The notes beneath the pieces are model-generated. The model was not told the origin of the DNA. It was given only the letters and a program-made list of their open reading frames with translations, and searched no databases. Below, one piece after another: positions 1-64,000 of a stretch of 64,000 nucleotides of DNA. Within the stretch, counting starts at the first letter, position 1. Every line of letters starts with the position of its first letter. This DNA comes from an uncultured bacterium. GTDB taxonomy: Bacteria > Patescibacteriota > Minisyncoccia > Moranbacterales > UBA2206. The position numbers and the translations under genes were made by a program. The stretch spans positions 72,786-136,785 of the forward strand of contig CAIKZD010000009.1 in NCBI GenBank assembly GCA_903831805.1. The letters run 5' to 3'.

Positions 1-946
<946 letters not shown>

Positions 947-1284
947 AGGGAGAACCGATAATGACCCAGAATATTCCTCGCGAAGTCCGCGTCCTGTCAT
1001 GGGACAAGGATGAGTAGTATGGTCATTGTCACGGCGGTCGATCTGTTAGTTCGCTAACAGGAACGCCAGGCCCATCAGAGCCTTAAGTCTGAAGTGGGTT
1101 TTGTACAGCTCACGTAGGCTCTAGGACTAATCGCATAAGATTGTGAAATGTGAAAATTGAAAAAGGTATTCATTGAGTTTTGGATTTGTTCCCAAATTTT
1201 TTAATTCTCTCCAAAACTTAGTGAGTAACTTCAAAATTATTCTACTATAAATGTAACATTACTTTTAGTAATGCTGCAGGTTAC

Positions 1285-1316
1285 AAAACCCGCCTCCTAA
1301 GGGCGGTTTTTGTGTG
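1285..1316 (+). terminator. rho-independent terminator downstream of 16S
   Basis: Hairpin AAACCCGCC-tcctaa-GGGCGGTTT followed by TTTTGTGTG. Confidence 0.6.
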
Positions 1317-1376
1317 GGCGTTAAGCAAAAAATGTGCTATAGTGAAAGTATTAAAAACTAAACATAAAATAAAATT

Positions 1377-2051
1377 ATGGAAACAACCTTTATTCCGGGG
1401 GAAGCGATCAAGTTTGGTTGGGGGAAGATGAAAAAACATTTTTGGTTCTTCGTGGGCCTTTTGATTTTGGCTTGGCTGATCCAAGTTGTGCCTTCGGGCA
1501 TTGCCAGCATTTTCAAAGAAAAGATGTTTTTCATCTATGTACTCTTTCTAGTGGCCGCTTGGATCATCCAGATTATCGTCAAGATGGGCTTGATTAAGAT
1601 TACGCTGGATGTAGTGGATAAGGATGAAGCCAATCTGAACACACTATTTTCCTGCACTCAACTGCTGGGTAAATTTATTCTAGGCTCAATCATCTATTGC
1701 CTGATCGTCATAGCTGGGCTGATTTTATTCATCATCCCCGGCATTATTTGGGCCATTAAATATCAGTTCTTCGCCTACTTAATCATTGATAAGAACATGG
1801 CTCCAATGGAAGCCATCAAAAAAAGTGGCGAGATGACGGCTGGAAATAAGGGCAAATTGTTCTGGTTAGGCATATTATTGGCTTTGATCAACATTGTTGG
1901 CGCCTTGTGTTTGTTTATTGGACTGCTGGCGACTATTCCGGCAACGATGGTGGCGATGGCCTATGTTTATCGCAAATTGGCAGGGGAGTTAGAGACTCCT
2001 GCGCCAACTGAATTGCCGGAAAGTGTAGTTACTGGTCAAGTGGCGAATTAA
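1377..2051 (+). CDS. polytopic membrane protein (possibly DUF975-like), hypothetical
   Basis: 224 aa ORF with multiple hydrophobic helices; no catalytic motif recognised. Confidence 0.5.
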   Translation: METTFIPGEAIKFGWGKMKKHFWFFVGLLILAWLIQVVPSGIASIFKEKMFFIYVLFLVAAWIIQIIVKMGLIKITLDVVDKDEANLNTLFSCTQLLGKFILGSIIYCLIVIAGLILFIIPGIIWAIKYQFFAYLIIDKNMAPMEAIKKSGEMTAGNKGKLFWLGILLALINIVGALCLFIGLLATIPATMVAMAYVYRKLAGELETPAPTELPESVVTGQVAN

Positions 2052-2114
2052 TTTAGTTTATTGTGTAGCTATTCGGAGGTACAACCTCGGGGACAAAAGA
2101 GGTTGGACCGCATA

Positions 2115-2145
2115 AAAAACCCTTCGCTAATGCGAAGGGTTTTTG
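2115..2145. terminator. bidirectional rho-independent terminator between convergent genes
   Basis: AAAAAACCCTTCGC-taat-GCGAAGGGTTTTT; A-tract upstream, T-tract downstream. Confidence 0.65.
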
Positions 2146-2167
2146 AATGAGAAATATGTTCGGATAT

Positions 2168-3199
2168 TTATTCCATCTTACTATTTTCTCCGAACCATTT
2201 TTTATACAAGATGTCATAACTGCCGTTGTCGCGCAATTTGAGGATGGCTAGGTTGATTTTTTCTTTTAGGGGGCTGCCGGTCGGCATGGCTATGCCGTAG
2301 GTTTGCCGTTCAAAAATATCGCCGATCACGTCAAAGAAGCGAGTCTCGCCACTGCTCATGTGATGGAGGAGATTGGGCGCGTCAAAAACGATGGCTTCCA
2401 CTTTTTCATTCTTTAATTTTTTGAAAGCGTTTTCAATTTTTTCCACGGCCACAATTTTGGCACCGAGCCGGTCGAGAGTGTTGATGCTGGTGGAATGTCT
2501 GACCGTGGCCACTTTTTTGCCGCCTAGGTCTTTGTAGCTGCTGATGTTGCCTCTGATTTTTTTCAAGGTGATGATGGAACTGAGTTCGGCGATGAAGATG
2601 CCGAAAAAGATATAGCCGATAAGAATGATGAAGACATCAAAGAGCTTGCCGATCCAAAGGTGCGGGATATAATCGCCGTAGCCAACGGTGCTGATGGTCA
2701 CAAGTACCATCCAAGCTGCTTCAAAAATGCCGGGAAAATAGGCCGAAGAGAAAGCGCCGCCACTCCGGCCCTCGATGAGCCAGATGGCGTTGCCTAAGAT
2801 AAAAACTAAAATTAGAATGGCCAGGAGGGTGGTGAGAATTTTTTTGTAGCCGCTTTTGAAAAATTCCTTGATGGTTTTCAAAACTTTGACGCGGCCGGAA
2901 TTTTTCCCTGTTAGGACTAGAAGTCCGGAATCCAAGGTATAATGGGAAAAGTCGAATATTTTTTCGCGGTCTTCATTGATGGATATGCCGGCCACCGCCA
3001 AGTCTGTTTGGCCATTTTCCAATGCAGCAAAGATGTCTTTCAATCTGACTTCCTTATAGGTATATTCCAAGTCAATTTCTCTGGCAATCATTTCCCAAAG
3101 CTCTATTTCAAAACCTGCAAATTTTCCGTCAGTTTTCATCACCAGTGGCGGAAAAGGACTGACCAGCACTTCCACAGTTTTATTATTTTTGTTTTTCAT
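2168..3199 (-). CDS. GluR0-like ion channel: potassium-channel pore (TVGYGD) inserted between the two lobes of a family-3 solute-binding domain
   Basis: 343 aa. N-terminal SBP_bac_3-like lobe, then M1-pore helix-selectivity filter TISTVGYGDYIP-M2, then second SBP lobe (GGKKVATV...SGETRFFDV...YGIAMP). No N-terminal hydrophobic signal peptide visible. Confidence 0.7.
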   Translation of the reverse strand: MKNKNNKTVEVLVSPFPPLVMKTDGKFAGFEIELWEMIAREIDLEYTYKEVRLKDIFAALENGQTDLAVAGISINEDREKIFDFSHYTLDSGLLVLTGKNSGRVKVLKTIKEFFKSGYKKILTTLLAILILVFILGNAIWLIEGRSGGAFSSAYFPGIFEAAWMVLVTISTVGYGDYIPHLWIGKLFDVFIILIGYIFFGIFIAELSSIITLKKIRGNISSYKDLGGKKVATVRHSTSINTLDRLGAKIVAVEKIENAFKKLKNEKVEAIVFDAPNLLHHMSSGETRFFDVIGDIFERQTYGIAMPTGSPLKEKINLAILKLRDNGSYDILYKKWFGENSKME

Positions 3200-3305
3200 G
3201 CTTTAAATATATCAAGAACTATACATTCTTGCAATAACTGAAATAGCCCAAGCCGATTTTTGTATTACCCGTACTAAGAGCATGTAAAAACTCGCAAGGG
3301 GGTCG

Positions 3306-3650
3306 ATGAGTTTTAAGATAAAAATAGTTCTTTATAATCAACTTAATTCCAATTTTATGAAATACTTAAAGAATGCATCTTTAAGGGGAAAATTCATAAT
3401 GGCTGCGTCTGTTCTGGCGCTGGTGGCCGGCTTTAGTTTTTTGAGCAGTGGCACCGCCCTAGCCAATGACGAAGATGGCCGCACAGTGATGATCGGTGGC
3501 AAGGAATATGACGTGATGCATGATGGTCAAGGGCCGAATATTATGGTGAATGGCCAAACATATTATCTGAACACTATGGACGATGATAATTCGGTAATGG
3601 TCGGCACACATTCCTATATGGTCCAAGATGACAACGACGCCGATGACTAA
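3306..3650 (+). CDS. small secreted acidic protein, hypothetical
   Basis: Signal peptide MAASVLALVAGFSFLSSGTALA; D/N-rich C-terminus. The true start may be internal (MKYLKN at about 3357 or MAAS at about 3390). Confidence 0.45.
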   Translation: MSFKIKIVLYNQLNSNFMKYLKNASLRGKFIMAASVLALVAGFSFLSSGTALANDEDGRTVMIGGKEYDVMHDGQGPNIMVNGQTYYLNTMDDDNSVMVGTHSYMVQDDNDADD

Positions 3651-3748
3651 ATTTCCCCCAAAGTAAGCTTCAAAAACTTCTACATTTAGAAGTTTTTGAG
3701 CGCGGAAGTTTTTTTTATTTTTACAAATATTGGGTAATTTTTAAATAA

Positions 3749-4798
3749 ATGCTATATTATAGGCATATGAAAACTAGCTACAAAACTTATTTTTTTCTGG
3801 CCACTCTTATTGGACTGACCGTCTTGTCCTTTTTCATTATTAAAGGTTTTTTGATTCCATTTATCCTGGCGTTGATTCTGGTACATCTTTTTAATCCAGT
3901 GTATAAATTTTTACTGGGGCATACCGGCAGAGAAAGTTTTAGTTCTGTTCTGACTTGTCTTATTGTGGCATTCATCATTATCATTCCAGTGTTAATTGTT
4001 TTAGTCTTGGCTACGTCTGAAGTCCAAGCGGTAGTCACGCATCTGGCGGGGAGTGCGGGGCTGCTTAATGGCATAATTGGTCTCACCGATAAACTAGTGG
4101 CACTGCCATTTTTCAAAGCGATTGATTTTGAAAAAGTAGTCAATCAGGAATCGCTCTTGTCCGCTTCAAAAAGTTTTTCCCAAGGCGTTTTGTTTGTGTT
4201 GCAAGGGGCGTATACTGGACTTTTGCGGTTTGTCTTTACGCTGTTCATTATGTTTTTCTCTCTATTTTATATGTTCATCGACGGAGAAATTTTTCTTAAA
4301 AAAATGATTGAGCTTATTCCGTTGCAAAAAAAATATGACAAATCATTACTACACAGTTTGAATTCCATGGTCCGCGCCACCATTAAAGGCACGTTGGTAA
4401 TGGCTGTTTTGCAAGGGATTATTGGCAGTTTACTTTTTTGGGCGACCGGGGTGTTCTCACCACTTTTTTTCGGCATCCTGATGGCAATTTTTTCGGTCAT
4501 CCCGCCGGTCGGGTCGGGTTTGATTTGGCTGCCGATTGGAATCACGATGATCATGCTGGGCCATCTGACGTCCGGCATCTTGATTATTCTCACTGGTGTT
4601 CTTGTGATTGGCACGATGGACAATATTTTGCGCTCGAGACTGGTGGGCAAAGATACCGAGATGCACCCACTTTTGATTTTATTTTCGACCCTAGGTGGAT
4701 TAGCTTTCTTTGGCATCTCCGGTTTCATCGTCGGACCAATTGTGGTTTCTCTCTTAGTTTCTCTATGGGATATTTATGTCTTAGAGATGGAAGCGTAA
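3749..4798 (+). CDS. AI-2E family transporter (UPF0118/PerM-like)
   Basis: 349 aa, 8 predicted TM helices, family-typical organisation and C-terminal GxxxGPxV-like segment. Confidence 0.7.
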   Translation: MLYYRHMKTSYKTYFFLATLIGLTVLSFFIIKGFLIPFILALILVHLFNPVYKFLLGHTGRESFSSVLTCLIVAFIIIIPVLIVLVLATSEVQAVVTHLAGSAGLLNGIIGLTDKLVALPFFKAIDFEKVVNQESLLSASKSFSQGVLFVLQGAYTGLLRFVFTLFIMFFSLFYMFIDGEIFLKKMIELIPLQKKYDKSLLHSLNSMVRATIKGTLVMAVLQGIIGSLLFWATGVFSPLFFGILMAIFSVIPPVGSGLIWLPIGITMIMLGHLTSGILIILTGVLVIGTMDNILRSRLVGKDTEMHPLLILFSTLGGLAFFGISGFIVGPIVVSLLVSLWDIYVLEMEA

Positions 4799-4820
4799 GC
4801 GAAATCTAAAAAATAAATCA

Positions 4821-4845
4821 AAAAACACCTGCGGGTGTTTTTTGA
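4821..4845. terminator. bidirectional terminator
   Basis: AAAAAACACCTGC-GG-GTGTTTTTTG between convergent genes. Confidence 0.6.
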
Positions 4846-4886
4846 TGGGCAGCTAAGACCCAGAGCCTCACCCTGGAAGGTTATTG

Positions 4887-5849
4887 CTATTTCGCGAAAG
4901 AATATTTGATAGAATCATTTTTCAAATCAATGACACCGTAGGCGGCGAAATAGCCGGTGCGGGTTAGGGCTGCTTGGCCGGCATAGGCAATGCCGTCATA
5001 AGTTTTTTGCCACGGCACATGCCAATGCCCGGACAAAACCAATTTGACGTTGCCGCTAGCGTGCAAAATGTTTTCCAATTCCGCGTATCTCGGCAACAGA
5101 TCGCCGACATAGGGAAAATTGCTGCCGGTGAAATCATGAATATTGTTCGATGCCAGCCCGCCGTCAAAAAGGGGAATGTGCATGGTGATGATGACCGACT
5201 TATCTGTCTTTAGGGCGTCCTTCAACCAATCCAATTGCGGCTGATCGATGGCGCCTTGATAATCGCCATTGCTTTCCACGTCGTCCAAGACAATGATGCG
5301 CGTTTGGCCATAATCGGTGTAATAGTAGGCACTGCCGCTCACGCCGAGAATGCCCATAACTTTGGTATTGTCATGGTTGCCGCGCACCCAGATGACACGC
5401 ATATGTTTTTCCTCAGTGATGTGTTCCAAAACGCGCGCATAATTATCATCGCCGGAATTAGTGTTGTCACCGGTGGCAATGACAGTGTCGATGCCTTGAC
5501 GCTGGAGTGTGTCAAAAACGGCGGGCAAGTAGTCGCTGAATCGCCGCGGAAACATCAAGCCGCTGTTGATGTCGCGCCGCTTAAATCTATCCGCGTGGAT
5601 ATCGGAAACCCAGCCAATCTTTTCATATGCTTTCGCAAATCCGACTTGCCGAAAAAATGGCACATCTCTTTTCAAGAATTGATTGGCTTTTTGCGCCAGG
5701 AGAGAATCTTGCGGCTGGCCGATTTCCAGCGAGTACTGACCGTCAATGGCGTATAGCCTGAGGAAAAACAAGGCGAAAAAAATTGCAACGAGGCCTAAAA
5801 AAAAGCCACCTCCAATTTTCCATTTTGAATATTTTTTCATATTAAGCAT
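4887..5849 (-). CDS. membrane-anchored calcineurin-like metallophosphoesterase
   Basis: GDxHG...GDNTNSGDD...GNHD...GHWH motifs; N-terminal TM helix. Confidence 0.75.
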   Translation of the reverse strand: MLNMKKYSKWKIGGGFFLGLVAIFFALFFLRLYAIDGQYSLEIGQPQDSLLAQKANQFLKRDVPFFRQVGFAKAYEKIGWVSDIHADRFKRRDINSGLMFPRRFSDYLPAVFDTLQRQGIDTVIATGDNTNSGDDNYARVLEHITEEKHMRVIWVRGNHDNTKVMGILGVSGSAYYYTDYGQTRIIVLDDVESNGDYQGAIDQPQLDWLKDALKTDKSVIITMHIPLFDGGLASNNIHDFTGSNFPYVGDLLPRYAELENILHASGNVKLVLSGHWHVPWQKTYDGIAYAGQAALTRTGYFAAYGVIDLKNDSIKYSFAK

Positions 5850-5914
5850 AGCTTTAGTTTAATGGGGAAATGAGTTTTTGTAAAACAAAAGAACGTTGAC
5901 AGTCAGGCCGCCGC

Positions 5915-5943
5915 TTGACATAATTTAAAATTTCTGCTAATAT
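5915..5943 (+). promoter_or_regulatory. sigma70-type promoter (TTGACA-17nt-TAATAT)
   Basis: TTGACA at 5915-5920, 17-nt spacer, TAATAT at 5938-5943, about 35 nt upstream of the ATG at 5979. Confidence 0.5.
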
Positions 5944-5978
5944 ACTTTGTTAATAGCTAACTAATTGAGAAAAAACAT

Positions 5979-6755
5979 ATGACTACGGAAAGAATGCTTA
6001 AATTAGCCAAAAATCATCTAAAAACCGCTTTGCTTTTCGGCCTCTTGGCCGGCGCGCTGTCTTTTTTGGTTTTGGTGACGACGCAAAAAAGTTTTCGCGG
6101 AAGTGCGGACATTCTGATGTCACAGAACCAAGCGGGAGCGACGGACTATTACGCTTTGTCCCAAGGCGCTAACTATTTGACCAACATTCTTTCTCAGTCG
6201 ATCTACAGTGAAAAATTCTTGGAAGAAGTGGACGCCACCGGGAAAATTTCCACTGGTTTTCTGGGCAATGATAACGCAACGCGTCTCAAGGAGTGGCAAC
6301 GAGTGGTGCATGTGAAAAATAATTCCAGTGTTGGCATCATGAACATCCAAGTTTTCGGAGACACACAATTTCAAACCGATAAACTTTCAGAGGCCGTTAT
6401 CGATGTGCTGGTGAATCACAATTCTTTCTTCTTGGGTCAAGAGCAAAATGTGAACGTGCGAATTTTGTCCGGACCGATTGTGGAAAAGAATCCGTCCATC
6501 GCGCAGATCGTGGCCGCCGCCGTGGGTGGGTTTGCAGTTGGGATGCTTTTCTTCCTCTTGTTTGTCATCTATCGCGCCGAATTTTTCCCGCAAGAAGAAT
6601 TGGCGGACGAGGAACTTTCCATCAAGATGGATCAGGTGGAAAAACAGATTTTCCCACTGGAAAATTTCCCGCCAGAACCATCGATTTCCGACGAGGACTA
6701 TTTAGCGGCGGACAGTGATTATTGGAAGGATAAATTGGAAAACAAGAAAAATTAA
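5979..6755 (+). CDS. Wzz-like polysaccharide chain-length determinant protein
   Basis: 258 aa; TM helix near N-terminus and a second near the C-terminus flanking a hydrophilic domain; Wzz-type N-terminal sequence pattern. Confidence 0.5.
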   Translation: MTTERMLKLAKNHLKTALLFGLLAGALSFLVLVTTQKSFRGSADILMSQNQAGATDYYALSQGANYLTNILSQSIYSEKFLEEVDATGKISTGFLGNDNATRLKEWQRVVHVKNNSSVGIMNIQVFGDTQFQTDKLSEAVIDVLVNHNSFFLGQEQNVNVRILSGPIVEKNPSIAQIVAAAVGGFAVGMLFFLLFVIYRAEFFPQEELADEELSIKMDQVEKQIFPLENFPPEPSISDEDYLAADSDYWKDKLENKKN

Positions 6756-6910
6756 AATTACTTTATGTCTAATCCCATTTCTCGTGAAAGGGGATTAGCA
6801 TAAGGTTGTTGAGGATAGTAATTTGACAACTGAATATATAAAATTATGTCCGCGCAATGAATTGTGCGGATTACGAATTGCAAAAAACAAAAAACAATTG
6901 GAGAAGAAAA

Positions 6911-7873
6911 ATGAACTCGACAAGAAGAGCGTATCTTAAGGTGATAGGTAGTGCAGCTCTGCTTTTGCTATCCGGTTGCGGCGCGAAAGTATTAGAGATG
7001 CAAAAGGTCAACTTCGGGGCGAAAATGCCAGATAGTGGCGAAACTTTAGCGAGCAAATCAATGTTGGTTCTGCCTGACAGATCGTTAGGCTTGGAACCGA
7101 CGGAAGATGTCCGTCGAGGAAATACCTCGAATTTTTTGGAGTTTTTCCCGATGCGACTGTATGCCGGGGAATGGTTTCCAGGCAGGTTGCGTTGGGACAC
7201 TTGGACTATCGCTGCGGACGGTACAGAGCACTTTGGTCAGATAATTTTTTCCGGAATGCATCTCTCGGGACGCTATTCTGGAATTAATGTCATCGATGGC
7301 CAAGTGCGGTCTGGGACAACAGCCGTTCTGTCTACTGCGGTGGATTTTATCTATAGCCCAGTAGGCAAGGAGTTGGCGGTGGAACGCGAGAAGTTTATAA
7401 GCGATCCCCAGTATCGCCGGGAGAAAATCACGGCAGTGAATACGGCTAAGAATGGGGAAGTGATCAACCTTAGCTCGCTGACAAGAAATGATGATTTCAA
7501 ATGGTATGTCAAAGTGTGGAATCAGTTGAAAACCCCGGATGGATATTTGCTCGCGCCGTACGGATTGGAAGAAGTGGCAAAAATTCGCGGCATTAATCCG
7601 CAATATAGCTATTTCGAAAAGTTGGTCGGGACGGGCAAGTTTGCCGTTACTCCGACTGCCGATCCAGCGTCCTTGGCGATTGTCAACTCCATCGGAATCA
7701 TGATGGATATGATAAACGCGGCGGATGCGCCGTCGACTGGGTGGGATTTCGGTTCGCAAATCAGTCGCAGACAGGCAGGCTTTGTGACAGAATATGCCAT
7801 GCGCCTAGCTGAGAAAGAAATTCAAAAAAGAGATGATGCTAACGCTAGATTGTTAGCAAAGAAACCAAAATAA
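6911..7873 (+). CDS. lipoprotein, hypothetical
   Basis: Start chosen at MNSTRRAYLKVIGSAALLLLSGC (lipobox LSGC); the ORF-track start at 6857 lies upstream. Confidence 0.5.
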   Translation: MNSTRRAYLKVIGSAALLLLSGCGAKVLEMQKVNFGAKMPDSGETLASKSMLVLPDRSLGLEPTEDVRRGNTSNFLEFFPMRLYAGEWFPGRLRWDTWTIAADGTEHFGQIIFSGMHLSGRYSGINVIDGQVRSGTTAVLSTAVDFIYSPVGKELAVEREKFISDPQYRREKITAVNTAKNGEVINLSSLTRNDDFKWYVKVWNQLKTPDGYLLAPYGLEEVAKIRGINPQYSYFEKLVGTGKFAVTPTADPASLAIVNSIGIMMDMINAADAPSTGWDFGSQISRRQAGFVTEYAMRLAEKEIQKRDDANARLLAKKPK

Positions 7874-7899
7874 GCGCTCAAGGCGCTGGGAGGTAGGCT

Positions 7900-9498
7900 A
7901 TGAAAAGAGTTTTGTGGATCATGGCGATTCTTCTTTCGCTGAGCGCTTCAACGAGCGTTTGGGCGGGAGAGATTCGTCACAAAGTAGTTGATGGCGATTG
8001 CCTCGGAAAACTTCACGTGAGATATCATGTTCCCGTGAAAAGTATCCAGGAGCGCAACTATCTTGGCAATTCCACTGTCATTAAGCTGGGTTCTGTATTA
8101 TGGATCCCTGTGGTTGAGAAGACGGAGATTGCAAAGGTTAAAATTCAAACACCGGAAAAACCGGTTGCGAAAGCCGAAAAACCTCAGAAAGAAGTTGATA
8201 AAATTCGGCGCGGTGATGCAGTTGTATATTTGGGCATACGCAAGTATAACCCAGAGAACTCAGGGAGAGACAAGACTATATGCTCCCCTGGATTTGCGGC
8301 TTATTTGCTCGGCGTGATTCGAAAGGAGGATATAAAGGACACGAAAGTGATTCTTGACAGCCCCTATGACCCAGCCCCGATTGTTGATCCTAATAAACTT
8401 ATTCAAAAAGGAGATGAGTTTAAAATGACCTCTGGCCTGAATAAGGTTGGAGACTATGAGGCGGGTTTCAATTTTTTCGTTCAAGGTGCCAATGTCTATC
8501 TGCGAGATAAATTTATAACTCGTATATACTGGAGACCAAGTTGTGGCAATTGGATTCGGCACGAAGAAAAGCCAATTCCAACTTCGCCACCTGTTATCGA
8601 AGAAAAACCAACCCTTCCGCCAGTTACAGTAACTCCACCAGCTGAAGAACCACCCTCTATTTTTGTGAATAAAAAAGAAGAGGAAAGGATCTTGATAGAT
8701 CAGGAGTTGGATGTTGGCGGTGGACTGTGGCGAAATGATGATAATTCCGGCCAAGGGGGATGGTGGTTCCTTCAGTACAAATTATATCTCCACCAGTTGG
8801 AGACTGACTTTGCTGGCGGAACGCTTACTCCTGTAGTCGGCGCTTTTGCTCGAGGCGACTTGGGCAAAACAAATGCTGACTTTAAGTGGAACAATGCAGG
8901 TTTTGTTGGTCCACAAGCTGGAGAAATGTGGAATGCCCTGACTGATGCGGGATATCCGCAACAGGTGCAAGTAATGTTCCGTACTTTATGGGAACACTTG
9001 CACGGAGAAAATCCAACTTCGGGTTACGCAAAAACCGAAGATCATTTCCTCCTAGGACTCTACGCCGAGTATTTGCGACAATTCGCGCCAGATCTGATGC
9101 ATATTCTGTATGCCGAGGGTTGGACGGATGTTGCGAGCTCGTTCAAATCAACCTGGAGTGGCGACAAAGCCTCCAGCCGGACGTCTTTCGCGGTTGGCTA
9201 CAAACTTCACAAGCAGTGGAATGATGAGTGGGCCAGTCGTTTCGGTGTTAGTTTCGGTTGGGCCGAGCAAGACAGCAGATGGTCAGCTGGCGCGAACATC
9301 GAGATGCGGTATAATGATTGGCTCATGTTCGGACCAAGCCTGGATTATACCTTGGCATCAGCTATTCAAGGCGCGGCGGGCCACTTCTCTTATGGTCCAT
9401 TCGTTCGGGCTGAATTTCACGAGATTGTGAAGGAAGAACATTCCAAATCACAATCTGACGGAGTTCAACCGTCTGACAAGCCGCTAATCCTTTACTAA
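7900..9498 (+). CDS. secreted LysM-domain protein with proline-rich linker, hypothetical
   Basis: Signal peptide MKRVLWIMAILLSLSASTSVWA; LysM-like segment HKVVDGDCLGKL...IKLGSVLWIP; PTSPPVIEEKPTLPPVTVTPPAEEPP linker. Confidence 0.55.
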   Translation: MKRVLWIMAILLSLSASTSVWAGEIRHKVVDGDCLGKLHVRYHVPVKSIQERNYLGNSTVIKLGSVLWIPVVEKTEIAKVKIQTPEKPVAKAEKPQKEVDKIRRGDAVVYLGIRKYNPENSGRDKTICSPGFAAYLLGVIRKEDIKDTKVILDSPYDPAPIVDPNKLIQKGDEFKMTSGLNKVGDYEAGFNFFVQGANVYLRDKFITRIYWRPSCGNWIRHEEKPIPTSPPVIEEKPTLPPVTVTPPAEEPPSIFVNKKEEERILIDQELDVGGGLWRNDDNSGQGGWWFLQYKLYLHQLETDFAGGTLTPVVGAFARGDLGKTNADFKWNNAGFVGPQAGEMWNALTDAGYPQQVQVMFRTLWEHLHGENPTSGYAKTEDHFLLGLYAEYLRQFAPDLMHILYAEGWTDVASSFKSTWSGDKASSRTSFAVGYKLHKQWNDEWASRFGVSFGWAEQDSRWSAGANIEMRYNDWLMFGPSLDYTLASAIQGAAGHFSYGPFVRAEFHEIVKEEHSKSQSDGVQPSDKPLILY

Positions 9499-9506
9499 TT
9501 TCTACA

Positions 9507-9562
9507 TGCGCGCTAGCCCATTCCGGTAGCGCAGCATTAAGTCCTCTTTGATTTTTTTGTCT
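9507..9562 (+). terminator. rho-independent terminator after LysM gene
   Basis: GCGCTAgcccattccggTAGCGC followed by TTTGATTTTTTTG. Confidence 0.5.
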
Positions 9563-9649
9563 ATCCAGGTGCGAAGTAGCACTTATCCCTGGGGAATAAA
9601 AGCCATCGTGCTTCGACAAAGGTCAATCTGGATTCGACGATAATTTTCT

Positions 9650-9696
9650 ATGTAGGGATTCCTCAACCGAGGAGTCCCTACATATCTCATTTTTTC
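9650..9696 (+). terminator. second hairpin terminator
   Basis: TGTAGGGATTCCTC-aacc-GAGGAGTCCCTACA followed by TCTCATTTTTTCGG. Confidence 0.5.
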
Positions 9697-9852
9697 GGCC
9701 TTGACAAGAATAAAGAAAGGTGCTAGGCTGTAATATTAAAAATAGAAGGAACGAATTTTCTCGCAACAGGTGTTGTGAGAAAGTCAATTCAGTTTATTTT
9801 TATTACTTGCGATAAAAGCAAGAAAAACAAAGCACACACTAGGAGGTGCACC

Positions 9853-10266
9853 ATGAAGAAAATGTTACTTAGTACCTTGTGTATTGCAGCGCTGTTAATT
9901 TCTATGATCAGCGTTGCCCGATCAGCAGACCTTGGTCCAGCAGCATATGCCGGTGTTCAGCCGACAGGCAACAGGAGTACGCTGGAAGTGACAATTCCGC
10001 CATTGCCAGCCGGCCATGAGTTGGTCAACGTATACATCTTCAACGATTGTAACGGGACCAAGCCCAAGCCGCTCGGTGCCGTCAGTAGCGTCAAATTCAA
10101 GGACGCATGTGATTCTACGAATTTCATCTGGCGCGATACGGTTACCAAGATCATGCAGTGGCAGCTGGTCACTCCAAATACGAAGACCGGTAGCGACCTC
10201 CTCTCCATTTTTCATCCGGAGGGGTATAAATACGGTTTTACCGAAGCCGACGTCAACCGGAAATAA
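9853..10266 (+). CDS. small secreted protein, hypothetical
   Basis: RBS AGGAGG 7 nt upstream of the ATG at 9853; signal peptide MKKMLLSTLCIAALLISMISVARSA. Confidence 0.55.
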   Translation: MKKMLLSTLCIAALLISMISVARSADLGPAAYAGVQPTGNRSTLEVTIPPLPAGHELVNVYIFNDCNGTKPKPLGAVSSVKFKDACDSTNFIWRDTVTKIMQWQLVTPNTKTGSDLLSIFHPEGYKYGFTEADVNRK

Positions 10267-10293
10267 TGCGAACGGCCACAAACCTGTGGCACC

Positions 10294-10338
10294 AAGCCTC
10301 GAACTCTCTCAATGAGTTTGGGGCTTGCTTTTTTTTCC
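10294..10338 (+). terminator. rho-independent terminator
   Basis: AAGCCTCGAACTC-loop-GAGTTTGGGGCTT followed by T8. Confidence 0.6.
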
Positions 10339-10399
10339 GGATTGTGCTATAATTCGAAGTCAAAAAGGGATAGAATTATATTAAAATTATATTAATTTA

Positions 10400-11851
10400 A
10401 TGCTTCTAAACAAGCCAAAATCCAGTTTTCATATCGAAACCGTCAGCGCCGTGTTCATCATTGCTGCGGTGGCCGCTTTTATTTTGTCTAACTTTTTTCT
10501 CGGCTTTAGTTTTCCGATCTATCTTTTGGCTATGACCATCGCTTTTATGTTGACGGTTTTCTATCCTAAAGCCGGACTATACGCCATCGTTTTTCTCACC
10601 ATCATCTTCGAAAGATTTTTCACGCTAGCGGGAATCTATCTTGGGCGGGAAGAATATAAATTTTATCCGCTGGACGTGATTATCCTGGCGATGTTTCTAG
10701 GATTGCTGTTCAGCTTTTTGCGAGCCACGCCCGCATCGCGACAAAACTTTAAACTAGTGAAAAATGATGGGGTGTTGATTATTTTCATCCTGCTTAACGT
10801 TGTCTATTTTTTGGCTAGCGTTTTTCTGATTAAATCCAGTGCCTACTTAGCTTTTTCTTCGCTCAAAAATTACGGCTTCTACAGCTTGTTATATTTCCTA
10901 GTTTTTTGGCTGATACAGACCCGCGAGGATATCGCGCGTTTGTTTAAATTTTTCTTCGCCGGCGCCCTGGCGGTCATCGGCTTTATCCTTTTCGGAATCA
11001 TGAATGGTAATGGCCTCTGGACGGAGTTTACGCCATTGTCCACGCCGGGTGTGCGGATTTTAGCGTTCACGCACGGCCTGTATCTTTCTTTGGCTTTTGT
11101 GGGTCTTTTGGCCTATTTACTGATGAAAAAACAGCCGGCCGAAAAAAAATATCTATACTGGATTTTTTCAATTTGGCTCATTGGGATTGCCGGCACGATG
11201 ATGCGACATTTGTGGATCAGTGTTATTCTGGCTATCGCAGTAATCTATTTTTATCTTCCGATAGAAAAAAAGTTAGCCATGCGGAAATTATTTTGGCATT
11301 TTGCTTTGGTTCTTTTGGGCGCCCTAACCCTAGTCTTTTATGTCACCACCATGTCTCCTTATTCCAAGCTGACCGACTTTACCCAGCGGACTGCAAGTGC
11401 TATCGCTCAAAGAGGCAGCTCCATTGCGAACGCTAGCGCCGACGAAAGTTTTGCCTGGCGAGAATTGGTCTGGAGTGCGGCTTACAAAGATTTTAAGCAG
11501 GATCCGCTTTTAGGCATCGGGACCGGGAAAATGGTTTATGTTGAAACTCGTTCTTATCGAGATTTCATCGAAGTGCGCAATATCCACAATTCCTATTTGG
11601 CAGTGCTGATTCAACTGGGCCTTTTGGGCTTTGGCCTCTTGGGGTTTTTCCTGTATAAAAACATGCGGAACTTAATTTTTTCACTGACCAAGAACAAGGA
11701 GAGGTTTTATGCCCTGGCGATTTTGGGTGTCTTGGTGATTTATCTGGTCGCTCTCATGTTCCAGCCCTATCTTGAAACTAATCTGTTGGCCATTTTCTTC
11801 TGGATGAGTCTGGGCCTGTCTCGAAACATCGCAAATGGCCGCTATAACTAA
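10400..11851 (+). CDS. O-antigen ligase/polymerase family membrane protein (Wzy_C-like)
   Basis: 483 aa polytopic; the HNSYLAVLIQLGLLG motif matches the O-antigen ligase signature H-N-x-x-L-x-x-x-E/Q-x-G. Confidence 0.6.
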   Translation: MLLNKPKSSFHIETVSAVFIIAAVAAFILSNFFLGFSFPIYLLAMTIAFMLTVFYPKAGLYAIVFLTIIFERFFTLAGIYLGREEYKFYPLDVIILAMFLGLLFSFLRATPASRQNFKLVKNDGVLIIFILLNVVYFLASVFLIKSSAYLAFSSLKNYGFYSLLYFLVFWLIQTREDIARLFKFFFAGALAVIGFILFGIMNGNGLWTEFTPLSTPGVRILAFTHGLYLSLAFVGLLAYLLMKKQPAEKKYLYWIFSIWLIGIAGTMMRHLWISVILAIAVIYFYLPIEKKLAMRKLFWHFALVLLGALTLVFYVTTMSPYSKLTDFTQRTASAIAQRGSSIANASADESFAWRELVWSAAYKDFKQDPLLGIGTGKMVYVETRSYRDFIEVRNIHNSYLAVLIQLGLLGFGLLGFFLYKNMRNLIFSLTKNKERFYALAILGVLVIYLVALMFQPYLETNLLAIFFWMSLGLSRNIANGRYN

Positions 11852-11856
11852 AAGCT

Positions 11857-13053
11857 ATGAAAATTCTGGAAATCAATAAATTCAATTTTGCCAACGCCGG
11901 CGCCGACAAACATTTTTTGGATCTGGTGGCTTTGCTACGCGCTCAGGGCAACGAAGTGGCGGTTTTTGCCATGGATCACCCTCGAAACGAAGCTTCTCCC
12001 TGGAAGAAACATTTCGTCAGTTATGTAGGATATAATAGAGGGGATTCGACGGTGTGGCAAAGAGTGAAGGGCGCCTTGCGCATGTTCTATTCTTTCGAAG
12101 CCAAGAGAAAAACCGCCAAATTACTGGACGAGTTTCAGCCAGACGTCGTGCATATTCACAATATCTACCATCAAATTTCCCCGTCCATTCTGTCAGAAAT
12201 CAAGAAACGCGGAATTCCGGTGGTGATGACCGTGCATGATTATGCCCTCATTTGCCCGGATTATTTGATGGAATGCAGTGAAAAAGATTGGTTTGGTTTT
12301 GTGAAAAATAAATGTTTCAAAAATTCTTATGTCAAAAGTTTGGTGGCGATTTTGCGATTCAGTTTCCATCAATATCTGGACATCTATGACAAAAATATCG
12401 ACCGCTATATTTCACCCAGCCGATTCACTAAAAATATCTTGGTGAAAAACGGTCTGGCCGAAAACAAAATTACAGTCCTCCCTCATTTCCACCCGGAAGA
12501 TATGCCTGAAGAAAAAAAACCGGCGCGCAGTCAGGAAAGGTATGTGCTTTACGCCGGTAGAATTTCCGCCGACAAAGGAGTGGGCGAATTGATCGCTACT
12601 TTCAAAAAGATGAGAAACGTTACGCTCATTCTGGCAGGGAAAAAGGACGAAAACTTTATTTTAGGAGAAGCGGAGAATGTTAAATATGTCGGCTTTTTAT
12701 CCCACCGAGAGCTGTTGAAATATATACGCGGGGCGCTTCTCTTAGTGTCATTCTCGCGTCTGCCGGAAACATTCGGACTGATAGCTTTGGAAGCGGCTGC
12801 TAACGCTAAGCCATTCGTCGGTTTTGACAGTGGGGCTTACAGTGAAATTGTCGAGGATGGCCACGATGGTTACATTTGTCATAGCGCGGAGGAAATGCAA
12901 GAAAAAATAGAAAAATTAGTTGTTGATAATGGCCTGCGAATTTTATTCTCGCGTAATGCGGCAAAGAAAGCGGAAAAATTCAATAGTCAAAAATATTACA
13001 CAGAAATTATGTATGAATTTTCCGAGAACATACGGCGGAAAAAACGCGCTTGA
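11857..13053 (+). CDS. glycosyltransferase family 4
   Basis: GT-B fold; C-terminal EAAANAKPFVGFDSGAYSEIVEDGHDGY (E-x7-E motif). Confidence 0.8.
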   Translation: MKILEINKFNFANAGADKHFLDLVALLRAQGNEVAVFAMDHPRNEASPWKKHFVSYVGYNRGDSTVWQRVKGALRMFYSFEAKRKTAKLLDEFQPDVVHIHNIYHQISPSILSEIKKRGIPVVMTVHDYALICPDYLMECSEKDWFGFVKNKCFKNSYVKSLVAILRFSFHQYLDIYDKNIDRYISPSRFTKNILVKNGLAENKITVLPHFHPEDMPEEKKPARSQERYVLYAGRISADKGVGELIATFKKMRNVTLILAGKKDENFILGEAENVKYVGFLSHRELLKYIRGALLLVSFSRLPETFGLIALEAAANAKPFVGFDSGAYSEIVEDGHDGYICHSAEEMQEKIEKLVVDNGLRILFSRNAAKKAEKFNSQKYYTEIMYEFSENIRRKKRA

Positions 13054-13117
13054 CTTATTTTTGATTTAATGGTAGTATTTTAAGTTAAAACAGGGTAAAA
13101 AAGATAGTAAAAAAACT

Positions 13118-14290
13118 ATGAAAATAGCATTTATCGGACAAAAAGGAATACCAGCCAAATTCGGCGGCGTAGAAACATACACCGAAAATGTGGCACTGCG
13201 GATGGCCAAAAAAGGACATACGGTTTTTGCCTATACCCGAAAGAACTATACTGATCCTAAGTTGCAAGAATATAGAGGTGTGAAGCTGATTAGCTTGCCG
13301 AGCATCCCGACGAAAAACTTGGACGCCATCAGTCACACTTTTTTGGCGACGGTGCATGCCATATTTCAAGATTATGATGTCATCCATTACCATTCTATCG
13401 GACCGAGTTCGCTCAGTTTTCTAATTAGAATTTTCAAACCCCGCACGGCGGTCGTTGCGATTTTCCAATGCCAGGATTACGCGCACAAAAAATGGGGCTG
13501 GTTTGCTAAAAAATATCTTAAGTTTTCCGAATTTCTGACTTGTAAGGTGCCTGATGTGACCATTGTGGTTTCCAGCATTCTCAAAAAATATGCCACCGAA
13601 GTATATCATCAAGAAACGGTCCTGATTCCCAATGGGACTGAAATAAGACACGTCGAAAAATCCGACTACCTCGCAAAATGGAATTTGCAAAAGGGTAGCT
13701 ATATCGTGTCTATCGGACGGTTGATCCGTCACAAAGGTGTGCATTACCTGATTGAAGCTTTCAAAAATTTGGAAGACAAACATTTGACGCGTGGAAAAAA
13801 ATTGGTGATTGTGGGCGATGGTTTTCACACGGATGATTATGTCAAAGAATTGAAAGATATGGCGCGTGGCCGAGAAAGCATTATTTTCACTGGCAGTCAA
13901 ACCGGAGAAGAGCTGGATCAGCTGTTTGCGCATAGTTATATGTTTGTGCAACCGAGTGAGTCGGAAGGCCTGTCTATGGCGCTTCTGGAAGCAATGGGAC
14001 ACGCCAAGGCGATTCTTTCCAGTGATATCAAGGAAAATAAGGAACCGTTAAATGAGGCTACGGCGGTGTTTTTCCGTTCGGGGGATGCGCGGGATTTGGA
14101 GGAAAAAATGGTTTTTCTCATCAATAATCCGGCGTTGGCCAAAGAGATGGGAGACGCGGCGATGCAAAAAGCGCGCGATGAATATAGTTGGGACACGATC
14201 GTGACGCAGATTGAAAAAGTTTATGCGGATGTTTTAGCTAAGAAAAAGAAAAGTATTTTCAAGACGAAACTGCATGGGAAAAGTATTTAA
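13118..14290 (+). CDS. glycosyltransferase family 4 (DUF1972-type N-terminus)
   Basis: MKIAFIGQKGIPAKFGGVETYTENVA N-terminus; C-terminal SESEGLSMALLEAMGHAKAILSSD. Confidence 0.8.
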   Translation: MKIAFIGQKGIPAKFGGVETYTENVALRMAKKGHTVFAYTRKNYTDPKLQEYRGVKLISLPSIPTKNLDAISHTFLATVHAIFQDYDVIHYHSIGPSSLSFLIRIFKPRTAVVAIFQCQDYAHKKWGWFAKKYLKFSEFLTCKVPDVTIVVSSILKKYATEVYHQETVLIPNGTEIRHVEKSDYLAKWNLQKGSYIVSIGRLIRHKGVHYLIEAFKNLEDKHLTRGKKLVIVGDGFHTDDYVKELKDMARGRESIIFTGSQTGEELDQLFAHSYMFVQPSESEGLSMALLEAMGHAKAILSSDIKENKEPLNEATAVFFRSGDARDLEEKMVFLINNPALAKEMGDAAMQKARDEYSWDTIVTQIEKVYADVLAKKKKSIFKTKLHGKSI

Positions 14291-15299
14291 CCTAAAAACA
14301 TTTTGGATAGTTTATATTATCGCCGTTGTTGCGATTTTTGTGATGAGCGTGAATGCCGGGCGGGTGTATGAATCCGTTACTGAGGTCTTGATCATTCCCA
14401 AAAGCGACATGGCGGTGAAAAATTCCGAACAAATCATTGCCAATCTAAGCCAGCTGCCCTACACCTTAGCTTTCTATGACCGCATGGTGGCGGAAAATGA
14501 AGACGCGGCCAACGCGGCGGCGACTGAATTGCCGGATTACAAAAAAAAGGCCGACTGGAATTCCCGGCTGAAAATTATGCGGGTCGGCACCAGTGGGATC
14601 TTTAAGATTATGACGACTGACCAGGATAGATATCAAGCTGAGGTTTTGAGCTCGGAGGCCGCCAAGACTTTGGTCAGCACCGTCGGACTGTATTATAATA
14701 TTGAAACGGATCTGGATGTGCGGATCATTGATCCGACCATCACCAATTATTCCGCTGGGGCGTTCGACTTTGTGTTATTTTTCGAAAGTATCAGCGCGGC
14801 TTTTTTGGGAATTTTTTTCATCTTTTTTGTTTCTCTTACAGTCTTCGAAGAGGAAGCCATACCACAAATCGCCCGTTCTAATTTTTTCGCTTGGCCGGAA
14901 AAAGAAAGTGCTACTGAGTTCTCCATTGAAAATGCGGTCGAAAAAGTTCCGACGGAAGTCAAAAAAGAATGGACATTGCCAGTAGAAGAAAAACCATATA
15001 CTGATTTCGTGAACACCACGAGAACCGCCAGTGCTCCGGCTAATCTACCGATTGCAGAAGACGAAATTTTTTCAGATAAGGCAGGCGAAGAAAAATCGGA
15101 GTCGGAGTTCGACTCCGGAGCTCCGGAGTCGAACTCCGATTTTTCGGTGTCGGAAATAAAAGTGGAAATTCCAAAAGAAGAGTCCGCTGCCGCTCCTGCT
15201 GAAGCTATGGCGGATGAAACAGAACTTCCGATAACGCGGGAGGCGACATCGGAGGAAGTGAAGGCCAGGTTAAATAAATTACTTTCTGGAAAATTATAA
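14274..15299 (+). CDS. Wzz-like chain-length determinant protein with repeat-containing C-terminal tail
   Basis: N-terminal TM, periplasmic-type domain, second TM (FVLFFESISAAFLGIFFIFFVSLTVF), then acidic low-complexity tail carrying a palindromic in-frame element. Confidence 0.5.
   Translation: MGKVFNLKTFWIVYIIAVVAIFVMSVNAGRVYESVTEVLIIPKSDMAVKNSEQIIANLSQLPYTLAFYDRMVAENEDAANAAATELPDYKKKADWNSRLKIMRVGTSGIFKIMTTDQDRYQAEVLSSEAAKTLVSTVGLYYNIETDLDVRIIDPTITNYSAGAFDFVLFFESISAAFLGIFFIFFVSLTVFEEEAIPQIARSNFFAWPEKESATEFSIENAVEKVPTEVKKEWTLPVEEKPYTDFVNTTRTASAPANLPIAEDEIFSDKAGEEKSESEFDSGAPESNSDFSVSEIKVEIPKEESAAAPAEAMADETELPITREATSEEVKARLNKLLSGKL
15092..15146. repeat. 55-bp near-perfect palindrome located in-frame inside CDS
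   Basis: AAAATCGGAGtcggagTTCGACTCCGGAG|CTCCGGAGTCGAACTCCGATTTT; encodes ESEFDSGAPESNSDF. The opposite strand encodes the same peptide. Confidence 0.8.
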
Positions 15300-15305
15300 A
15301 CATAT

Positions 15306-16664
15306 ATGACAAAAAAATATTCGCTTAAATTTTGGATTAGTTTCTGGTCAGTGGCCATCATTTTGTTGGCCGGTTTTTGCCTGGTGTTGCAATTCAAAAA
15401 GAATCCGGCTGGGACGTTGGAGACGGCCATCGATTGGGTGCCGTGGCTGAGAAACAAAGCCGAACTGAAAACCGTGGCCTATTTCGGAAACTATTTGCTG
15501 GCGCAAGATGACCAGGAAAAAACTTTCCTGTTGCTTTTCCAAAACAATATGGAACTGCGGCCCGGTGGGGGATATATCGGCACTTTCGGTATTTTAAAAA
15601 TGAAAAACGGCCACGTTACTACACTGCAAACCCATGATCTTTCCAACTTTGATGGTCGTGTGCCGAATGGCATTGTGGCGCCGTACCCCATGAAGGAAAC
15701 TTTAAATGTTAGTGATTGGAAAATGCGCGATTCCAATTGGTCGCCGGATTGGGCCACCAATGCCCAAAAAGCCGCCGAATTTTACCACCTCGGTCAAGGC
15801 CAAGAAAATTTTGACGGCATCATCGGCATCAATACTGATGTTTTGACTTCCTTTTTGAAGGCCACCGGACCGATCACGCTGGCCGATTATCCAGGCACTT
15901 ACGACAGTGAAAACGCTATCCTGACTTTGGAATACCAGGTGGAAAAAGGCTACGCGGATCAAGGCATCCAAAAGGGTGACCGCAAAACGGTCATGAACGA
16001 ATTGGCCGATGCCATCATGCAAAAAGTTTTCACGTTTAACATTTCGCAAAAAATTGATTTGGCGGAAATTATTTTGGCCGATCTCAATCAAAAAGATATC
16101 CAACTCTATTTCAAAGAGGCGACTTTGGAACGGCAAGCTGAAGCGGCCGCCTGGTCGGGGAATGTCAATCAGAATTGGCACTCGGATTATCTGGCGATGG
16201 TGGACGCTAATCTTGGCGCGTTCAAGAGCGACTATTATATGAAACGCAGTTTTGACTATACCGTTGACATGACCAGTGACTTGCCGAAAGCCGATTTGAA
16301 AATTACGTATGTGCACACCGGCAAGGTGAAAGACTGGATGACCCGCGATTATCTGACGTATCTGCGTGTGTATGTGCCGGATGGCGCGTGGCTGGAAAAT
16401 TCCAACGGTTTGGGTGAGGTTAAATTTGGCGCAGAATTGGGCAAGAAATATTTCGGCTCTATCGTGACAGTTCCCCTGAACGAAACCCGCACCGTGGAAA
16501 TCGCCTATACCTTGCCGCCGGAAATCGCCGCCAATTACAATCTACTCATCCAAAAAGAATCCGGCCTAAGTACGGTGCCGGGGAAAGTTACTGTCATTGG
16601 GAAAGACGGACAATCAAAAGTTTATAATATCAATTTAGAGAATAATTGGCAGTTGGTGAAATAA
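15306..16664 (+). CDS. membrane-anchored DUF4012-like protein (polysaccharide-locus associated), hypothetical
   Basis: 452 aa, N-terminal TM helix, ELRPGGGYIGTFG segment; domain assignment is from memory and not verified. Confidence 0.4.
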   Translation: MTKKYSLKFWISFWSVAIILLAGFCLVLQFKKNPAGTLETAIDWVPWLRNKAELKTVAYFGNYLLAQDDQEKTFLLLFQNNMELRPGGGYIGTFGILKMKNGHVTTLQTHDLSNFDGRVPNGIVAPYPMKETLNVSDWKMRDSNWSPDWATNAQKAAEFYHLGQGQENFDGIIGINTDVLTSFLKATGPITLADYPGTYDSENAILTLEYQVEKGYADQGIQKGDRKTVMNELADAIMQKVFTFNISQKIDLAEIILADLNQKDIQLYFKEATLERQAEAAAWSGNVNQNWHSDYLAMVDANLGAFKSDYYMKRSFDYTVDMTSDLPKADLKITYVHTGKVKDWMTRDYLTYLRVYVPDGAWLENSNGLGEVKFGAELGKKYFGSIVTVPLNETRTVEIAYTLPPEIAANYNLLIQKESGLSTVPGKVTVIGKDGQSKVYNINLENNWQLVK

Positions 16665-16721
16665 CTCGATATGCACCCAAGGCCTCGCCTTGGGGCTTTC
16701 TGGGTCTTTATGATTTGCATG

Positions 16722-16809
16722 CCTTTGTCATTCCCGCGTAGGCGGGGAATCTAGTGTAAAAACTTAGAAATTTGCGACTGGATTCCCGTATACACGGGAA
16801 TGACAAAGG
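16722..16809. repeat. MITE-like palindromic element, family C (TIR CCTTTGTCATTCCCG / CGGGAATGACAAAGG)
   Basis: 88 bp with perfect 15-bp terminal inverted repeats and two internal hairpins; related copies at 21987, 40396 and 43549. Confidence 0.8.
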
Positions 16810-16829
16810 AAGATGTTTTTATTAAAAGT

Positions 16830-16851
16830 GCCGGATAATGTTTCCGGTAAA
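16830..16851 (+). promoter_or_regulatory. conserved leader hairpin GCCGGAtAAtGTTTCCGGTAAA upstream of small ORF
   Basis: Hairpin CCGGA-n7-TCCGG about 32 nt upstream of the ATG at 16883; near-identical copy at 17576-17600 upstream of the ATG at 17633. Confidence 0.4.
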
Positions 16852-16882
16852 TCTTTAACAAAAAGAAGAGGAGAGAGAGACA

Positions 16883-17314
16883 ATGCAAAGTTATATTTCT
16901 TATTCATTACTGGGTGTTGTGTGTGCAATTTTATTGCTGGCTTTAGTATTTGCAATCACGCTTTATGAGATCACAATTAAAGCGAATGCTAGCGTTTTTT
17001 CAAGGGCAGTTGTAACTTCAGAAAGTATTTTTTGGGCTCGATTCAGAGAGTTTATGGTGGTTGCTATGAAGACTATTATGTCTCGGGTTGAAATTGAAAT
17101 AGGGGATAAAATAGTTACTGGGTTGCTTCTGGAAAGATGGTCGGTTATAAACGACAGTTTAGTTGCAATAATTTATCCAAAAACCCTCGAGAGTGATTTG
17201 GATAAATTTTTCATTAGACTTCTTAACGCAGTGGCCGTCAGTGGCACTCCAAAACTTCACAATGATATAAGCATAGTTGCTAGACTCTTTACGAGTGGCT
17301 TTAAGTTTGTTTAA
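16883..17314 (+). CDS. small membrane protein, hypothetical
   Basis: 143 aa, N-terminal TM helix; GAGGAGAGAGAGA RBS-like tract upstream. Confidence 0.45.
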   Translation: MQSYISYSLLGVVCAILLLALVFAITLYEITIKANASVFSRAVVTSESIFWARFREFMVVAMKTIMSRVEIEIGDKIVTGLLLERWSVINDSLVAIIYPKTLESDLDKFFIRLLNAVAVSGTPKLHNDISIVARLFTSGFKFV

Positions 17315-17575
17315 GCCCCAAAAAATATCAAAGATCTGGTTTATTATTGGAGTGATGTCGGTCTTGAACAGGCCAAATGGAAAGAATTACTGATCCATTT
17401 GGGTGTTGAAAAGAGCAATAACGAGATAGTACAAGACCACCAAGATGAACAGGGCCACGAAGAAGAAATAAGCGACCATGAAACTTGATTGTATGATCTT
17501 GGTCCTAGGCGGAGTCTCTTTTTTCATTTCGCCAGAGGCTCATTCAACAAGAGAGACTCTGACGAGAAGGAAAAA

Positions 17576-17600
17576 CGCCGGACAAAGTTTCCGGTAAAAA
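17576..17600 (+). promoter_or_regulatory. second copy of conserved leader hairpin GCCGGAcAAaGTTTCCGGTAAAAAG
   Basis: Same motif and spacing to the start codon as at 16830. Confidence 0.4.
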
Positions 17601-17632
17601 GTTGTTTATCAGAAGAATAAGAGGAGGAGGAA

Positions 17633-17770
17633 ATGATAAATATATTTGTATTGTGTGGCTTATCTCTGGCAGGATTTGTCCTGTTGTTAGTAGTGGTGAT
17701 TGCCTGTGTAATGGGTATTGCTACAAGAGGGCATTTGCCGCCAGAAGATGAGGATGAAGACATGGGATGA
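17633..17770 (+). CDS. 45-aa membrane peptide (MINIFVLCGLSLAGFVLLLVVVIACVMGIATRGHLPPEDEDEDMG), hypothetical
   Basis: Strong RBS AAGAGGAGGAGG 4 nt upstream; TM helix plus acidic tail; not in ORF track (<60 aa). Confidence 0.35.
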   Translation: MINIFVLCGLSLAGFVLLLVVVIACVMGIATRGHLPPEDEDEDMG

Positions 17771-17840
17771 AGCAAGCGTGCATCTGTTTTGTCTCCGCTC
17801 GATTTACACTGGGACTTTCAAACGTTCCAGTGTCTTTTTT

Positions 17841-19319
17841 TTATCCTCCGATGCCAATCCTACCCAGGATGGAAGTTTTTTCGGGGAAGATGATGGAGTT
17901 TAAGGTAGTGGAAGAATTTGCCGTGTCGGTGAAAAAAACATTACCCAAGAAGCTGTTATAAATCACAAAAGGATTGTCTAAATTCGTGTTGAATATGTCC
18001 AGGCAGTTGCGCCGGTCGCGGGCATCCAGTTCGATGATTTTGGTGAAACGTCCGACGGTGAAGACGACATGCTCATAGTCATAGAACCATTGGACATTTT
18101 GGACCGGGGTGGAATAGCGCGTGATGTTTTCCATGGTGTCCTCGGTGCGTTGCGGCTGAGAAATGCCATCGCGCAAGTAGTAGACGGAGATTTCATTGCC
18201 AGACCAGAAAAGCAGTTTTTTGCCGTCGTCGGAAAAATGCGTTTCCAAGATGCCATCATTTAATTTGCGAAAATAGTTGGCATGTTCACCTTGATTGAAA
18301 ATATAGAGATCTTGATGATCGTCAAGAAGGGCGATGCGCGCATCATCATACACGACGAGGCTGGCGATTTTTTCCGCTGCTTCCCCGGGAAAATTGTTGG
18401 TGATTTGGGTTGGTTGAGCCTGTCCGTCCAGGCTGTTTTTGTAGAGCAGGTTGTTGGACAGTAGGGCATAGTAGACATTGGAACCGGACAGGTCATAGGC
18501 ACTGACGCCAGTTGCGATGGCCGCCACATCGCCCTTGGCCTTCAAATTGGCCCGGTAGAGCGTGTCGCCGTCTAGGAAGAACAAATAGCCGGTCTGTTTC
18601 GGGTCCCAACGCACATGAGAGATTGAGTCTTTGCCCAAAAACTTAGCCAGGTCCAATTGAGTCTGGTCAGCCAAAGTTACGATAAAATAGTCATAGGCAG
18701 TTTGGCCATTCGCGGTGGTTTTGACCGGGAGGGAAAAGGCGGATTCATCCGGGGACCACTCGATGTTTTCTTGGCGATCAGCCCCGGCGAAATTCCAGCC
18801 GGGAAAATCGAATGTGGCGGTGGTTTTTTTGGCACCGATATCAAAAACCGAAGCCGTGATTTTTTCTGCGGTCGGCACCGTGTAGGCCAAGAGTTTGTTT
18901 TTGGGCGAAAGGAAAAATTTTTCCACGCCGGTGGTGTCATAGGTCGTGCGGTCATAACTGTCGCGCGTCAAAAGGACATTCCAAAATTCCGTGGCCACGC
19001 CGCTGTGGATGGCAATGTTTTTGTTCCAAGCTTGGAAACCCGGCGCTGAGACTTGGAAATTGTAGGCGTTGGGCAGAAGGCCGGTGATGTTGTAGGAGCT
19101 GTTGATGCGGTCCAGTTGCTTGGAAGCCGCCAAGGTGCCGTTCAAGCGGACATCCACCGTCTGTGGATTGGACTTGAAAGTGAGGGTGCCGCTATACACA
19201 AAAACGCCTCGGTGGTAATCAAAACGATAGCCCCGGGCGCGCAAAAGCACCAAGGGAACGGTGAGCAAAAAAAGCGTCACAAAGCTCCAAAACAGTATCA
19301 ATCTTTTCCATTTTTTCAT
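17841..19319 (-). CDS. membrane-anchored beta-propeller (TolB-like/PEGA-like) protein, hypothetical
   Basis: 492 aa, N-terminal TM helix, repetitive beta-strand-rich sequence with WD/YVTxD-like repeats. Confidence 0.4.
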   Translation of the reverse strand: MKKWKRLILFWSFVTLFLLTVPLVLLRARGYRFDYHRGVFVYSGTLTFKSNPQTVDVRLNGTLAASKQLDRINSSYNITGLLPNAYNFQVSAPGFQAWNKNIAIHSGVATEFWNVLLTRDSYDRTTYDTTGVEKFFLSPKNKLLAYTVPTAEKITASVFDIGAKKTTATFDFPGWNFAGADRQENIEWSPDESAFSLPVKTTANGQTAYDYFIVTLADQTQLDLAKFLGKDSISHVRWDPKQTGYLFFLDGDTLYRANLKAKGDVAAIATGVSAYDLSGSNVYYALLSNNLLYKNSLDGQAQPTQITNNFPGEAAEKIASLVVYDDARIALLDDHQDLYIFNQGEHANYFRKLNDGILETHFSDDGKKLLFWSGNEISVYYLRDGISQPQRTEDTMENITRYSTPVQNVQWFYDYEHVVFTVGRFTKIIELDARDRRNCLDIFNTNLDNPFVIYNSFLGNVFFTDTANSSTTLNSIIFPEKTSILGRIGIGG

Positions 19320-19407
19320 ATCCTAAATTCTAGCTGAGATTTGACTTATTGACAAGTAACCTTGAATCAGATATAGTATCTAGGTAATATTTTTACTTAA
19401 AACGGGT

Positions 19408-19713
19408 ATGTTAGCTATCATAAAAACAGGCGGAAAACAATACAAAGTTGCCGTGGGAGATAAGATTAAGGTGGAAAAATTGGAAGGCGAAGCCGGTTCC
19501 AAGATTATTTTTTCCGAAGTGCTTTTTGTGGGGGATGAAAAAGATGTCAAAGTCGGCACACCCTTCCTGACTGGCGCCACCGTAGAAGGCACGATTTTGC
19601 AGACGGCTAAAGGTGATAAGGTAGTGGGCATGAAATTCAAAGCCAAGAAACGCTATCGCGTCAAATTCGGACATCGGCAGCTGTTCACGGAGGTGGAGAT
19701 TGTGAAGATATAG
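19408..19713 (+). CDS. rplU: 50S ribosomal protein bL21
   Basis: MLAIIKTGGKQYKVAVGDKIKVEKL...RYRVKFGHRQLFTEVEIVKI, typical L21. Confidence 0.95.
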   Translation: MLAIIKTGGKQYKVAVGDKIKVEKLEGEAGSKIIFSEVLFVGDEKDVKVGTPFLTGATVEGTILQTAKGDKVVGMKFKAKKRYRVKFGHRQLFTEVEIVKI

Positions 19714-19785
19714 AAACTTTTGAGAAAACAAAAAACGAGCCAAGAGGTTCGTTTTTTAGTTTGCAAAAATTATGATTGTGCGGAC

Positions 19786-19885
19786 TGTTCGTCGTAATCG
19801 ACGGACCGTTCGCTTGGCTCAAAGTAAGCGCGAACAGTCCGCTCAGACTACTGGATTTGTTTTTTCGCGAACGGTCCGCTCCTCA
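19786..19885. repeat. cluster of inverted repeats (GCGGACTGTTCG / CGAACAGTCCGC) acting as a bidirectional terminator region
   Basis: Four copies of a 12-mer in alternating orientation between convergent rplU and recR, with T-tract TTTGTTTTTTCG. Confidence 0.5.
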
Positions 19886-19887
19886 AA

Positions 19888-20475
19888 TTAGTTTCTATTC
19901 ATAATGGCCGAGCTCAGCGTGAGCTCATCCGCGTATTCGATGTCGCCGCCAGTGGAGAGGCCGCGGGCGAGGCGGGTAATTTTGACGCCTAGCGGTTTAA
20001 TGGCTCTCGCGACATAAAGGGAAGTGGCATCACCTTCTGTGGTGGGGTTCATGGCCAAAATTACTTCTTCGGTTTTTTCTGATTGGATGCGTCTTTCCAA
20101 TTCTGCCAGGCGCAGCTGATTCTGATTGGTGTTTTTCAAGCCGGAAAGCGTCCCGCCCAGAACATGATAAAGGCCGGTATATTTCTTAGTTCTTTCCATG
20201 GCCACGATATCCAGCGGTTCTTCCACCACGCAAATTTTTTTCTGGTCGCGGCTTTTGTCAAGACAAATGATGCATAGATTGTCTTCACTGATGTTAGCAC
20301 AGCGCTCGCAAAGACATAGGTTAACCTTCAGCTTAGCCAGCGTTTCGCCAAAATCCGCCAAGGCAATTTTGTCTTGCTTGAAAAGATAGAGCACTAAGCG
20401 TTCCGCCATCTTCGGGCCGACTGATGGCAGGGAAGCGAAATAGTCGATTAACTTTTTAAAACTTTTTGGATACAT
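19888..20475 (-). CDS. recR: recombination protein RecR
   Basis: HhH motif region, C4 zinc finger CERCANISEDNLCIIC, Toprim domain. Confidence 0.95.
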   Translation of the reverse strand: MYPKSFKKLIDYFASLPSVGPKMAERLVLYLFKQDKIALADFGETLAKLKVNLCLCERCANISEDNLCIICLDKSRDQKKICVVEEPLDIVAMERTKKYTGLYHVLGGTLSGLKNTNQNQLRLAELERRIQSEKTEEVILAMNPTTEGDATSLYVARAIKPLGVKITRLARGLSTGGDIEYADELTLSSAIMNRN

Positions 20476-20615
20476 AGATTAATAAATATCAAATTTCAAA
20501 TGACAAATGACAAATAAATTTCAAAATCAAAATGTCAAAAATTATTTTAGGAATTGGAAATTTATCATTTCTAATTTATTTGAAATTTGATATTTGTAAT
20601 TTGGAATTTCGCTTT
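20476..20615. repeat. AT-rich palindromic repeat, family D (CAAAT/ATTTG-rich)
   Basis: AAATAAATTTCAAAATCAAAATGTCAAAAATT... palindromic; near-identical block at 46541-46660 and a related one at 36080-36175. Confidence 0.6.
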
Positions 20616-21992
20616 TTATTCCGTGTGGACTTTTTCCAGCGATTTAAAGGTGGTGGAGTTTTCGTTGAAATAGAGGGACATGCGGCCGACGGGGCCATTT
20701 CGGTGTTTAGCGATGTGGACTTCGACGATGTTTTTGTTGGGCGTGTCGGGTTTTTCGCGATCTTCGCGGTAGAGGAACATGACAATGTCGGCGTCCTGCT
20801 CGATGGAACCGGATTCGCGGAGATCAGACAGTTTCGGAATTTGCGGGCTGCGGGATTCCACAGAACGAGATAACTGGGACAAAGCAATGATGGGAATGTT
20901 GAGCTCGCGGGCTAATTGTTTCAAGGCGCGGGAAATTTCGGACACTTCGTTCACACGATTGTCACCTCCGCCGCCGCGGCGGCCTTCCATGAGTTGTAGA
21001 TAGTCAATAATGATCACGCCGACATTATGTTCGGATTGCAAGCGCCGCGCCATCGTGCGCATTTCCATCACGTTGGCGCTTCCTGCGTCATCGATGTAGA
21101 TCGGAGCTTCTGAAAGCACGCCCATGGCGTCCCCGATGCGTTGGAAGTCATTATCGCCGTCACCGGTCTTGAGGCGGCCGGTCCTAAGACGCCACAAATC
21201 CACCCCTGATTCCGCGGCCAACATCCTGTCGACCAACTGGTCGGAACCCATTTCTAAAGAGAAAATGCCGACGGGAATTTTTTCTTTGACGGCGATCTGG
21301 CGGGCAAAATCCAGCGCCAGAGTGGTTTTTCCGATGGAAGGGCGCGCCGCCAGAATGATCAAATCTGATTTTTGGAAGCCGGCCAGAATGCCGTCCAGAT
21401 CAGGATAACCTGACGGCACGCCGCGCAACTTATGGTCGCCCTTATGCAACTCATCGATGCGATTGAAAGCGGATTCCAAAATGGATTTGATCGGCACGAA
21501 ATCTTGCTTGATGAATTTTTGTGAAACAGCAAATAGTTTTTGTTCGGCTTCGTCCAGAATTTTTTCCACGTCCTCGCCTTCTTCATAACCCAGACTGACA
21601 ATTTCTGAAGCCGCCAAAATCAATTTGCGCAGAGTAGATTTTTTTTGCACCACTTTGGCGTAGTGCACGATGTTAGCACTGGACGGCACGCTGTTCACCA
21701 GTTCAGTCAGATAACTGGAACCACCCACAGCGTCCAGTTTGTTTTTTTCCTCCAAGCGATTGGACAGCGACAGCACATCAATTGGCTCGCGTTTTTCATA
21801 CAGCTCAATCATGGCTTCATAAATGAGATTGTGATCATCGCGATAGAAATCACCTTGGCGAATTAAGTTGGCAATCTTGATCACTGCATCCTTATCCAGC
21901 ATCAAAGACCCTAAAACTGATTTTTCAGCTTCGATGTTTTGTGGCGGGAGCTTGATATTTTCGTTAGAGTTTTTGGCCATAAAAGTTGTCAT
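20616..21992 (-). CDS. dnaB: replicative DNA helicase DnaB
   Basis: PPQNIEAEKSVLG N-terminal motif, Walker A GARPSIGKTT, DnaB C-terminal helicase motifs. Confidence 0.95.
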   Translation of the reverse strand: MTTFMAKNSNENIKLPPQNIEAEKSVLGSLMLDKDAVIKIANLIRQGDFYRDDHNLIYEAMIELYEKREPIDVLSLSNRLEEKNKLDAVGGSSYLTELVNSVPSSANIVHYAKVVQKKSTLRKLILAASEIVSLGYEEGEDVEKILDEAEQKLFAVSQKFIKQDFVPIKSILESAFNRIDELHKGDHKLRGVPSGYPDLDGILAGFQKSDLIILAARPSIGKTTLALDFARQIAVKEKIPVGIFSLEMGSDQLVDRMLAAESGVDLWRLRTGRLKTGDGDNDFQRIGDAMGVLSEAPIYIDDAGSANVMEMRTMARRLQSEHNVGVIIIDYLQLMEGRRGGGGDNRVNEVSEISRALKQLARELNIPIIALSQLSRSVESRSPQIPKLSDLRESGSIEQDADIVMFLYREDREKPDTPNKNIVEVHIAKHRNGPVGRMSLYFNENSTTFKSLEKVHTE

Positions 21993-22036
21993 TCCCGCCC
22001 CCGCTTTCGCGAGGATAAACTACGGCGGGAATCTAG
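21987..22036. repeat. family C MITE-like half element overlapping the dnaB start codon
   Basis: TGTCATTCCCGCC-loop-GGCGGGAATCTAG; the TIR TGTCAT on the minus strand supplies the annotated ATG of dnaB. Confidence 0.6.
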
Positions 22037-22125
22037 TCATATAGCTTCAGTAATTCTACAGTCCATGTATTATATCAGGCTGACGCAGATGGTCAACTTG
22101 CGCTTTTGCACAAGTTATCCTGGAA

Positions 22126-23127
22126 TTATGCACACAGAATTGTTTCGATTTCCTCCAAACTTTCCGCCATGACTAATTTTCTTCGCAGTTCTGAGGCACC
22201 CGGAAAACCCTTGACGTACCAGGCCAAGTGCTTTCTCATTTCGAATTTGCCAGTGTCGCCTTTGTCGGCATAAATTAATTTGGCGTGTTCAAGCATAATG
22301 TTTTTGATGTGGGAGAAATCATAGGCTTCTCCTGTAGAAACAAAACATGCGCCGTCATTGAGATGGGTATTTTTAATGCTATTAAAAATCCACGGCTGGC
22401 CCCAGGCGCCGCGGGCGATGCCGAGACCGTCGAGAGTCGGATAATCATGTAAAGCTCTCACACCATCGGCCGCAGAATTGATGCCGCCATTGGCCAAAAC
22501 AATTTTGTCCGGAATAATTTTTTTTATTTCTTCGACAATCCTGAAATCTACTTGGCCAGAAAAACCGCCTTCGTATGTCCGGCCATGCACCATGACAGCC
22601 GAATAGGGGAGGTCTTTGGTATTTTCGATAAATTCCAAGGCCGTCATATCCCTTAAACCAGCCCGGATCTTAATCGACACTGGCAAATCTGTGTTATCAC
22701 ACACGGCGGAAATGATTTCGCGCGCTAATTCCTTTTGCGGCATCAAGGCGCAACCACTGCCATGCCCGAAAACTTTTTTGGCCGGACAGCCAAAATTGAT
22801 ATCGAGCCCGTCAATTCGCAACCCCTCCCCAGCCCTCCCCTGAGTACAGGGGAGGGGGCGAGAAAGAATGCGTGTCGCCTTGGCAAAATGCTGCGGGTCT
22901 TTGCCAAAAAGCTGCACCACGTATGGTCGCTCGCTGGCATTGAATTTGACCAACTCTAAAGTTTTTTCCGGCTTAAAAAAAAGCGCGGAAACGCTGGCCA
23001 TTTCACTGTACACCACATCCGCCCCGTAGCGCCGACAAATTTCCCGGAAAGCGCTGTCCGTAATGCCGGCCATAGGAGCAAGAGCGAGAATAGGTTTATT
23101 GAGTTGAAACCAAAAATTATTTTTCAT
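22126..23127 (-). CDS. dus: tRNA-dihydrouridine synthase (contains in-frame 38-bp palindromic insertion)
   Basis: LAPMAGITD, DINFGCPAKKV and FMN-binding TIM-barrel motifs; the insertion encodes PLPCTQGRAGEGL. Confidence 0.9.
   Translation of the reverse strand: MKNNFWFQLNKPILALAPMAGITDSAFREICRRYGADVVYSEMASVSALFFKPEKTLELVKFNASERPYVVQLFGKDPQHFAKATRILSRPLPCTQGRAGEGLRIDGLDINFGCPAKKVFGHGSGCALMPQKELAREIISAVCDNTDLPVSIKIRAGLRDMTALEFIENTKDLPYSAVMVHGRTYEGGFSGQVDFRIVEEIKKIIPDKIVLANGGINSAADGVRALHDYPTLDGLGIARGAWGQPWIFNSIKNTHLNDGACFVSTGEAYDFSHIKNIMLEHAKLIYADKGDTGKFEMRKHLAWYVKGFPGASELRRKLVMAESLEEIETILCA
22822..22859. repeat. GC-rich palindromic element, family E, copy 1 (in-frame in dus)
   Basis: CCCCTCCCCAGCCCTCCCCTGAGTACAGGGGAGGGGG; reverse complement matches copies at 31373 and 31978. 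Confidence 0.85.
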
Positions 23128-23147
23128 GAAACAAAAACTCCCTCGAT

Positions 23148-23305
23148 GTCGTCATCCTGAGCGGAGTGATTCGCCGTTAAGGCGAAGAACGCAGTCGAAG
23201 GATCTGCGTTCCATTATTGCTAGTAATATTATATTCACAAAACCACTGGTAATACAAGGCAGATTCTTCGACTTCGCCCGAGTACGGACTTCGCTCAGAA
23301 TGACA
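23148..23305. mobile_element. MITE-like element, family A (about 157 bp, TGTCATCCTGAGCG...CGCTCAGAATGACA)
   Basis: Long imperfect palindrome with terminal inverted repeats; copies at 41119, 45638 and 55059. Confidence 0.85.
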
Positions 23306-23313
23306 GACTATTT

Positions 23314-23487
23314 TTATCCCAAAATCTTTATTCCTTCCTCCGTCTCTTCAATTTCATAGCCTAGCTCAGTGATAGCTTTTTTGAGCGAAGCGAGTTTTTC
23401 TTCGGTCGATTTGCAATCGTTTTCGCACGCACAATCTTCTTCTTTTTCATCATCACATCCACAATGATCGCAGCCACAGTGTCCCAT
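23314..23487 (-). CDS. 57-aa Cys-rich acidic small protein (MGHCGCDHCGCDDEKEEDCACENDCKS...), translationally coupled to cysS
   Basis: ATG at 23487 lies 1 nt after the cysS stop; 8 Cys in the first 26 residues, then an amphipathic helix; not in ORF track (<60 aa). Confidence 0.4.
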   Translation of the reverse strand: MGHCGCDHCGCDDEKEEDCACENDCKSTEEKLASLKKAITELGYEIEETEEGIKILG

Positions 23488-23488
23488 A

Positions 23489-24928
23489 TTATTTTTTGGT
23501 TATTTTATAATTATTATCTTTTAAATCTTCAATGGTATAGCCGGCTTTTTCGATGGTTGCGCGCAGCTCATCCGAAGCTTGGAAATCTTTATTGTGCCGG
23601 GCAGCTTTCCTTTCCTCAGCTAAAGCAACTACCTCTTCGGGAAGCGTTAAAATTTCTTCGCTCATAACTAAGCCCAAAACTTTATTGATCTTTTCCCAAA
23701 ACTTCAAAATATTTTCTGCCGTGGCGGCGCTCAAGTTTTCTTCAGATAAAAATTTATTCGTTTCGCTGATGAGTTCGTATATGACCGCCAAAGCCAGAGG
23801 AGTGTTAAGGTCGTCGTCCATAGCTTCTTCAAAACGTCTTTCGTAGATGTGGACGAAATCAATTTCATCTCCTGTAGAGATGCGATTAATCGCATCTCTA
23901 CTTTGAATATTTTTCAAATTAGCTACCCAAGCGGAAATTTTTTGCAGGTTACTTTTGGCTTGTTCTAGAGCACTTGGCGTATAATCCATAACGCTGCGGT
24001 AATGAGAACTCAAAATCCAGAGCCGCATGACCATTGGGTCATATCTTTGCAAAATATCTTTGATGCTCGTGTGGTTGTTTTTAGATTTAGACATCTTGCT
24101 GCCATCAATATTCACCATACTCCAAAGCAGCCAATAATTAGCCATTTTTTTACCTAAGTAAGCTTCGCTTTGCGCCACTTCGTTTTCATTATGAGGAAAA
24201 ATATTTTCATTGCCACCTCCATGTATATCGAAAGTATCTTGCCCGAGCAAGTCATATGACATAACCGAACATTCGATATGCCAGCCAGGATAACCCACGC
24301 TCCAAGGGCTTGGCCATTTCAGAAGGTGATTTTGATCAGCCTTGATCCAAAGGGCGAAATCCAATGGATTCTTCTTTTCCGGATTTATTTCTACCCGTGC
24401 GCCAGACTCCAGTTCATCTGTTTTTCTGCCTGAAAGTTTTCCGTATGCAGGAAATTTTTCTACCGAAAAATATACCGAGCCGTTCGATTCATAAGCAAAT
24501 TCTTTTTCAATTAATTTCTCGACAAAATTGATTATTTGCGTGATGTACTGAGTCGGTCGAGGATTGAAGATGGCTGGCTTGATATTGAGCGCCTGGAAAT
24601 CTTCTTCGGCTGACTCGATATATTTCTCAACCACTTCCATCGGGTCGATTCTTTCTGCCTGGGCTTTTTTTTGAATTTTATCTTCGCCAATTTCGCCGTC
24701 ATCAACCAAATGTCCAACATCGGTGTAGTTCATGATGTAGCGCACTTCATAACCGGAATATTCCAAATATCGTCTAATCACATCCATAGAAACATAGCCA
24801 CGGCCATGCCCTAGATGACAATGATCGTAGACCGTTGGACCACAAACATACATCCCGACTTTACCAGGATTGATCGGTTTGAATTCTTCTTTAGTTTTAG
24901 TGAGGGTGTTATATAGTTTTAAAACCAT
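23489..24928 (-). CDS. cysS: cysteinyl-tRNA synthetase
   Basis: HLGHGRGY (HIGH-like) and KMSKSKNN (KMSKS) motifs; class I aaRS architecture. Confidence 0.95.
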   Translation of the reverse strand: MVLKLYNTLTKTKEEFKPINPGKVGMYVCGPTVYDHCHLGHGRGYVSMDVIRRYLEYSGYEVRYIMNYTDVGHLVDDGEIGEDKIQKKAQAERIDPMEVVEKYIESAEEDFQALNIKPAIFNPRPTQYITQIINFVEKLIEKEFAYESNGSVYFSVEKFPAYGKLSGRKTDELESGARVEINPEKKNPLDFALWIKADQNHLLKWPSPWSVGYPGWHIECSVMSYDLLGQDTFDIHGGGNENIFPHNENEVAQSEAYLGKKMANYWLLWSMVNIDGSKMSKSKNNHTSIKDILQRYDPMVMRLWILSSHYRSVMDYTPSALEQAKSNLQKISAWVANLKNIQSRDAINRISTGDEIDFVHIYERRFEEAMDDDLNTPLALAVIYELISETNKFLSEENLSAATAENILKFWEKINKVLGLVMSEEILTLPEEVVALAEERKAARHNKDFQASDELRATIEKAGYTIEDLKDNNYKITKK

Positions 24929-25827
24929 TTTTTTGCTTTAAACAAAATTATCGTGATAACAGCAATAAAGAGCATGATGCCGATATGGATCCAGAAAGCC
25001 GACGGGTGAGTGTGGAAGGGGATATCGGTGCTCATGGACATGATGTTGGAATAGACGGTGAGCGGTAGGAGGATGGCCGAGAAAAGCGTGAGCACTTTCA
25101 TGGTCATGTCCAGCTTGTTGGAGAGCAAGGAATTATTGGTCGCTTCCAAGGATTCAATAGTTTCTTTGGCGGATTCCAGGTTGTTCCAGATGCGGATGTT
25201 AGTGCCGATAAGATCTTGGAAATAGGGCTTGAGTTCCGGTTCGATCAGGCGAAAATCTTTTTGCGCCAAGGATTCTAGGACGGAACGTTGCGGCTTCATG
25301 GTGCGGCGGAAATTCAAAATGTCCCGTTTGACCAGTGAAATTTCAAACACCATCTCTTTTTCATGGTCGGCAAAAATTTCCGTTTCAATGTAGTCCAGTT
25401 TCTCCGAGACATGATCCAATTTGGGAAAACAAGTCTCCAAAAGCATCTCCACGATGAAGCGCATCAGCGCACCGGGGGAACTGGCCATATACAATTCTCG
25501 CTTGGATTTATCATTCGCCAGCTCATTGAAGAAATCCGTCAATTGAAAAATATCTTTGTCATGCGAAGTGATGAGGACGTTCTCGCAAATCACGATATCA
25601 ATTTCAGCGGCGTAGGTCGTTTTGATCTTTGTATCAAAGAGGGGAATGTGGATGGACATGAAAAGACAGTTGTCATATTGCGCGGCTTTGGGGCGCAAAG
25701 TCGGGGTGGAAAACTCTTCAATAATGAGCGGATGGATCTTGTATTTTTCTTGGATAGTGAGAACATCCTCGGCGTTGGGTTCCTTGAAATAATGCCAGAC
25801 TAATTTTTTGTGTTGGACGGTTTGCAT
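24919..25827 (-). CDS. CorA-like divalent metal ion transporter (degenerate GMN motif)
   Basis: Cytoplasmic alpha/beta domain plus two C-terminal TM helices; the segment YSNIMSMST replaces the canonical YGMNF. Confidence 0.55.
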   Translation of the reverse strand: MQTVQHKKLVWHYFKEPNAEDVLTIQEKYKIHPLIIEEFSTPTLRPKAAQYDNCLFMSIHIPLFDTKIKTTYAAEIDIVICENVLITSHDKDIFQLTDFFNELANDKSKRELYMASSPGALMRFIVEMLLETCFPKLDHVSEKLDYIETEIFADHEKEMVFEISLVKRDILNFRRTMKPQRSVLESLAQKDFRLIEPELKPYFQDLIGTNIRIWNNLESAKETIESLEATNNSLLSNKLDMTMKVLTLFSAILLPLTVYSNIMSMSTDIPFHTHPSAFWIHIGIMLFIAVITIILFKAKKWF

Positions 25828-25909
25828 AGAATTTTTGTTAATAGATGGTTATATTGTAGCAGTAAAAAACATAATTGACAAAAGGTGTTTTTTTCGCTAA
25901 AATGTATAG

Positions 25910-26152
25910 ATGAAAAGAATTGTATTGTTTTTGATAAGAACCTATCAACGGACCCTTTCCCTTGATCATGGTTGGCTATCTTACATCACCTCGGAACGTT
26001 TTTGCCGTTTTCATCCCAGTTGTAGCCAATATTCCTATGAAGCAATTGAAAGATTCGGAGTGATAAAGGGTGGCTGGCTCGGTTTGAGGCGAGTGGCCCG
26101 TTGCCATCCGTGGAACGAAGGAGGATATGATCCGGTAATAACAAAGAAATAG
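25910..26152 (+). CDS. yidD: membrane protein insertion efficiency factor YidD
   Basis: YQRTLS...[19 protein letters not shown]...[12 protein letters not shown]. Confidence 0.9.
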
Positions 26153-26155
26153 ATT

Positions 26156-27109
26156 ATGTTAACAGATGAAGCGAAAATTAAAATTCAAGCCGGTAAAGGC
26201 GGGGACGGCATTGTGGCCTTTGATAAGGTGATGATGAGTCTCGGGCCCACAGGCGGCCGCGGGGGGAACGGCGGCAGTGTTTATTTCGAAGGTGTTTCGG
26301 ACGTTTTTGCTTTGAACAAATATCGTCATATGAAAGAGCACTATGCGCCGGATGGAAAAAATGGTCGGGGTAATCGTTCGGACGGACCAAATGGTCCCGA
26401 TCTCATCCTCACCGTGCCGGTCGGTACGGTTTTACACGATGTGAATAGTGATAGAAGCCGTGAAATTACTGAAGTAGGTCAAAAGATTTTGGCGGCCAAG
26501 GGTGGCATCGGTGGACGCGGCAATTTCTTTTTTCGCAGTGGTTCGGTCACCAGCCCGACGAAATTCGAATTGGGGAAACCAGGCGAGACATTAGAACTAT
26601 CCATAGAATTGCGCCTGATTGCGGACGTCGGACTAATTGGTCTGCCGAGTGCCGGAAAATCCAGTTTGCTTAATGAATTGACAGCCGCTAACGCCAAAGT
26701 AGCTGCCTACCACTTCACGACCTTGGAGCCGAATTTGGGCGTCATGGATGGTATTATTTTAGCGGATATTCCAGGCTTGATTGAGGGTGCCTCAGCTGGG
26801 CGAGGACTGGGGATAAAATTTTTGCGCCATATCCAACGGACTAAGGTGTTGCTGCATTGCCTCTCTTTGGAGTCTGATGATTTGACCCGTGATTATAATG
26901 TTATTCGCCAAGAACTGGCCAGTTATGATCCGAAACTTATCGAGAAAAAAGAGTTGGTCATTCTGACAAAAAATGACTTAGTTCCCGAAAAAGAATTGAA
27001 AAAACGGATAAAGCAATTGAAAATTAAGAGCGAGATTGTGACTGTCTCAATTCACAACTTGGAAGATCTGGAAAAACTCAAGCAAAAAATCTTCACATTA
27101 TTGCAATAA
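26156..27109 (+). CDS. obg: GTPase Obg
   Basis: Gly-rich Obg fold (GKGGDG, GGRGGNGG); G1 GLPSAGKSSLL, G3 DIPGLIEGA. Confidence 0.95.
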   Translation: MLTDEAKIKIQAGKGGDGIVAFDKVMMSLGPTGGRGGNGGSVYFEGVSDVFALNKYRHMKEHYAPDGKNGRGNRSDGPNGPDLILTVPVGTVLHDVNSDRSREITEVGQKILAAKGGIGGRGNFFFRSGSVTSPTKFELGKPGETLELSIELRLIADVGLIGLPSAGKSSLLNELTAANAKVAAYHFTTLEPNLGVMDGIILADIPGLIEGASAGRGLGIKFLRHIQRTKVLLHCLSLESDDLTRDYNVIRQELASYDPKLIEKKELVILTKNDLVPEKELKKRIKQLKIKSEIVTVSIHNLEDLEKLKQKIFTLLQ

Positions 27110-27120
27110 AAAATATTCTC

Positions 27121-27351
27121 ATGCCTAAGGAAAAAATGGAAATCATCATAATCGTACTGGCACTTCTCTGGACCATTCCTTGGAAAGGGGTAGCGCTGTG
27201 GAAAGCCGCTCAGAATAAACATAAGCTGTGGTTTATTTTGATCCTGCTGGTGAACACCCTAGCTATCCTAGAGATAGTTTATATCTTGGCTTTCTCAAAA
27301 AAACCACAGGAAGAAAATCAACCCATGGTCAGATTCAAAAGAATTGTCTAG
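27121..27351 (+). CDS. small two-TM membrane protein, hypothetical
   Basis: 76 aa with two hydrophobic helices. Confidence 0.4.
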   Translation: MPKEKMEIIIIVLALLWTIPWKGVALWKAAQNKHKLWFILILLVNTLAILEIVYILAFSKKPQEENQPMVRFKRIV

Positions 27352-27369
27352 TTTGCAAAACTCAAGCGT

Positions 27370-28044
27370 ATGTATTGGTTTTTTTTGATTATTTTTATAA
27401 TAACCGTGCTGGTGCCGGATTTGATAACCGGCAATGTTTGGTTTTTGTCAGAAAAGCGCGCGGAAGAAATTGCTATCTTCCTGATGGGTGCGCTAATTTT
27501 TACCATCATTCTAAAAAGTGAACAGCAGATACTTTTCCATAAAAAAGAAAAAGAAAAAGATGAAAAAAGGATCCAGCAGACCGTGAAAGACTTAGTGGAG
27601 TCGTATAGCTATATCGGGGAAGTAAACAGAAAAATGGACATCTTGATGGGCACAGCCTTGGGATTGTCCGATCGCTCAATCCTAAGTAAGACCCATGAAG
27701 ATGAGACTTATAGCTCCATCATTAACGCCACCAATTCTTTGCTCAAAGCTGAATTTACTTCGCTTAAATTTGTGGACATCGAAACAGTTAGGACCAAAAA
27801 AGAATTTCTCCCTGACGAAGGCGAACCGGTGAAAAATGAAACATTGATTGCCATGGAAGAAAATGTCAACGTCAAGAAAGCACAGGAATATTTAATCATC
27901 TCTTCCAGTCAGACCGTTAAGGGGGTCAAGAGCTATTTGATCATTCATGGTTATGATCCTGAAGAGGAAGGCAATCAAAAGAATATTGAGATTCTGAAAG
28001 TTTTCGCCTCGCAAGCCCTTTTTCTCTATTCTTACACCAACTAA
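27370..28044 (+). CDS. membrane-anchored hypothetical protein
   Basis: 224 aa, N-terminal TM helices, charged coiled-coil-like middle. Confidence 0.45.
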   Translation: MYWFFLIIFIITVLVPDLITGNVWFLSEKRAEEIAIFLMGALIFTIILKSEQQILFHKKEKEKDEKRIQQTVKDLVESYSYIGEVNRKMDILMGTALGLSDRSILSKTHEDETYSSIINATNSLLKAEFTSLKFVDIETVRTKKEFLPDEGEPVKNETLIAMEENVNVKKAQEYLIISSSQTVKGVKSYLIIHGYDPEEEGNQKNIEILKVFASQALFLYSYTN

Positions 28045-28075
28045 CACTTCGGCGGGTAACTAGATGCAGGCGCGA

Positions 28076-28915
28076 TTATTTAGAAGGGACTATCTCAAAA
28101 CCCTTCTGCTGCCAAGTCTTCAATCCGTCTGATAGGGCGTACACATTCAGGATGCCTGCATCAAAAAGCCTGACGGCACCTTGGAAGGCACCGAGGCCGG
28201 TATTATCATAGAAAACAATTTTGGCGCCGGAAGGAATTTCATGCCGGCGGCTTTCAAGGTCATCCAGGGGGATGTTGACCGCGTTTACGATATGGCCACG
28301 CTGATATTCGGAGGCACTGCGAGTGTCGACTATATACGGAGGCTTGGTGCTGGTCAATTCTCCTTTCAGGTCATCGCTGGTGACGAACGAAACTTTGGCT
28401 CTGTCAGGCAAGGAAGCCGGGTTGCCGATATTAATGGTCGGTTCATATTCATTTTTCCACTGTGTCAGGCCACCTTCCAAGTAGGCCGTCTTCATGAGGC
28501 CATTATCCTTGAAAAATTTCATGGCTTGGATTTCGTTAGGTGTCAGGCCGAAATCATCCACAAAGAAATATTCCCTGTCTTTTTCGAGGCTGGAGATTTT
28601 TTGTGTCAATCCGTCGAGCGAAAAGTTTTTGGAATCCAAGATATGCTCCGTCTTGAAACTGCCGGGATCGCGCGCGTCCAGGATGGTCATTTTTTCTTTG
28701 GCCTGGATTTTTTTAGCCAGATCGGTGGCGGTAATGCTGGAGAAATTGTTCAACTCTTGCTTAGCTGTTTCATTGGTCTTGTCCGCCAACTCAGTGGCGT
28801 TCTTTTGATCGAAAAAATGAAACTTCAAAAAAAATATAGCACTTATGACTAGGATGAAGGAAAAGCCGAATATGACAGTCGTCAGATCACTTTTATTTTT
28901 ATTTTTTTCAAGCAT
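28076..28915 (-). CDS. membrane-anchored tandem rhodanese-domain protein
   Basis: N-terminal TM helix; two rhodanese-like modules (ILDARDPGSFKTEHILDSKN; IVDTRSASEYQRGHIVNAVNIP...FYDNTG). Confidence 0.7.
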   Translation of the reverse strand: MLEKNKNKSDLTTVIFGFSFILVISAIFFLKFHFFDQKNATELADKTNETAKQELNNFSSITATDLAKKIQAKEKMTILDARDPGSFKTEHILDSKNFSLDGLTQKISSLEKDREYFFVDDFGLTPNEIQAMKFFKDNGLMKTAYLEGGLTQWKNEYEPTINIGNPASLPDRAKVSFVTSDDLKGELTSTKPPYIVDTRSASEYQRGHIVNAVNIPLDDLESRRHEIPSGAKIVFYDNTGLGAFQGAVRLFDAGILNVYALSDGLKTWQQKGFEIVPSK

Positions 28916-28920
28916 TTAAT

Positions 28921-29880
28921 TTATTTCAAAATACTGCCGATAAATTCCGGATAGCCATTCACAAAATCTTTCACCGCTACTCGAGATTTTCCTTCCAACT
29001 GGACTTCCTCAAGAATGATGGCGCCTTCCCCGGTCATTACTCCGATAGCTTCATCCGATCTGAAAACTTCTCCAATCTTATGCTTAGAGGTTAGCATATT
29101 TTCCAGTAGGGATATTTGATGTAATTTCAATCTCAGATTAGTGCCGTCTTTCTCCAGGTAAGTGAAAATGCCCGGCCAAGGGTTGAAAGCGCGGGCGCGA
29201 TTATAGATAGCGGTGGCGCTATCAGTCCAAATAATTTTTCCATCGGAACGCTCGATCAACTGACAATTTGTGGCTTGCGAATCATCTTGCGCGCGCGGCG
29301 AAATTTTTCTTTCCACCCAGAGCGGAAGAGTTTTGAGCAGCAGCTCGGCCGATATGTCCGCCGCCCTTTTCAGAATTTCCGGATAACTTTCTTCCGAATC
29401 AATGAAGACTTTTTCTTGGAATAGGATATCTCCCGTGTCAACCCCTTCATTCATCAGCATAATAGTCGTGCCGGTCACGTCCTCTCCTTCCAAAATGGCG
29501 TTTTGCAAAGGAGATGGGCCGCGATATTTCGGCAAGAGAGACGGGTGGACATTGAGCGCTCCAAAGCCCGGAATTTCCAGTACTTTTTTGGGTAAGATCT
29601 TGCCATAAGCGGCCACGATAATGATGTCCGGCTCCTGTTTTTGCAGCGCTTGGATCGCTTCTTCATCCAATTTTTCCGGCTCAAAAATGGGCAAAGAATT
29701 TTTTTCAGCAATCATTTTGACGGCCGATTTTTCCACTTCTTTCTTGCCCGCATTTTTTTTGCCCCCGCCGGTATAGACGGAAATTATATTATAATTGTTT
29801 TTCACTAGAGCACTTAGGATATCCGCCGCAAATGGCGATGTTCCCATAAAAATTGTCTTCAGCTTGATTGGATCTGGCAT
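28921..29880 (-). CDS. fmt: methionyl-tRNA formyltransferase
   Basis: Formyl-transferase N-domain (IFMGTSPFAA, HPSLLPKYRG) plus C-terminal domain. Confidence 0.95.
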   Translation of the reverse strand: MPDPIKLKTIFMGTSPFAADILSALVKNNYNIISVYTGGGKKNAGKKEVEKSAVKMIAEKNSLPIFEPEKLDEEAIQALQKQEPDIIIVAAYGKILPKKVLEIPGFGALNVHPSLLPKYRGPSPLQNAILEGEDVTGTTIMLMNEGVDTGDILFQEKVFIDSEESYPEILKRAADISAELLLKTLPLWVERKISPRAQDDSQATNCQLIERSDGKIIWTDSATAIYNRARAFNPWPGIFTYLEKDGTNLRLKLHQISLLENMLTSKHKIGEVFRSDEAIGVMTGEGAIILEEVQLEGKSRVAVKDFVNGYPEFIGSILK

Positions 29881-29897
29881 AAAAATGTTTTTAGTTA

Positions 29898-30335
29898 CTA
29901 TCTATCTATGAATAAAATTCCGTCTAAATGGTCGATTTCGTGTTGCAGGGCGCGAGCCAAAAGTCCTTCAGCCCGCAGGATGATTTCTTCACCATTCTTG
30001 CCCAGTGCTTTGACGGTCACTTTCTGATGACGTTTTATCGGGATGAATTTTCCCGGAAAAGACAGGCAGCCTTCTTCGGAAATTTCCTTCTTCCAGGAAC
30101 GCGCGGATATTTTCGGATTGATGAGAATGTGCGTCTTGCCGTCGAGTTTGATGATGCACAATCGAACAGAAGCCCCCACTTGCGGCGCAGCCAACCCGAG
30201 CGCATTGCCGCTGGCTTCCATCGTTTCGAGCATATCCAAAATAAGCTCTTTGGTTTCAGAACTTTGAGGGTCCTTTATCTTTTTGTTTTTCCCTCTGAGA
30301 ATGTCATTGGGGTAGATTAGAATAGGGAGAACCAT
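29898..30335 (-). CDS. def: peptide deformylase
   Basis: GLAAPQVG, EGCLSFPG and HEIDHLDG motifs. Confidence 0.95.
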   Translation of the reverse strand: MVLPILIYPNDILRGKNKKIKDPQSSETKELILDMLETMEASGNALGLAAPQVGASVRLCIIKLDGKTHILINPKISARSWKKEISEEGCLSFPGKFIPIKRHQKVTVKALGKNGEEIILRAEGLLARALQHEIDHLDGILFIDR

Positions 30336-30339
30336 ATTT

Positions 30340-32358
30340 TTACGTGATAGAGATCGGGTCGATATCGATTATCCAGCCGGTACCCAATTTTTTGAGTTCA
30401 ACTATTAATTTTTCGGGAATAAATTTGCTTTTACATTTGATGATTATTTGTCTTCTGAATCGGCCTCTGATTTTCGGGACGAAAGCCTCTTGCGCTTCGG
30501 TCACTTTGGTATCCGGTATGCTTTGCATGACAGTGGAAACTTTTTCCGTTTCAACTTCAGTTTTCCGGGCATCATAATCCTGAAAAACCAATTTAACGAG
30601 ACGTCCGAAGGGTGGAAAGGAGAGGGCTTTTCTTTCGGCTATTTCAAACTGAAAAAAAGCTTCATAATTTCGTTCCGCACTGAACCTGATTGATTTGTTT
30701 TCCGGTTGATAAGTCTGGATCACCACACTGCCGGGAAACTTCGCGCCGGGTCTGGCCACGCGGCCGGAGACTTGCACGATATTTTCATAAAACTTTTCTC
30801 CAGCCGAAAAATCAGGGATAGAAAGAGCATTATCCGTATCTATTATACCAATCAACGCGACATTCGGCAAATCCCAGCCCTTGCTGATCATTTGCGTCCC
30901 GATCAAAATATCGATCTGGCGCGCGGAAAATTCTTGGTATATTTTGGCTTGATACGCCGCTTCTTTGGCGACCTGACTATCGAGGCGCGCCACGCGAGCG
31001 CTCGGGAAAAGATTTTTGATTTCTTTTTCCACTTTCTGTGTGCCCAGTCCTACATTTTCAAAAATAATGCCCTTACATTTCGAACATTGCGGTGTGATGG
31101 ACGTTTTATAGGCACAATGCAAACAGCGGTAGTGACCCTTTTGATCATAAGCCAGCGAACGGTCGCATTTCGGGCATTTTAAAACAGTCTTACAGCTCTT
31201 GCAAACCGAAAAGCTGCTCATGCCCTGGCGATTGATGAAGAGAATCGTCTGCTGGTCATATTTCAGCGCGTAAGCAATTTCACTTTTTAGCTTTTTACTT
31301 ATACATGAGTAATTCTTCGCCCAGCGCTCTTTTTTCATGTCGACGATGACGGTTTGTGGAGAATTTGTATTGCCCCCTCCCTTGTAATCAGGGGAGGGCT
31401 GGGGAGGGGTTGTTAGGTGGGGCAAATCCAAAAGATTCATCTCTTTTTCATTTTTTGCTCGCCAATATGTTTCCACTGCCGGCGTAGCGCTTCCGCGCAC
31501 GATCGGACATTTATTAATCTCCGCCAACTTTTCTGCTACGGTGCGCGCATCATAACGTGGATTCATATCCCATTGTTTGTAGGACATATCCTGCTCTTCA
31601 TCGATAATGATGAGTCCCATTTTTTGGAACGGGGCAAACACCGCCATGCGTGTGCCGATAATGATTTTGGCCTGGCCGGATTTAACACGTTGCCAATAGC
31701 CATAGAACTGCCCCTTGGTGATATTACTACTGAGCATTACGATTTCTTCTGGCGGAAAATATTGTCCATAACGCTCCAGTGCTTGCGGCGTCAAAGTTTT
31801 TTCCGGCACTAGAATCAAAAATTGCGCATCAGGCTTTTTCTTTTTAATGGCTAAAATTGAATGAATATATACCTCAGTCTTACCTGATCCGGCCGGACCG
31901 AAAAGCAAGTATTTTGTATTTTGTTTTGCAATTTTATTTACGGCTTCTTGTTGCTCTTCCGTGAGGACAATACTCACGCCCCCTCTCCTGTACTCGGGAG
32001 GGGGTTGGGGAGAGGGTCTGCGGGTTTTCGTCCGCGCCGGCACAAAACTTTTCATCACAATCCCAAGCGGGGATATATAGTAATCTGAAATAAACTTAGC
32101 CAACTCAATCTGATCTTCCGTCAAAAAATCTTCTTCCAAAACTTCTTCGATTTTTTTTAATTCAATATTACCCAATCTTTCAAAATCTTTCCGCACCCCC
32201 AAAACAATTCCTTCAACCGTGCGGCGGAAAAGGGGAATGGACACGAGAGTGCCAACTGACAATTTCTTTTCTGATAGATAGGAAAAAGACTGACTGCCGC
32301 TCATGGGCAATTTGGTCAGCGGCACGATGTCGAGAATGAATTTTTTGGATTTAGGCAT
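30340..32358 (-). CDS. priA: primosomal protein N' (PriA helicase) with two in-frame palindromic insertions
   Basis: Walker A GPAGSGKTEV, DEAH-like IIDEEQD, Cys4-Cys4 zinc-binding region (CKSCKT...CPKCD...CLHC...CSKC). The insertions encode PSPQPPPEYRRGG and PPQPSPDYKGGGN. Confidence 0.95.
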   Translation of the reverse strand: MPKSKKFILDIVPLTKLPMSGSQSFSYLSEKKLSVGTLVSIPLFRRTVEGIVLGVRKDFERLGNIELKKIEEVLEEDFLTEDQIELAKFISDYYISPLGIVMKSFVPARTKTRRPSPQPPPEYRRGGVSIVLTEEQQEAVNKIAKQNTKYLLFGPAGSGKTEVYIHSILAIKKKKPDAQFLILVPEKTLTPQALERYGQYFPPEEIVMLSSNITKGQFYGYWQRVKSGQAKIIIGTRMAVFAPFQKMGLIIIDEEQDMSYKQWDMNPRYDARTVAEKLAEINKCPIVRGSATPAVETYWRAKNEKEMNLLDLPHLTTPPQPSPDYKGGGNTNSPQTVIVDMKKERWAKNYSCISKKLKSEIAYALKYDQQTILFINRQGMSSFSVCKSCKTVLKCPKCDRSLAYDQKGHYRCLHCAYKTSITPQCSKCKGIIFENVGLGTQKVEKEIKNLFPSARVARLDSQVAKEAAYQAKIYQEFSARQIDILIGTQMISKGWDLPNVALIGIIDTDNALSIPDFSAGEKFYENIVQVSGRVARPGAKFPGSVVIQTYQPENKSIRFSAERNYEAFFQFEIAERKALSFPPFGRLVKLVFQDYDARKTEVETEKVSTVMQSIPDTKVTEAQEAFVPKIRGRFRRQIIIKCKSKFIPEKLIVELKKLGTGWIIDIDPISIT
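31373..31409. repeat. family E GC-rich palindromic element, copy 2 (in-frame in priA)
   Basis: CCCCCTCCCTTGTAATCAGGGGAGGGCTGGGGAGGGG. Confidence 0.85.
31978..32017. repeat. family E GC-rich palindromic element, copy 3 (in-frame in priA)
   Basis: CGCCCCCTCTCCTGTACTCGGGAGGGGGTTGGGGAGAGGG. Confidence 0.85.
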
Positions 32359-32612
32359 GTGTCCATTGTATCATTTTGAGCTATTTAAACAATTGACATT
32401 ATTCTGGTGATTTTTTTATGTTGAACCTTTACATGCAGTCTCAATATGCTACCATGCCAACAAGGAGGGGCGCAGAAGAAGCAGGAGATTGCCTATTTAT
32501 TAGGACTTGCCGGATGATGAAGCTATGCGGCAACAACCCGAAAACCATCTGGGTGGCTATAAATACAAGCGAAATCACTTGCGCACGCTCATCCTTTCTC
32601 GTTGTTCCGCTG

Positions 32613-32684
32613 AGAGATATAGTTTAGTTTGGTCAAAACACGGCCTGTCACGCCTTGCCGCAGGTTCGAACCCTGCTACCTCTC
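32613..32684 (+). tRNA. degenerate tRNA-like gene (anticodon loop CTGTCAC, GTC/Asp-like)
   Basis: Perfect T-arm GCAGG-TTCGAAC-CCTGC; anticodon loop identical to bacterial tRNA-Asp; acceptor AGAGATA/TACCTCT has one mismatch; anticodon stem has one mismatch; variable loop only 3 nt; no encoded CCA. Followed by its own terminator. Confidence 0.35.
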
Positions 32685-32693
32685 AGTTTCCCC

Positions 32694-32730
32694 ATGGCGG
32701 AGTTTCACAACTGAAACCCGCCATATTTTT
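32694..32730 (+). terminator. rho-independent terminator after tRNA-like gene
   Basis: ATGGCGGAGTTTCA-caac-TGAAACCCGCCAT followed by ATTTTT. Confidence 0.6.
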
Positions 32731-32767
32731 ATATCCAAATTTGAACACTGACGGCATTAATGCTAGA

Positions 32768-33664
32768 ATGGAAATAGTAAAAAACCTTTATAAAATGGAA
32801 GAACTAAAAATAATTCTAAATTCTTGGCAGTTTAATCTGTCGTTGTCGCTTATCCTTCTTATTGTGTTTATGCAGTCATATAAGCTGGCTGTTAAGGAAG
32901 TTGAAAAAGATGGAGTAGCGACCATTATCCTTCAGGTAGTGGCGGGGCTTAGTATTCTTTTTTTGTTGCCATTCTTTGCGTTCACTTTCCCAAATAATAC
33001 TGCAGCATATCTTTTTACTTTACTGGCGATAATATTTTATACCCTAAACGACAGGATTCAAACAACTGTCAGGAAGAATCTTGATGTCTCCGTATATTCA
33101 ATCCTGGACCAAATAGCCAGAGTTTTTTTAGTGGTTTATGGGATTATTATTTTCAAGGAACCGCTAGTCGCCGCCAAATTGCTTGGCGCCGGGTTGATCT
33201 TGGCCGGGAATGTTTTCTTATTTTATCGTAAAGGAAAATTAAAAATCAATAGGTACGTAGTGCTAAATGTTTTGGCGACTTTTCTGCTCGCCACAGCGAC
33301 CATAATAGATATTGATATCTCAAAACAATTCAATCTGCCTTTCTATATCATGATAACTTTGATTATTCCGGCCTTATTCATATATCTTGTGGAGAGACAT
33401 TCCTCGAAAGAGATTCTGAAAGAATTCAATTCTAAAAGAAGAAAATATTATCTAATTACCGGAATTTCTTGGGGCGTTCTAATACTCGCCATAATCAGAG
33501 CCTTCCAAACTTCAGAAGTAACCTTCATCGCGCCGCTCTTGGCTACCTCGGTCCTACTGAATGTTTTTGTAGCCTCGATAATTCACAAGGAAAAGAGTAA
33601 TTTAACGAGAAAAATAATAGCTGCGGTCATTGTTGTTTTGGGAGTTTTTGTGATGACTCAGTAA
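32768..33664 (+). CDS. 10-TM DMT/EamA-like membrane transporter, hypothetical
   Basis: Start placed at MEIVKNLYKMEEL, downstream of the tRNA-like gene and terminator (ORF-track start at 32507 reads through them); two 5-TM halves of about 299 aa total. Confidence 0.4.
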   Translation: MEIVKNLYKMEELKIILNSWQFNLSLSLILLIVFMQSYKLAVKEVEKDGVATIILQVVAGLSILFLLPFFAFTFPNNTAAYLFTLLAIIFYTLNDRIQTTVRKNLDVSVYSILDQIARVFLVVYGIIIFKEPLVAAKLLGAGLILAGNVFLFYRKGKLKINRYVVLNVLATFLLATATIIDIDISKQFNLPFYIMITLIIPALFIYLVERHSSKEILKEFNSKRRKYYLITGISWGVLILAIIRAFQTSEVTFIAPLLATSVLLNVFVASIIHKEKSNLTRKIIAAVIVVLGVFVMTQ

Positions 33665-33949
33665 ATTGGCACTTCCTAGTGCACTTGTGGCCGTACCTGC
33701 GCCGATAGTATGGCTTGTATTTTGATAATTTTAACCGTGTCGAATTCGATACCTTTGATCATTAAGTGAAATTCTAATGTTATGGGATTCCGTAACATTA
33801 GAATGGTATATTTTTTATCGAATTTTTTCCGACTTTTTTCTCGCGGAGTTGTCGGAGGCAGTTAAAAACAATGTAAGTATGCAGGTACGTACCTCCCTAC
33901 CCACCCACCCAGATACCCACCTCCGATGCAGTAAAATAATTTTAATAAT

Positions 33950-34519
33950 ATGAAAACTATAAAAAGTAATGTTGGTCCAATTAGCTTTGAACATTTTGCA
34001 AAGACTTATTTGTTGATGGCAAAAATCGCATTATCCTATACGGGAGAAGGGAAGGATAATATTAGTACTGACGATAAATTCAGACTTAATAGTGGGCTAA
34101 TTTTTATTCCAGTAATTTTTTGCATAAGACACAGCGTAGAAGTTTTTCTTAAGAGTGTTGCTATCCGGGTTGACGACAAATATTATAAAACGCATGATTT
34201 GAAAGAGCTTGAAAAAATTCTTTCTCGCATAAAAATACCAGCTGAAGATGTGCGCAAGGGAATTAAAATAGTTGATAAGTATACACACTATAAATTTCCA
34301 AAAAAGATTGTGCAGTTTCTTTCAGAAGAAAATAATATAAAATTTTATGATAAAAGAAATGAAGTCTTTCGCTTTCCCGAGAATGATATAAGGCTAGAAA
34401 TAATGGGAGAAAACTTGAAGAATTTAAAGGCGTCCGACTTTCAAGAAGATATTGAAAATATCAATTCTATTTTTAGTAAGTATTCTTTCTGGAGTCAGAT
34501 TGAAAAGCATAAAAAGTAA
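33950..34519 (+). CDS. hypothetical protein (AT-rich gene in compositional islet)
   Basis: 189 aa, no recognisable motif; about 33% GC, clearly lower than flanking genes. Confidence 0.4.
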   Translation: MKTIKSNVGPISFEHFAKTYLLMAKIALSYTGEGKDNISTDDKFRLNSGLIFIPVIFCIRHSVEVFLKSVAIRVDDKYYKTHDLKELEKILSRIKIPAEDVRKGIKIVDKYTHYKFPKKIVQFLSEENNIKFYDKRNEVFRFPENDIRLEIMGENLKNLKASDFQEDIENINSIFSKYSFWSQIEKHKK

Positions 34520-34674
34520 AGTAGGATATACCTTAATGTTTTTCCACAACCAACCTCAAGTAAGCTGGTTTTTATTTAATCTTGAATTTTCGGGTCGGGA
34601 GCGGAAATTTAAAAAGGCGAACTCCCGCATTGCGGATGTTCGCCCCTTCTCGTGGCTCTGGCAAGAAAAAGTTT

Positions 34675-35352
34675 TTAAGCGGTAAGTCTGCCCAATTCAG
34701 CGTCGATGGCGTAAAAAACGTTCTCGACATAATTGGTAATCGTCGTACCTTTGGGTCGCCCAGTCGGGTCATCTTTGACAGACTCATCGGCTCGGCGGAG
34801 GATCTCCTGAACTTGTTCATCATTAAGCTTGATGAGTCCGAGATAGTAATATTTTCCAAGCTCAAGCGTCAAATCCTCCCATTCCTTGAGACCGGAGCAG
34901 GCGCCGTAGCAGGCGGCAATAGTGGGAAGGCCTTTAATGGATATGAGCTGGAAAGTTATTTCAGCTGATCCGCCCCATTTTCCATTTTTCGGGTCTCTGC
35001 TTTCATGAGAACAGCTGTGACCCATGTTTCGGCCTGTTCGGGCTGTTTTCTCTTGACAGAAAATTTTGCAATTTTCTCCGAAGGCTTCATCGGGAAAGCT
35101 GTCTCCAGCTTTATTCATAAATCCGAAATGTCCATGGGGCATGTAGCATCCGAAATTGCACCAGACGGCCTTGCGCTCCGGCACCATAGTGAGATTATTT
35201 TCGAGCATGAGCGTCAGCACCCTGTCCGTAGCTCCCAGAAAAATATCTTCCAGTTGCTCAGCTTCTCCGTTGTAGATTGCTTGGTACACTTTTGGATGTA
35301 TACGCTCTTTTAGGGTAATGGGTTCAAGATCTTCAATTCGGTTAGTTTTCAC
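34675..35352 (-). CDS. Cys/His-rich hypothetical protein (possible metal-binding enzyme)
   Basis: 225 aa; motifs WCNFGCYMPHGHFG, GENCKIFC, GHSCSHE, ACYGACSG; no family assignable by eye. Confidence 0.4.
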   Translation of the reverse strand: MKTNRIEDLEPITLKERIHPKVYQAIYNGEAEQLEDIFLGATDRVLTLMLENNLTMVPERKAVWCNFGCYMPHGHFGFMNKAGDSFPDEAFGENCKIFCQEKTARTGRNMGHSCSHESRDPKNGKWGGSAEITFQLISIKGLPTIAACYGACSGLKEWEDLTLELGKYYYLGLIKLNDEQVQEILRRADESVKDDPTGRPKGTTITNYVENVFYAIDAELGRLTA

Positions 35353-35533
35353 GGCATTCTCCTTTTTCTTGTTTTTTTATTGGGTAGGTACTGCGTTGAT
35401 TGAGCAACAGGATATTATTGCATGTAAAGCTTTTTCTGTCAATTTTTTCATGGTTGAATTCTAGGAAGTATCGCTGTTTTGTATTTCTTCTATTGCAATT
35501 GCCAAAACCCTGAAAAACAGCTAGACTTCTTTT

Positions 35534-36076
35534 ATGAAACGAAAAATTTTTATCAGTTTGAACATTCCTGAACAAGACCGCAAAAGGTTGGCACGCTTGG
35601 CCGAAAAGTGGCATGATTTACCGGTCAAATGGACGCGCGCAGCCAATTTGCACATCACTTTGGCTTTTTTAGGTTTCGTGCTGGAAACTGATTTGCCGGA
35701 AATTTGCCAAAAAGTGGCTGAGGCCGCCCAAAAAAACACTATTTTTGATCTGGAATTTGATGAAATCAGCCTTTTCCCAAGTGCGGATGAACCGCGGGCT
35801 GTGGCGCTCATCGGCCGACCCAGCGAAGAATTGAAAAATTTAGTCAATTCATTGGAAGATACTTTAGACATTGCTTATGCCCCTAGAAAATCTTTTCGCG
35901 CACATGTGACACTCGGACGGATCCGCAAAAACAAATGGGCGGAATTGGAAACCGAACCGCGCATCTTGGAAAAATTTGCCATCAGCTTGCCGGTGGACGC
36001 CGTGGACATCATGGCCAGTGACTTTGACGGCGGGGAAGGGGAGTATGCCGTGCTGGAAAGCTGCCCACTGGTATAA
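35534..36076 (+). CDS. thpR: RNA 2',3'-cyclic phosphodiesterase (2H family, LigT/ThpR)
   Basis: Two H-x-T/S-x motifs: HITLAFLG and HVTLGRI. Confidence 0.8.
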   Translation: MKRKIFISLNIPEQDRKRLARLAEKWHDLPVKWTRAANLHITLAFLGFVLETDLPEICQKVAEAAQKNTIFDLEFDEISLFPSADEPRAVALIGRPSEELKNLVNSLEDTLDIAYAPRKSFRAHVTLGRIRKNKWAELETEPRILEKFAISLPVDAVDIMASDFDGGEGEYAVLESCPLV

Positions 36077-36079
36077 TCT

Positions 36080-36175
36080 TAAAAAATAATTTTCAATTTT
36101 CAATTTTCAATTTTCAATGAATTTTCAAATGTTCTAGTCATCAATTGAAAATTATTTTATTGAAAATTGAATGAG
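36080..36175. repeat. AT-rich palindromic/tandem repeat (TTTTCAAT x4 ... ATTGAAAATT), family D-like
   Basis: Tandem octamer repeats with inverted copies downstream. Confidence 0.55.
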
Positions 36176-36177
36176 CA

Positions 36178-36900
36178 TTGATTATTGATCATTGGAGATT
36201 GATGGAAGTTCTCAATGTCAAAATAGATAATCTTTCCAAAAAAGAAATTCTTAACCAGATAGAATTATTTTTAGCCGAGCCGCGCTTCCACCGCATTGTC
36301 ACTATCAACCCGGAATTCATTTTGGAAGCCCAAAAAAATCCCGAGTTTAGAGATGTCTTGAACGCCAGTGATTTGAATGTGGCCGATGGGGTGGGGATTT
36401 GGTTCGCCTTTTTGCGTTTCGGGCGTATTCTAAAAACTCGTCTGGCCGGGGCCGACTTGATGCTGGAAATTTTACGGTTGGCGCAAGAAAAAAACTTGAA
36501 AATATTTCTAGCAGCCAATAAAAATGGCCTTTCGACCTGGCAAGAAACCCGCACTGCGATTTTGAAAATTTATCCGAGACTAATTATTTCTGGAGCCAAT
36601 GTCGATATAAAAAACACTGATGATCGATTACTGATGACTAATGACACTCTTCTTCTCTGCAACTTCGGCGCTCCATTCCAAGAGCTCTTCATAAATCAAG
36701 TAAAATGTGATACAATTAGACTCGCCATGGGAGTGGGAGGCGCTTTCGACTTCCTGACTGGCAAGATCAAGCGCGCGCCAAAATGGATGAGAAAACTCGG
36801 CCTCGAATGGCTCTGGCGGCTCATCCTGCAACCGAAAAGAATTGGGCGGATTTTCCGCGCTGTGGTTGTCTTTCCGGTCAAAGTAATTTTTAGTAAATAG
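36178..36900 (+). CDS. WecB/TagA/CpsF family glycosyltransferase (GT26)
   Basis: RIVTINPEF...ADGVGIW...FLAANKNG...GVGGAFDFLTGKIKRAPKWMRKLGLEWLWRL, typical of N-acetylmannosaminyltransferase TagA/WecG. Confidence 0.8.
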   Translation: MIIDHWRLMEVLNVKIDNLSKKEILNQIELFLAEPRFHRIVTINPEFILEAQKNPEFRDVLNASDLNVADGVGIWFAFLRFGRILKTRLAGADLMLEILRLAQEKNLKIFLAANKNGLSTWQETRTAILKIYPRLIISGANVDIKNTDDRLLMTNDTLLLCNFGAPFQELFINQVKCDTIRLAMGVGGAFDFLTGKIKRAPKWMRKLGLEWLWRLILQPKRIGRIFRAVVVFPVKVIFSK

Positions 36901-36920
36901 TTTTTATAAATAAAAAACCC

Positions 36921-37337
36921 ATGACTACCAAAACAAAATTGATCCGCAGTGTCTATTTGTATCTGGCGGCGCTTATCAGTCTGATTTTTGTGGCTGTCGG
37001 GACAGGCAGGTTGCTCAATACGGCCTTGAAATTTTATGTTTTTCCTAAAGCGGAAAAGGGGGATTATGGACAATGTAATCAAGCTCCACCGGTGTATGCT
37101 TTTGATAAGAATGTTTATGCCGGCGTTGCAACCGTTGATCAAAAAACACAACTGGAAAATTTGCTACGCGATTATGAAGAATGGAAGAAAAATAATATCG
37201 GTGAAGAATGTTATAGTGCGGCTCGCCAATCATCAGTCGTGGATGCTTTGACAATGTTAATCATTTCCTTGCCGATCTTGCTTTTTCACTGGAAGATAAT
37301 TAAAAAAGATAAGGAAAATAAAGATGATGAAGAATAA
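36921..37337 (+). CDS. two-TM membrane protein, hypothetical
   Basis: 138 aa; TM helices near both ends. Confidence 0.45.
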   Translation: MTTKTKLIRSVYLYLAALISLIFVAVGTGRLLNTALKFYVFPKAEKGDYGQCNQAPPVYAFDKNVYAGVATVDQKTQLENLLRDYEEWKKNNIGEECYSAARQSSVVDALTMLIISLPILLFHWKIIKKDKENKDDEE

Positions 37338-38925
37338 AACCAGAGTCAGATTTGCGCCGAGCCCGACCGGCTTCATGCACATCGGAAATTTTCGATCGGC
37401 CTTGTATGATTATTTATTCGCCGTGCATACTGGTGGGGATTTTATTTTACGCATAGAGGACACTGACAAAAAAAGATTTGTCGAAGGGGCGGTGGAAAGC
37501 CTGCTTAAAACTTTGGATTGGGCGGGCTTGGAATATGATGAAGGGGTTTTCCAGACAACTGAGATTAAAGATGATAACACCAATGTAATTGAATCAAAAA
37601 ATTACCCCGGCGTTCTGGAAGTCGGAGAATTCGGGCCATATATCCAATCGGAAAAATTAGAGGTGTATAAAAAATATGCCGAGCAGTTAGTGAAAGATGG
37701 CCACGCTTACTATTGTTTTTGCGAACCGGAAAGACTGGAAGAGATGCGCGCGGAACAGGCTGCCGAGAAACGGCCGCCGATTTATGACCGCTATTGTTTG
37801 AACCATGTTACGCCGGACGAGATCAATGCTAAATTGAAAGAAAATTGCAGCTATACTATTCGCCTCAAAATTCCTAAAGATGAAACGCTTGAATTTGAAG
37901 ACGCGGTGCGCGGGAAAGTGAAATTCGAAACTAATCTTGTCGATGATCAAGTGCTTTTAAAATCCGACGGCTTTCCGACCTATCATCTGGCTAATGTCAT
38001 TGATGATCATGACATGCAGATCACGCACGTCATTCGTGGCGAAGAATGGTTGTCGAGCACGCCCAAGCACTTGTTGCTATACCGCTTTTTCGGTTGGACG
38101 CCGCCTATTTTTGCTCATTTGCCACTTCTGCTCAACGCTGACAAAAGCAAACTGTCCAAGCGTCAGGGGGACGTGGCGGTGGAAGATTATATCAAGAAAG
38201 GCTATTTGAAAGAAGCGATTATAAATTTCGTAGCCTTTTTAGGTTGGAATCCTGGCAATGGTGAGACACAAGAAATTTTCACGCTATCCGAACTGGCGGA
38301 CAAATTTGATATGACCCATGTGCATAAAGGGGGAGCGGTGTTCGATATCAAAAAATTAGACTGGATCAATGCTCAGTGGATTAAGAAAATTTCCATTTTG
38401 GATTTATATCAACGTTCTTTAGAATTCCTGGAAACCAAAGATTTTTATCTGAACGCGCCGGCCGAAAAAAAAGCGGAAAAATATGTGAAAAAAGTTTTGT
38501 CCGTCGAGCGCGCTCGCCTCTTGAAATTGGATGAAGTAGGGGAGGATGCTAAATTCTTTTTCAAAACAGCATTGCATTATGACACAGAGCTTTTGCGCTG
38601 GAAGGAATGTGAAGATTTCGAAACAAAAAAATCTCTACAATTATCCAAGGAAACTTTAGAAGGGATGGCGGATGTCGATTTTGAGTTTGATCCGGAAAAT
38701 GCGACCAACGAAGCTTTGCAAAGAATCATGCAAACATTCATGCAAGTAGCGGAAAAAAATTTCACCGATGAGGACGGCAAAACTGATCGTGGCCAATTGC
38801 TCTGGCCGCTGCGCGTGGCTTTGACTGGCGAGCAATGGTCGCCCTCACCCTTTGAAGTCGCACAAATCCTGGGGAAAGCCGAAAGTTTGGAACGCCTGGA
38901 CAAGGCCATTCAAAAACTAAACTAA
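37324..38925 (+). CDS. gltX: glutamyl-tRNA synthetase
   Basis: RFAPSPTGFMHIGNFRSALY (HIGH) and KLSKRQ (KMSKS) motifs. Confidence 0.95.
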   Translation: MMKNKTRVRFAPSPTGFMHIGNFRSALYDYLFAVHTGGDFILRIEDTDKKRFVEGAVESLLKTLDWAGLEYDEGVFQTTEIKDDNTNVIESKNYPGVLEVGEFGPYIQSEKLEVYKKYAEQLVKDGHAYYCFCEPERLEEMRAEQAAEKRPPIYDRYCLNHVTPDEINAKLKENCSYTIRLKIPKDETLEFEDAVRGKVKFETNLVDDQVLLKSDGFPTYHLANVIDDHDMQITHVIRGEEWLSSTPKHLLLYRFFGWTPPIFAHLPLLLNADKSKLSKRQGDVAVEDYIKKGYLKEAIINFVAFLGWNPGNGETQEIFTLSELADKFDMTHVHKGGAVFDIKKLDWINAQWIKKISILDLYQRSLEFLETKDFYLNAPAEKKAEKYVKKVLSVERARLLKLDEVGEDAKFFFKTALHYDTELLRWKECEDFETKKSLQLSKETLEGMADVDFEFDPENATNEALQRIMQTFMQVAEKNFTDEDGKTDRGQLLWPLRVALTGEQWSPSPFEVAQILGKAESLERLDKAIQKLN

Positions 38926-38938
38926 CTCTCTCGCAAAA

Positions 38939-40309
38939 ATGTTTATTGAAAAACAAAAACAAAGCAGCCGGTCATTCGGAGTTTGCACCTCGGCTATTTT
39001 GTTGTGCACCCTGTTTTTTATTGGGCCTATTTCGCTAGCCTCAGCTGATGATTGCAAGGTGGCGTGTGATGAAAAATGTGCCTACCTTACTGCGGGTTCT
39101 GATTTGAACCAACAATGCCAAGACCAATGCAAGAGTGATGAACAAAAATGCGAGGCCTTAAACAATCAAGCTGACGCTTACAACAAGCTGATCAAAATTA
39201 GCAATCAAACTCAAGACCTGCTGGCCAATCAGTTGGATACCATCAATCAGCAACAAGCGCAGACCCAACAAACACTGCAATCAGTCCAACAAAAACTGAA
39301 AGACACTTCCAGTCAGATCGACAGCTTGAAAACCGACATTTCCGAAAAAGAAACGGCTGTCGAGTATCAAAAAAAAATCTTGGGTAATTTGATGCAAACC
39401 TATTATGACTATGACCAGCAAGGCGTCTTGGAATTGGTCCTGTGGAACAAGGACATGGCGGTGTCATTCGGCCAGTCGGACTACATCGAACAATCCGGCG
39501 TCAAAGTTTCGGATGTCTTAGATGAGATTAAAAATACTCAGGCGGAACTTTTAATCAGTCAGCAAAAGTTGCAGACGACCTATCAGTTAAACACGGAATT
39601 GAGCGACCAATTCGCTCAAAAAAAAACCGATTTGCAAGATAGTGAAAATCAGAAGCAATATCTTTTGGAAAAAACGCAAGGAGATGAACAGAAATACCAG
39701 CAGATGTTGGCTAATATTGAAAAACAGAAAGCTGAACTGTTTGATTTTAGCGCAGCTTCCAATATTGGCGATGTCCTGGATAGTGTCAAAAATTATCCAA
39801 AACCGGATTCGAAATATTGGGCTTCCACTTCCTGGTATTTTTCTCAAACCGACTCGCGCTGGGGTGACCAACCTATCGGAAATTCCAAATATCTTATGAA
39901 AAATGATGGCTGCGCCGTGGCGTCAGTGGCCATGGTTTTGAAACACTTGGGCGCTAGCATCAACCCGGGCAGTTTAGCCAAAGCCAAAGTCTTTTATGGT
40001 GCCTTGATCAATTGGCCGGGCTCTTGGAGTCCCAATGTCAGTCTGGCTTCATCTATCGGTCATGGCAATGTCGACTGGTCAACCATCAAATCGCAAATTG
40101 ACGCTGGCCACCCAGTCATCGTCCACATAAATAAATCGTCCGGTGGGGGAGGGCATTATGTGGTGGTTACCGGACGTGACAGCAAAGATTACATCGTCCA
40201 TGATCCATACTTTGGAGCCAATCTTTATCTGGGAACTTCCATGTCGCTCATTGGACAAATAGGAACCAATTCTAAAACCAGCATCGACCAAATGATCATT
40301 TACAACTAA
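38939..40309 (+). CDS. secreted coiled-coil protein with C-terminal C39-like papain-fold cysteine peptidase domain
   Basis: Signal peptide; Cys-rich N-terminus (CKVACDEKCAY...CQDQCKSDEQKC); long Q-rich coiled coil; C-terminal NDGCAVASVAMVL...GGGGHYVVVTG...HDPYFG (Peptidase_C39_2-like Cys/His). Confidence 0.55.
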   Translation: MFIEKQKQSSRSFGVCTSAILLCTLFFIGPISLASADDCKVACDEKCAYLTAGSDLNQQCQDQCKSDEQKCEALNNQADAYNKLIKISNQTQDLLANQLDTINQQQAQTQQTLQSVQQKLKDTSSQIDSLKTDISEKETAVEYQKKILGNLMQTYYDYDQQGVLELVLWNKDMAVSFGQSDYIEQSGVKVSDVLDEIKNTQAELLISQQKLQTTYQLNTELSDQFAQKKTDLQDSENQKQYLLEKTQGDEQKYQQMLANIEKQKAELFDFSAASNIGDVLDSVKNYPKPDSKYWASTSWYFSQTDSRWGDQPIGNSKYLMKNDGCAVASVAMVLKHLGASINPGSLAKAKVFYGALINWPGSWSPNVSLASSIGHGNVDWSTIKSQIDAGHPVIVHINKSSGGGGHYVVVTGRDSKDYIVHDPYFGANLYLGTSMSLIGQIGTNSKTSIDQMIIYN

Positions 40310-40395
40310 AATATTTTCTGAAAATGTATTTTTGATTAAAATAATTTATTCGTTCTACTTTTTTATTATTTTTGTGAAAATAGAAAGTGAGTTAT

Positions 40396-40441
40396 GAATC
40401 AATTATCTTATACACTAGATTCCTGCCTACACAAGAATGAC
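40396..40441. repeat. family C MITE-like half element
   Basis: ACACTAGATTCCTGCCTACACAAGAATGACA matches the right half of the 43549 element. Confidence 0.55.
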
Positions 40442-40665
40442 ACGGAAAAACGACCTCCAAAATTGAGCTGTGAGCGATTTGGCATCTTATGAGATAGATA
40501 TACCTATATGAGATTAGGCCAAAGAGAGGGGCTAATTATACTAGATAAGCATCTTAGCTAGGTTAAGCCTAGAAAGGCTTTAAATGGAGTTTAAATAATA
40601 CTCAGTGTCGCATAACCTACATTATGCGACGTCCTATCTATTTCTCCATCCCTCTCCCCTAGACT

Positions 40666-40704
40666 AAAAAACCAGTTTCTTGAAAACTGGTTTTTTGTTT
40701 TTTT
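40666..40704. terminator. bidirectional rho-independent terminator
   Basis: AAAAAACCAGTTT-cttga-AAACTGGTTTTTTGTTTTTTT. Confidence 0.7.
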
Positions 40705-40719
40705 CGATTGAATTTTTTC

Positions 40720-41109
40720 CTACTCCTCCTCTTTATGCTTGCGATAATCTTCTATCGCCGCAGTCAGCGCTTCGCTGGATAGATTTGAACAATGCATTTT
40801 TATCGGCGGCAAACCTTCCAAGGCCTCAGCCACATCGTCGCGCGTGATTTTCAAAGCATCTGTGAGAGTCTTGCCTTTGGCCAAATCCGTGACCATAGAT
40901 GAGGTGGCAATGGCACTGGCGCACCCTAGGGTCTCAAATTTGATGTCCTCTATCACCTCTTCCTTTTTTTTCTTTTTCACTTTGATATAAATTTTCATCA
41001 CATCGCCGCAAGTCGGATTGCCGACGATGCCGACGCCAGAAGGATTTTTCATTTCGCCTTGATTATGCGGATGCATAAAATGCTCGAGAACTTTTTTTGA
41101 ATATATCAT
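40720..41109 (-). CDS. iscU: Fe-S cluster assembly scaffold IscU
   Basis: GNPTCGD...LGCASAIATSSM...LPPIKMHCS motifs; start placed at MIYSKKVLEHF (the ORF-track start at 41124 lies in the MITE terminus). Confidence 0.85.
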   Translation of the reverse strand: MIYSKKVLEHFMHPHNQGEMKNPSGVGIVGNPTCGDVMKIYIKVKKKKKEEVIEDIKFETLGCASAIATSSMVTDLAKGKTLTDALKITRDDVAEALEGLPPIKMHCSNLSSEALTAAIEDYRKHKEEE

Positions 41110-41118
41110 AATATAAGT

Positions 41119-41275
41119 TGTCATCCTGAGCGGAGTGAGTCGCCAACGAGGCGACGAACGCAGTCGAAGGATCTGCTATGCATTACCACAAGCATTGTGA
41201 TTTATAGTAATACTAGTGATTACACAAAGCAGATTCTTCGACTTCGTCCGAGTACGGACTTCGCTCAGAATGACA
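41119..41275. mobile_element. family A MITE-like element between iscS and iscU
   Basis: TGTCATCCTGAGCGGAGTGAGTCGC...GCAGATTCTTCGACTTCG...CGCTCAGAATGACA. Confidence 0.85.
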
Positions 41276-41282
41276 TAGTTAG

Positions 41283-42527
41283 TTAAGGGTTCTTAATTTT
41301 ATTTGCGTAGTAGTCTTCCAAAATATTGCCGGAAATTTTTCGCAGATCTGTAATTATTTTTTTGAGTTGTTTCACTGTTTCGTCGATTTCTTTTTTGGTC
41401 GTCTGTTTTCCGAGTGTCAGCCGCAATGAGCCATGCGCCTCTTCCGCTTTCATACCAAGTGACATCAGGACATGCGACGGTGAGAGCGAACCAGATGAAC
41501 AAGCGGAACCGGTTGAAGCGGCAATGCCAGCGGCGTCCAGCATGATGAGTAGACTCTCCCCTTCCACATCAGAAAAACTAAAATTGGCATTGTTAGGTGA
41601 ACGTTTTCGGCGCGATCCATTCAATTTAGTTTTGGGAATTTCTTTGAGAACTTTTTCAATCAAGTAATCCCTTAGCTCTGTGATTTTCTTACTATTCTTA
41701 ATTCGTAATTCATAATTCATAATTCCAGAAATTGCCGTGCCCAGACCAACAATCCCGGTTGAATTGAGCGTCCCGGCCCGCATGCCGTTTTCTTGCGCTC
41801 CGCCGTCCTGGATCATCTTAATGGGTGTGCCTTTTTTGACATAGAGCGCGCCAACACCTTTCGGGCCATAAATCTTATGCGCCGACATACTCATCAGATC
41901 AACGCCCAATTTTTTCACATTACAGTCAAAATAGTTGACGGCCTGCGTGGCGTCAGTATGGAAAATTAGCTGATAGTTTTTAGCCCTTAGTCTATTAGCC
42001 TCCTTTACAATCTTTCCGATTTGCATAATCGGTTGTACTGTGCCGATTTCATTGTTCACATACATTACGGTTACTAGAATAGTGTTGGGTTGGATGGCTT
42101 TTTTGACCTCTTCCACCCGAATAACCCCGTCTTTTTGCGGAGCAACATAAGTCGCCTCAATTAAACCTTCTTTTTCCAATTTTTTGATTGTATGTAGGAC
42201 ACAATGGTGTTCAAAGACTGTGGTGATAATGTGCGGTTTGATATTCCTGTTTTCTGGCTTAGTATAATACGCTTTGACCACACCCTTTATTGCAAGATTA
42301 TTCGACTCCGTGGCGCCGCTGGTGAAAATGATTTCTTCTTTATTATCCACCTCGAAAAAATCAGCTGTCACTTGGCGCGCCTTTTCCACCGCCTCACTCG
42401 CCTCCATGCCGAAGCTATGTAGTGATGAAGCATTGCCGAACTTTTCCGAAAAATATGGCAGCATACTGTCCAAAACTTTTTTATCGACCGGCGTGGTGGC
42501 CGCGTAATCGAGGTAGATTCGTTTCAT
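41283..42527 (-). CDS. iscS: cysteine desulfurase (IscS/NifS)
   Basis: PLP-binding SAHKIYGPKGVGALYV and active-site SSGSACSSGS. Confidence 0.9.
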   Translation of the reverse strand: MKRIYLDYAATTPVDKKVLDSMLPYFSEKFGNASSLHSFGMEASEAVEKARQVTADFFEVDNKEEIIFTSGATESNNLAIKGVVKAYYTKPENRNIKPHIITTVFEHHCVLHTIKKLEKEGLIEATYVAPQKDGVIRVEEVKKAIQPNTILVTVMYVNNEIGTVQPIMQIGKIVKEANRLRAKNYQLIFHTDATQAVNYFDCNVKKLGVDLMSMSAHKIYGPKGVGALYVKKGTPIKMIQDGGAQENGMRAGTLNSTGIVGLGTAISGIMNYELRIKNSKKITELRDYLIEKVLKEIPKTKLNGSRRKRSPNNANFSFSDVEGESLLIMLDAAGIAASTGSACSSGSLSPSHVLMSLGMKAEEAHGSLRLTLGKQTTKKEIDETVKQLKKIITDLRKISGNILEDYYANKIKNP

Positions 42528-42538
42528 AAACTAAGTCC

Positions 42539-42663
42539 TGTCATTGCGAGGGAGCGTAGCGACCGCGGCAATCTCGTAATTTAATTCACCAAAACTTAAC
42601 ACTTAGACTTGTGAAATAAACCGCGAGATTGCTTCGCTGCACTGCGTTTCGCTCGCAATGACA
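42539..42663. mobile_element. MITE-like element, family B (TGTCATTGCGAG...CTCGCAATGACA) between iscR and iscS
   Basis: 125-bp imperfect palindrome with TGTCAT-type ends related to family A. Confidence 0.8.
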
Positions 42664-42673
42664 ATTATATTTA

Positions 42674-43060
42674 TTATTTTATTAAATCTGACAACTTTAT
42701 CCCATACAACGTCTTCCTAATCTGTTCCCCTAGCTTTATCCAGACAAAACTGGAGGGGCATTTTTTGACTTGGACGCAGTGCGTGTCCATACACTTGGAG
42801 GTGAATGTTCCTTCCATCACTTCGATCACTTCCCCAGCCGAAATCTTTTTGGGATTTCTGGCTAAAATATATCCTCCATCTTTACCCTTAAAACTTTTCA
42901 CGATTTCTTTTTTCCTCAACTCCCCAATTAGCCGTTCCAAATATTTCAGCGAAATATTTTCCTCCGCGGCAATGTCTTTCGTGTTTTTGATGGTCGGATA
43001 GCTTCTGGCCAAATTGACCGCCAGCCTGAGGCCATACTCCCCTTTCATGGAAAATTTCAT
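42674..43060 (-). CDS. iscR: Rrf2 family transcriptional regulator (IscR-like)
   Basis: wHTH N-terminus (MKGEYGLRLAVNLA); three Cys CMDTHCVQVKKC spaced as in IscR cluster ligands; located upstream of iscS-iscU. Confidence 0.7.
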   Translation of the reverse strand: MKFSMKGEYGLRLAVNLARSYPTIKNTKDIAAEENISLKYLERLIGELRKKEIVKSFKGKDGGYILARNPKKISAGEVIEVMEGTFTSKCMDTHCVQVKKCPSSFVWIKLGEQIRKTLYGIKLSDLIK

Positions 43061-43151
43061 TATTTTAATATCCTACTCAATTAGTATGATATAATATTAG
43101 CATAGCTAAAAAAGTTGTCAACACATTAAAAATCTTTCTAATAAAAGAATG

Positions 43152-43189
43152 AATAAAAAACATGGGCTACCCGCAAGGCGGGTAGCCCA
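43152..43189 (-). terminator. rho-independent terminator
   Basis: GGGCTACCCGC-aag-GCGGGTAGCCC with T6 on the minus strand. Confidence 0.7.
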
Positions 43190-43206
43190 CAACCGAATAT
43201 TTAAGG

Positions 43207-43521
43207 CTAAAATAGAGTTTTTCCGGAGATATTTTTAATATTATCTATCCTCCAATAAGTACAAACGTACATACCTCTGAAACTACCTTTCTCCACGAGC
43301 CGTAATACGGCCACGTATTTATTATGGAGAAAAATAGGAGAATATTTCTCACCGACACCGAGGATTATCCCAACGTTCTTGCTCCTGCTATTGAGAACCC
43401 TCATTCCAGCCTTGATTCCAACATTATTCACGATTGCCTCCTTTTTGCTTTTGTGAACTTTTGGCCTATAAAACAAATCATTGTAACTTATAATTCTATA
43501 GTAAGAACCCCCAATTGTCAA
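43207..43521 (-). CDS. hypothetical protein
   Basis: 104 aa ORF with good terminator; no motif recognised. Confidence 0.35.
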   Translation of the reverse strand: MTIGGSYYRIISYNDLFYRPKVHKSKKEAIVNNVGIKAGMRVLNSRSKNVGIILGVGEKYSPIFLHNKYVAVLRLVEKGSFRGMYVCTYWRIDNIKNISGKTLF

Positions 43522-43548
43522 TAGTTGTCTTGTATATTATACTTAACT

Positions 43549-43629
43549 TGTCATTCCCGTGAAAACGGGAATCCAGTCGCAAATCATTAAGTTTCTACAC
43601 TAGATTCCTGCCTACGCAGGAATGACAAA
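43549..43629. repeat. family C MITE-like element
   Basis: TGTCATTCCCGtgaaaaCGGGAATCCAG...CTAGATTCCTGCCTACGCAGGAATGACA. Confidence 0.8.
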
Positions 43630-43646
43630 TTAAAAGTAATAGTTTT

Positions 43647-44771
43647 ATGCGCATTTCCTATTCCGCTTTCGACACCTATCAAAATTGTCCGCTGAAATAT
43701 AAATATCAGAATATTGATAAGATAAAAACCCCAAAATCCAAGGAGGCGGTTTTTGGGTCGGTGCTGCATGATACGATGAAATTCATCCATACGCCCGGCA
43801 TCCTGTCCCCTACCTTGGATCAGGCTATGGAACATTTTTCCAATGTGTGGAATCCGGGAGTGTTCGAAAATGCAGACGAAGAACGGGCGGCTTTTTCACA
43901 AGGCGTGAAAATCATCCAGGACTATTATCAGAAAAACAATCCGGCCGATTTCAACATTGTCACTTTGGAATCGCGCTTTCAGATTGAAATCGGACCGACT
44001 GACAATAAGCATATCATTTCCGGCATCATTGACCGCATTGATCGGGTCGGCGACGGATTTGAAATCATCGATTACAAAACCACCAAAAAAATGCCGACGC
44101 AAGAAAAAGTGGACCATGACATCCAGCTGACCGTCTACTTGCAAGCTTTTCTCTCGCTCTATCCGAAAGAGATTGCCAATCTGGGCAACTTGAAAGTCAG
44201 TTTATATTTCTTGAAACACGGCGTGAAACTTTCCGCTCCGCGCACCGAAGAGCAGCTCCAAGAAACGGAAAAAGTTTTTTTGGAAACAATCCAGCTCATC
44301 GAGGAACAGAAATTCGAACCACATGTTTCACCTCTGTGCGCTTGGTGCGGCTATCAGAATATCTGCCCGATGTGGAAACATAAATTCAAGGAGGCACGAA
44401 AAATCGACACGACTGAAATCAATGCCGCCATTGCGGAATTCATCGATCTTCGGTCCGCCATGATTCTCACCAAAGAACGTTTGGGAAAATTACAAGAAAT
44501 CATCGCGCAATATATGGAACAAGAAGGCGTGGAGCGCGTCTTTGGCGAGAGCGGCATCATCGCCACCACCCTGCGGAAAACTTATAAATATGACGAGAAA
44601 AGATTACGCGAAATTCTCGAACCATTGCAACATTGGGAAGATGTTTTGAAAGTGGATGGCATCGCGCTTAAAAATATTCTCGGGGTCTTGCCCTTACCGG
44701 CGCAGAAAGAAGTGGAAAAAGCTAAAATAGTGGACAAGGAAACGAAGAGTTTGAGTGTGAAGAAAAAATAA
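43647..44771 (+). CDS. PD-(D/E)xK nuclease with Cas4/AddB-type Fe-S cluster cysteines (RecB-family exonuclease)
   Basis: N-terminal QNCPLKY; IIDRIDRV...IIDYKT (D...D/ExK); QLTVY; C-terminal CAWCGYQNIC. Confidence 0.7.
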   Translation: MRISYSAFDTYQNCPLKYKYQNIDKIKTPKSKEAVFGSVLHDTMKFIHTPGILSPTLDQAMEHFSNVWNPGVFENADEERAAFSQGVKIIQDYYQKNNPADFNIVTLESRFQIEIGPTDNKHIISGIIDRIDRVGDGFEIIDYKTTKKMPTQEKVDHDIQLTVYLQAFLSLYPKEIANLGNLKVSLYFLKHGVKLSAPRTEEQLQETEKVFLETIQLIEEQKFEPHVSPLCAWCGYQNICPMWKHKFKEARKIDTTEINAAIAEFIDLRSAMILTKERLGKLQEIIAQYMEQEGVERVFGESGIIATTLRKTYKYDEKRLREILEPLQHWEDVLKVDGIALKNILGVLPLPAQKEVEKAKIVDKETKSLSVKKK

Positions 44772-44780
44772 ATTGCTATA

Positions 44781-45242
44781 ATGGAAAAAATACACCAAAA
44801 ATTTAAAGCCCTCCTTAGACACTTTTTTCTTATCGATGACTCACCGCACAAAGTGGCGGGCGGCGTGGCGGTGGGAATTTTTATGGGCATCGTACCGGGT
44901 GAAGGAATCCTCAGTACGCTCTTTGTTGCCTACATTCTCCGGCTGAATCGATTAGCAGCTTTGACTGCGATTGTGGCCGTCAATATGTGGACGACCATCC
45001 TAACTTTGCCTCTGGCGGCCATTGTGGGCGGTTTCCTTTTCAGAGTCAGCCCTCAATCGCTCACCAACAGCTTTCACACCACCTATACCCTCGGTTGGAA
45101 TTATTTTTTCAGCAAAATCATCCTCTTCGAGCTGGTCCTGCCCCTCATGGTCGGCTTCATCGTCGTCGCCCTGATCATTTCCTTGTCATTCTATCTGATT
45201 ATCTATTTTTCACTGAAGCATAAGAAAATTAAATTTCAATAA
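44781..45242 (+). CDS. DUF2062-family membrane protein
   Basis: KVAGGVAVGIFMGIVP motif and three TM helices. Confidence 0.6.
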   Translation: MEKIHQKFKALLRHFFLIDDSPHKVAGGVAVGIFMGIVPGEGILSTLFVAYILRLNRLAALTAIVAVNMWTTILTLPLAAIVGGFLFRVSPQSLTNSFHTTYTLGWNYFFSKIILFELVLPLMVGFIVVALIISLSFYLIIYFSLKHKKIKFQ

Positions 45243-45247
45243 AAAAA

Positions 45248-45285
45248 GCATACTCGAACAATTGTGTTGGTATGCTTTAAAAATT
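45248..45285 (+). terminator. hairpin terminator
   Basis: GCATAC-loop-GTATGC followed by TTTAAAAATT. Confidence 0.4.
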
Positions 45286-45290
45286 CAAAC

Positions 45291-45475
45291 TGGAGACCCT
45301 GGAAGGATTTGAACCTCCGACACATTTCATCGAATCTATCTGTTATTTTCTTTGGATTTATCGCGCGATTCAATCCAAACAGAATTACAGATACTTCAAT
45401 AAAACTCGCCTACGCGGTACTTTGCTTGGCGTCCGGATTATCATTCCGGTGCTCTACCGATTGAGCTACAGGGTC
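45291..45475 (-). tRNA. tRNA-Ile (anticodon GAT) gene interrupted by a 109-nt insertion between anticodon arm and T-arm
   Basis: 5' part GACCCTG-TA-GCTCAATCGGTAGAGC-A-CCGGA-ATGATAA-TCCGG (45475..45433); 3' part GTGTC-GGAGG-TTCAAAT-CCTTC-CAGGGTC-T-CCA (45323..45291). Acceptor halves are perfectly complementary; the insert spans 45324..45432. Confidence 0.7.
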
Positions 45476-45496
45476 ATATTCACAGTTAGAAATATT

Positions 45497-45570
45497 TGGC
45501 TGGAGGACCAGGATTCGAACCTGGGATAATGGGGTCAGAGCCCATCGCCTTACCGCTTGGCCACCCTCCA
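45497..45570 (-). tRNA. tRNA-Gln (anticodon CTG)
   Basis: TGGAGGG-TG-GCCAAGCGGTAAGGC-G-ATGGG-CTCTGAC-CCCAT-TATC-CCAGG-TTCGAAT-CCTGG-TCCTCCA-G-CCA; close to E. coli tRNA-Gln. Confidence 0.9.
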
Positions 45571-45591
45571 GCACAAAAGAAAGAACTTACG

Positions 45592-45620
45592 CAATAAAAA
45601 AATCCTAGCAAACGCTAGGA
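45592..45620. terminator. bidirectional hairpin terminator
   Basis: AATCCTAGC-aaac-GCTAGGATT flanked by A7 and T5. Confidence 0.6.
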
Positions 45621-45637
45621 TTTTTGTCAACTATTTC

Positions 45638-45794
45638 TGTCATCCTGAGCGGAGTGAGTCGCTGACGAGGCGACGAACGCAGTCGAAGGATCTGCCAGAG
45701 GTTACCGCAAGACTTGCGATTTATAGGAAAACTAATGGTTACACAAAGTAGATTCTTCGACTGCGCCCGAGTACGGGCTTCGCTCAGAATGACA
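45638..45794. mobile_element. family A MITE-like element
   Basis: TGTCATCCTGAGCGGAGTGAGTCGC...CGCTCAGAATGACA, 157 bp. Confidence 0.85.
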
Positions 45795-45820
45795 GTTCTT
45801 TTAAAATACAGGGACAAGAA

Positions 45821-46537
45821 TTAGTTTTTTATCACCGTCCCCTGAAATTTCCCTCCATCCAAAATATTTTTTAAATTCTTGAGATTTTTTCCGTCGGCAA
45901 TGATGACGGTGGCGTTGATTTTTTGCGCCAGTTTGGAAGCGATCGGATCGAAGGGGGCGTTGAGGCCCGGGTCCCAATGATTGCCGACAATGCGCCTGAA
46001 ATCTTTCCAGCTGATCTGTTTTATTTCTTTGGCATCCTTGAATTTGTGCGGATCTTTGTCACAAACATATTTAATATTGGAAAGATTGATGATTGTTGCG
46101 GCGCCCAAGCGTTCAGCCAAAATCGTGGCCACATAGTCCGTCGACCAACCCGGCCGCCAACCGGCTGCAATCATAATCTTCTCACCATGTGCAAAATGTT
46201 CTTGAATGTCCGCCTTGGTTTTGGGATTCTTGTTGATGCGCGGATGGGCGTAGGCCCGGAAAATAGTCTTCAAGAGATGGGCGTTCATCCGAGTGGCGTG
46301 GATCCCGAGCCAATCCTGGTCATCACGCGTGACGGAAGCTGTCACCTTGGCGGCTGCCTGGATATATTCCCTGGCGGTGTAACCCCCACCGGTGATGAGG
46401 ACGAATTTTTTACCTTTTTTAATTTCAGCAATAATTAACTCACGGAATTTTTTCAAAAATTGCCAATCAATTTTTTCCGGCACGATAAGTGAGCCGCCGA
46501 GAGAAATGACAATGATGTTGTTTTTTAAGTCAGACAT
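45821..46537 (-). CDS. amino-acid-kinase family protein, UMP kinase-like (archaeal type)
   Basis: IVISLGGSLI, VLITGGG and GWRPGWSTD motifs; start placed at MSDLKNN (the ORF-track start at 46564 lies in the AT-rich repeat). Confidence 0.55.
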   Translation of the reverse strand: MSDLKNNIIVISLGGSLIVPEKIDWQFLKKFRELIIAEIKKGKKFVLITGGGYTAREYIQAAAKVTASVTRDDQDWLGIHATRMNAHLLKTIFRAYAHPRINKNPKTKADIQEHFAHGEKIMIAAGWRPGWSTDYVATILAERLGAATIINLSNIKYVCDKDPHKFKDAKEIKQISWKDFRRIVGNHWDPGLNAPFDPIASKLAQKINATVIIADGKNLKNLKNILDGGKFQGTVIKN

Positions 46538-46540
46538 AAT

Positions 46541-46660
46541 GTTGTGTGCAATTTCAAATATCAAATTACAAATGTCAAATAAATTTCAAAATCCAAATGT
46601 CTAAATTTTTTTTAATCATTTAGTCATTAGGATTTTATTTGAAATTTGGATTTTGTCATT
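46541..46660. repeat. AT-rich palindromic repeat, family D
   Basis: AAATAAATTTCAAAATCCAAATGTC...GACAAAATCCAAATTTCAAATAAA; paralog of the 20476-20615 block. Confidence 0.6.
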
Positions 46661-46671
46661 GGGCTTTTTTA

Positions 46672-47091
46672 CTATTTAACGCAGCCTTTATCCGGCAAGT
46701 ACCCTTTCGATTGTGCCTCATCTGGCGAAGAAAAGCAAACACGGTTTTCCGGCTTGATATTTTTAGCAAAACGACAAGTCGGCAAATGGTATTTATTCGA
46801 GTTCTTGCTGCCAAGGTAGGCACAATTTTGGGGCAGCTGTAGGACGCCAGTCTGGTCAACAGGAGCGCTAGTGGTCAAATTCTGAGCCTGAGCAGGGTCT
46901 TTAGGGACAAAATCCTGACTAGCTGCCGGTTTTTCAATGACCAAGGGTTTTTGGCTCAAACCAGCGCCCTTTAAACTACCTGCTTCAAACGAGATGACCA
47001 CAGCCAAAACCAGCCCGAAAACCAGCACTATTTTAGCTTCATATTTCTCCCAAAAAACCTTTATTCTTATTTTCCAATCGTTTTTATCCAT
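46672..47091 (-). CDS. membrane-anchored protein with C-terminal Ada-like zinc-binding domain
   Basis: N-terminal TM; C-terminal YHLPTCRFAKNIKPENRVCFSSPDEAQSKGYLPDKGC parallels Ada N-terminal FCRPSCRARHALRENVSFYANASEALAAGFRPCKRC. Confidence 0.45.
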   Translation of the reverse strand: MDKNDWKIRIKVFWEKYEAKIVLVFGLVLAVVISFEAGSLKGAGLSQKPLVIEKPAASQDFVPKDPAQAQNLTTSAPVDQTGVLQLPQNCAYLGSKNSNKYHLPTCRFAKNIKPENRVCFSSPDEAQSKGYLPDKGCVK

Positions 47092-47295
47092 AGTTGTTAC
47101 TTGACATTATAGCACATAATTGATAAGATAAATTGTAATTGGAATATGGCTATCCCGCATAAAATTCTGACAGAGATTTATCTGGTTTAGAAATTTAATG
47201 AAGATGGTCAAGTTTTAAAATAATTTAACTTTATATAGAGCGAATTTTTGCGGGATGCTCATTTTTGTTCCTGCTCGCTTCGCTCTCAGACAAAA

Positions 47296-47568
47296 ATGGC
47301 ACATAGAAAAGCTGGTGGGTCTACCGCCCTTGGACGAGACTCGGTTTCCAAAAGGCTGGGTGTGAAGAAATTCGGTGGCGAAAAAATCACTCCGGGACAA
47401 ATCATTGTTCGTCAACGCGGCACTAAATTTAAGCCTGGAAAAAATGTGAAGCGCGCCGAAGATGATACGCTCTTCGCCATGAAGGAAGGCGCAGTGAAAT
47501 TCACTACTAAGAAAATCAAGAGTTTCACCGGACGATTAGTCACAAGAAAAGTGATTTCAGTGGAATAA
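47296..47568 (+). CDS. rpmA: 50S ribosomal protein bL27 (with about 18-aa C-terminal extension)
   Basis: [16 protein letters not shown]...[10 protein letters not shown]; start at 47296 rather than the ORF-track start at 47248. Confidence 0.9.
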
Positions 47569-47588
47569 TTTGCAACTTGTTTTTATAT

Positions 47589-47620
47589 GAAAAGAGCGAG
47601 ACTACTCGCTCTTTTTTTGG
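47589..47620 (+). terminator. rho-independent terminator after rpmA
   Basis: AAAGAGCGAG-actac-CTCGCTCTTT followed by TTTTTTGG. Confidence 0.7.
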
Positions 47621-47697
47621 GTGTGGATAACTATTTAGACAGAGAGGCTTTTTGTGGTATAATAAAAATAATCGTAAGTAATCTTAAACATAAAAAG

Positions 47698-48165
47698 ATG
47701 CACAGAGTCGTATCTACTCCCATATCAATCGCCATCATTTCTGCTTTGGCTATTTTTGTAGCTACGGAAATGATAGTGAAAAGTCAGGAGGTGACTTTTT
47801 CCGGTGATAATCAAGCTGTGATTACCCAAGCTTTAGCAAAAAATAAAACTGCCGCTGCTACTGCTGCTGATTGCAAGGTGCGCGCCTTCCAAGGTGAGGC
47901 AAAAATTTCTGCTTGGAAAATTATGAAAAATAATAAACTGATGGTGCAAGTGGCCGCCGCTGATGTGGTCAAGCTTCCTTCACATGATGTGGATAATTTC
48001 GAATTGATCGACGCCACTCCGGAGATTGCAAAAAAACTAGCCGCCTCATCCAAAGAAAATCCTGTCGAAATTGCCCTCTCAGGATTTGCCACTAAATGCG
48101 ACGGCACAGCTTTAGCCTGCATGACCTACACGGACGGCATCTTTAAGTCTTATCTAGCCAATTAG
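47698..48165 (+). CDS. secreted/membrane-anchored hypothetical protein
   Basis: Start at MHRVVSTPISIAIISALAIFVA following an extended -10 TGGTATAAT (47656-47664); the ORF-track start at 47587 lies inside the terminator. Confidence 0.5.
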   Translation: MHRVVSTPISIAIISALAIFVATEMIVKSQEVTFSGDNQAVITQALAKNKTAAATAADCKVRAFQGEAKISAWKIMKNNKLMVQVAAADVVKLPSHDVDNFELIDATPEIAKKLAASSKENPVEIALSGFATKCDGTALACMTYTDGIFKSYLAN

Positions 48166-48184
48166 TTTTTCTCTTTGCAAAAAA

Positions 48185-48213
48185 AGAAACCTCTCTGGAG
48201 GTTTCTTTTTTTT
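48185..48213. terminator. bidirectional terminator
   Basis: AGAAACCTC-tctgg-AGGTTTCT flanked by A7 and T8. Confidence 0.7.
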
Positions 48214-48232
48214 GCTTGAAGTTTACGCTCAA

Positions 48233-49867
48233 TCATTTCTTGGCAGCCGCTTTGATGAATTCCAAAAACAGCGGGTGCGAAGTGAGTGGGTTGGATTGTA
48301 GCTCTGGATGGAATTGCGTACCGAGGAAAAATGGATGCATGGTTTTCGGCAGTTCGGTTATTTCCATAAACTTGCCGTCCGGGGAAGTGCCCGAGAAAAT
48401 CAAGCCGGCTTTTTCCAATCTTTCTTTGAAGGCCAGATTGACTTCCCATCGGTGGCGATGCCGTTCAGAAATCTTATTTTTCTTATAAGCGCCAAACGCC
48501 ACTGTGCCTTTTTTGAGGAGAGCGGGATAGGCTCCAAGCCGCATCGTGGCCCCATAGTTCGAATCTTCCAAATTCTTTTTTTGCTCAGGAATAATATCGA
48601 TGACCGGGTTTTTGGTGCGTCGATTGATTTCGGTAGTGTGGGCATCTTTCAGGCCTAAAATATTGCGCGCCACTTCAATGACGGCTACTTGCATGCCATA
48701 ACACAATCCCAAAAAGGGAATCTTATTTTCGCGTAAATACTGGACAGCTGCAATCTTGCCTTCGATTCCGCGCGAGCCAAAACCACCTGGGATAATGATA
48801 CCATCAAATTCTTTGAGGTTGGCAATCTTTTCCGGTTCTTTCTCAAATAGTTCGCTATTGATCCAATCGATTTCCGGCTTAAGTTTCAATTGATAGGCTG
48901 CGTGCTTAATGGCTTCAATAACACTAATGTAGGAATCACTCAAAATGAAATCGCCAGTGCCGAAATATTTTCCCACAATGCCAATTTTAACTTTTTCTTT
49001 CGAATTTTTGATATTCTCCATCAGTTCGTACCATTTTTTCAAATCGGTTTTTTTGTATTTCAAACCGAGTTTTTTCAGCAATAGTCGGCTCAAGTCATCG
49101 CGCTCAAAATTGATCGGCACTTCATAAACACTCGAGGCATCCGGCGCGCTGATGACATATTTCTCCGGCACATTGCAAAAAAGGGAAATTTTTTCCTTCC
49201 GCTTTTGATCCAAAAATGTTTCGCTCCTGGCGATGATAAAATCCGGTTGCACGCCAGTCCCATTCAAAGTGCGCACGGCATGTTGCGTCGGCTTGGTCTT
49301 CATCTCACCGCTGGCGTGCGGAATAGGCAGATAGCTTACCATGATTGTGATGATATCCTCCGGCGCTTTTATCTTAAATAAGCGGATAGCTTCCATGAAA
49401 AGAATATTTTCGTATTCCCCAACGGTGCCCCCGATTTCCACAATAGTAATGTCGGCGTTAGCCTTATCAGCGGCTTTTTTGATGCGGGAGATAACTTCCA
49501 AGGGAATATGCGGCACCACTTGAACACACTTACCCTTATATTCCAAGTTTCTTTCATTATGAATAACCGCTTCATAGACACTGCCGGTCGTCATATAGTT
49601 TTCCGACGGCAGAGTGATGCCCATGAACCTTTCATAGTTCCCCATGTCCTGATCAGTTTCCAAGCCTGACTCCAAAACGAATGTTTCTCCGTGTTCCACC
49701 GGATTCATCGTCCCGGCGTCCACATTGATGTAGGGGTCGATTTTCACCGCTGTCACATTGAAGCCGCGCGCTTTTAGAATGGCTCCGATAGATGAAGCCG
49801 TTATCCCCTTTCCCACTCCGCTCATCACGCCCCCGACCACAAAGATGTACTTACGGTTATTTTTCAT
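48233..49867 (-). CDS. pyrG: CTP synthase
   Basis: N-terminal GGVMSGVGKG; glutamine amidotransferase LGLCYGMQ and HPE motifs. Confidence 0.95.
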   Translation of the reverse strand: MKNNRKYIFVVGGVMSGVGKGITASSIGAILKARGFNVTAVKIDPYINVDAGTMNPVEHGETFVLESGLETDQDMGNYERFMGITLPSENYMTTGSVYEAVIHNERNLEYKGKCVQVVPHIPLEVISRIKKAADKANADITIVEIGGTVGEYENILFMEAIRLFKIKAPEDIITIMVSYLPIPHASGEMKTKPTQHAVRTLNGTGVQPDFIIARSETFLDQKRKEKISLFCNVPEKYVISAPDASSVYEVPINFERDDLSRLLLKKLGLKYKKTDLKKWYELMENIKNSKEKVKIGIVGKYFGTGDFILSDSYISVIEAIKHAAYQLKLKPEIDWINSELFEKEPEKIANLKEFDGIIIPGGFGSRGIEGKIAAVQYLRENKIPFLGLCYGMQVAVIEVARNILGLKDAHTTEINRRTKNPVIDIIPEQKKNLEDSNYGATMRLGAYPALLKKGTVAFGAYKKNKISERHRHRWEVNLAFKERLEKAGLIFSGTSPDGKFMEITELPKTMHPFFLGTQFHPELQSNPLTSHPLFLEFIKAAAKK

Positions 49868-49943
49868 AATATTTTATCCCTTCATGAAACTCCCGCTCAG
49901 ATCCATGAATAAATTAAATTAATAAAATTAAATATTTTCCAGA

Positions 49944-49970
49944 CAAAAAGTCGCTTCCCCGCGACTTTTG
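49944..49970 (-). terminator. rho-independent terminator after rplI
   Basis: AAAAGTCGC-ttcccc-GCGACTTTT with T-run on the minus strand. Confidence 0.6.
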
Positions 49971-50000
49971 TAAATTTATAAGGTTGTGGCGTCTTTTGAG

Positions 50001-50441
50001 TTATGCGCCAGACACTTCCAATTTGACTTTAGCCTTGATCCCGACTGCTAACCTCACTTCAATCTCGTATGCCCCGACTTTTTTTATCACTTCTTTCATT
50101 ATAATGCATTTCTCAGAAACGTCCAAATTGCTTTTTTTGAATTCTTCCACTAGTTGTTTTTTGGTGATAGAGCCGAACAATTTACCGGCTTTGGCCTTAG
50201 TTTTTAGAATGATTTTTTCATTACCAATCTTTTTTGCCAACTCCAAGAGATCTGCAGTTTCTTTTTTTTGGCGCGCCATCTCTCCTTCTTTTTTCAGATT
50301 AGATTCATTGATTGCCCCCGGCGTGGCCGGTGACGCCAATTTCTTGGGAAACAAAAAATTTCTCGCGTAACCTTCTGAGACATCCTTCACATCACCTTTT
50401 TTTCCAAGACTTTTCACGTCTTGCAGTAAAATAATTTGCAT
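50001..50441 (-). CDS. rplI: 50S ribosomal protein bL9
   Basis: MQIILLQDVKSLGKKGDVKDVSEGYARNFLFPKKLA. Confidence 0.95.
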   Translation of the reverse strand: MQIILLQDVKSLGKKGDVKDVSEGYARNFLFPKKLASPATPGAINESNLKKEGEMARQKKETADLLELAKKIGNEKIILKTKAKAGKLFGSITKKQLVEEFKKSNLDVSEKCIIMKEVIKKVGAYEIEVRLAVGIKAKVKLEVSGA

Positions 50442-50448
50442 ATAGGTT

Positions 50449-51771
50449 TTATTTTATTTCGCCTTTTATAACTTCAATGGCTTTATCCAGTTGCGGATCG
50501 CGATTATTAGTAATGTCATCCTTAGTCAGATCCACAACGTCATCCGGCGCAATGCCTTTATCCATGATGTAGTCACCATTCGGTGTCAACCATTTGGCAA
50601 CAGTGATTTTGACACTTGATCCACCTGGCAAATTGATCAATTCTTGCACACAGCCCTTGCCAAAGGATTTTTCTCCCACCAATATGGTGTGCCGGTCATC
50701 TCTCAGCGCGCCGGCTAAAATTTCCGAAGCGCTAGCACTCCCCTGATTGATTAAGACGACCATCGGGACAGCACTCAATTTATCGCCGCCGGCAGTATAC
50801 AGACTGTCTTTCTTTCCGGTATTGTCCTCCTCTGAGACTACGACTTGTTTCTCCGGAATCATACGACTGGCAATGTTGACCGCCTTATCCAAAAGCCCGC
50901 CCGGATCATCTCGCAAGTCCAAAATGATTCCTTTGGATTTTTGCGCAATGATTTTGTTCATAGCCTCGTCAAATTCTTTGTCAGTATTGTCAGAAAATTG
51001 TGAAATGCGTAAATAAGCAATATCCGCTTGCTTAAAGGAAACGTCCACGCTGTGCACCTCAATTGTATCGCGCAAAACCGTGACATCATGGGTGTCATTT
51101 TCTCCTTGGTGCAAGATAGTCATTACGACCGGAGTGCCTTTTTTTCCGCGAATAAGTCCAATAGCTTCATCCGACGTCAGGTCCGCAATCACTTTGCCGC
51201 CCACTTTCAAGATTTTGTCTCCACTTCTTATGCCGGCTTTTTGGGCCGGGGAACCGTCCAGCGGCGCCACCACTGTCAAAATGCCATCTTTCACTCCAAG
51301 TTCCACCCCAATGCCATCAAAACTACCCTCGATGTTGGCGGAAAAATCTTTGCTCTGCTGCGGGTCGAAAAAATTAGAATAAGGATCGCCGGTGGCGCGA
51401 AGCATGCCGTTAATCGCTCCATAAACCAATTTTTGCGCATCCAGAGTCTTATTATCAACGTGTTTTTCCTTGAGCAAATCCCACACTTTCCAAAAAAGAG
51501 AAAAATCAACTTTTTCGGCAGAGGTGGGTTCTTTGTTGTTAAGAATCGCTGAATTCAAAGCTGTATTTTTTTCCGGTTGAACTGTATTGTTTTTTCCTCT
51601 TTCATATCCAACCCAAAAACTACCCGCTAAAAGAAAAATCATCAGGAAGAAAAAAATGTATTTTTTGAATAAGCGCCGGTTCCTGGCAAGATTCTGTATT
51701 TCTCTTACTTTTGCATCCTCCATTTCTTTCATTTCTATTCCAGTTTCATTTTCAAGATTTTCCATGGTCAT
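50449..51771 (-). CDS. ctpA: carboxyl-terminal processing protease (S41 family)
   Basis: PDZ domain; S41 catalytic region with DLRDDPGG and SASASE...GKG. Confidence 0.85.
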   Translation of the reverse strand: MTMENLENETGIEMKEMEDAKVREIQNLARNRRLFKKYIFFFLMIFLLAGSFWVGYERGKNNTVQPEKNTALNSAILNNKEPTSAEKVDFSLFWKVWDLLKEKHVDNKTLDAQKLVYGAINGMLRATGDPYSNFFDPQQSKDFSANIEGSFDGIGVELGVKDGILTVVAPLDGSPAQKAGIRSGDKILKVGGKVIADLTSDEAIGLIRGKKGTPVVMTILHQGENDTHDVTVLRDTIEVHSVDVSFKQADIAYLRISQFSDNTDKEFDEAMNKIIAQKSKGIILDLRDDPGGLLDKAVNIASRMIPEKQVVVSEEDNTGKKDSLYTAGGDKLSAVPMVVLINQGSASASEILAGALRDDRHTILVGEKSFGKGCVQELINLPGGSSVKITVAKWLTPNGDYIMDKGIAPDDVVDLTKDDITNNRDPQLDKAIEVIKGEIK

Positions 51772-51790
51772 TATTCGTCTAGATTAGATG

Positions 51791-52993
51791 TTATTTTTTG
51801 GGTGCAGCTGTCTCTACTGCTGGGAAAACATTTTGAAAGAGAGTCTTGAACTTGTCGAAATTGTCTCCCTTGGGCAGCAGGATATCTCCAGCCACATCAT
51901 CTCGCTTGCCATACACTAAACCGACTTCCGGGTCATCCGTTCCATCAACAACTTTCTGATACAATTTATAGTCTTTCATCTGGGTATAGATATCATAAAG
52001 CCGCTTCATTTCCCAAGGTTGCATATCTGTTTTTACATTATCACCCAGATTGGTCAGAATGCCATTCAATTTGGAGAAATCGGTCAGAGTACCTGCGCTC
52101 AGAAGCTTGTCTTTAACAGCTTTCAAGACTTGTTGTTGGCGCGCCGCACGTTCAAAGTCATTGGAGGTTTCACGGGATCTGGCGTAGCAAAGGGCATCTG
52201 TCGAATTAAGGGTGTGTGTGCCGGTGTCCAATTTGAAATCGCCGTTACATTCCGGGTGAGCGTTGGTACACAATGGATAACTGGCCAGGACGCGCACTCT
52301 TTTCACCGTCCTAGTCCCCGGCCAATAAACATTAGCCGTTTTCTGATCAAATTTTCCAGTCGGCACGGTGAAGGTAATGCCATCACATACTTGCGGTTGA
52401 TTGAATTGCACTGACTCGTCGAAGGGTTTATCCAGCGTAAGGGTCACACCACCTACCACATCGATAATTTTTTTGAAACCGTCGAAGTTGATAACTGTGG
52501 CATATTGAATAGGTTGACCGGTGATGCTCCCGATGACTTGTTCCATATTAGCCATTCCTTGACCAGCCCCTTTCTGCTCGCCATAAGCATAGACGGCGTT
52601 CAATTTAGTCTTGGAGCCCGTAGCTGGATTATCCACGAACAAATCGCGCGGAATGGACATCAAGGCGGCCACATTCTGTTTCGGTTCGATGCTTAGCACC
52701 ATAATGGTGTCCGCTAGAGTTCCCCCCGCCGGATCATTAGCGCCGCGCATCCCCAAAAGCAAAACATTGATACGCCCATCCTTCTCCCCTTTCAATTCAT
52801 TGTTCACGCCGGGAATGTTATGCGCGATAGCGGAAAAAATCCCACCCTTGGAAATCTTGGTCAGGAATGAGTTGGTCTTCCATGCGAAAGCGCCACCGAC
52901 AATAATGATGACCGCGCAGGTAGGCGCAGCAATTTTAAACCATAAACGCTTATAGAATTTAACCCGACCGGCTTCTTGCTTGATATATGACAT
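51791..52993 (-). CDS. LCP family (LytR-Cps2A-Psr) cell-envelope polymer transferase
   Basis: N-terminal TM; INVLLLGMRGANDPAGGTLADTIMVLSI...SIPRD. Confidence 0.85.
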   Translation of the reverse strand: MSYIKQEAGRVKFYKRLWFKIAAPTCAVIIIVGGAFAWKTNSFLTKISKGGIFSAIAHNIPGVNNELKGEKDGRINVLLLGMRGANDPAGGTLADTIMVLSIEPKQNVAALMSIPRDLFVDNPATGSKTKLNAVYAYGEQKGAGQGMANMEQVIGSITGQPIQYATVINFDGFKKIIDVVGGVTLTLDKPFDESVQFNQPQVCDGITFTVPTGKFDQKTANVYWPGTRTVKRVRVLASYPLCTNAHPECNGDFKLDTGTHTLNSTDALCYARSRETSNDFERAARQQQVLKAVKDKLLSAGTLTDFSKLNGILTNLGDNVKTDMQPWEMKRLYDIYTQMKDYKLYQKVVDGTDDPEVGLVYGKRDDVAGDILLPKGDNFDKFKTLFQNVFPAVETAAPKK

Positions 52994-53095
52994 AAAAAAA
53001 ATTGCGAGAGCCTTGGGGGCACTCTTTTAGTTCTTAAATTTGATTAATTTAATAATTGTTTTATTAGTTATATTTTACCGCAAACCAATTCTTTG

Positions 53096-54232
53096 TCAAT
53101 CAAAACTTTCAAAAATAGACACCAACTTTTGCGCATTTCTCCTCCAGGAAAATTTTTCCGCTTGTTCGCGACCTTTTACCCTAAAATCATCACGTAAAAC
53201 GCTACTGTCTACAATCTCTCTGATACGCTCTGCCAATTCTTCGGCGGAATCCGGATCGAAAAACAAGGCTGCTTTCCCGGCCACTTCGCGGTGCGGCGAG
53301 ATGTCCGATGCAATCACTGGCGTACCAACACTCATCGCCTCGAGGATCGGGATGCCAAAACCTTCGTAGAAAGATGGAAAAATAAACACCTGCGCCAACT
53401 GATACACGGCCGATTTATCTTCAGTGTCGATAAAGCCGGGAAAGATAACTTCGTCTCGCAAATCATTTTTAAATAAAGCCGCTTCAATCTTCTTATCAAA
53501 GTTGTGGCTATTCTTGTTACCAGCCAACACCAGTGACACGCCCGGAATACTGCTTTTCATCTGAGCGTAAGCTTCAATCAGGACCGGAATGTTTTTTCTG
53601 GGCTGCAAGGTGCCGATATATAGGATGAATTTTTCCGGTAGTTTGTATTTTCCCCGGATGGTTTTTTCCAATTCTGCGGTCAGCGTTTGCGGAGAAAGAT
53701 TGATCGCATTGGAAACAATTTCAATTTTGTCTTTGGCGGCCGGATAGAATCTTTCTATTTCATCTTTAGTGAACTGACTGACTGCAATGATTTTGTCTGA
53801 GCGGCGAATGGCGCGCGGAATGAGCAGATCCAAAAAAAACAAATCCTTTTTCAAAATCATCTGGCGATAAACTTTAAAAGAAACGTCATGGATGTGCGTC
53901 ACCACCTTAACATTCTTAGGGATGCAAAAAGGCAAGATGTATTCGGTGTGAAAGACGTCAATTTTGTTTTCACGGAAAAATTTAGGCATAACCCACGCCG
54001 CCCAGATGAATTTATTCTTAGCTGGCAGCGAAATGATGCGGGCATTCTTTTTGTCACCCAGGTGCAATGTTTGCCGGATATTTTCCACAACAGCTGTATC
54101 CCTCGTATCAGTCAGCAGTAAATATTCATTTTTTTTATCCAACTCTAAGATATTTTTCGTCAACTCCAAAACCACCACTTCACTGCCGGTTTTTTGTTTG
54201 CCGATATTGCGAATATCAATTGCGATTATCAT
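53096..54232 (-). CDS. glycosyltransferase family 4
   Basis: GT-B; FIFPSFYEGFGIPILEAMSVGTPVIASDISPHREV. Confidence 0.8.
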   Translation of the reverse strand: MIIAIDIRNIGKQKTGSEVVVLELTKNILELDKKNEYLLLTDTRDTAVVENIRQTLHLGDKKNARIISLPAKNKFIWAAWVMPKFFRENKIDVFHTEYILPFCIPKNVKVVTHIHDVSFKVYRQMILKKDLFFLDLLIPRAIRRSDKIIAVSQFTKDEIERFYPAAKDKIEIVSNAINLSPQTLTAELEKTIRGKYKLPEKFILYIGTLQPRKNIPVLIEAYAQMKSSIPGVSLVLAGNKNSHNFDKKIEAALFKNDLRDEVIFPGFIDTEDKSAVYQLAQVFIFPSFYEGFGIPILEAMSVGTPVIASDISPHREVAGKAALFFDPDSAEELAERIREIVDSSVLRDDFRVKGREQAEKFSWRRNAQKLVSIFESFD

Positions 54233-54242
54233 ATATAATTTT

Positions 54243-55898
54243 TTAGTTTTCTGCTTGCGCGGCCGCTAACCACACCCACAAAAATCCCAAGAATATCCCT
54301 GCGTTAAACAGATTGAAAACAACCAATCCGAACCATCCAACTATTATAAAGAGATGCCATGTTTTTGACAATTGATTGGTAGCGTAAAAATAATGTTTGA
54401 CGGCCTGGAAAATAATATAGCCTAAGAGAAAAACTAGCGCCAAAAAACCTATGATACCCGCCCCAAGCCAGGTTTCTAAAAATATATTAGACGAATTAAG
54501 GAACACTCCGCGTCCATCGCGTCCCAGCAGCGGACCAATACTCCCCCAACCGATGCCAGCTACCGGATGATTCTTGATTTCAGCCCAAGACTTTTGATAG
54601 ATTTGCGAGCGCACGTTTACGTTTGGATCGGGACGTAAAATTTCTGTCACAAATTTCCCCGCCGTTTTTTCTTTCTCAATATCTTCCAGGTTGATATGGC
54701 GACAGCTATATTTTTCTAACTCCTCTGTGTTATCTATTTTTTCCGGCAAATTCTCATCCTTGTCGCAACTCACCGTAATTTTTTGCTCGCCTGTGCCGGT
54801 CGACTGTACGCGATTGAAAAGTTGAAAATTGCTCAGATGGAAAACATAAATAACAAGAATAGCTACAACCAAAGAAGAAACTATTTTCAACTTCAGAAAA
54901 CTGGTTTCTTTCCATCGCCAATTTTTAAACTTCAGATCAGTGAAGAAAATCAAAACGAAAATAATATACGTCGCCATGGCCGCCAGCCAAGCGGAGCGGG
55001 AAACGGTGAGAATGAGAAGGATGTATGAAATGGTCAGCAGGACATATAAAAATATTTCTGTCATCCTGAGCGAAATGACGACGCGATAGCGGAGGAATGC
55101 AGTCGAAGGATCTGCGATATATTCATCACTAGTAGTATTCAATGGCAGATTCTTCGACTTCGCTACGCTACGCTCAGAATGACAATTGCATAGCAATGCG
55201 TAAATGAGCGTTATCACTAGTACGACAAAAGCGCCTAACCAATCCGCTTCCGTAAATGTGGCATTCGGCCGCCCGAGCATCGCTTCGAAAGACTGACCAT
55301 TATGTAGAAAGATAATATTTTGCCACAGGCCATACAACATCACAACTATGGCCGAGCTCAAGAAAAATGGCACGGTTCTTTTGGCGTCGGCAGTAGTCTG
55401 GATATAATTTCTGACTAAGAAATACAGAATGACGAACGTGATGAAAATTATTTCCAATTTTAAACTTGCCATTTTGTCCGGCGAAAAAATTGCGCCCAGC
55501 AATCCGCCAATGGCCATCAAGATCACGGCATAATTTGGAATTTTCAGTTTAGCTAATTTGAAATTCAAGCGGCCACTCACTAGCCGCGCTAAAATCGCTA
55601 CCACTAAAATTGCCCCGATGAATTGATACGGCCGAATAGTAAGACCCAAACTCACCGGTGCTAAATTGATATTTTCCAGCGGCACCATCCCGCAAAAAAG
55701 CAAAAACGCCCAACTCGGCCGCCACAGCGCAAAAGCCAGCGCCAAAATCGAGAAAAAAACAAAATCCCCCAATTGCAGCGGGATTACTTGGAAATTACTA
55801 AGGATAATCAAAAAGAAAACCACAAAAACATTCACCAAAACCAGCCAGTTTTTGGGCTTGTTAAGGTTGTTGACAAATTGCTGCAAATAACTAATCAT
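54243..55898 (-). CDS. O-antigen ligase/polymerase-like membrane protein carrying an in-frame 126-bp MITE insertion
   Basis: Polytopic; ligase-like SSNIFLETWLGAGIIG motif. Residues about 238-279 (CHSERSVAKSKNLPLNTTSDEYIADPSTAFLRYRVVISLRMT) are encoded by the family A element. Confidence 0.6.
   Translation of the reverse strand: MISYLQQFVNNLNKPKNWLVLVNVFVVFFLIILSNFQVIPLQLGDFVFFSILALAFALWRPSWAFLLFCGMVPLENINLAPVSLGLTIRPYQFIGAILVVAILARLVSGRLNFKLAKLKIPNYAVILMAIGGLLGAIFSPDKMASLKLEIIFITFVILYFLVRNYIQTTADAKRTVPFFLSSAIVVMLYGLWQNIIFLHNGQSFEAMLGRPNATFTEADWLGAFVVLVITLIYALLCNCHSERSVAKSKNLPLNTTSDEYIADPSTAFLRYRVVISLRMTEIFLYVLLTISYILLILTVSRSAWLAAMATYIIFVLIFFTDLKFKNWRWKETSFLKLKIVSSLVVAILVIYVFHLSNFQLFNRVQSTGTGEQKITVSCDKDENLPEKIDNTEELEKYSCRHINLEDIEKEKTAGKFVTEILRPDPNVNVRSQIYQKSWAEIKNHPVAGIGWGSIGPLLGRDGRGVFLNSSNIFLETWLGAGIIGFLALVFLLGYIIFQAVKHYFYATNQLSKTWHLFIIVGWFGLVVFNLFNAGIFLGFLWVWLAAAQAEN
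55059..55184. mobile_element. family A MITE-like element, shortened copy (126 bp = 42 codons) inside CDS
   Basis: TGTCATCCTGAGCGAAATGACGACGCG...CGCTACGCTACGCTCAGAATGACA; no stop codon in the host frame. Confidence 0.8.
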
Positions 55899-57078
55899 TA
55901 TAATTTATCTGCTTGGATATTTCAATAATCTTTTCACAAAAGGTTTGCCAGGAGAATTTTTGAGCTTGCAGGCGCGCTCTCTCAGACAAGGTTCGGCGGA
56001 GTTCATGATTTTCTAAAACATTTTTCATCACCATCGCAATATCATGCACATCTTGTGGATTGCAATATAGCACGCCGTCACCACCCACTTCCGGGAGAGA
56101 AGAAACTTTGGAAGTGATGACCGGACGCCCGAGGTTCATCGCTTCCAGTACAGGCATCCCGAACCCTTCATAATACGACGGATAGACGAAAACGGACGCA
56201 TTGGCGAAAATGGCCGGCAGATCTTTTTGCGGCACGAGATCCAAAAGTTCGACGTGTCCTGTCAGATTGAGTTCGCGCAATAATTTTTTGATGTCGAGTG
56301 CCAGACTTAATTTCTCCGGCAAAATTTTTCCATAAATCACTAACCTTGGAATCTCAGCCATAAAATGCAACTTTTCATTGCGCTCTAAGAGAATTTTATA
56401 GGCGTGTACGACGCCTTCCACGTTTTTGCGCTTCTCATATCCCCCGCCGGCCAAAATGTAACCCGGTTTCAGTTTATATTTCTTAAGAACTTGCGCATTG
56501 TGTTCCGTCGTCACGGGTTGTTTATAGATTTCGTCTACATCGATATAGCTGGCCGTAATTTTTTTGCCGTGAATTTTCAACTGTCCAATCAGATCTTTTT
56601 CAGTGTGTTTGGAAACAGCGATGATCCGGTCCGCTTTTCGGATGGCTTTTTCGGTCAGTTTCCAATATATTTTTTTTCTTAAATTATCCAAATACTGCGG
56701 GAAAAATTTCGGAATGATGTCATGCACAACCATAATATGCTGAACTTCTTCATACGGTTCAATGATGGTTGGGCATTGGTACATACTCAAAAGAACATCA
56801 CATTTATCTTTTTTCACGGCCCGCGGCAGCAAGAATTTTTCCCACCAAATTTTGCGGGTCAAGTCGTCGCGTTTCCATGCGGGCAAGAAAATTCTTTGGA
56901 CAAAATTTGGCGGCAATGTAAAATCAGCCGGCAATTTTTCTTCCAGGTACAAAACAAAGTCGATATCCTTATAACCGGACAGCTCCCGCAAAACATTCAA
57001 CGTCACTTGGCCGATGCCCGTATGAGGTTTTCTCACAAAAGTTGCGTTGATGCCAATTTTTGTCTTTCTGCTTTTCAT
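55891..57078 (-). CDS. glycosyltransferase family 4
   Basis: [37 protein letters not shown]. Confidence 0.8.
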
Positions 57079-57175
57079 ACTCCAAATTTTACTATACTAT
57101 CCTATTTGTGTCACTTGCTCTTTTTTCCATATTCTCTTAGAATTTAACTGTGAGTGATTTAAATACCCTAAACTA

Positions 57176-58462
57176 ATGAAAATGAAAAAACAAGAAAAGA
57201 AAATTGTTTGCGTGATCGGACTGGGCTATGTCGGGCTGCCGCTGGCCGTACGCTCCACTGAAGTTGGTTACCTCACTTATGGTTTTGATTCAGACGCCAA
57301 AAAAGTCGCGCTCATCAACAAAGGGAAAAGTCCGATTAAAGAAGAATTTTTGGAAAAAAATCTGCCCAAATTTCCGGTCGTGGCTTCTCTGGATGAAAAA
57401 GTAATTGCGAAAGCGGACATCGTTCTCATCTGCGTCCCAACGCCGGTCGACAAGAATTATTATCCCGACCTTTCTCCTGTCATTGGCGCGACCAAAGCCG
57501 TCACGAGAAATTTGAAAAAAGGAGCGCTGGTAGTTTTGGAGTCGACAGTCAACCCGGGCGTGTCTGAAGAAATCATCGCGCCAATTTTCGAGGAAGCTGG
57601 ATTCAAGGTGGGGCGCGACGTTTTCATCGCCCATTGTCCGGAACGCATCGACCCAGGGAACAAAAAATGGAACGTGACCAATCTGCCGCGCGTGGTCGGT
57701 TCGTTTGACAAGAAGGGATTGGCCATGGCTATGGAATATTATAAAAACATCACCACCGGCGAAGTGCGACCGATGAAATCCATCCGCTCAGCTGAAGCTG
57801 TGAAGATTGTGGAAAATTCTTTCCGCGACATCAATATCGCTTTCGTCAATGAGTTGGCCAAATCTTTTGATAAGCTCGGCATCGACATCAAGGATGTCAT
57901 TGAAGGCGCTTCCACTAAATTTTCTTTCATGCCGCATTTCCCATCTTGTGGTGTGGGCGGCCATTGTATCCCGGTTGATCCATATTATCTCATTGAACGC
58001 GCCAAAGCTTCCGGCTTTGACCATAAATTTTTGCGGGTCGCGCGCGAAATCAATAATTCCATGCCGGAATATACCGTCAATCTTTTGCAGACCGCTCTCA
58101 ATGAAATTAAAAAATCGATGAAAGGCACGACTGTGGGCGTGCTCGGCATCGCGTACAAAGCTAATATTGATGACGTGCGCGAATCACCGGCCATAAAAAT
58201 CATTGACCTAGTCAAAAAAAAGCAAGCTAAGGTTTTGACTTATGACCCTTTTGTACCAGAAAAATCGACCGAAAAAAGTCTAGCAGCCATTCTCAAAAAA
58301 TCTGAAGCCATCATCCTGGCTACCGCTCACACGCAGTTTAAAGAAATCGACCCTTCCGTCTTCAAAAAAAATGGCATCAAAGTTATCATTGACGGGATGA
58401 ACTGCCTGGATAAAAAAGCTATCGAAAAATTAGGCATCATCTATAAGGGCATCGGGCGTTAG
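57176..58462 (+). CDS. nucleotide-sugar 6-dehydrogenase (UDP-glucose/UDP-ManNAc dehydrogenase family)
   Basis: N-terminal Rossmann VIGLGYVGLPLAV; catalytic Cys region GGHCIPVDPYYL; C-terminal UDP-binding domain. Confidence 0.9.
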   Translation: MKMKKQEKKIVCVIGLGYVGLPLAVRSTEVGYLTYGFDSDAKKVALINKGKSPIKEEFLEKNLPKFPVVASLDEKVIAKADIVLICVPTPVDKNYYPDLSPVIGATKAVTRNLKKGALVVLESTVNPGVSEEIIAPIFEEAGFKVGRDVFIAHCPERIDPGNKKWNVTNLPRVVGSFDKKGLAMAMEYYKNITTGEVRPMKSIRSAEAVKIVENSFRDINIAFVNELAKSFDKLGIDIKDVIEGASTKFSFMPHFPSCGVGGHCIPVDPYYLIERAKASGFDHKFLRVAREINNSMPEYTVNLLQTALNEIKKSMKGTTVGVLGIAYKANIDDVRESPAIKIIDLVKKKQAKVLTYDPFVPEKSTEKSLAAILKKSEAIILATAHTQFKEIDPSVFKKNGIKVIIDGMNCLDKKAIEKLGIIYKGIGR

Positions 58463-58467
58463 AGAGA

Positions 58468-58502
58468 CAAAGGGAATTAGGAATAATTCCCTTTACTTTT
58501 TG
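58468..58502 (+). terminator. rho-independent terminator
   Basis: AAAGGGAATTA-ggaa-TAATTCCCTTT followed by ACTTTTTGGCTTTTTT. Confidence 0.7.
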
Positions 58503-58570
58503 GCTTTTTTGCAGTACAATTAAATTAGGAAAAGGGCGTTAAAAAGCGCATAAATAATAACAAAATAGCT

Positions 58571-58801
58571 ATGATAAGCCTTTTGAAATTGATTATTTGG
58601 ATTGCCGGCGCGCTCGTGGTGGCCTATTTTGTCCTGGGTTTTTTCGGTTATGAATTTAACCGCAACTATTTCTCTTCCAGCAAAGAGCAATGCCAAGGAA
58701 AGCTCCAGGCCTGTACAGATAATGTCTTCCATAAAGGCATCGACAACGCCGAGTGTAATTTTCAATGCGTGGATCCTAAATTAATCATTAAAAAGAAATA
58801 A
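58571..58801 (+). CDS. small membrane protein with four-Cys C-terminal domain, hypothetical
   Basis: 76 aa; TM helix, then CQGKLQAC...CNFQC. Confidence 0.4.
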   Translation: MISLLKLIIWIAGALVVAYFVLGFFGYEFNRNYFSSSKEQCQGKLQACTDNVFHKGIDNAECNFQCVDPKLIIKKK

Positions 58802-59755
58802 ATGAGACTGATTGTTAACCTTCCAGCTTTCAATGAAGCAGAGAGAATCGGGCAGACTATAAAACGGATCCCTCGTAATTTTGCCGGGATAGATGAAGTT
58901 TTTGTGCAAGTTATTGATGACGGTTCAAAAGACGGAACTGCTCAAATAGCCAAGGATGCCGGCGCCGATTTTGTTTTTTCCCATACGACCAACAGAGGAC
59001 CAGGCGTGGTATTTCGCACAGCTGTAGAACATGCACTAGAAAATGGAGCTGATATACTTGCCTATATAGACGCCGATGGACAATTTAATCCTCAAGATAT
59101 TCCGACTATCATTGCCCCGATCCTTGAAGGAAAAGCTGATATCGTCAGCGCGGATCGTTTCGGCGAGCATAAAGCCAAGAATATGCCAGCAGCTAAATAT
59201 TACTTGAACAGACTCGCGGCGTTCATAATAGGGAAATTTATGAATTGTCCTATCAAGGACCTGACTTGCGGTTTTCGCGGATATAACAGAGAGACATTAC
59301 TCAGGCTGAATCTGCCTGGCGCATTCACTTATACGCAAGAAGTAATCATAGATGCCATCGGCAAGAATCTTAAAGTCGTATGGGTTCCAGTGGTGGTGAC
59401 ATACTTTGAGGAAAGAAAGTCTAGAGTAGTCAAAAGCATTTATAAGTATGTCAGAGACAGTGGCAGGATAATTCTAAAAGCCATAAGAGATGTCCGGCCG
59501 ATGAAATTTTTTGGAATTCCAGCTGCTTTCTTAATCCTCGTTTCTCTCGTAATTTTTGCATATTTCGGATTCTTATATTTCCAAGATTTCAAGATAACTC
59601 CGTATCGGAACTACCTCCTTGCTGCTATAACAATTCTCCTGGTCGGACTGCAATTTCTTGTTTTTGCCCTCATTGCCGACATGATAAAATCGAATCGCAA
59701 ACTAACAGAAGATCAGATGTATCTGATGAAGAAAGAAAAATACACTAAGAAATAG
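58802..59755 (+). CDS. GT2 polyprenol-phosphate glycosyltransferase (Dpm1/ArnC-like) with C-terminal TM helices
   Basis: VIDDGSKDGT DxD-region; YIDADGQ; two C-terminal TM helices. Confidence 0.8.
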   Translation: MRLIVNLPAFNEAERIGQTIKRIPRNFAGIDEVFVQVIDDGSKDGTAQIAKDAGADFVFSHTTNRGPGVVFRTAVEHALENGADILAYIDADGQFNPQDIPTIIAPILEGKADIVSADRFGEHKAKNMPAAKYYLNRLAAFIIGKFMNCPIKDLTCGFRGYNRETLLRLNLPGAFTYTQEVIIDAIGKNLKVVWVPVVVTYFEERKSRVVKSIYKYVRDSGRIILKAIRDVRPMKFFGIPAAFLILVSLVIFAYFGFLYFQDFKITPYRNYLLAAITILLVGLQFLVFALIADMIKSNRKLTEDQMYLMKKEKYTKK

Positions 59756-59760
59756 CAATT

Positions 59761-60882
59761 ATGAAAATCCTCTTTATCTCTCACTCCTATCCCCCAATTC
59801 TGGGTGGGGTGGAAAGCCAGAATTATAATTTGGCTAAAGGACTGGCGAAAATCGCGACTACCAAAATCATCGCTAACGGCCGAGGCAAATGGTGGTTGCC
59901 GATTTTTGTGCCGGTCACATTTTTCCGGGCTTTTTTTCTAATGACCAATTATGATGTTTGCCTCGTGGGTAATGGCGTCCTGGCACCGATCGCCGCCGTG
60001 CTTAAATTTTTTCACCCTAAGAAAAAATTCTTTTCGGTTGTACATGGCCTGGACATTACTTTCGCTTATAAAAATGGTCTTCTGCCAAGAATTTACAAGG
60101 CTGTTAATATCCCCGCTCTAAAAAAACTGGATAAACTTTTCATGGTGGGCAATTTTACCATCCAAGAAGCGGTAAAGGTCGGCATCCCCGAAGATAATTG
60201 TGTTTTCATTCCCAACGGCGTGCCCATTGAAGATTTAAAAAAAGATTTTTCGCGAGAAGACCTGTCCAAACTTTTGGGTGAAAATCTCACGGACAAAAAA
60301 ATGATCTTGCGCCTCGGCCGATTTGTGCCGCATAAAGGCACTGATTGGTTCATCAGAAATGTCATGCCGAGTCTCAATGAAAATATTATCATGGTGGCCA
60401 CTGGATATCGCGTGGCCAAAAATACCGCCGGCGATCCGGATAATTTTGCTGATTGTGAAAAGGCCATTGCCGAGCATCATCTGGAAAGCCGAGTGAAGCT
60501 TATGCCGACTATTCCACAGCATGACTTGGAAATTTTGTTCAATACAGTTGACCTGGTCGTCTCACCCAACGTTCGTTATCCTGGTTCTTCGGAAGGTTTC
60601 GGCATTAATGCCATAGAGGCGGCCGCTTGTGAGAGGATCGTGGTGGCTTCCAATCTGCAAGGTTTGGCGGATGCCATCAAGAATGGCAAAAATGGTTTCT
60701 TAGTGGAACCGGAAGACGCCGAGCAATGGGTCAAAAAGATCAATGCCATTTTTGCCGCCGGCCCTGATTTTGCCCAGAATTTCGGGAAAATGGCCGGTCA
60801 ATTCGTGAAAGAAAATTTCACCTGGGAAATGATTTCCAAAAGATATTTGGAAGAAATGGAAAAAGTATGTCAGAACCACTGA
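59761..60882 (+). CDS. glycosyltransferase family 4
   Basis: GT-B; C-terminal SSEGFGINAIEAAACERIVVASNLQGLADAIKNGKNGFLVEPED. Confidence 0.8.
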   Translation: MKILFISHSYPPILGGVESQNYNLAKGLAKIATTKIIANGRGKWWLPIFVPVTFFRAFFLMTNYDVCLVGNGVLAPIAAVLKFFHPKKKFFSVVHGLDITFAYKNGLLPRIYKAVNIPALKKLDKLFMVGNFTIQEAVKVGIPEDNCVFIPNGVPIEDLKKDFSREDLSKLLGENLTDKKMILRLGRFVPHKGTDWFIRNVMPSLNENIIMVATGYRVAKNTAGDPDNFADCEKAIAEHHLESRVKLMPTIPQHDLEILFNTVDLVVSPNVRYPGSSEGFGINAIEAAACERIVVASNLQGLADAIKNGKNGFLVEPEDAEQWVKKINAIFAAGPDFAQNFGKMAGQFVKENFTWEMISKRYLEEMEKVCQNH

Positions 60883-60955
60883 TTTTCACATGATTACCCT
60901 GATTACACTGAATAAAAATACACAATTTTAAATTTGATATTCAGTTTTATAAAAT

Positions 60956-62986
60956 ATGTTTCCTGCTATTCACTCCCAAATATTATTGTATTTTTCTATC
61001 GCGATTATTCTGCTCCTACCGGGATATTTTTTGCTGTTGGCAGTTTTCGGTAAAGATGAAAATCGCATCAGCCTCCTTGAGAGATTCGTTTTTTCTTTCG
61101 GGCTAGGCCTAATTGTGACTGATTTTATTGCCTTCGCATATTCCAAAGCGCATATTTTAATCACCGCTACGTCCTCTATTGCCGGCAGTGTTATTTTTTG
61201 TGGCGTTTGTTTTTGCGTATATAAATATACTAATCATAACATTAAGCGCGATCCTATTAAGGACGAGATTGCCGCGGTCGTTCCGAGCACAGAACTCCCT
61301 CGTAATGACAATGCTAATCTTTTTTCTTTTTCCAAAAACCAATTTCTACTTATTCTTATTATATTGTTCTTAATGATTTTCATCAAAGTCGCCTATCTGT
61401 CCGGCACGATTGCTCCCACTGCCACTGATATGGGGCACCACACTTATTGGACCAAAACCTTGGTGGAAAGTGGCCAGCTGCCGACCTATGACGGTATGCC
61501 TGATTTCATCATTGGGGAGCATATCGCTCTTGGAGAGATGGTGATGATAAACAAGCTTAGTTTTTTTGGCGGCTTCCCGGTTATTTTTCTACTCCTCATT
61601 AATCTCCTTGGCATTTTGACAGTTTTTCTTTTGACCCGGCGCATTTTCAAAAACAAAAATATCGCTATTCTCACCTTGCTTTTTCTGGGAGTGCTTTTTG
61701 CCGTCACTTCCCCGCAAGCCAAGTTTGTCAGCGGCGGCGTGATGGGCAATATCATGGGCAATTTTCTTTTGCCTTTATCTTTCTACTTCTATTACCGTGC
61801 CATGGAGTTCTGGGAAGAAGAAAAAAATGTAGAGGTTCAATTCATTGAACCTGCTGGCCAACAAAAAGAGCTTGATAAATCAAGCCTCTACAGCGATAGC
61901 AAAACATTTCTCTCTCTGGCCGCTTTCACCACTTTTGGACTTTTTTACACCCATCACCTGACGGCTTTTATTTTTCTTTTTGTTCTGACACTGCTCATCC
62001 CACTTTTTCTAGCGACTAACTTTAGTAAAATCAAAGAGGTCTTATCCCAAACATTAAAGCTTGTCTTTTCCGCGCCGGTCATAACGGTTTTTTTCATCGG
62101 ACTGGTTTTTTTCTTTTTCATCTTTACGCCCAATTATGTCAAAAACAGCGCCGTAGGCACGGCAGTGGGCGCGCCCTCCAAATCAACGCGCGAAGGTTTG
62201 ACCATCGACAACATCAAAAGCAGTGTCGGAGAAGCTCGCCTAGCCTTCGGCTTCTTAGGTCTTTTGTGTTTAGCTTTTTTTTATCGTAAGAAGAACTTCG
62301 GATTCGCCCTTCTCGCTGCCTGGACCATCATGCTTTTCATTATGTCCTTCGCGCCACAATTGCTCTTCGTCAATCTTCCAAGCGCGCGCATCGGAAACTA
62401 TATGAGCTATCCCTTAGCGATTCTCAGCGCCTACGCCTTATACGCAATCTTTAACCCCAATGACCCTCTTTTTGAAAAGAATAAATCCTGGGGGCATGCG
62501 CAAAGTCTCATTCCACTGAAATTTCTCCGCAGTGCCTTTCTTCTTTTTGCCGTTTTTGTTTTCGCTAGCGGCCTGAAAGACAGTGCTGACGCGTTCAAAA
62601 AATCCCCCGACTTCACGCCCACCTCGGAAACTTTCAATGCTTCAGCCTATCTCAAACAAATTACCGCTGAAAATGAAGTTATCTTGAAAGATCACAACTA
62701 TCTGAGCGGCGACACCTGGGTGAAATTGTTTTTTATGCGCGGCTATCTCTATCCCCTTTCTCGCAGCTATTTGAAGCGCTATGAAGATGCCACCAAGCCG
62801 CGCGAAATGTGCACACTCTATATGATTTCCAAACCGGACAGCATCGACGCAAAAAATTGCTTCACTACTACTAACACTAAATATCTAATGGTCAACCCGC
62901 GATATGATAGCTCCCAGTTCACTAAGCTGAACAATTTCGACGAGATTTATAATAGCGGCGAAGTCGCCATTTATCATCGGCCATAA
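60956..62986 (+). CDS. large polytopic membrane protein, putative GT-C-fold glycosyltransferase (ArnT/PMT-like)
   Basis: 676 aa; more than 10 TM helices in the N-terminal two-thirds, soluble C-terminal domain; adjacent to the GT2 polyprenol-P sugar synthase. Confidence 0.4.
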   Translation: MFPAIHSQILLYFSIAIILLLPGYFLLLAVFGKDENRISLLERFVFSFGLGLIVTDFIAFAYSKAHILITATSSIAGSVIFCGVCFCVYKYTNHNIKRDPIKDEIAAVVPSTELPRNDNANLFSFSKNQFLLILIILFLMIFIKVAYLSGTIAPTATDMGHHTYWTKTLVESGQLPTYDGMPDFIIGEHIALGEMVMINKLSFFGGFPVIFLLLINLLGILTVFLLTRRIFKNKNIAILTLLFLGVLFAVTSPQAKFVSGGVMGNIMGNFLLPLSFYFYYRAMEFWEEEKNVEVQFIEPAGQQKELDKSSLYSDSKTFLSLAAFTTFGLFYTHHLTAFIFLFVLTLLIPLFLATNFSKIKEVLSQTLKLVFSAPVITVFFIGLVFFFFIFTPNYVKNSAVGTAVGAPSKSTREGLTIDNIKSSVGEARLAFGFLGLLCLAFFYRKKNFGFALLAAWTIMLFIMSFAPQLLFVNLPSARIGNYMSYPLAILSAYALYAIFNPNDPLFEKNKSWGHAQSLIPLKFLRSAFLLFAVFVFASGLKDSADAFKKSPDFTPTSETFNASAYLKQITAENEVILKDHNYLSGDTWVKLFFMRGYLYPLSRSYLKRYEDATKPREMCTLYMISKPDSIDAKNCFTTTNTKYLMVNPRYDSSQFTKLNNFDEIYNSGEVAIYHRP

Positions 62987-62991
62987 AACTT

Positions 62992-63345
62992 ATGCAACAA
63001 AAAAAGATTATTCTATTTCTAATTATCCTCTTTGTAACCGGCTCCGCCTGGTTGTTCCACGCTTCCAACAGACTAACTGACCCGAATGTGGGCAAGAATT
63101 GGTGGACAATCTATTTTGCCGACTCCAATACTAATAACTTGAATTTCCATATTGAAAATCATAGTGACCAAACCACTTTCCATTGGGAAGCTTTGGTTCA
63201 GAATAAAAAGGTGCGCGAGGGTGACGAAAAAATAGAAAAAGGTGCCAGTCAAGTCGTGACGCTCGATGAAAATTTAGGAGCGGGAAAAATTATCATTGAT
63301 GTTACGGTCGGCAGTGAGAAGAAAGAGATTTATAAGAATTTTTGA
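62992..63345 (+). CDS. membrane-anchored hypothetical protein
   Basis: 117 aa; N-terminal TM helix. Confidence 0.4.
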   Translation: MQQKKIILFLIILFVTGSAWLFHASNRLTDPNVGKNWWTIYFADSNTNNLNFHIENHSDQTTFHWEALVQNKKVREGDEKIEKGASQVVTLDENLGAGKIIIDVTVGSEKKEIYKNF

Positions 63346-63590
63346 CAAAAGAAAAAGCCGAGAGAAAAGATTGAGTGTGGAGGAGCGTTGCAAAGCAACG
63401 TCCGTGGATGGTTTTATGCAAAACCACTCAAATCAATTTCTCTAGGCTTAAATAAGAGATAATTTTCGAAATCTGCAATGCAGACCTCAAAAAATATCAT
63501 CATCTTAAATTCTTAGGTACTGCCCATATTACAGCAATCTCAGTTTTTTATTTCAAAAATAAAAGAATCTTTATTTTAAAGCAAAATCTT

Positions 63591-64000
63591 ATGAAAAAAA
63601 TCCTCTTAGTAACAAGGCCGATTGCCCCGCCGTGGGATGAGGCGTCGAAAAATTTTGCGTATTATTTGGCAAAAACCATTAGCGCAAAAGAAAATGATTT
63701 AGAATTGCATCTGATGACGCGCGGGCATCTTCCTGAGCTGTCGAAAAGAGTCGTCCAGAATGAAGTCTACACTTCTTCGCGCAACGACATAACTTTCTCA
63801 CAAAAATGGCGCTCGCTTTTTTTCCAGTTCATAATGAGGAATCAATTCGACGTGGCACACTATTTTTTCACCCCGACTAAGTTAAATTCTTTTCTCATCA
63901 AAAATTTCCTAAGTTCAAAAAAAACCAAAATCATCCAAACCGTAGCCACGCTCCGCGAAGATCTATATTCTGACTCTGAAATCAAAAAAATGATGTTCGG
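63591..64000 (+). CDS. glycosyltransferase (GT-B N-terminal domain), 3'-truncated by window end
   Basis: MKKILLVTRPIAPPWDEASKNFAYYLAK; Rossmann-like GT4-type N-terminal domain. Confidence 0.5.
   Translation, partial: MKKILLVTRPIAPPWDEASKNFAYYLAKTISAKENDLELHLMTRGHLPELSKRVVQNEVYTSSRNDITFSQKWRSLFFQFIMRNQFDVAHYFFTPTKLNSFLIKNFLSSKKTKIIQTVATLREDLYSDSEIKKMMF

Follow-up and report, generated by a model that had tools for sequence, protein, structure and literature searches.

The channel gene and its surroundings

Within the window, by which we mean the whole 64-kb stretch of DNA analysed, the minus strand carries a 343-aa ORF with an ATG start, whose position and parts are collected in Table 1. In Pfam searches, SBP_bac_3 covers residues 15-338 of the product (6.9e-28; 97.5 bits against a cut-off of 26.4), and Ion_trans_2 matches residues 129-210 (1.7e-12; 47.5 bits against a cut-off of 22.5), nested inside the solute-binding protein (SBP) domain. 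With the same 343-aa protein, Lig_chan (PF00060) stays below its gathering cut-off (24.9 against 30.8 bits), and Lig_chan-Glu_bd falls just short of its own (29.3 against 30). The AF2 monomer model (pLDDT 91.9) has two long transmembrane helices, no more, and a pore helix. In Foldseek, the model matches GlnBP with TMt 0.89-0.93, the ligand-binding domain (LBD) of Nostoc GluR0 (2pyy) with an rmsd of 1.7, and AMPA LBD-TMD chains with TMq up to 0.68. The phmmer matches follow the same lines: 2PYY (9.2e-39), GlnBP (2.5e-37), the slr1257 LBD (2e-11) and GluD/NMDA chains (1e-10 to 1e-14).

Table 1. Features of the channel gene and its flanks, in positions of the window
Feature	Position	Strand	Basis
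Complete CDS (343 aa) for a GluR0-like SBP-K+ channel fusion without a signal peptide (S1-M1-P-M2-S2)	2168..3199	-	ORF list, Pfam, AF2, Foldseek
S1, N-terminal stretch of the clamshell (residues 9-105), including Gly71, Ser73 and Arg78	2885..3175	-	phmmer alignments to 2PYY and 1GGG
Lys-rich amphipathic helix preceding M1 (residues 106-116, KVLKTIKEFFK)	2852..2884	-	AF2 helix 106-116
M1 transmembrane helix (residues 118-143)	2771..2848	-	AF2 helix 118-143, hydropathy peak 2.66
Pore helix (residues 154-169)	2693..2740	-	AF2; within the Ion_trans_2 match
K+ selectivity filter TVGYGD (residues 171-176)	2672..2689	-	Sequence inspection
M2 inner helix (residues 182-217), with Gly195 and FIAELSSIIT, then KKIR	2549..2656	-	AF2 helix 182-217
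S2, C-terminal stretch of the clamshell (residues 218-340), including invariant Asp273	2180..2548	-	phmmer alignments, invariant columns
TAA stop in the frame of the CDS, 6 nt before the ATG	3203-3205	-	Minus-strand translation of 2168-3289
Sigma-70-like promoter match (TTGCAA and TG-TATATT with a 17-nt spacer), its end 7 nt upstream of the ATG	3206..3234	-	Consensus scan
Intrinsic terminator hairpin, bidirectional (8-bp GC-rich stem between an A-run and a U-run)	2114..2144		RNA folding

The order SBP lobe 1, M1-pore-M2 with TVGYGD, and SBP lobe 2, which a sequence-only reading of this DNA had proposed, is thus confirmed by the Pfam nesting, the AF2 model and the sequence itself. In M2, Gly195 is near-invariant in the alignment of relatives (conserved in at least 90%), and in our reading the stretch FIAELSSIIT resembles SYTANLAAF, the gate motif of the iGluRs. 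A tblastn search of the window found no paralogue of the channel.

Upstream of the gene, the promoter match scores 9/12 plus the TG extension, a pattern match whose count does not exceed shuffle expectation; if used, it may give rise to a leaderless mRNA or one with a very short leader. Downstream, a terminator hairpin common to the channel gene and the convergent DUF975 gene was missed by a simple terminator scan and confirmed by RNA folding (-21.7 kcal/mol on the minus strand; z = -6.4 on either strand). This hairpin implies that the channel gene is monocistronic. On the other side, the small acidic secreted protein noted in the sequence-only reading is indeed encoded divergently (3306-3650): it has a signal-peptide-like segment, ..FIMAASVLALVAGFSFLSSGTALA before NDEDG, and a mature part of 61 residues with a pI of 4.05, 14 Asp/Glu and 2 Lys/Arg. 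Clustering of the ORFs at 22 leaderless loci found no counterpart of it near the homologues, so that it is probably unrelated to the channel. In the all-against-all clustering of ORFs from these 22 loci, no conserved operon or synteny appeared beyond generic ABC ATPases, and a recurrence of 2-oxoacid:ferredoxin oxidoreductase genes was confined to the four closest Moraniibacteriota loci. The neighbourhood therefore gives no hint of a physiological role.

The missing leader and the membrane-flank charges

The protein begins with MKNKNNKTVEVLV, a Lys-rich N-terminus (MKNKNNK) in which the highest 19-residue Kyte-Doolittle mean within residues 1-60 is 0.58, compared to 2.66 for M1 and 2.58 for M2. 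An N-terminal extension or signal peptide is impossible because of the in-frame TAA just upstream of the ATG, a codon that is a stop across all bacterial genetic codes; an in-frame TGA follows further upstream. An alternative upstream start is ruled out by these two stops, and likewise at 24 homologous loci (leaderless GTDB species-level loci), where the upstream frame is closed within at most 24 codons and encodes nothing hydrophobic. Moreover, the protein starts where the mature SBP (GlnBP) starts, with strand beta1 of the AF2 model running from residue 9, and of the 120 closest clusters at 90% identity, about 110 have the same start point and no hydrophobic N-terminus. Ordinary Sec and lipoprotein signals are found on neighbouring genes, so the organism does use canonical export signals. 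The absence of a hydrophobic leader claimed in the sequence-only reading is hence borne out, and the two observations that it had named as fatal, a signal peptide from an upstream start and a lack of SBP homology, were both looked for and found not to apply.

Proteins of this kind have been seen before. Four of 22 prokaryotic GluR0-type channels lacked signal peptides in the survey of Ger et al. 2010 (PLoS One 5:e12827; PMC2950845), where being "oppositely oriented in the membrane" was one of three possible reasons and "pseudogenes" another. A truncated, mis-started or decaying gene without function is scarcely conceivable at the present locus, where an uninterrupted ORF is flanked by a promoter-like site and a strong terminator and the model is of high confidence. 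At least 16 contigs, from several samples, encode exactly the same protein, and invariant functional residues are shared by over 100 full-length homologues (40-52% identity) that likewise have no leader. We regard the artefact explanation as effectively refuted.

The charges beside the membrane segments differ between leaderless and leader-bearing proteins. We defined the charge bias as the number of Lys and Arg residues before M1 and after M2 minus the number in the two pore loops. With 7 Lys/Arg before M1 (residues 100-121), 5 after M2, and 1 in each pore loop, the query has a bias of +10. At the 24 leaderless GTDB species loci the bias runs from +3 to +9 (median +7), versus -5 to +1 (median -2) at 51 leader-bearing GTDB species loci, with zero overlap between the two groups. 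Mean values are +5.0 for leaderless versus -1.2 for leader-bearing proteins among 50%-identity representatives, and +6.5 versus +1.0 among 90%-identity clusters. Leader-bearing relatives are weakly negative overall, and since a few of them score positive (P0365, +6; P0316, +4; P0246, +4), the index is not fully diagnostic. The strongest discrimination between the two groups comes from alignment columns of membrane-flank charges (180, 181, 119, 216, 111, 152 and 153). Family-wide, the flank charge pattern switches together with the presence or absence of the leader, a correlation that rests on one or two evolutionary events because the tree places the leaderless proteins in essentially a single main clade and a small one; for this reason, the Mann-Whitney P values for the two groups overstate independence. 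The cysteine content of the LBD, taken as a marker of compartment, showed no difference between the groups (median 0 in leaderless and leader-bearing proteins).

Lacking a signal peptide, and with Lys/Arg in excess ahead of M1 and behind M2, the protein is expected to adopt the N-in/C-in topology of KcsA or Kir. The orientation is a prediction from sequence by the positive-inside rule, which is a statistical one; on this basis the sensor clamshell most likely sits inside the cell. The cytoplasmic lobes and K+-channel-like pore suggested by the sequence-only reading are thus supported as a prediction. The pre-M1 helix is predicted to lie on the cytoplasmic face of the membrane, like the slide helix of Kir.

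This orientation has to be weighed against a conventional GluR0 arrangement, with an extracellular clamshell and an inverted pore, in which M1 would serve as a reverse signal-anchor and S1 (117 residues) would be translocated, for instance by YidC or Sec, without a cleavable signal peptide. The ligand-binding residues, which are the same in leaderless and leader-bearing groups, accord with this arrangement, and the LBDs are extracellular in all characterised relatives, namely GluR0 and the iGluRs (PMC13099474). The Lys/Arg residues point the other way: seven of them lie within the 22 residues before M1, in addition to the MKNKNNK start, and such charges block translocation of an N-terminal tail, whereas the pore loops, which would face the cytoplasm under the conventional arrangement, have only one each. 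The pattern is opposite to that of leader-bearing homologues, and the loss of the leader is conserved in dozens of divergent lineages. In E. coli ProW, an N-terminal tail of about 100 residues is translocated without a signal peptide, so leaderless export of S1 is not strictly impossible. Altogether, we consider the conventional arrangement unlikely.

The putative amino-acid-binding site and the predicted mechanism

In the phmmer alignments, Gly71, Ser73 and Arg78 correspond to Gly68, Thr70 and Arg75 of GlnBP, which make the contacts with the alpha-carboxylate and alpha-amino groups, and Asp273 corresponds to GlnBP Asp157, which contacts the alpha-ammonium group. An alignment of 71 sequences (40-52% identity) shows no exception at Arg78 and Asp273 and almost none at Gly71 and Ser/Thr73; leaderless and leader-bearing groups alike retain the triad Arg78, Asp273 and Ser/Thr73. 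In the iGluRs and in SBPs of this class, such residues mark the binding of alpha-amino acids, from which we infer that the ligand is an intracellular amino acid. On the other hand, GlnBP Asp10, Lys115 and His156, the residues that recognise the side chain (1WDN), are replaced by Val13, Val233 and Phe272 in the query. Cytoplasmic amino acids are present at millimolar levels, at which a typical micromolar SBP site would be saturated unless its affinity were much lower.

The replaced side-chain contacts would fit a cytoplasmic clamshell that does not gate by amino acids at all and either responds to another metabolite or serves as a constitutive or regulatory scaffold, like the cytoplasmic domain of Kir. 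The best NCBIfam match, GlnH (2e-46), is in keeping with this, as its 158.8 bits are far below the equivalog cut-off of 303. In addition, 60 of 122 signal-less relatives share the TVGYGD of the query, and many clade members have lost the K+ filter (TDSFGD, GLDGALFV), which points to functional drift. The conservation of Arg78, Asp273, Gly71 and Ser/Thr73 across the 71 sequences argues against such a role, which we hold to be rather improbable.

We therefore favour, as a likely though not certain reading, a tetrameric K+ channel in the KcsA/Kir orientation that is gated by a cytoplasmic amino-acid clamshell and flipped relative to GluR0. According to this proposal, the gene product would be one subunit of a presumably tetrameric, K+-selective channel built like GluR0, with a GlnH-like two-lobed clamshell split by the M1-pore helix-TVGYGD-M2 module. 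After N-in/C-in insertion, the filter would open to the outside, and the bundle-crossing gate formed by M2 would lie toward the cytoplasm. The Lys-rich pre-M1 helix would rest against the inner leaflet, with the entire clamshell in the cytoplasm right under the gate. An intracellular L-amino acid may then bind between the lobes, with Ser73 and Arg78 contacting its carboxylate and Asp273 its ammonium group. Closure of the clamshell around the ligand would pull on the M2-S2 and S1-M1 linkers and, as in iGluRs, open the gate. Finally, the K+ conductance would track the cytoplasmic amino-acid pool.

Comparison with known channels and evolutionary polarity

The closest known systems are the GluR0 channels of Synechocystis (slr1257) and Nostoc punctiforme (PDB 2PYY). 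They share with the present protein the S1-M1-P-M2-S2 order with two transmembrane helices, a TVGYGD-type K+ filter, a homologous LBD and the conserved alpha-amino-acid triad, and neither has an M4 or an amino-terminal domain. In contrast, GluR0 has a signal peptide, which the channel protein cannot have, and the Lys/Arg distribution is reversed. Because of these two differences, the channel is predicted to be flipped as a whole relative to GluR0. The leader-bearing GluR0 of Synechocystis was found by PhoA fusions to be oriented opposite to KcsA (PMC13099474).

With KcsA, KirBac/Kir, MthK (RCK) and MloK1/SthK (CNBD), the channel protein would have in common the predicted N-in/C-in topology, the outward filter, and the cytoplasmic gate and sensor; its amphipathic basic pre-M1 helix resembles the slide helix of Kir. 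The sensor differs, being a type II PBP clamshell split around the pore and not an RCK, CNBD or Ig-like domain placed after M2. The type II PBP fold is shared with GlnH/GlnBP (SBP_bac_3; 1GGG/1WDN), at whose mature start the channel protein begins. Compared to GlnH/GlnBP, it has the channel module in the hinge region, lacks a signal peptide or lipobox, and has the contacts with the Gln side chain replaced.

A search of openly available full texts found no paper that links GluR0-type channels to CPR/Patescibacteria and no description of a cytoplasmic SBP-gated K+ channel; the sole precedent is that of Ger et al. 2010. That study, which predates the CPR genomes, dealt with four leaderless proteins and raised their orientation in one sentence, with no test of it, no charge analysis and no definition of a clade. 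What is new here is that the leaderless state defines a large Patescibacteria clade in which the flank charges have switched as well. The present gene, whose source is placed by CTP synthase homologues in the Moranbacteria of the candidate phyla radiation, belongs to this large, mainly Patescibacteria clade.

In a full-length, midpoint-rooted NJ tree, the leaderless clade is nested among leader-bearing TVGYGD clades, which weakly favours secondary loss of the leader, an NJ tree not being a robust phylogeny. A GlnBP-rooted NJ tree of the LBD alone gave no polarity for the flip in orientation, since the leaderless set did not form a clade in it and the root fell beside single sequences. The opposite polarity, in which the leaderless Patescibacteria clade would be a surviving ancestral intermediate of all glutamate receptors and the signal peptide a later gain, is in our judgement a long shot. 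According to it, an SBP-fold sensor would first have been fused to a K+ channel in the native, intracellular orientation, and GluR0 and the iGluRs would have arisen later, once an acquired signal peptide had turned the whole protein upside down. Textbook accounts describe glutamate receptors as an SBP with an inserted, "inverted" K+ channel pore (PMC6385376); this puzzling inversion would be explained if the ancestral reading were true.

Whichever polarity holds, this clade would provide the first natural case of a K+ channel gated by a cytoplasmic PBP-type amino-acid sensor. If the predicted orientation is true, the leaderless and leader-bearing proteins are a matched pair of homologues in opposite membrane orientations, with which one can test directly how the signal peptide and the flank charges act in inverting the topology of a whole protein. 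It would also mean a new class of intracellular-ligand-gated K+ channels, with a cytoplasmic amino-acid clamshell instead of an RCK or CNBD, through which K+ flux would be tied to the amino-acid pool of the ultra-small, metabolically reduced CPR bacteria. The channel protein is also compact and cysteine-free, and at 343 aa it offers a scaffold for biosensor engineering and structural work.

Architecture of the channel protein

In Pfam, SBP_bac_3 covers residues 15-338 of the query protein, a GluR0-like fusion of a solute-binding protein (SBP) and a K+ channel (6.9e-28; 97.5 bits against a cut-off of 26.4), and it encloses Ion_trans_2 on residues 129-210 (1.7e-12; 47.5 bits against 22.5). Lig_chan (24.9 bits; gathering cut-off 30.8) and Lig_chan-Glu_bd (29.3; gathering cut-off 30) fall slightly short, so the protein lies above the thresholds for solute-binding proteins and K+ channels and below the Lig_chan threshold that characterizes GluR0 and ionotropic glutamate receptors (iGluRs). 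The top NCBIfam model is the glutamine-binding protein GlnH (2e-46), far under its equivalog cut-off. The AlphaFold2 model, built from an input of 71 homologues (mean pLDDT 91.9), begins strand β1 at residue 9 and contains a short helix at 106-116 and the membrane elements listed in the table, with no transmembrane helix beyond M1 and M2. In a Foldseek comparison with the PDB, this model is matched by glutamine-binding proteins (TMt ~0.9), by the ligand-binding core of Nostoc punctiforme GluR0 (2pyy, rmsd 1.7 Å), and by many ligand-binding and transmembrane domain (LBD-TMD) chains of AMPA receptors (TMq <=0.68); the top solved relatives by sequence are 2PYY (9e-39) and E. coli GlnBP (2.5e-37). 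Together, these matches and the model show that the sequence-only reading was right in proposing an SBP lobe, M1, a pore with TVGYGD, M2 and a second SBP lobe; of the two profiles that it named, SBP_bac_3 exceeds its cut-off and Lig_chan remains subthreshold.

Features of the channel gene, its protein and the surrounding window (window positions unless residues are stated)
Feature	Position	Strand	Remarks
Channel ORF	2168..3199	minus	343 aa, ATG start
M1	residues 118-143		AlphaFold2 helix
Pore helix	residues 154-169		AlphaFold2 helix
TVGYGD	residues 171-176; 2672-2689	minus	K+ filter
M2	residues 182-217		AlphaFold2 helix; second clamshell half follows
Terminator hairpin	2114-2144		strong, bidirectional; z = -6.4
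Sigma-70-like match	3206-3234	minus	weak consensus match; ends 7 nt before channel ATG
Small secreted protein	3306-3650	plus	divergent to channel gene; classical leader ending ..GTALA
ORF with lipobox-like LLSGC	6857-7873		
ORF with typical Sec leader	7900-9498		
16S rRNA 3' part	1-944	plus	model positions 596-1533; protein-coding genes next
tRNA match	45294-45475	minus	Rfam, model positions 1-71, 53.1 bits, spread across 182 nt
tRNA-Gln	45497-45570		

Absence of a leader in the query and its relatives

The channel ATG is preceded by an in-frame TAA at a distance of 6 nt and by a TGA four codons beyond that; because of these stops, an alternative start that would add a leader is ruled out under any bacterial genetic code. 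The maximum 19-residue hydropathy is 0.58 within residues 1-60, compared to 2.66 for M1 and 2.58 for M2, and the N-terminus coincides with the start of mature GlnBP, with query residue 9 aligned to GlnBP residue 6. The proposed lack of a signal peptide is thus borne out. The organism employs ordinary export signals, as seen in the divergent neighbour and in the two ORFs with a lipobox-like motif and a Sec leader. CTP-synthase homologues of 77-85% identity all carry the names Moranbacteria, Moraniibacteriota or Parcubacteria, which assigns the window to a Moranbacteria-type member of the Patescibacteria (candidate phyla radiation, CPR). Upstream of the channel ATG there is no Shine-Dalgarno sequence and no promoter-like match other than the sigma-70-like one; with this match and the terminator hairpin, the gene appears to form a unit of its own. 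Judging from the consensus promoter match, the channel mRNA may itself be leaderless.

A protein-cluster search covering 5.8 billion clusters gave 360 matches, the best 120 of which share 39-52% identity over 87-100% of the query, are nearly all 323-346 aa long, and carry names that are almost all patescibacterial (Moran-, Uhr-, Falkow-, Nomura- and Kerfeldbacteria). Approximately 110 of these 120 have their N-terminus at most a few residues from the SBP fold, in most cases as MxxKLKVAV..FPPL, and only 8 have a hydrophobic leader. Profile-free scanning of 1.84 billion representatives yielded 763 proteins at E <= 1e-30; of the best 144 that are full-length, 104 possess a hydrophobic leader, and in 32 the N-terminus is the start of the fold itself. 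When the frame was walked upstream from the aligned start at 80 species-level genomic loci, independently of gene callers, it closed within <=24 codons without hydrophobic coding in 24 loci, all labelled as Patescibacteria lineages or metagenome-assembled genomes (MAGs) with a doubtful label, and 51 loci (Cyanobacteria, Alphaproteobacteria, Acidimicrobiia and others) showed a clear hydrophobic leader in an open frame. The missing leader is a family trait and is not peculiar to the query. A pseudogene or mis-called start is effectively excluded by this conservation and the intact regulatory signals.

Flank charges and membrane orientation

The presence of two transmembrane helices places both lobes on the same membrane side, for which the cytoplasm is the default in a leaderless two-lobed channel. 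The positive-inside rule offers a separate check on this. Lys and Arg were counted in two outer segments (22 residues ahead of M1, 16 following M2) and in two loops (M1 to pore helix, filter to M2); the query has 7 and 5 in the outer segments and 1 in each loop, giving a bias (outer segments minus loops) of +10. In the genomic loci, the bias of 24 leaderless members (+3 to +9, median +7) does not overlap that of 51 leader-bearing ones (-5 to +1, median -2). The respective means are +5.0 and -1.2 in 50%-identity representatives, where a few leader-bearing outliers score between +4 and +6, and +6.5 and +1.0 in 90%-identity clusters (122 and 118). In the alignment, nearly all of the most discriminating columns are membrane-flank charges: leaderless members have His/Val/Thr at positions 180 and 181, Lys/Arg at 119 and Lys/Arg at 216, whereas leader-bearing members have Lys/Arg, Pro and Gln/Glu, respectively; positions 111, 147, 152 and 153 split similarly. 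Cysteine content shows no difference between the groups. In a neighbour-joining tree, the leaderless proteins with positive bias group into a single main clade, and a second small leaderless clade adjoins leader-bearing proteins of negative bias. The bias tracks leader status, with only one or two independent transitions, so the Mann-Whitney P values of ~1e-11 to 1e-12 overstate independence. An outgroup-rooted LBD tree gave no decision between an ancestral and a derived leaderless state; a midpoint-rooted tree weakly favours a leader that was lost secondarily.

By automated locus labels, most members are carried by Parcubacteria-type lineages. Some leaderless, positive-bias loci are labelled Bdellovibrionales (L015, L017, L018), Gammaproteobacteria (L031) or Saccharibacteria (L011, L022, L026), and either the clade is wider than Parcubacteria-type lineages or these bins are mislabelled.

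Based on these data, the query is probably a cytoplasmic sensor with K+-channel orientation, and, to the extent that sequence analysis can show, the topology suggested by the sequence-only reading is supported. Export of the first clamshell stretch (S1) without a leader, as in the conventional GluR0 orientation, is not impossible, given the leaderless N-terminal segment exported in ProW; for the query it is unlikely, as its flank charges oppose such export and are reversed relative to leader-bearing homologues. The predicted cytoplasmic orientation also bears comparison with experiments on relatives. PhoA fusions showed that the leader-bearing Synechocystis GluR0 is opposite to KcsA (PMC13099474), and a signal peptide fused to a viral K+ pore is reported in a review to control inverse pore orientation (PMC12332018, citing Schönrock 2019); both results fit a flipped orientation.

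Predicted gating, ligand site and genomic surroundings

S1 is connected to M1, and the second stretch (S2) to M2, which puts the clamshell at the pore end with the M2 bundle crossing, whichever way the protein faces. With the predicted N-in/C-in insertion, the filter would point outward like that of KcsA, the Lys-rich amphipathic helix before M1 would lie on the inner leaflet similar to the Kir slide helix, and both gate and clamshell would be cytoplasmic. M2 keeps the near-invariant Gly195 and contains FIAELSSIIT, which we take to be the counterpart of the iGluR gate motif SYTANLAAF. The contacts of GlnBP and iGluRs to the alpha-carboxylate and alpha-ammonium groups are conserved in the family, some of them invariantly: query Gly71, Ser73, Arg78 and Asp273 correspond to GlnBP Gly68, Thr70, Arg75 and Asp157. 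Since these are kept, the predicted ligand is most likely an L-amino acid. The side-chain contacts of GlnBP are replaced by Val13, Val233 and Phe272. As an alternative to the amino-acid sensor, a cytoplasmic domain with a changed ligand or only a scaffold role is unlikely. In the predicted amino-acid sensor, lobe closure on the ligand would pull the linkers and open the gate, which would tie K+ conductance to the cytoplasmic amino-acid pool. The principal osmolyte pair of bacteria is K+ with glutamate, so a homeostatic role is plausible. This pairing is discussed in PMC13099474.

The query is clearly homologous to GluR0 and is predicted to work like it, but it lacks the leader and, in its predicted orientation, the extracellular LBD of GluR0 and iGluRs. 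Ger et al. (2010) found no signal peptide in 4 of 22 prokaryotic GluR0-type proteins and gave three possible explanations, among them 'oppositely oriented'. The full-text literature searched, which includes few subscription journals, contained nothing further on leaderless GluR0-type proteins and no link between GluR0-type channels and CPR bacteria. A flipped GluR0 homologue would bear on the origin of the inverted pore of glutamate receptors.

The K+ filter is lost in many leaderless Patescibacteria members (P0007, P0013, P0051, P0069, P0118 and others; loci L012, L022-L024, L026, L031). TDSFGD replaces TVGYGD in 15 of 122 leaderless proteins, and other substitutes are longer and Gly-rich, such as GLDGALFV, GSPATIMV and GLLTGG. 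Such members retain the clamshell and both transmembrane helices, and may be paralogues that conduct without selectivity or not at all, or heteromer partners. Some leader-bearing bacterial GluR0-type channels of 606-722 aa (P0302, P0320, P0347, P0323, P0334) carry an OpuAC (glycine-betaine SBP) domain (E ~1e-40 to 1e-53) ahead of the SBP_bac_3-channel unit, a two-tier extracellular layout reminiscent of the ATD and LBD layers of eukaryotic iGluRs.

No conserved synteny was found around the channel homologues, nor a counterpart of the small acidic secreted neighbour beside them. The divergent neighbour in the window agrees with its earlier description as acidic and secreted: its likely start is Met18 or Met32, and its 61-residue mature part has a pI of 4.05 and 14 Asp/Glu. 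Pfam gives no match for it, and its conservation is limited to near-identical contigs. At the Moraniibacteriota loci of the four nearest relatives (L004, L006, L007, L008), the channel gene lies between genes read from sequence as 2-oxoacid:ferredoxin oxidoreductase-like subunits, an arrangement that the window lacks. In the 63 kb of the window beyond the partial 16S rRNA gene, neither 23S and 5S genes nor a spacer tRNA were found, and the rRNA genes appear unlinked. The extended tRNA match, for which ARAGORN made no call, adjoins tRNA-Gln and may be a tRNA gene split by a ~110-nt insertion or intron.

Follow-up and report, generated by a model that had tools for sequence, protein, structure and literature searches.

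In Neisseria, the small nuclease SsnA acts on a short repeated DNA hairpin, and this is the closest described system to the elements that we report here. Chenal et al. defined the Neisseria NTS, CGTCATTCCCGCGMAVGCGGGAATCYRG, together with a degenerate Ssn-related motif (SRM) described by the pattern HGTCWYN(0-2)YYVSBRHN(0-5)WNVSBRGN(0-2)RNCYNB, and the SRM-rich taxa include Rickettsia, Wolbachia and Neisseria (Chenal et al. 2025, PMC11893778). SsnA was shown to bind the hairpin only as single-stranded DNA and to recognise it in a sequence-specific manner, without binding RNA. It cuts only the forward strand of one hairpin, leaving a nick a few nucleotides 5′ of GTCAT, and the GTC-W-Y, stem and C positions are critical for both cleavage and binding (PMC11893778). 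Residues Y6, Y17 and E64 of SsnA were mutated in that study, the text of which mentions neither Patescibacteria nor any Candidatus taxon (PMC11893778). The pairing of motif and nuclease is already published (PMC11893778).

Other short repeats invite comparison. The Neisseria intergenic mosaic elements (NIMEs) consist of RS units, 50-150 bp long, which form mosaics arranged in arrays; inverted hairpins of the dRS3/NTS type delimit these short segments, which cluster intergenically. dRS3 is also the target of an IS110-type phage integrase. REP elements, which belong to RAYT systems, have GTAG as their 5′ motif. As for Ssn, we know of no covalent intermediate and of no excision or integration chemistry and, to our knowledge, transposition has never been shown for any SRM element. 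In Rickettsia, many unrelated genes harbour in-frame insertions of palindromic elements (PMC10969869). In the literature searched, no relevant report of MITEs or palindromic repeats in Patescibacteria was found.

The DNA analysed here (hereafter the window) is a stretch of 64,000 nucleotides from an uncultured bacterium of the Patescibacteriota. It starts inside a 16S rRNA gene, of which it includes the 3′ part, and the best matches of its PriA and Wzy-like proteins are proteins named Candidatus Moranbacteria, Moraniibacteriota or Parcubacteria; the window is therefore assigned to a Candidatus Moranbacteria genome of the Patescibacteria (CPR). Stretches identical to the window are present in several metagenomes. 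The source metagenomes include JGI 3300022555 and 3300029798 and the ENA BUCK21 series, and contigs of 0.2-1 Mb with the window's Wzy-like protein are on record. A first-pass annotation had reported six families of short palindromic repeats, A to F. Comparison of the window with itself recovered every copy that had been listed (Table 1), and the repeats are far more abundant than expected by chance. All repeats together amount to about 1.6 kb, or 2.5% of the whole window and about 18% of its non-coding part. The single copy of family B and the three copies each of the AT-rich family D and the GC-rich family E stand as annotated. Family A was described as four copies of 157 bp; three have about this length, and the copy at 55059 has 127 bp. 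The four copies attributed to family C comprise two full elements, one single arm and one decayed copy.

Table 1. Short palindromic elements in the 64,000-nucleotide window
Feature	Position	Strand	Location and description
Palindrome F	15090..15145		near-palindrome; 56-bp span imperfect, perfect 38-bp core 15102-15139
Family C copy 1	16722..16809 (element 16724-16807)		between DUF4012 gene and ORF143
Family D copy 1	20477..20612		AT-rich palindrome occupying the RecR-DnaB spacer
Single long-form family C arm	21984..22062	+	79-bp insertion directly upstream of the native DnaB start
Family E copy 1	22819..22859		GC-rich hairpin (CCCTCCCCT..AGGGGAGGG); in frame, Dus residues 90-103
Family A copy 1	23148..23306	+	CysRS-Dus spacer; begins CGTCAT
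Family E copy 2	31372..31412		in frame, PriA residues 316-329, between Pfam domains
Family E copy 3	31974..32022		in frame, PriA residues 113-129
Family D-like copy 3	36075..36200		AT-rich palindrome between LigT and WecG genes
Decayed family C copy	40363..40442		right arm recognisable at 40412-40442
Family A copy 2	41119..41275	+	occupies the whole IscS-NifU spacer
Family B	42539..42663		occupies the Rrf2-IscS spacer; one copy in the window
Family C copy 2	43548..43629		89% identity to copy 1, opposite orientation
Family A copy 3	45638..45794	+	tRNA-Gln on one side, amino-acid-kinase gene on the other
Family D copy 2	46550..46696		73% identity to copy 1
Family A copy 4	55059..55185	+	127 bp, both arms intact; about 67% identity; inside the Wzy_C gene

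Families A, B and C are built on the same arm plan: Y-GTCAT comes first, followed by a stem, by a variable loop or a nested hairpin and, after the complementary stem, by ATC. In the doublets the two arms are inverted with GTCAT outermost, and the whole element is compact (82-157 bp). All 15 arms of the three families begin with GTCAT, preceded by T or, in one copy, by C, and all 15 fit GTC-W-Y followed by a stem and C, with the complementary stem and then ATC at the arm end. The TGTCAT..ATGACA termini that had been ascribed to A, B and C are thus found in every case but the family A copy at 23148. Their grouping into one superfamily holds for these three families and does not extend to D and E, which do not share the terminus. 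Family C arms read GTCATTCCCG(C/T)G..GGGAATC. In family A, GTCATCCTGAGCG..CGAAGGATC forms the 5′ arm, and the 3′ arm, read as its reverse complement, gives GTCATTCTGAGCG..CGAAGAATC. Family B consists of two inverted arms GTCATTGCGAG..GCAATC.

The first full copy of family C has its arms at 16726-16754 (+) and 16778-16805 (-), inverted with GTCAT outermost and separated by a 23-nt spacer, and both fit the published SRM pattern. The left arm of the second copy, TGTCATTCCCGTGAAAACGGGAATCCAG, recurs as the same sequence on both sides of a GIY-YIG gene in metagenomic locus L249. Inside the 79-bp insertion upstream of DnaB lies one long-form SRM arm, at 21987-22035, which has an inner hairpin and the motif ATAAACT. 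In the decayed copy, the left arm has mutated into AT-rich sequence. The three longer copies of family A share 78-88% identity over about 157 bp. Folded as single-stranded DNA, whole elements form long hairpins with z scores of -4.6 to -8.1: -24.1 kcal/mol (z -7.4) for the first family C copy, -33.4 kcal/mol (z -7.1) for family B and -41.4 kcal/mol (z -8.1) for the family A copy between IscS and NifU. The fold of the second family C copy shows its two arm hairpins. Moreover, the nested hairpins of family A 5′ arms comprise 16 different stems (at least 4 bp) among 54 arms, with pairing kept. The elements sit within operons, a few nucleotides from start and stop codons; the terminal ATGACA of the IscS-NifU copy gives NifU an additional in-frame ATG upstream.

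These arms are enriched well beyond chance. TGTCAT/ATGACA occurs 62 times in the window, as compared with 29.2 ± 6.0 in 100 dinucleotide shuffles. We also defined a generalised arm (GTC-W-Y, a 5-nt stem, the complementary stem and C), which was checked against shuffles; the 5-nt stem was adopted since a stricter detector with a 7-nt stem misses the A and B arms. The window contains 23 generalised arms, 15 of which are those of families A, B and C, and the shuffles 5.5 ± 2.5. The published SRM pattern has three matches in the window, all of them family C arms, for 0.07 expected. The A and B arms do not match it, and the same holds for the fourth arm of the full family C copies and for the long-form arm at 21987, their stems or loops lying outside the pattern. 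The link of families A and B to Ssn is given by their shared flanks and by their presence beside ssn homologues, the published SRM pattern being unmatched. We consider it highly likely that the arms of A, B and C belong to the SRM class.

No transposase is encoded in the window, as the first-pass annotation had stated: Pfam scans of 50 ORFs and precomputed Pfam assignments for the remaining called genes between 50.4 and 63 kb gave none, and a six-frame scan for the GIY-YIG motif returned no GIY-YIG ORF. Since the cognate enzyme is not encoded in the window, the annotation's proposal of a common protein acting in trans is plausible. The evidence does not point to the IS200/IS605 or IS630-like transposase that had been suggested; a terminus of GTCAT, hairpin and C is the signature recognised by the GIY-YIG single-strand nucleases of the Ssn family (PMC11893778).

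Outside the window, a scan of a genome collection (GTDB genomes) with the family A pattern gave 40 exact matches, with up to 10 per MAG. These loci belong mostly to Moraniibacteriota or Parcubacteria MAGs, and a few come from Oscillospiraceae or Clostridia MAGs. A GIY-YIG gene lies within 8 kb at 2 of the 40 (L138 and L130). In L138, from MAG nzgw506, no more than about 10 nt separate the end of this gene from a family A copy, and in L130 it is flanked by GTCATCCCCGCGAAGGCGGGGATC on one side and by inverted GTTATTCCCGCGAAGGCGGGAATC on the other. At least 6,935 members belong to the corresponding gene family, and contigs of about 1 kb carry many of them. The closest relative is P0123, a 93-aa GIY-YIG protein encoded in locus L167, where a full family A copy begins 8 nt past its stop codon; the same adjacency is found in nzgw506. 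The contigs carrying P0123 come from JGI samples 3300022555 and 3300029798, which also contain the window's contigs. L167 has a GC content of 0.439, its tetranucleotide composition correlates with that of the window at r = 0.984, and it is 78-84% identical to its counterpart in nzgw506 (L138), as the window is 72-85% identical to its own (L128). Given the shared samples, the matching composition and the matching divergence from nzgw506, the organism of the window very probably encodes P0123 itself, on contigs that are not physically linked to the window. The window organism is thus likely to encode a cognate Ssn homologue.

The GIY-YIG protein of this candidate phyla radiation (CPR) lineage is 48% identical to a 94-aa ORF of N. 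gonorrhoeae (BLASTP E = 4e-30). We take this ORF to be the SsnA orthologue since it has Y6, Y17 and E64 and canonical NTS on its flanks. In the CPR protein, which matches Pfam PF01541, the residues aligned to these three positions, namely the GIY and YIG tyrosines and the catalytic glutamate, are conserved. It therefore resembles the Ssn family (cd10448-type GIY-YIG) in size, homology and residues, as judged here from sequence. Searches of NCBIfam and of PDB sequences with this protein gave only weak generic GIY-YIG matches.

The association between arms and gene becomes apparent when the gene is taken as the starting point. We collected 80 metagenomic loci around homologues of the 93-aa GIY-YIG protein (genes of 85-97 aa). 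A generalised arm lies at most 300 bp from the gene in 71 of them, and arms are present on both sides in 57. Near the gene there are 5.16 arms per kb, as compared with 0.56 per kb further away. In the commonest layout, a forward arm precedes the gene by about 60 nt and an inverted arm follows it after about 30 nt, and the commonest stems are ATTCC, which is that of family C, and ATTCT and ATCCT, which are those of the two family A arms. B-type arms are present in four of these loci, none of them within 300 bp of the gene. Among the 80 loci, GIY-YIG was the only gene class found bracketed by A/B/C termini. The layout of arm, gene and inverted arm suggests that A, B and C have the geometry of the gene-carrying unit, with a short spacer replacing the gene.

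The repeats are not restricted to this organism: copies beyond the window were confirmed for family A, for B-type and C-type arms and for family D, in line with their initial description as multicopy sequences. We compared the window (positions 19478-25497) with L128 of MAG nzgw506, which is syntenic over this 6-kb stretch at 72-85% identity, and at each of the five spacer or loop positions compared an element is present in one and absent from the other. In the window, the RecR-DnaB spacer holds a family D copy, the DnaB start is immediately preceded by the 79-bp family C arm insertion, Dus carries a 33-nt in-frame family E insertion and the spacer upstream of Dus holds a family A copy. In L128, the RecR-DnaB spacer has 13 nt and no element, the other three positions are empty, and a family A copy lies in the L21-RecR spacer, where the window has none. 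As L128 is only about 80% identical, this empty-site comparison fixes neither the exact ends nor the direction of gain or loss. Against contig L003, which is 99.7% identical to the window, there is no insertion polymorphism, the differences being scaffold gaps alone.

Target-site duplications had been named as a feature to look for at copy boundaries. Among 45 family A copies we found no direct repeat of 4-6 nt, two flanked by 3-nt direct repeats (1.2 expected), none by 2-nt repeats and none with TA-TA flanks. The orientation of family A relative to flanking genes (15 versus 9, from crude gene calls) is not significantly biased. Viral contigs gave no match to the composite family A pattern and only three ssn homologues, and there is thus no sign of a phage vector.

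Families D and E are independent palindromic families, AT-rich and GC-rich respectively, which have the same lifestyle but no SRM terminus, and for which we propose no enzyme. Relatives of the D-like copy between LigT and WecG are present in other Moraniibacteriota loci. Palindrome F differs from its first description as a 55-bp perfect palindrome, since only its central 38 bp are perfect. Its designation as a family is also unjustified, as it is a single copy: neither the window nor about 600 kb of related loci yielded a relative.

Several elements lie inside genes, a position that the first-pass annotation had missed for the three family E copies, for F and for the family A copy at 55059. 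The third family E copy falls in the linker joining the 3′-binding domain and the helicase domain of PriA. F encodes residues 273-291 in the acidic low-complexity tail of an unknown 341-aa ORF (14274..15299), and the family A copy encodes residues 238-280 of a Wzy_C/O-antigen-ligase-like gene (54243..55898, minus strand). The reading frame is preserved in all five cases. The in-frame copies are shortest in family E (33-49 nt) and longest in family A (127 nt), and the segments that they add have 11-43 residues. When 60 PriA and 60 Wzy-like sequences are aligned, the insert positions are hypervariable; the same insert is common only to the closest relatives, and some orthologues carry none. Indeed, the sites of the two PriA insertions are absent or different in orthologues of less than about 70% identity, and the family A copy is found only in the closest Wzy-like orthologues. 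In other Moranbacteria, the same loops contain peptides translated from other types of repeat, which are A-like (CHSERS..SLRMT), B-like (VIASEAKQS..ARNDI) or AT-rich (IFNFQFSIFN). In-frame copies may survive only in tolerant protein loops and linkers.

Altogether, we propose that A, B and C are non-autonomous, MITE-like doublets of SRM, on the arms of which an Ssn homologue acts, a reading that we hold with a probability of roughly 0.6. The Moranbacteria Ssn homologue, encoded beyond the window beside a family A copy, would bind and nick the arms as SsnA does. Cutting would take place when the arms are extruded in single-stranded DNA, during replication or DNA uptake, and nicking followed by host repair or recombination could then lead to gain, loss and spread of the elements. 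Insertion would be into very short intergenic spacers, without target duplication. Whether a single enzyme serves A, B and C is uncertain, since their stems differ and SsnA recognition is sequence-specific. That Ssn is the mobilisation agent itself, and not merely a reader of the sites, is a tentative proposal that we place at somewhat below even odds. Among the points that count against this reading are that no ssn gene is present in the window, that GIY-YIG genes are found near only 2 of the 40 family A loci, that the published SRM pattern leaves the A and B arms unmatched and that SsnA cuts a single strand of one hairpin. The lack of a significant orientation bias in family A also counts against it, as a strictly lagging-strand ssDNA mechanism might predict such a bias.

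The elements could also be classical MITEs, that is, deletion derivatives of insertion sequences mobilised in trans by a DDE (IS630-like) or Y1/HUH (IS200/IS605, RAYT) transposase. Terminal inverted repeats, small size, multiple copies and variable presence are what is expected of them, and IS200/IS605 and RAYT systems likewise use hairpins and leave no duplication. We nonetheless regard this origin as improbable, since no transposase domain was found among the window ORFs and the arm-bracketed gene is of the GIY-YIG class in 71 of 80 loci. The absence of target-site duplications of at least 4 nt and of TA-TA flanks in 45 family A copies disfavours a DDE/IS630-type MITE, a reading which is not supported. 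With respect to RAYT, the 5′ motif of REP elements is GTAG, while that of the arms is GTCAT, the SRM signature. A system of the IS200/IS605 or RAYT type is not what brackets the A/B/C arms, but it may operate genome-wide beyond these loci. Less probable still is that the elements are structured RNAs, such as riboregulators or processing or stability signals, in operon transcripts. They do lie inside operons close to start and stop codons, their nested hairpins covary and their folds are far more stable than those of shuffled sequence. Yet A, B and C match no Rfam family, either at the gathering threshold or at E up to 1, and none of the elements was called as an intrinsic terminator. Moreover, they are found in either orientation with respect to genes and also in frame inside coding sequences, the same arm motif is present on both strands, and SsnA binds DNA and not RNA. 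A hammerhead-type ribozyme was considered for the CUGAGCG..CGAAGG core and rejected, as the consensus does not fit and Rfam is silent; the idea of an IS110/dRS3 target site was also set aside, no such transposase being present in the window.

A more serious alternative, although we judge it rather unlikely, is that the arms are domesticated recognition sites that are now immobile. Ssn would cut incoming ssDNA at the arms and thereby tune natural transformation and recombination, and copies would be gained and lost through recombination and slippage and not through transposition. This is the sole role of SsnA and NTS that has been shown experimentally (PMC11893778), and the elements resemble NTS and NIMEs in clustering around genes and filling spacers. 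It would also sit well with a nuclease for which we know of no chemistry of excision or integration, and DNA uptake is known for Patescibacteria. Against immobile sites, near-identical composites are found at non-homologous positions within a genome, across genomes and even in another phylum, the five compared sites all differ between relatives, and a decayed copy exists. Moreover, in-frame copies in essential genes, with different families in the same loops, resemble repeated de novo insertion under selection. A domesticated role could also coexist with selfish spread.

The proposed SRM doublets share with the Neisseria system the plan GTCAT, hairpin and C, the family C arms being near-identical to the NTS. 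In both cases a small single-domain GIY-YIG gene is bracketed by arms or abuts them, and the host is a small-genome, symbiont-type organism. They differ in the A and B arms, which have other stems, a conserved GAGCG..CGAAG and long nested hairpins, and also in the Patescibacteria host, in the compactness of the inverted doublets (82-157 bp) and in the in-frame location of some copies. Unlike the RS mosaics of NIMEs, the units described here are single, discrete and spacer-filling. With REP/REPIN-RAYT systems they have in common inverted hairpin doublets that fold into one long hairpin, a hairpin-bracketed single-copy gene, the lack of target duplication and a recognition that is thought to take place on ssDNA. 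Nevertheless, the protein folds differ (GIY-YIG versus HUH/Y1), as do the 5′ motifs, and no RAYT gene was seen in the window or bracketed by these arms. DDE-derived MITEs such as Correia and Nezha are likewise small and multicopy, with inverted termini and effects on start codons and possibly on promoters, whereas our elements show no target-site duplication, no related DDE insertion sequence and structured hairpin termini.

The Rickettsia palindromic elements offer a parallel for the in-frame copies: several families of palindromes sit in frame in housekeeping genes that are unrelated to one another, in a symbiont with a small genome, where they add peptide segments at tolerated positions, and in-frame copies are absent from some orthologues. 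The likeness is one of insertion pattern; the host phylum differs, and the in-frame copies found here have their own range of sizes. As compared with the literature searched, what is new is the occurrence in Patescibacteria, the compact doublets, the non-canonical A and B arms and the in-frame hot spots.

These results extend the Ssn/SRM system to the candidate phyla radiation, whose members have reduced, episymbiotic genomes with barely described mobile and repetitive DNA. They also offer a handle on a question raised by the Ssn study, namely whether SRM repeats are mere recognition marks or multiply through the nuclease. The gene-unit geometry, the quick turnover between related genomes and the in-frame landing in essential genes all bear on it. 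One can go further and imagine that arm-ssn-arm units are uncatalogued autonomous mobile elements, in which a GIY-YIG ssDNA nuclease replaces the transposase, with A, B and C as their MITE-like derivatives and with frequent insertion remodelling the loops of PriA, Dus and Wzy-like proteins. We consider this speculative and, on balance, unlikely; if true, arm-ssn-arm elements would be a source of protein innovation in ultra-small genomes.

The elements also matter for annotation. ATGACA at an element end yields false upstream start codons, and the inserts of 11-43 residues in PriA, Dus and Wzy-like proteins could pass for lineage-specific protein features. Finally, the 14-mer TGTCATCCTGAGCG is too short to be specific by itself, but most of its matches in viral contigs run on into ..CGAAGGATC, which indicates that this arm type is widespread.

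The upstream in-frame ATG of both the DnaB and the NifU genes is supplied by the element terminus ATGACA, the reverse complement of TGTCAT. Mechanical ORF calls therefore begin within the repeat, giving MTTF-MAKNS.. for DnaB and MTTYI-MIYSK.. for NifU, and the native start codons are situated 9-15 nt further downstream. For DnaB, the native start is borne out by comparison with the syntenic locus of MAG nzgw506 (L128). A similar case was met in the GIY-YIG homologue P0171, whose called N-terminal extension ..VILSLGEAQAKDL.. results from translating a GTCATCCTGAGC-type arm that precedes the gene. Gene callers do run into the repeats, as at P0171.

In Moranbacteria orthologues of PriA and of the Wzy-like protein, peptides that are translations of different palindromic repeat families occur at the same loops, and the three loops are recurrent hot spots of insertion or retention.

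Features of the window discussed in this part
Feature	Window position	Strand	Details
16S rRNA gene	1-944		ends at 944
28-bp direct repeat, two copies	16824-16851 and 17571-17598		86% identical
Interleaved inverted repeats	19757-19889		GCGGACTGTTCG/CGAACAGTCCGC and GGACCGTTCGC/GCGAACGGTCCGC; L21-RecR spacer
Terminus ATGACA at DnaB	21987-21992
Long-form arm	21987-22035		also in loci L180, L197, L217, L227, L231, L242 and L252
PriA loops	gene 30340-32358		residues 113-129 and 316-329
tRNA-Asp	32612-32685		within mechanically called 385-aa ORF, 32507-33664
Terminus ATGACA at NifU	41119-41124
tRNA-Ile, anticodon GAU	45294-45475	-	Rfam tRNA, 53 bits
Wzy-like protein loop	gene 54243-55898		residues 238-280

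The long-form arm consists, in order, of GTCAT, a stem, an inner hairpin, an unpaired RTAAACTNC-like conserved motif, the complementary stem and ATC. Such arms adjoin several homologues of ssn, the small nuclease gene, and the conserved single-stranded motif suggests an additional recognition element. For comparison, the Neisseria SsnA orthologue and its flanks with the NTS hairpin motif came, by chance, from two N. gonorrhoeae chromosomes of ~2.17 Mb that PLSDB lists as plasmids under NZ_CP119140.1 and NZ_CP119142.1 (locus L254).

MAGs of Oscillospiraceae, Clostridia and Faecousia with ~58% GC also contain the composite of family A, complete with its two arms and the GCAGTCGAAGGATCTGC..AGATTCTTCGAC core that is conserved between them (loci L134, L137, L144, L149, L159 and L161). 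The element plan is thus common to different phyla.

At the position of the L21-RecR spacer, the syntenic locus of nzgw506 carries a family A element; no further copy was detected of the two interleaved inverted repeats that occupy this spacer in the window. Elsewhere, a small unknown ORF (16883..17314) is flanked on both sides by the copies of the 28-bp direct repeat, each of which contains a CCGGA-N7-TCCGG hairpin with terminator-like calls.

The tRNA-Ile gene, which was not called by ARAGORN, has an insertion of ~110 nt at the variable-loop position. This insert contains a long inverted repeat of its own, and no relative of it turned up in the window or the fetched loci. Candidate explanations are an intron, insertion of a palindrome, or a pseudogene. 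As for tRNA-Asp, the EamA match in the surrounding ORF begins at residue 251, so that the true EamA gene start must be downstream of the tRNA. Finally, the 16S rRNA gene is followed by protein-coding genes (from 1377 onward) instead of a 23S gene, indicating that the rRNA genes are unlinked here.

Follow-up and report, generated by a model that had tools for sequence, protein, structure and literature searches.

A 39-nt triplex-type repeat read in frame within priA, dus and other genes of Moranbacteria-type bacteria

Introduction

The BoxC/PIT/TMECO repeats (Holder et al. 2015, PMC4666352) are units of ~37 nt built of one C-rich arm and two G-rich arms. A loop separates the C-rich arm from the first G-rich arm, and after a short loop comes the second, which mirrors the first. 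Many nearly identical copies are scattered, some alone and others in adjacent pairs; no transposase is associated with them, and a G-quadruplex is in principle possible in their G-rich half. In E. coli K-12, TMECO lies exclusively between genes, and formation of its triplex has been demonstrated for single strands in vitro only.

A different habit characterizes the Rickettsia palindromic elements (RPEs; Ogata et al. 2000, 2002; PMC10969869). RPEs are ~150 bp in length, form ten families and are restricted to Rickettsia, and about half of the R. conorii copies lie within ORFs. They look selfish, are inserted in frame in unrelated housekeeping genes of a small-genome bacterium, and add peptides at positions compatible with the protein fold. 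In-frame fusions are also known for intragenic ERIC elements and other MITEs (Delihas 2007, in PMC10969869), small mobile repeats that are occasionally read through in ORFs. REP/BIME repeats, which are associated with RAYT, are short, GC-rich and hairpin-forming, sometimes clustered, and consist of extragenic palindromes of 20-40 nt with a GT[AG]G head. Here we describe an element that has the arm layout of the BoxC/PIT/TMECO class and the in-frame, in-gene behaviour of RPEs.

Results

The window (the whole 64,000-nt stretch of DNA that was analysed) contains three copies of the element, two in priA and one, in the opposite orientation, in dus. All three are in frame and both host ORFs stay open across them, as a preliminary description of this DNA had reported. 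The features are as follows, with slashes separating the successive segments of each copy:

22126..23127, minus strand, dus, tRNA-dihydrouridine synthase, 333 aa, host of copy 3
22820..22858, plus strand in pyrimidine-arm (Y) orientation, element copy 3, canonical 39-nt unit, reverse complement CCCCCTCCCCTGTACTCAGGGGAGGGCTGGGGAGGGGTT, layout AA / CCCCTCCCC / AG / CCCTCCCC / TGAGTACA / GGGGAGGGGG
30340..32358, minus strand, priA, primosomal protein N', 672 aa, host of copies 1 and 2
31373..31411, plus strand in purine-arm (R) orientation, element copy 1, core 31373-31409 with TT to 31411, CCCCCTCCCTTGTAATCAGGGGAGGGCTGGGGAGGGG, layout CCCCCTCCCT / TGTAATCA / GGGGAGGG / CT / GGGGAGGGG / TT
31979..32016, plus strand, element copy 2, diverged subfamily, CCCCCTCTCCTGTACTCGGGAGGGGGTTGGGGAGAGGG, layout CCCCCTCTCC / TGTACTC / GGGAGGGGG / TT / GGGGAGAGGG

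Copies 1 and 3 were recovered from the window by a 37-mer search allowing up to three mismatches, for which 100 shuffles yielded no match, and a repeat search of the window returned the same two copies as a 41-nt pair with 95% complementarity. Copy 2 is 0.79-0.84 identical to the other two when the units are delimited by hand. No fourth copy was found in the 64-kb window, and an Rfam scan of the window returned no family at the element positions. The unit, first taken for a plain palindrome of 38 bp, measures 37-39 nt (canonically 39 nt) and has three arms instead. It was also described as a GC-rich insert in an AT-rich genome; the element is indeed 76% GC, but the window, at 43.5% GC, is only moderately AT-rich.

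The arms occur in the order CCCCTCCCC, loop, GGGGAGGG, CT, GGGGAGGGG, such that one homopyrimidine arm is followed by two homopurine arms. The triplex motif of the BoxC/PIT/TMECO type is defined by three consecutive blocks, in which a pyrimidine arm is followed by its Watson-Crick partner, a purine arm, and then by another purine arm that mirrors this partner, with stems of at least 8 nt, at most one mismatch and short loops. Inspection of the window copies indicated that their Y-R-R arms satisfy the mirror rule of a purine-motif triplex: in copy 3, CCCTCCCC, GGGGAGGG and (CTG) GGGAGGGG give eight perfect triads, while the triads of copy 1 contain one mismatch and those of copy 2 one to two, the outer arms of the latter pairing perfectly over 8 bp. 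The element thus has the general form of a BoxC/PIT/TMECO-type intrastrand triplex motif. It does not match the exact TMECO pattern (CCCTCNCCC-N3-6-GGGNGAGGG-N3-GGGNGAGGG), as its arms are CCCCTCCCC/GGGGAGGG and its loops measure 8 nt (the first, reduced to 4 nt should two additional pairs form) and 2-3 nt (the second). Judged from its sequence, the element is a member of a wider G/C-rich triplex class and not TMECO in the strict sense. Four G tracts in its purine half also make up a G-quadruplex motif, and nearest-neighbour folding returns a hairpin only, with the C-arm able to pair with either G-arm (z-scores -0.4 to -3.7). In a pattern scan, at least 120 stretches representing many bacterial phyla contained the motif class, usually in intergenic DNA.

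Twenty-five near-identical canonical copies occupy distinct sites in low-GC contigs, and their consensus begins with (C)AACCCC, ends with GGGGG(CA) and lacks GTAG/GTGG. A generic three-arm finder returned 41 copies in low-GC Moranbacteria-type contigs, a count that was deduplicated by hand and still includes some orthologous sites. Thirty-eight of the 41 (~93%) lie deep inside long ORFs, a share that agrees with an assumed coding density of ~90% (P = 0.40). Every in-gene copy keeps the reading frame, and none of the 38 contains a stop codon, an outcome with a probability of (5/6)^38 = 0.001 if sites are independent. The hosts include PriA, Dus, LigA, IleRS, the CCA-adding enzyme, Fpg, TilS, Tgt, GalT/HIT and FemAB, as well as an Fe-hydrogenase, a HypF-like protein, an RT and a DUF559 protein. 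In-gene and intergenic calls were made at moderate- and low-GC loci only, because open-frame length does not reliably separate coding from intergenic DNA in high-GC genomes; copies in Bradyrhizobium (locus L126) lie within a 1164-codon open frame, yet upstream of the UvrB domains.

The unit is stop-free in five of its six frames, and the sole TGA-bearing frame was never seen in use. Four frames are used (TPPQPSPEYRGGG, PLPSPPLSTGEG, PLPCTQGRAGEGL and PSPVLRGGLGRG), in both orientations. Copies in different genes are 95-97% identical, synonymous positions included, and the element is also found between genes, both in the Moranbacteria-type group and in other phyla. These data bear out the earlier proposal of a dispersed DNA element; it is present in multiple copies, several frames and both orientations in many housekeeping genes of related low-GC contigs. 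Used as a protein-search query, a single insert peptide gave E ~170 in a local test, and E for a 13-column insert-peptide profile was estimated at ~1-6. Contigs often terminate at the element.

Read on the priA mRNA (minus strand), copy 1 is C-rich, and PriA residues 319-331 (TTPPQPSPDYKGG) correspond to it. Copy 2 encodes RPSPQPPPEYRRGG (residues 114-127), in the linker that joins the 3'-DNA-binding domain (Pfam PriA_3primeBD) to the helicase domain. The G-rich orientation of copy 3 lies on the dus mRNA (minus strand) and accounts for Dus residues 91-103 (PLPCTQGRAGEGL). A Pfam scan of PriA and Dus returned the host domains alone. The inserts were proposed to lie in loops, and both structure prediction and alignment to solved structures agree, the loops being disordered: AlphaFold pLDDT is below 50 at PriA residues 114-127 and 319-331, E. 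coli PriA (6dcr) aligns with a 12-residue gap at PriA 319-331, and T. maritima Dus (1vhn) aligns with a 13-residue gap precisely at Dus 91-103.

Alignment of orthologues indicated that the insertions are lineage-specific, as had been suspected. At Dus site A the element is present in the window and L004 but absent from L005 and L007, and LigA likewise has filled and empty sites among its orthologues. Most PriA orthologues are without inserts, in some these loops hold decayed copies or are occupied by elements of an unrelated kind, and variant elements occur in orthologues at the PriA position of copy 2. The arms covary between orthologues (for example, CTCTCC/GGAGAG versus CCTCCC/GGGAGG), and copies at orthologous PriA sites are 0.82-0.92 identical, compared with 0.43-0.52 for flanking third codon positions. 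The exact 672-aa PriA protein is present on at least 14 contigs, the DNA having been inspected in three samples that have separate accessions, and it is therefore not an assembly artefact.

Most copies are preceded by CAA and about half are followed by CA(A/G), and there is no clean empty/filled pair. No clear target-site duplication was found; orthologues with empty sites are too diverged to mark exact insertion boundaries, or their loop is occupied by another element. Neither a transposase nor any other machinery for copying was seen linked to the element in the window or in the related loci examined.

Discussion

The element shares with BoxC/PIT/TMECO its length, arm order, near-identical dispersed copies, single or adjacent-pair occurrence, lack of an associated transposase in the loci examined and potential G-quadruplex half, but it differs in location: TMECO is intergenic in E. 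coli, whereas all three window copies and 38 of the 41 low-GC copies are within genes and read through, in a Patescibacteria-type host. The preliminary description compared the insertions with RPEs. The comparison holds for behaviour, since the element is likewise inserted in frame in many unrelated housekeeping genes at fold-compatible sites. Membership of the RPE family does not hold: the element is 39 nt and triplex-type instead of a ~100-150 bp unit of an RPE sequence family in Rickettsia, it encodes a Pro/Gly coil, it has no sequence relation to RPEs, and its host is of the Moranbacteria/Parcubacteria type, a different lineage. The ERIC and MITE fusions are sporadic and involve elements of at least 100 bp with terminal inverted repeats, whereas in-gene location is the rule for the 39-nt unit. 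Elements of this kind were initially thought to be undescribed in such organisms. The motif class itself is known (PMC4666352) and widespread across phyla, but the claim stands where candidate phyla radiation bacteria carry such elements inside genes, as our literature search found no paper on this habit, and a search of the literature for the element's sequence strings produced no matches.

We consider it likely that the element is a short, non-autonomous, selfish triplex-type repeat that has spread widely and is tolerated in the coding DNA of this Moranbacteria-type lineage. The repeat has spread to many sites, and copies inside genes are not purged. Because the unit is 3n in length, is stop-free in five of six frames and encodes a Pro/Gly/Ser-rich coil, copies in surface loops and inter-domain linkers would simply be translated, adding 12-13 residues to the protein. 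The insertions are most likely neutral or slightly deleterious, and the element appears to be selfish rather than useful. Copying could occur by structure-directed single-strand transposition supplied in trans or, alternatively, by transposase-free template switching or gene conversion between copies. The conservation of orthologous PriA copies above the level of flanking third positions counts against this explanation; it is unexpected for a purely neutral, decaying insertion and would require that copies be homogenised or re-inserted. The failure to find linked copying machinery or a clear target-site duplication also weighs against it.

Alternatively, the element could be kept by selection as a functional nucleic-acid structure within ORFs, the peptide being a by-product. 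It might act in the mRNA, as a hairpin that makes ribosomes pause where domains meet, or in the DNA, as a triplex or G-quadruplex that signals replication, recombination or repair. Maintained structures of this sort, or an undescribed transposase-free, structure-directed copying process, would explain the high conservation relative to saturated synonymous sites; the joint change of arms between orthologues, the position of both PriA inserts exactly at domain junctions and the conservation of the motif across phyla are also consistent with selection on structure. However, most PriA orthologues are without the element, and in some it has decayed or an unrelated element occupies the loop; both orientations occur, such that the mRNA contains either the C-rich or the G-rich version; the conservation is also explained by concerted evolution or re-insertion; and in published tests the element's E. 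coli relatives showed neither promoter nor terminator activity and did not block polymerase in vivo. We therefore regard maintained structure, or structure-directed copying, as unlikely.

Mobilization of the copies, as REP-type elements, by RAYT (a Y1 HUH transposase) is less likely still. The element is a GC-rich hairpin repeat of 20-40 nt, and the related Moranbacteria contig L006 encodes a Y1_Tnp protein (27.6 bits, cut-off 23) with an HYH motif. The L006 gene, however, is the only Y1 homologue found in the window and the other loci examined, and it is bordered by a distinct set of REPs that bear GTAG heads, whereas our element is triplex-type, has no GT[AG]G head in its 25-copy consensus, and is intragenic rather than extragenic. 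In the loci examined, these unrelated GTAG-type REPs speak against a link to RAYT.

In AT-rich mitochondrial genomes, ribosomes can skip over GC-rich hairpins that lie in genes. This precedent, together with the repetitive nature of the element and the frequent ending of contigs at it, might suggest that assembly chimeras account for the inserts, or that the inserts, like byp elements and introns, are excised or skipped before translation or in its course. We consider this very improbable. An identical PriA on at least 14 contigs, with DNA from three samples, excludes an assembly artefact, and all 38 in-gene copies are stop-free and preserve the frame, which bypass or excision would not require; none has the broken frame or stops that ribosomes skip at byp-like elements. 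Least credible, and close to negligible, is the idea that the Pro/Gly peptides are selected linkers whose DNA is alike because it encodes the same peptide: although TPPQPSPEYRGGG recurs in many proteins, the same DNA is read in four frames and two orientations to give unrelated peptides, which rules out selection of the peptide, and the element also occurs between genes and retains its nucleotide identity across genes at synonymous positions.

The motif appears to multiply without a known transposase, which prompts the question of how it does so. In practice, those who annotate, align or assemble these genomes should also beware of the repeat, since contigs break at it and orthologues vary in length. 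If our explanation is true genome-wide, non-B-DNA repeats known only as intergenic curiosities of E. coli would be routine in the coding genes of candidate phyla radiation bacteria. The phenomenon seen in Rickettsia, selfish DNA inside coding genes, would then have a second and independent instance in another group with reduced genomes, and the element would offer a natural experiment on protein loops that tolerate 13-residue Pro/Gly inserts.

A three-arm, GC-rich repeat within priA and dus

The window contains three copies of a GC-rich repeat of 37-39 nt (canonically 39 nt), composed of one homopyrimidine and two homopurine arms:

31373-31411, +, copy 1, inside priA: CCCCCTCCCT TGTAATCA GGGGAGGG CT GGGGAGGGG TT
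31979-32016, +, copy 2, inside priA: CCCCCTCTCC TGTACTC GGGAGGGGG TT GGGGAGAGGG
22820-22858, copy 3, inside dus; + strand is the complement: AA CCCCTCCCC AG CCCTCCCC TGAGTACA GGGGAGGGGG
30340-32358, -, PriA ORF, 672 aa, open through copies 1 and 2
22126-23127, -, Dus ORF, 333 aa, open through copy 3

Reading the sequence bore out the preliminary description of three related segments, two in priA and an inverted one in dus, and of stop-free read-through in both host frames. Its “38-bp GC-rich palindromic element” holds as a repeated GC-rich unit with pairing arms, but there are three arms and no plain palindrome; likewise, the element is 76% GC, but at 43.5% GC the window is only moderately AT-rich. 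A 37-mer search (up to 3 mismatches) recovered copies 1 and 3, versus none in 100 shuffles, and a repeat search of the window returned them as a 41-nt pair, 95% complementary. Looser pattern searches and a generic three-arm finder detected no fourth copy within the 64 kb. The predicted extra peptides are RPSPQPPPEYRRGG (residues 114-127) and TTPPQPSPDYKGG (residues 319-331) in PriA and PLPCTQGRAGEGL (residues 91-103) in Dus.

The arms run homopyrimidine, loop, complementary homopurine and, beyond a spacer of 2-3 nt, another homopurine that is the mirror of the first one. Copy 3, with CTG as its second loop, would give 8 perfect G.G:C / A.A:T triads, and the purine half, GGGGAGGG-CT-GGGGAGGGG, also matches the canonical four-tract G-quadruplex motif. 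Nearest-neighbour folding yields only a hairpin (z-scores -0.4 to -3.7), with the C-arm able to pair with either G-arm. Related loci also contain long variants, in which a small additional hairpin of ~10-20 nt separates the two like arms.

Other features of the window were as follows:

23148-23306, 41117-41276, 45636-45795, 55050-55187: four intergenic copies (two full length) of a ~157-nt MITE-like repeat, ends GTCATCCTGAGCG...CGCTCAGAATGACA, 78-88% identity across shared 68-69 nt segments
16746-16806, 43548-43641, 40363-40442: another MITE-like family (TTGTCATTCCCGTGAAAACGGGAATCC...AGATTCCTGCCTACGCAGGAATGACA), including a 61-nt pair with 90% complementarity
20484-20609, 46550-46668: long AT-rich palindromes (AAATTTCAAATGACAAAT...)
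45294-45475, -: tRNA match in Rfam (53 bits; no ARAGORN call), anticodon loop AUGAUAA (GAU, Ile), with a ~110-nt insertion separating model positions 44 and 45 (variable-loop region)
1-944: 3' part of a 16S rRNA gene, covering model positions 596-1533 of Rfam SSU_rRNA_bacteria

The insertions are lineage-specific and occupy loops

Identical 672-aa PriA proteins with both inserts are encoded on at least 14 contigs, with DNA read from three samples, which excludes an assembly chimera. Homologues of PriA carry the names Moranbacteria, Parcubacteria or Patescibacteria. Several contigs terminate at the element, as expected of a multi-copy repeat. Contig ends within or at the element are frequent in metagenomes (L001 13260-13297; ends of contigs L133, L156, L132 and L197), suggesting that it breaks short-read assemblies.

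The proposed placement in loops agrees with predicted structure. AlphaFold modelled PriA from the window with a mean pLDDT of 81.5, and the score drops below 50 precisely at residues 114-127 and 319-331, where the model shows coil. Residues 256-267, also of low confidence, belong to a conserved part of the protein and are not an insert. The second PriA insert aligns with a gap in E. coli PriA (6dcr), and PLPCTQGRAGEGL exactly with a 13-residue gap in T. maritima Dus (1vhn).

Comparison with orthologues revealed filled and empty sites, confirming lineage-specific insertion. Across 29 aligned PriA proteins, both positions are hypervariable. The nearest relatives, at 75-80% identity, share this type of peptide, as do a few at 59-69%, and the DNA of all of these contains the three-arm element; in the majority the sites are bare or hold another kind of palindromic insert. 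The dus site of copy 3 is filled in the window and the related locus L004 and empty in L005 (84% identical) and L007 (75%), and another Dus site is occupied by an additional copy in L004, which is lacking in the window. LigA behaves likewise, with a site that differs between two genomes, filled in one and empty in the other, plus tandem and decayed copies. The second variable loop of the L007 Dus (20665-21681) contains a different in-frame repeat (TGTCATTGCGAGC...GCAATGACA type, encoding CHCEHSEAIS...LAMT), indicating that several element families use the same permissive loops. Palindromes similar to the AT-rich ones in the window are read through in PriA/LigA loops of orthologues (peptides such as KFKIQNSKF and LQISNKIQN).

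In-frame copies are common in related genomes

A subfamily-pattern scan of metagenomes returned 87 stretches, with a nearly invariant 39-nt unit, AACCCCTCCCCAGCCCTCCCCTGA[G/T]TACAGGGGAGGGGG, at 25 distinct sites in low-GC contigs (0.34-0.46). In 393 kb of low-GC loci, a pattern-independent three-arm finder detected 41 copies (de-duplicated by hand, some orthologous sites remaining); 38 lie deep within long ORFs and three are apparently intergenic. This share matches an assumed coding density of ~90% (P=0.40), so the element shows neither avoidance of genes nor a preference for them. No stop codon is present in any of the 38 in-gene copies ((5/6)^38 = 0.001 if sites are independent). Pfam-assigned hosts comprise PriA, Dus, NAD-dependent DNA ligase (several sites), IleRS, CCA-adding/poly(A) polymerase, Fpg, TilS, Tgt, GalT/HIT, FemAB, Fe-hydrogenase, reverse transcriptase, DUF559 and a HypF/Kae1-like protein with four copies within one gene. 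The reverse transcriptase genes (RVT_1; L183 2068-3162 and L200 387-1451) have the copy inside the RT domain (PLPNPPLSTGEG).

Four of the five open frames are in use, in both orientations (TPPQPSPEYRGGG, PLPSPPLSTGEG, PLPCTQGRAGEGL, PSPVLRGGLGRG), ruling out selection for one particular peptide; the sole TGA-containing frame was never seen among copies.

Relation to known repeats

Judged by its motif, the element belongs to the class of potential intrastrand-triplex repeats named successively BoxC, PIT and TMECO (Holder et al. 2015, PMC4666352). TMECO, with the pattern CCCTCNCCC N3-6 GGGNGAGGG N3 GGGNGAGGG, has 3610 copies across 262 proteobacterial genomes; NMR showed a stable triplex for the isolated strand in vitro, and none was seen in duplex DNA or in vivo. 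TMECO lacks promoter or terminator activity and any transposon link, and its loci are associated with local genomic instability (PMC4666352). TMECO copies in E. coli K-12 are always intergenic (PMC4666352), whereas 38 of our 41 copies reside in long ORFs.

In species-representative genomes, a looser pattern (CCCTCYCY N7-9 GGGAGGG N1-4 GGGGAG) matched at least 120 stretches; those listed share the consensus CTCCCTCCCCC-loop-GGGGGAGGG-YY-GGGGAGGGG and include Bradyrhizobium, Xanthomonadales, Burkholderiales, Nostoc, Calothrix, Deinococcus, Chloroflexota, Pirellulaceae, Clostridia, Bacteroidaceae and others. In other phyla, the copies detected in genomes of moderate or low GC occupy short open frames (35-113 codons versus background medians of 200-900). 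Two proteobacterial copies are apparently read through in frame, one in an AcrB-family transporter (PSPLAGEGQGEG) and one in an ORF of 1113 aa, where it falls between FecR and TPR domains (L015 4241-6088 and L034 1902-5240).

Rickettsia palindromic elements, which are ~150 bp long, form ten families and in R. conorii have about half of their copies inside ORFs (PMC10969869), resemble this element in behaviour, as selfish-type repeats in coding genes, but not in family. Rfam has no family for the element, and our literature search turned up nothing on in-gene copies or on candidate phyla radiation bacteria. The suggestion that such elements are undescribed in these organisms therefore needs dividing: the motif class is already known, but routine in-frame residence in Moranbacteria-type housekeeping genes appears to be undescribed.

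Conservation and spread of the element

Third codon positions of priA are near saturation between the window and its relatives L004-L007 (0.43-0.52 identical), yet the element is 0.82-0.92 identical at orthologous sites and 0.95-0.97 identical among copies from different genes and genomes. One of three processes accounts for this conservation: insertion, recent or repeated, from a source that is itself conserved; homogenisation of the copies; or structural selection. The arms vary jointly between orthologues. Some orthologues hold decayed copies, which speaks against a constraint acting everywhere.

Any specific copying mechanism is far less secure than the overall explanation below. Copying could proceed by template switching or gene conversion between copies, an alternative that needs no transposase. 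In the flanks, (C)AA is conserved upstream, a pyrimidine tract is semi-conserved, and CA stands downstream in about half of copies, with no clear target duplication found there. Mobilization by a Y1/RAYT transposase is unlikely: such a gene is present in L006 (27.6 bits), but it is bordered by its own GTAG-type REPs, unrelated to the element, and the window has no homologue. Located on a Moranbacteria contig, the L006 locus (7471-8162) itself resembles a RAYT/REP system, with an IS200-like Y1_Tnp gene (7526-8101) between inverted hairpins (7471-7496 and 8137-8162; CCCCGC-TTTA-GCGGGG with GTAG) whose sequence is unrelated to the triplex-type element.

We think it likely that the element is a selfish, non-autonomous repeat able to survive in genes, where a length divisible by three, freedom from stop codons in five of six frames and an encoded peptide that would form a flexible coil would allow it to be tolerated.
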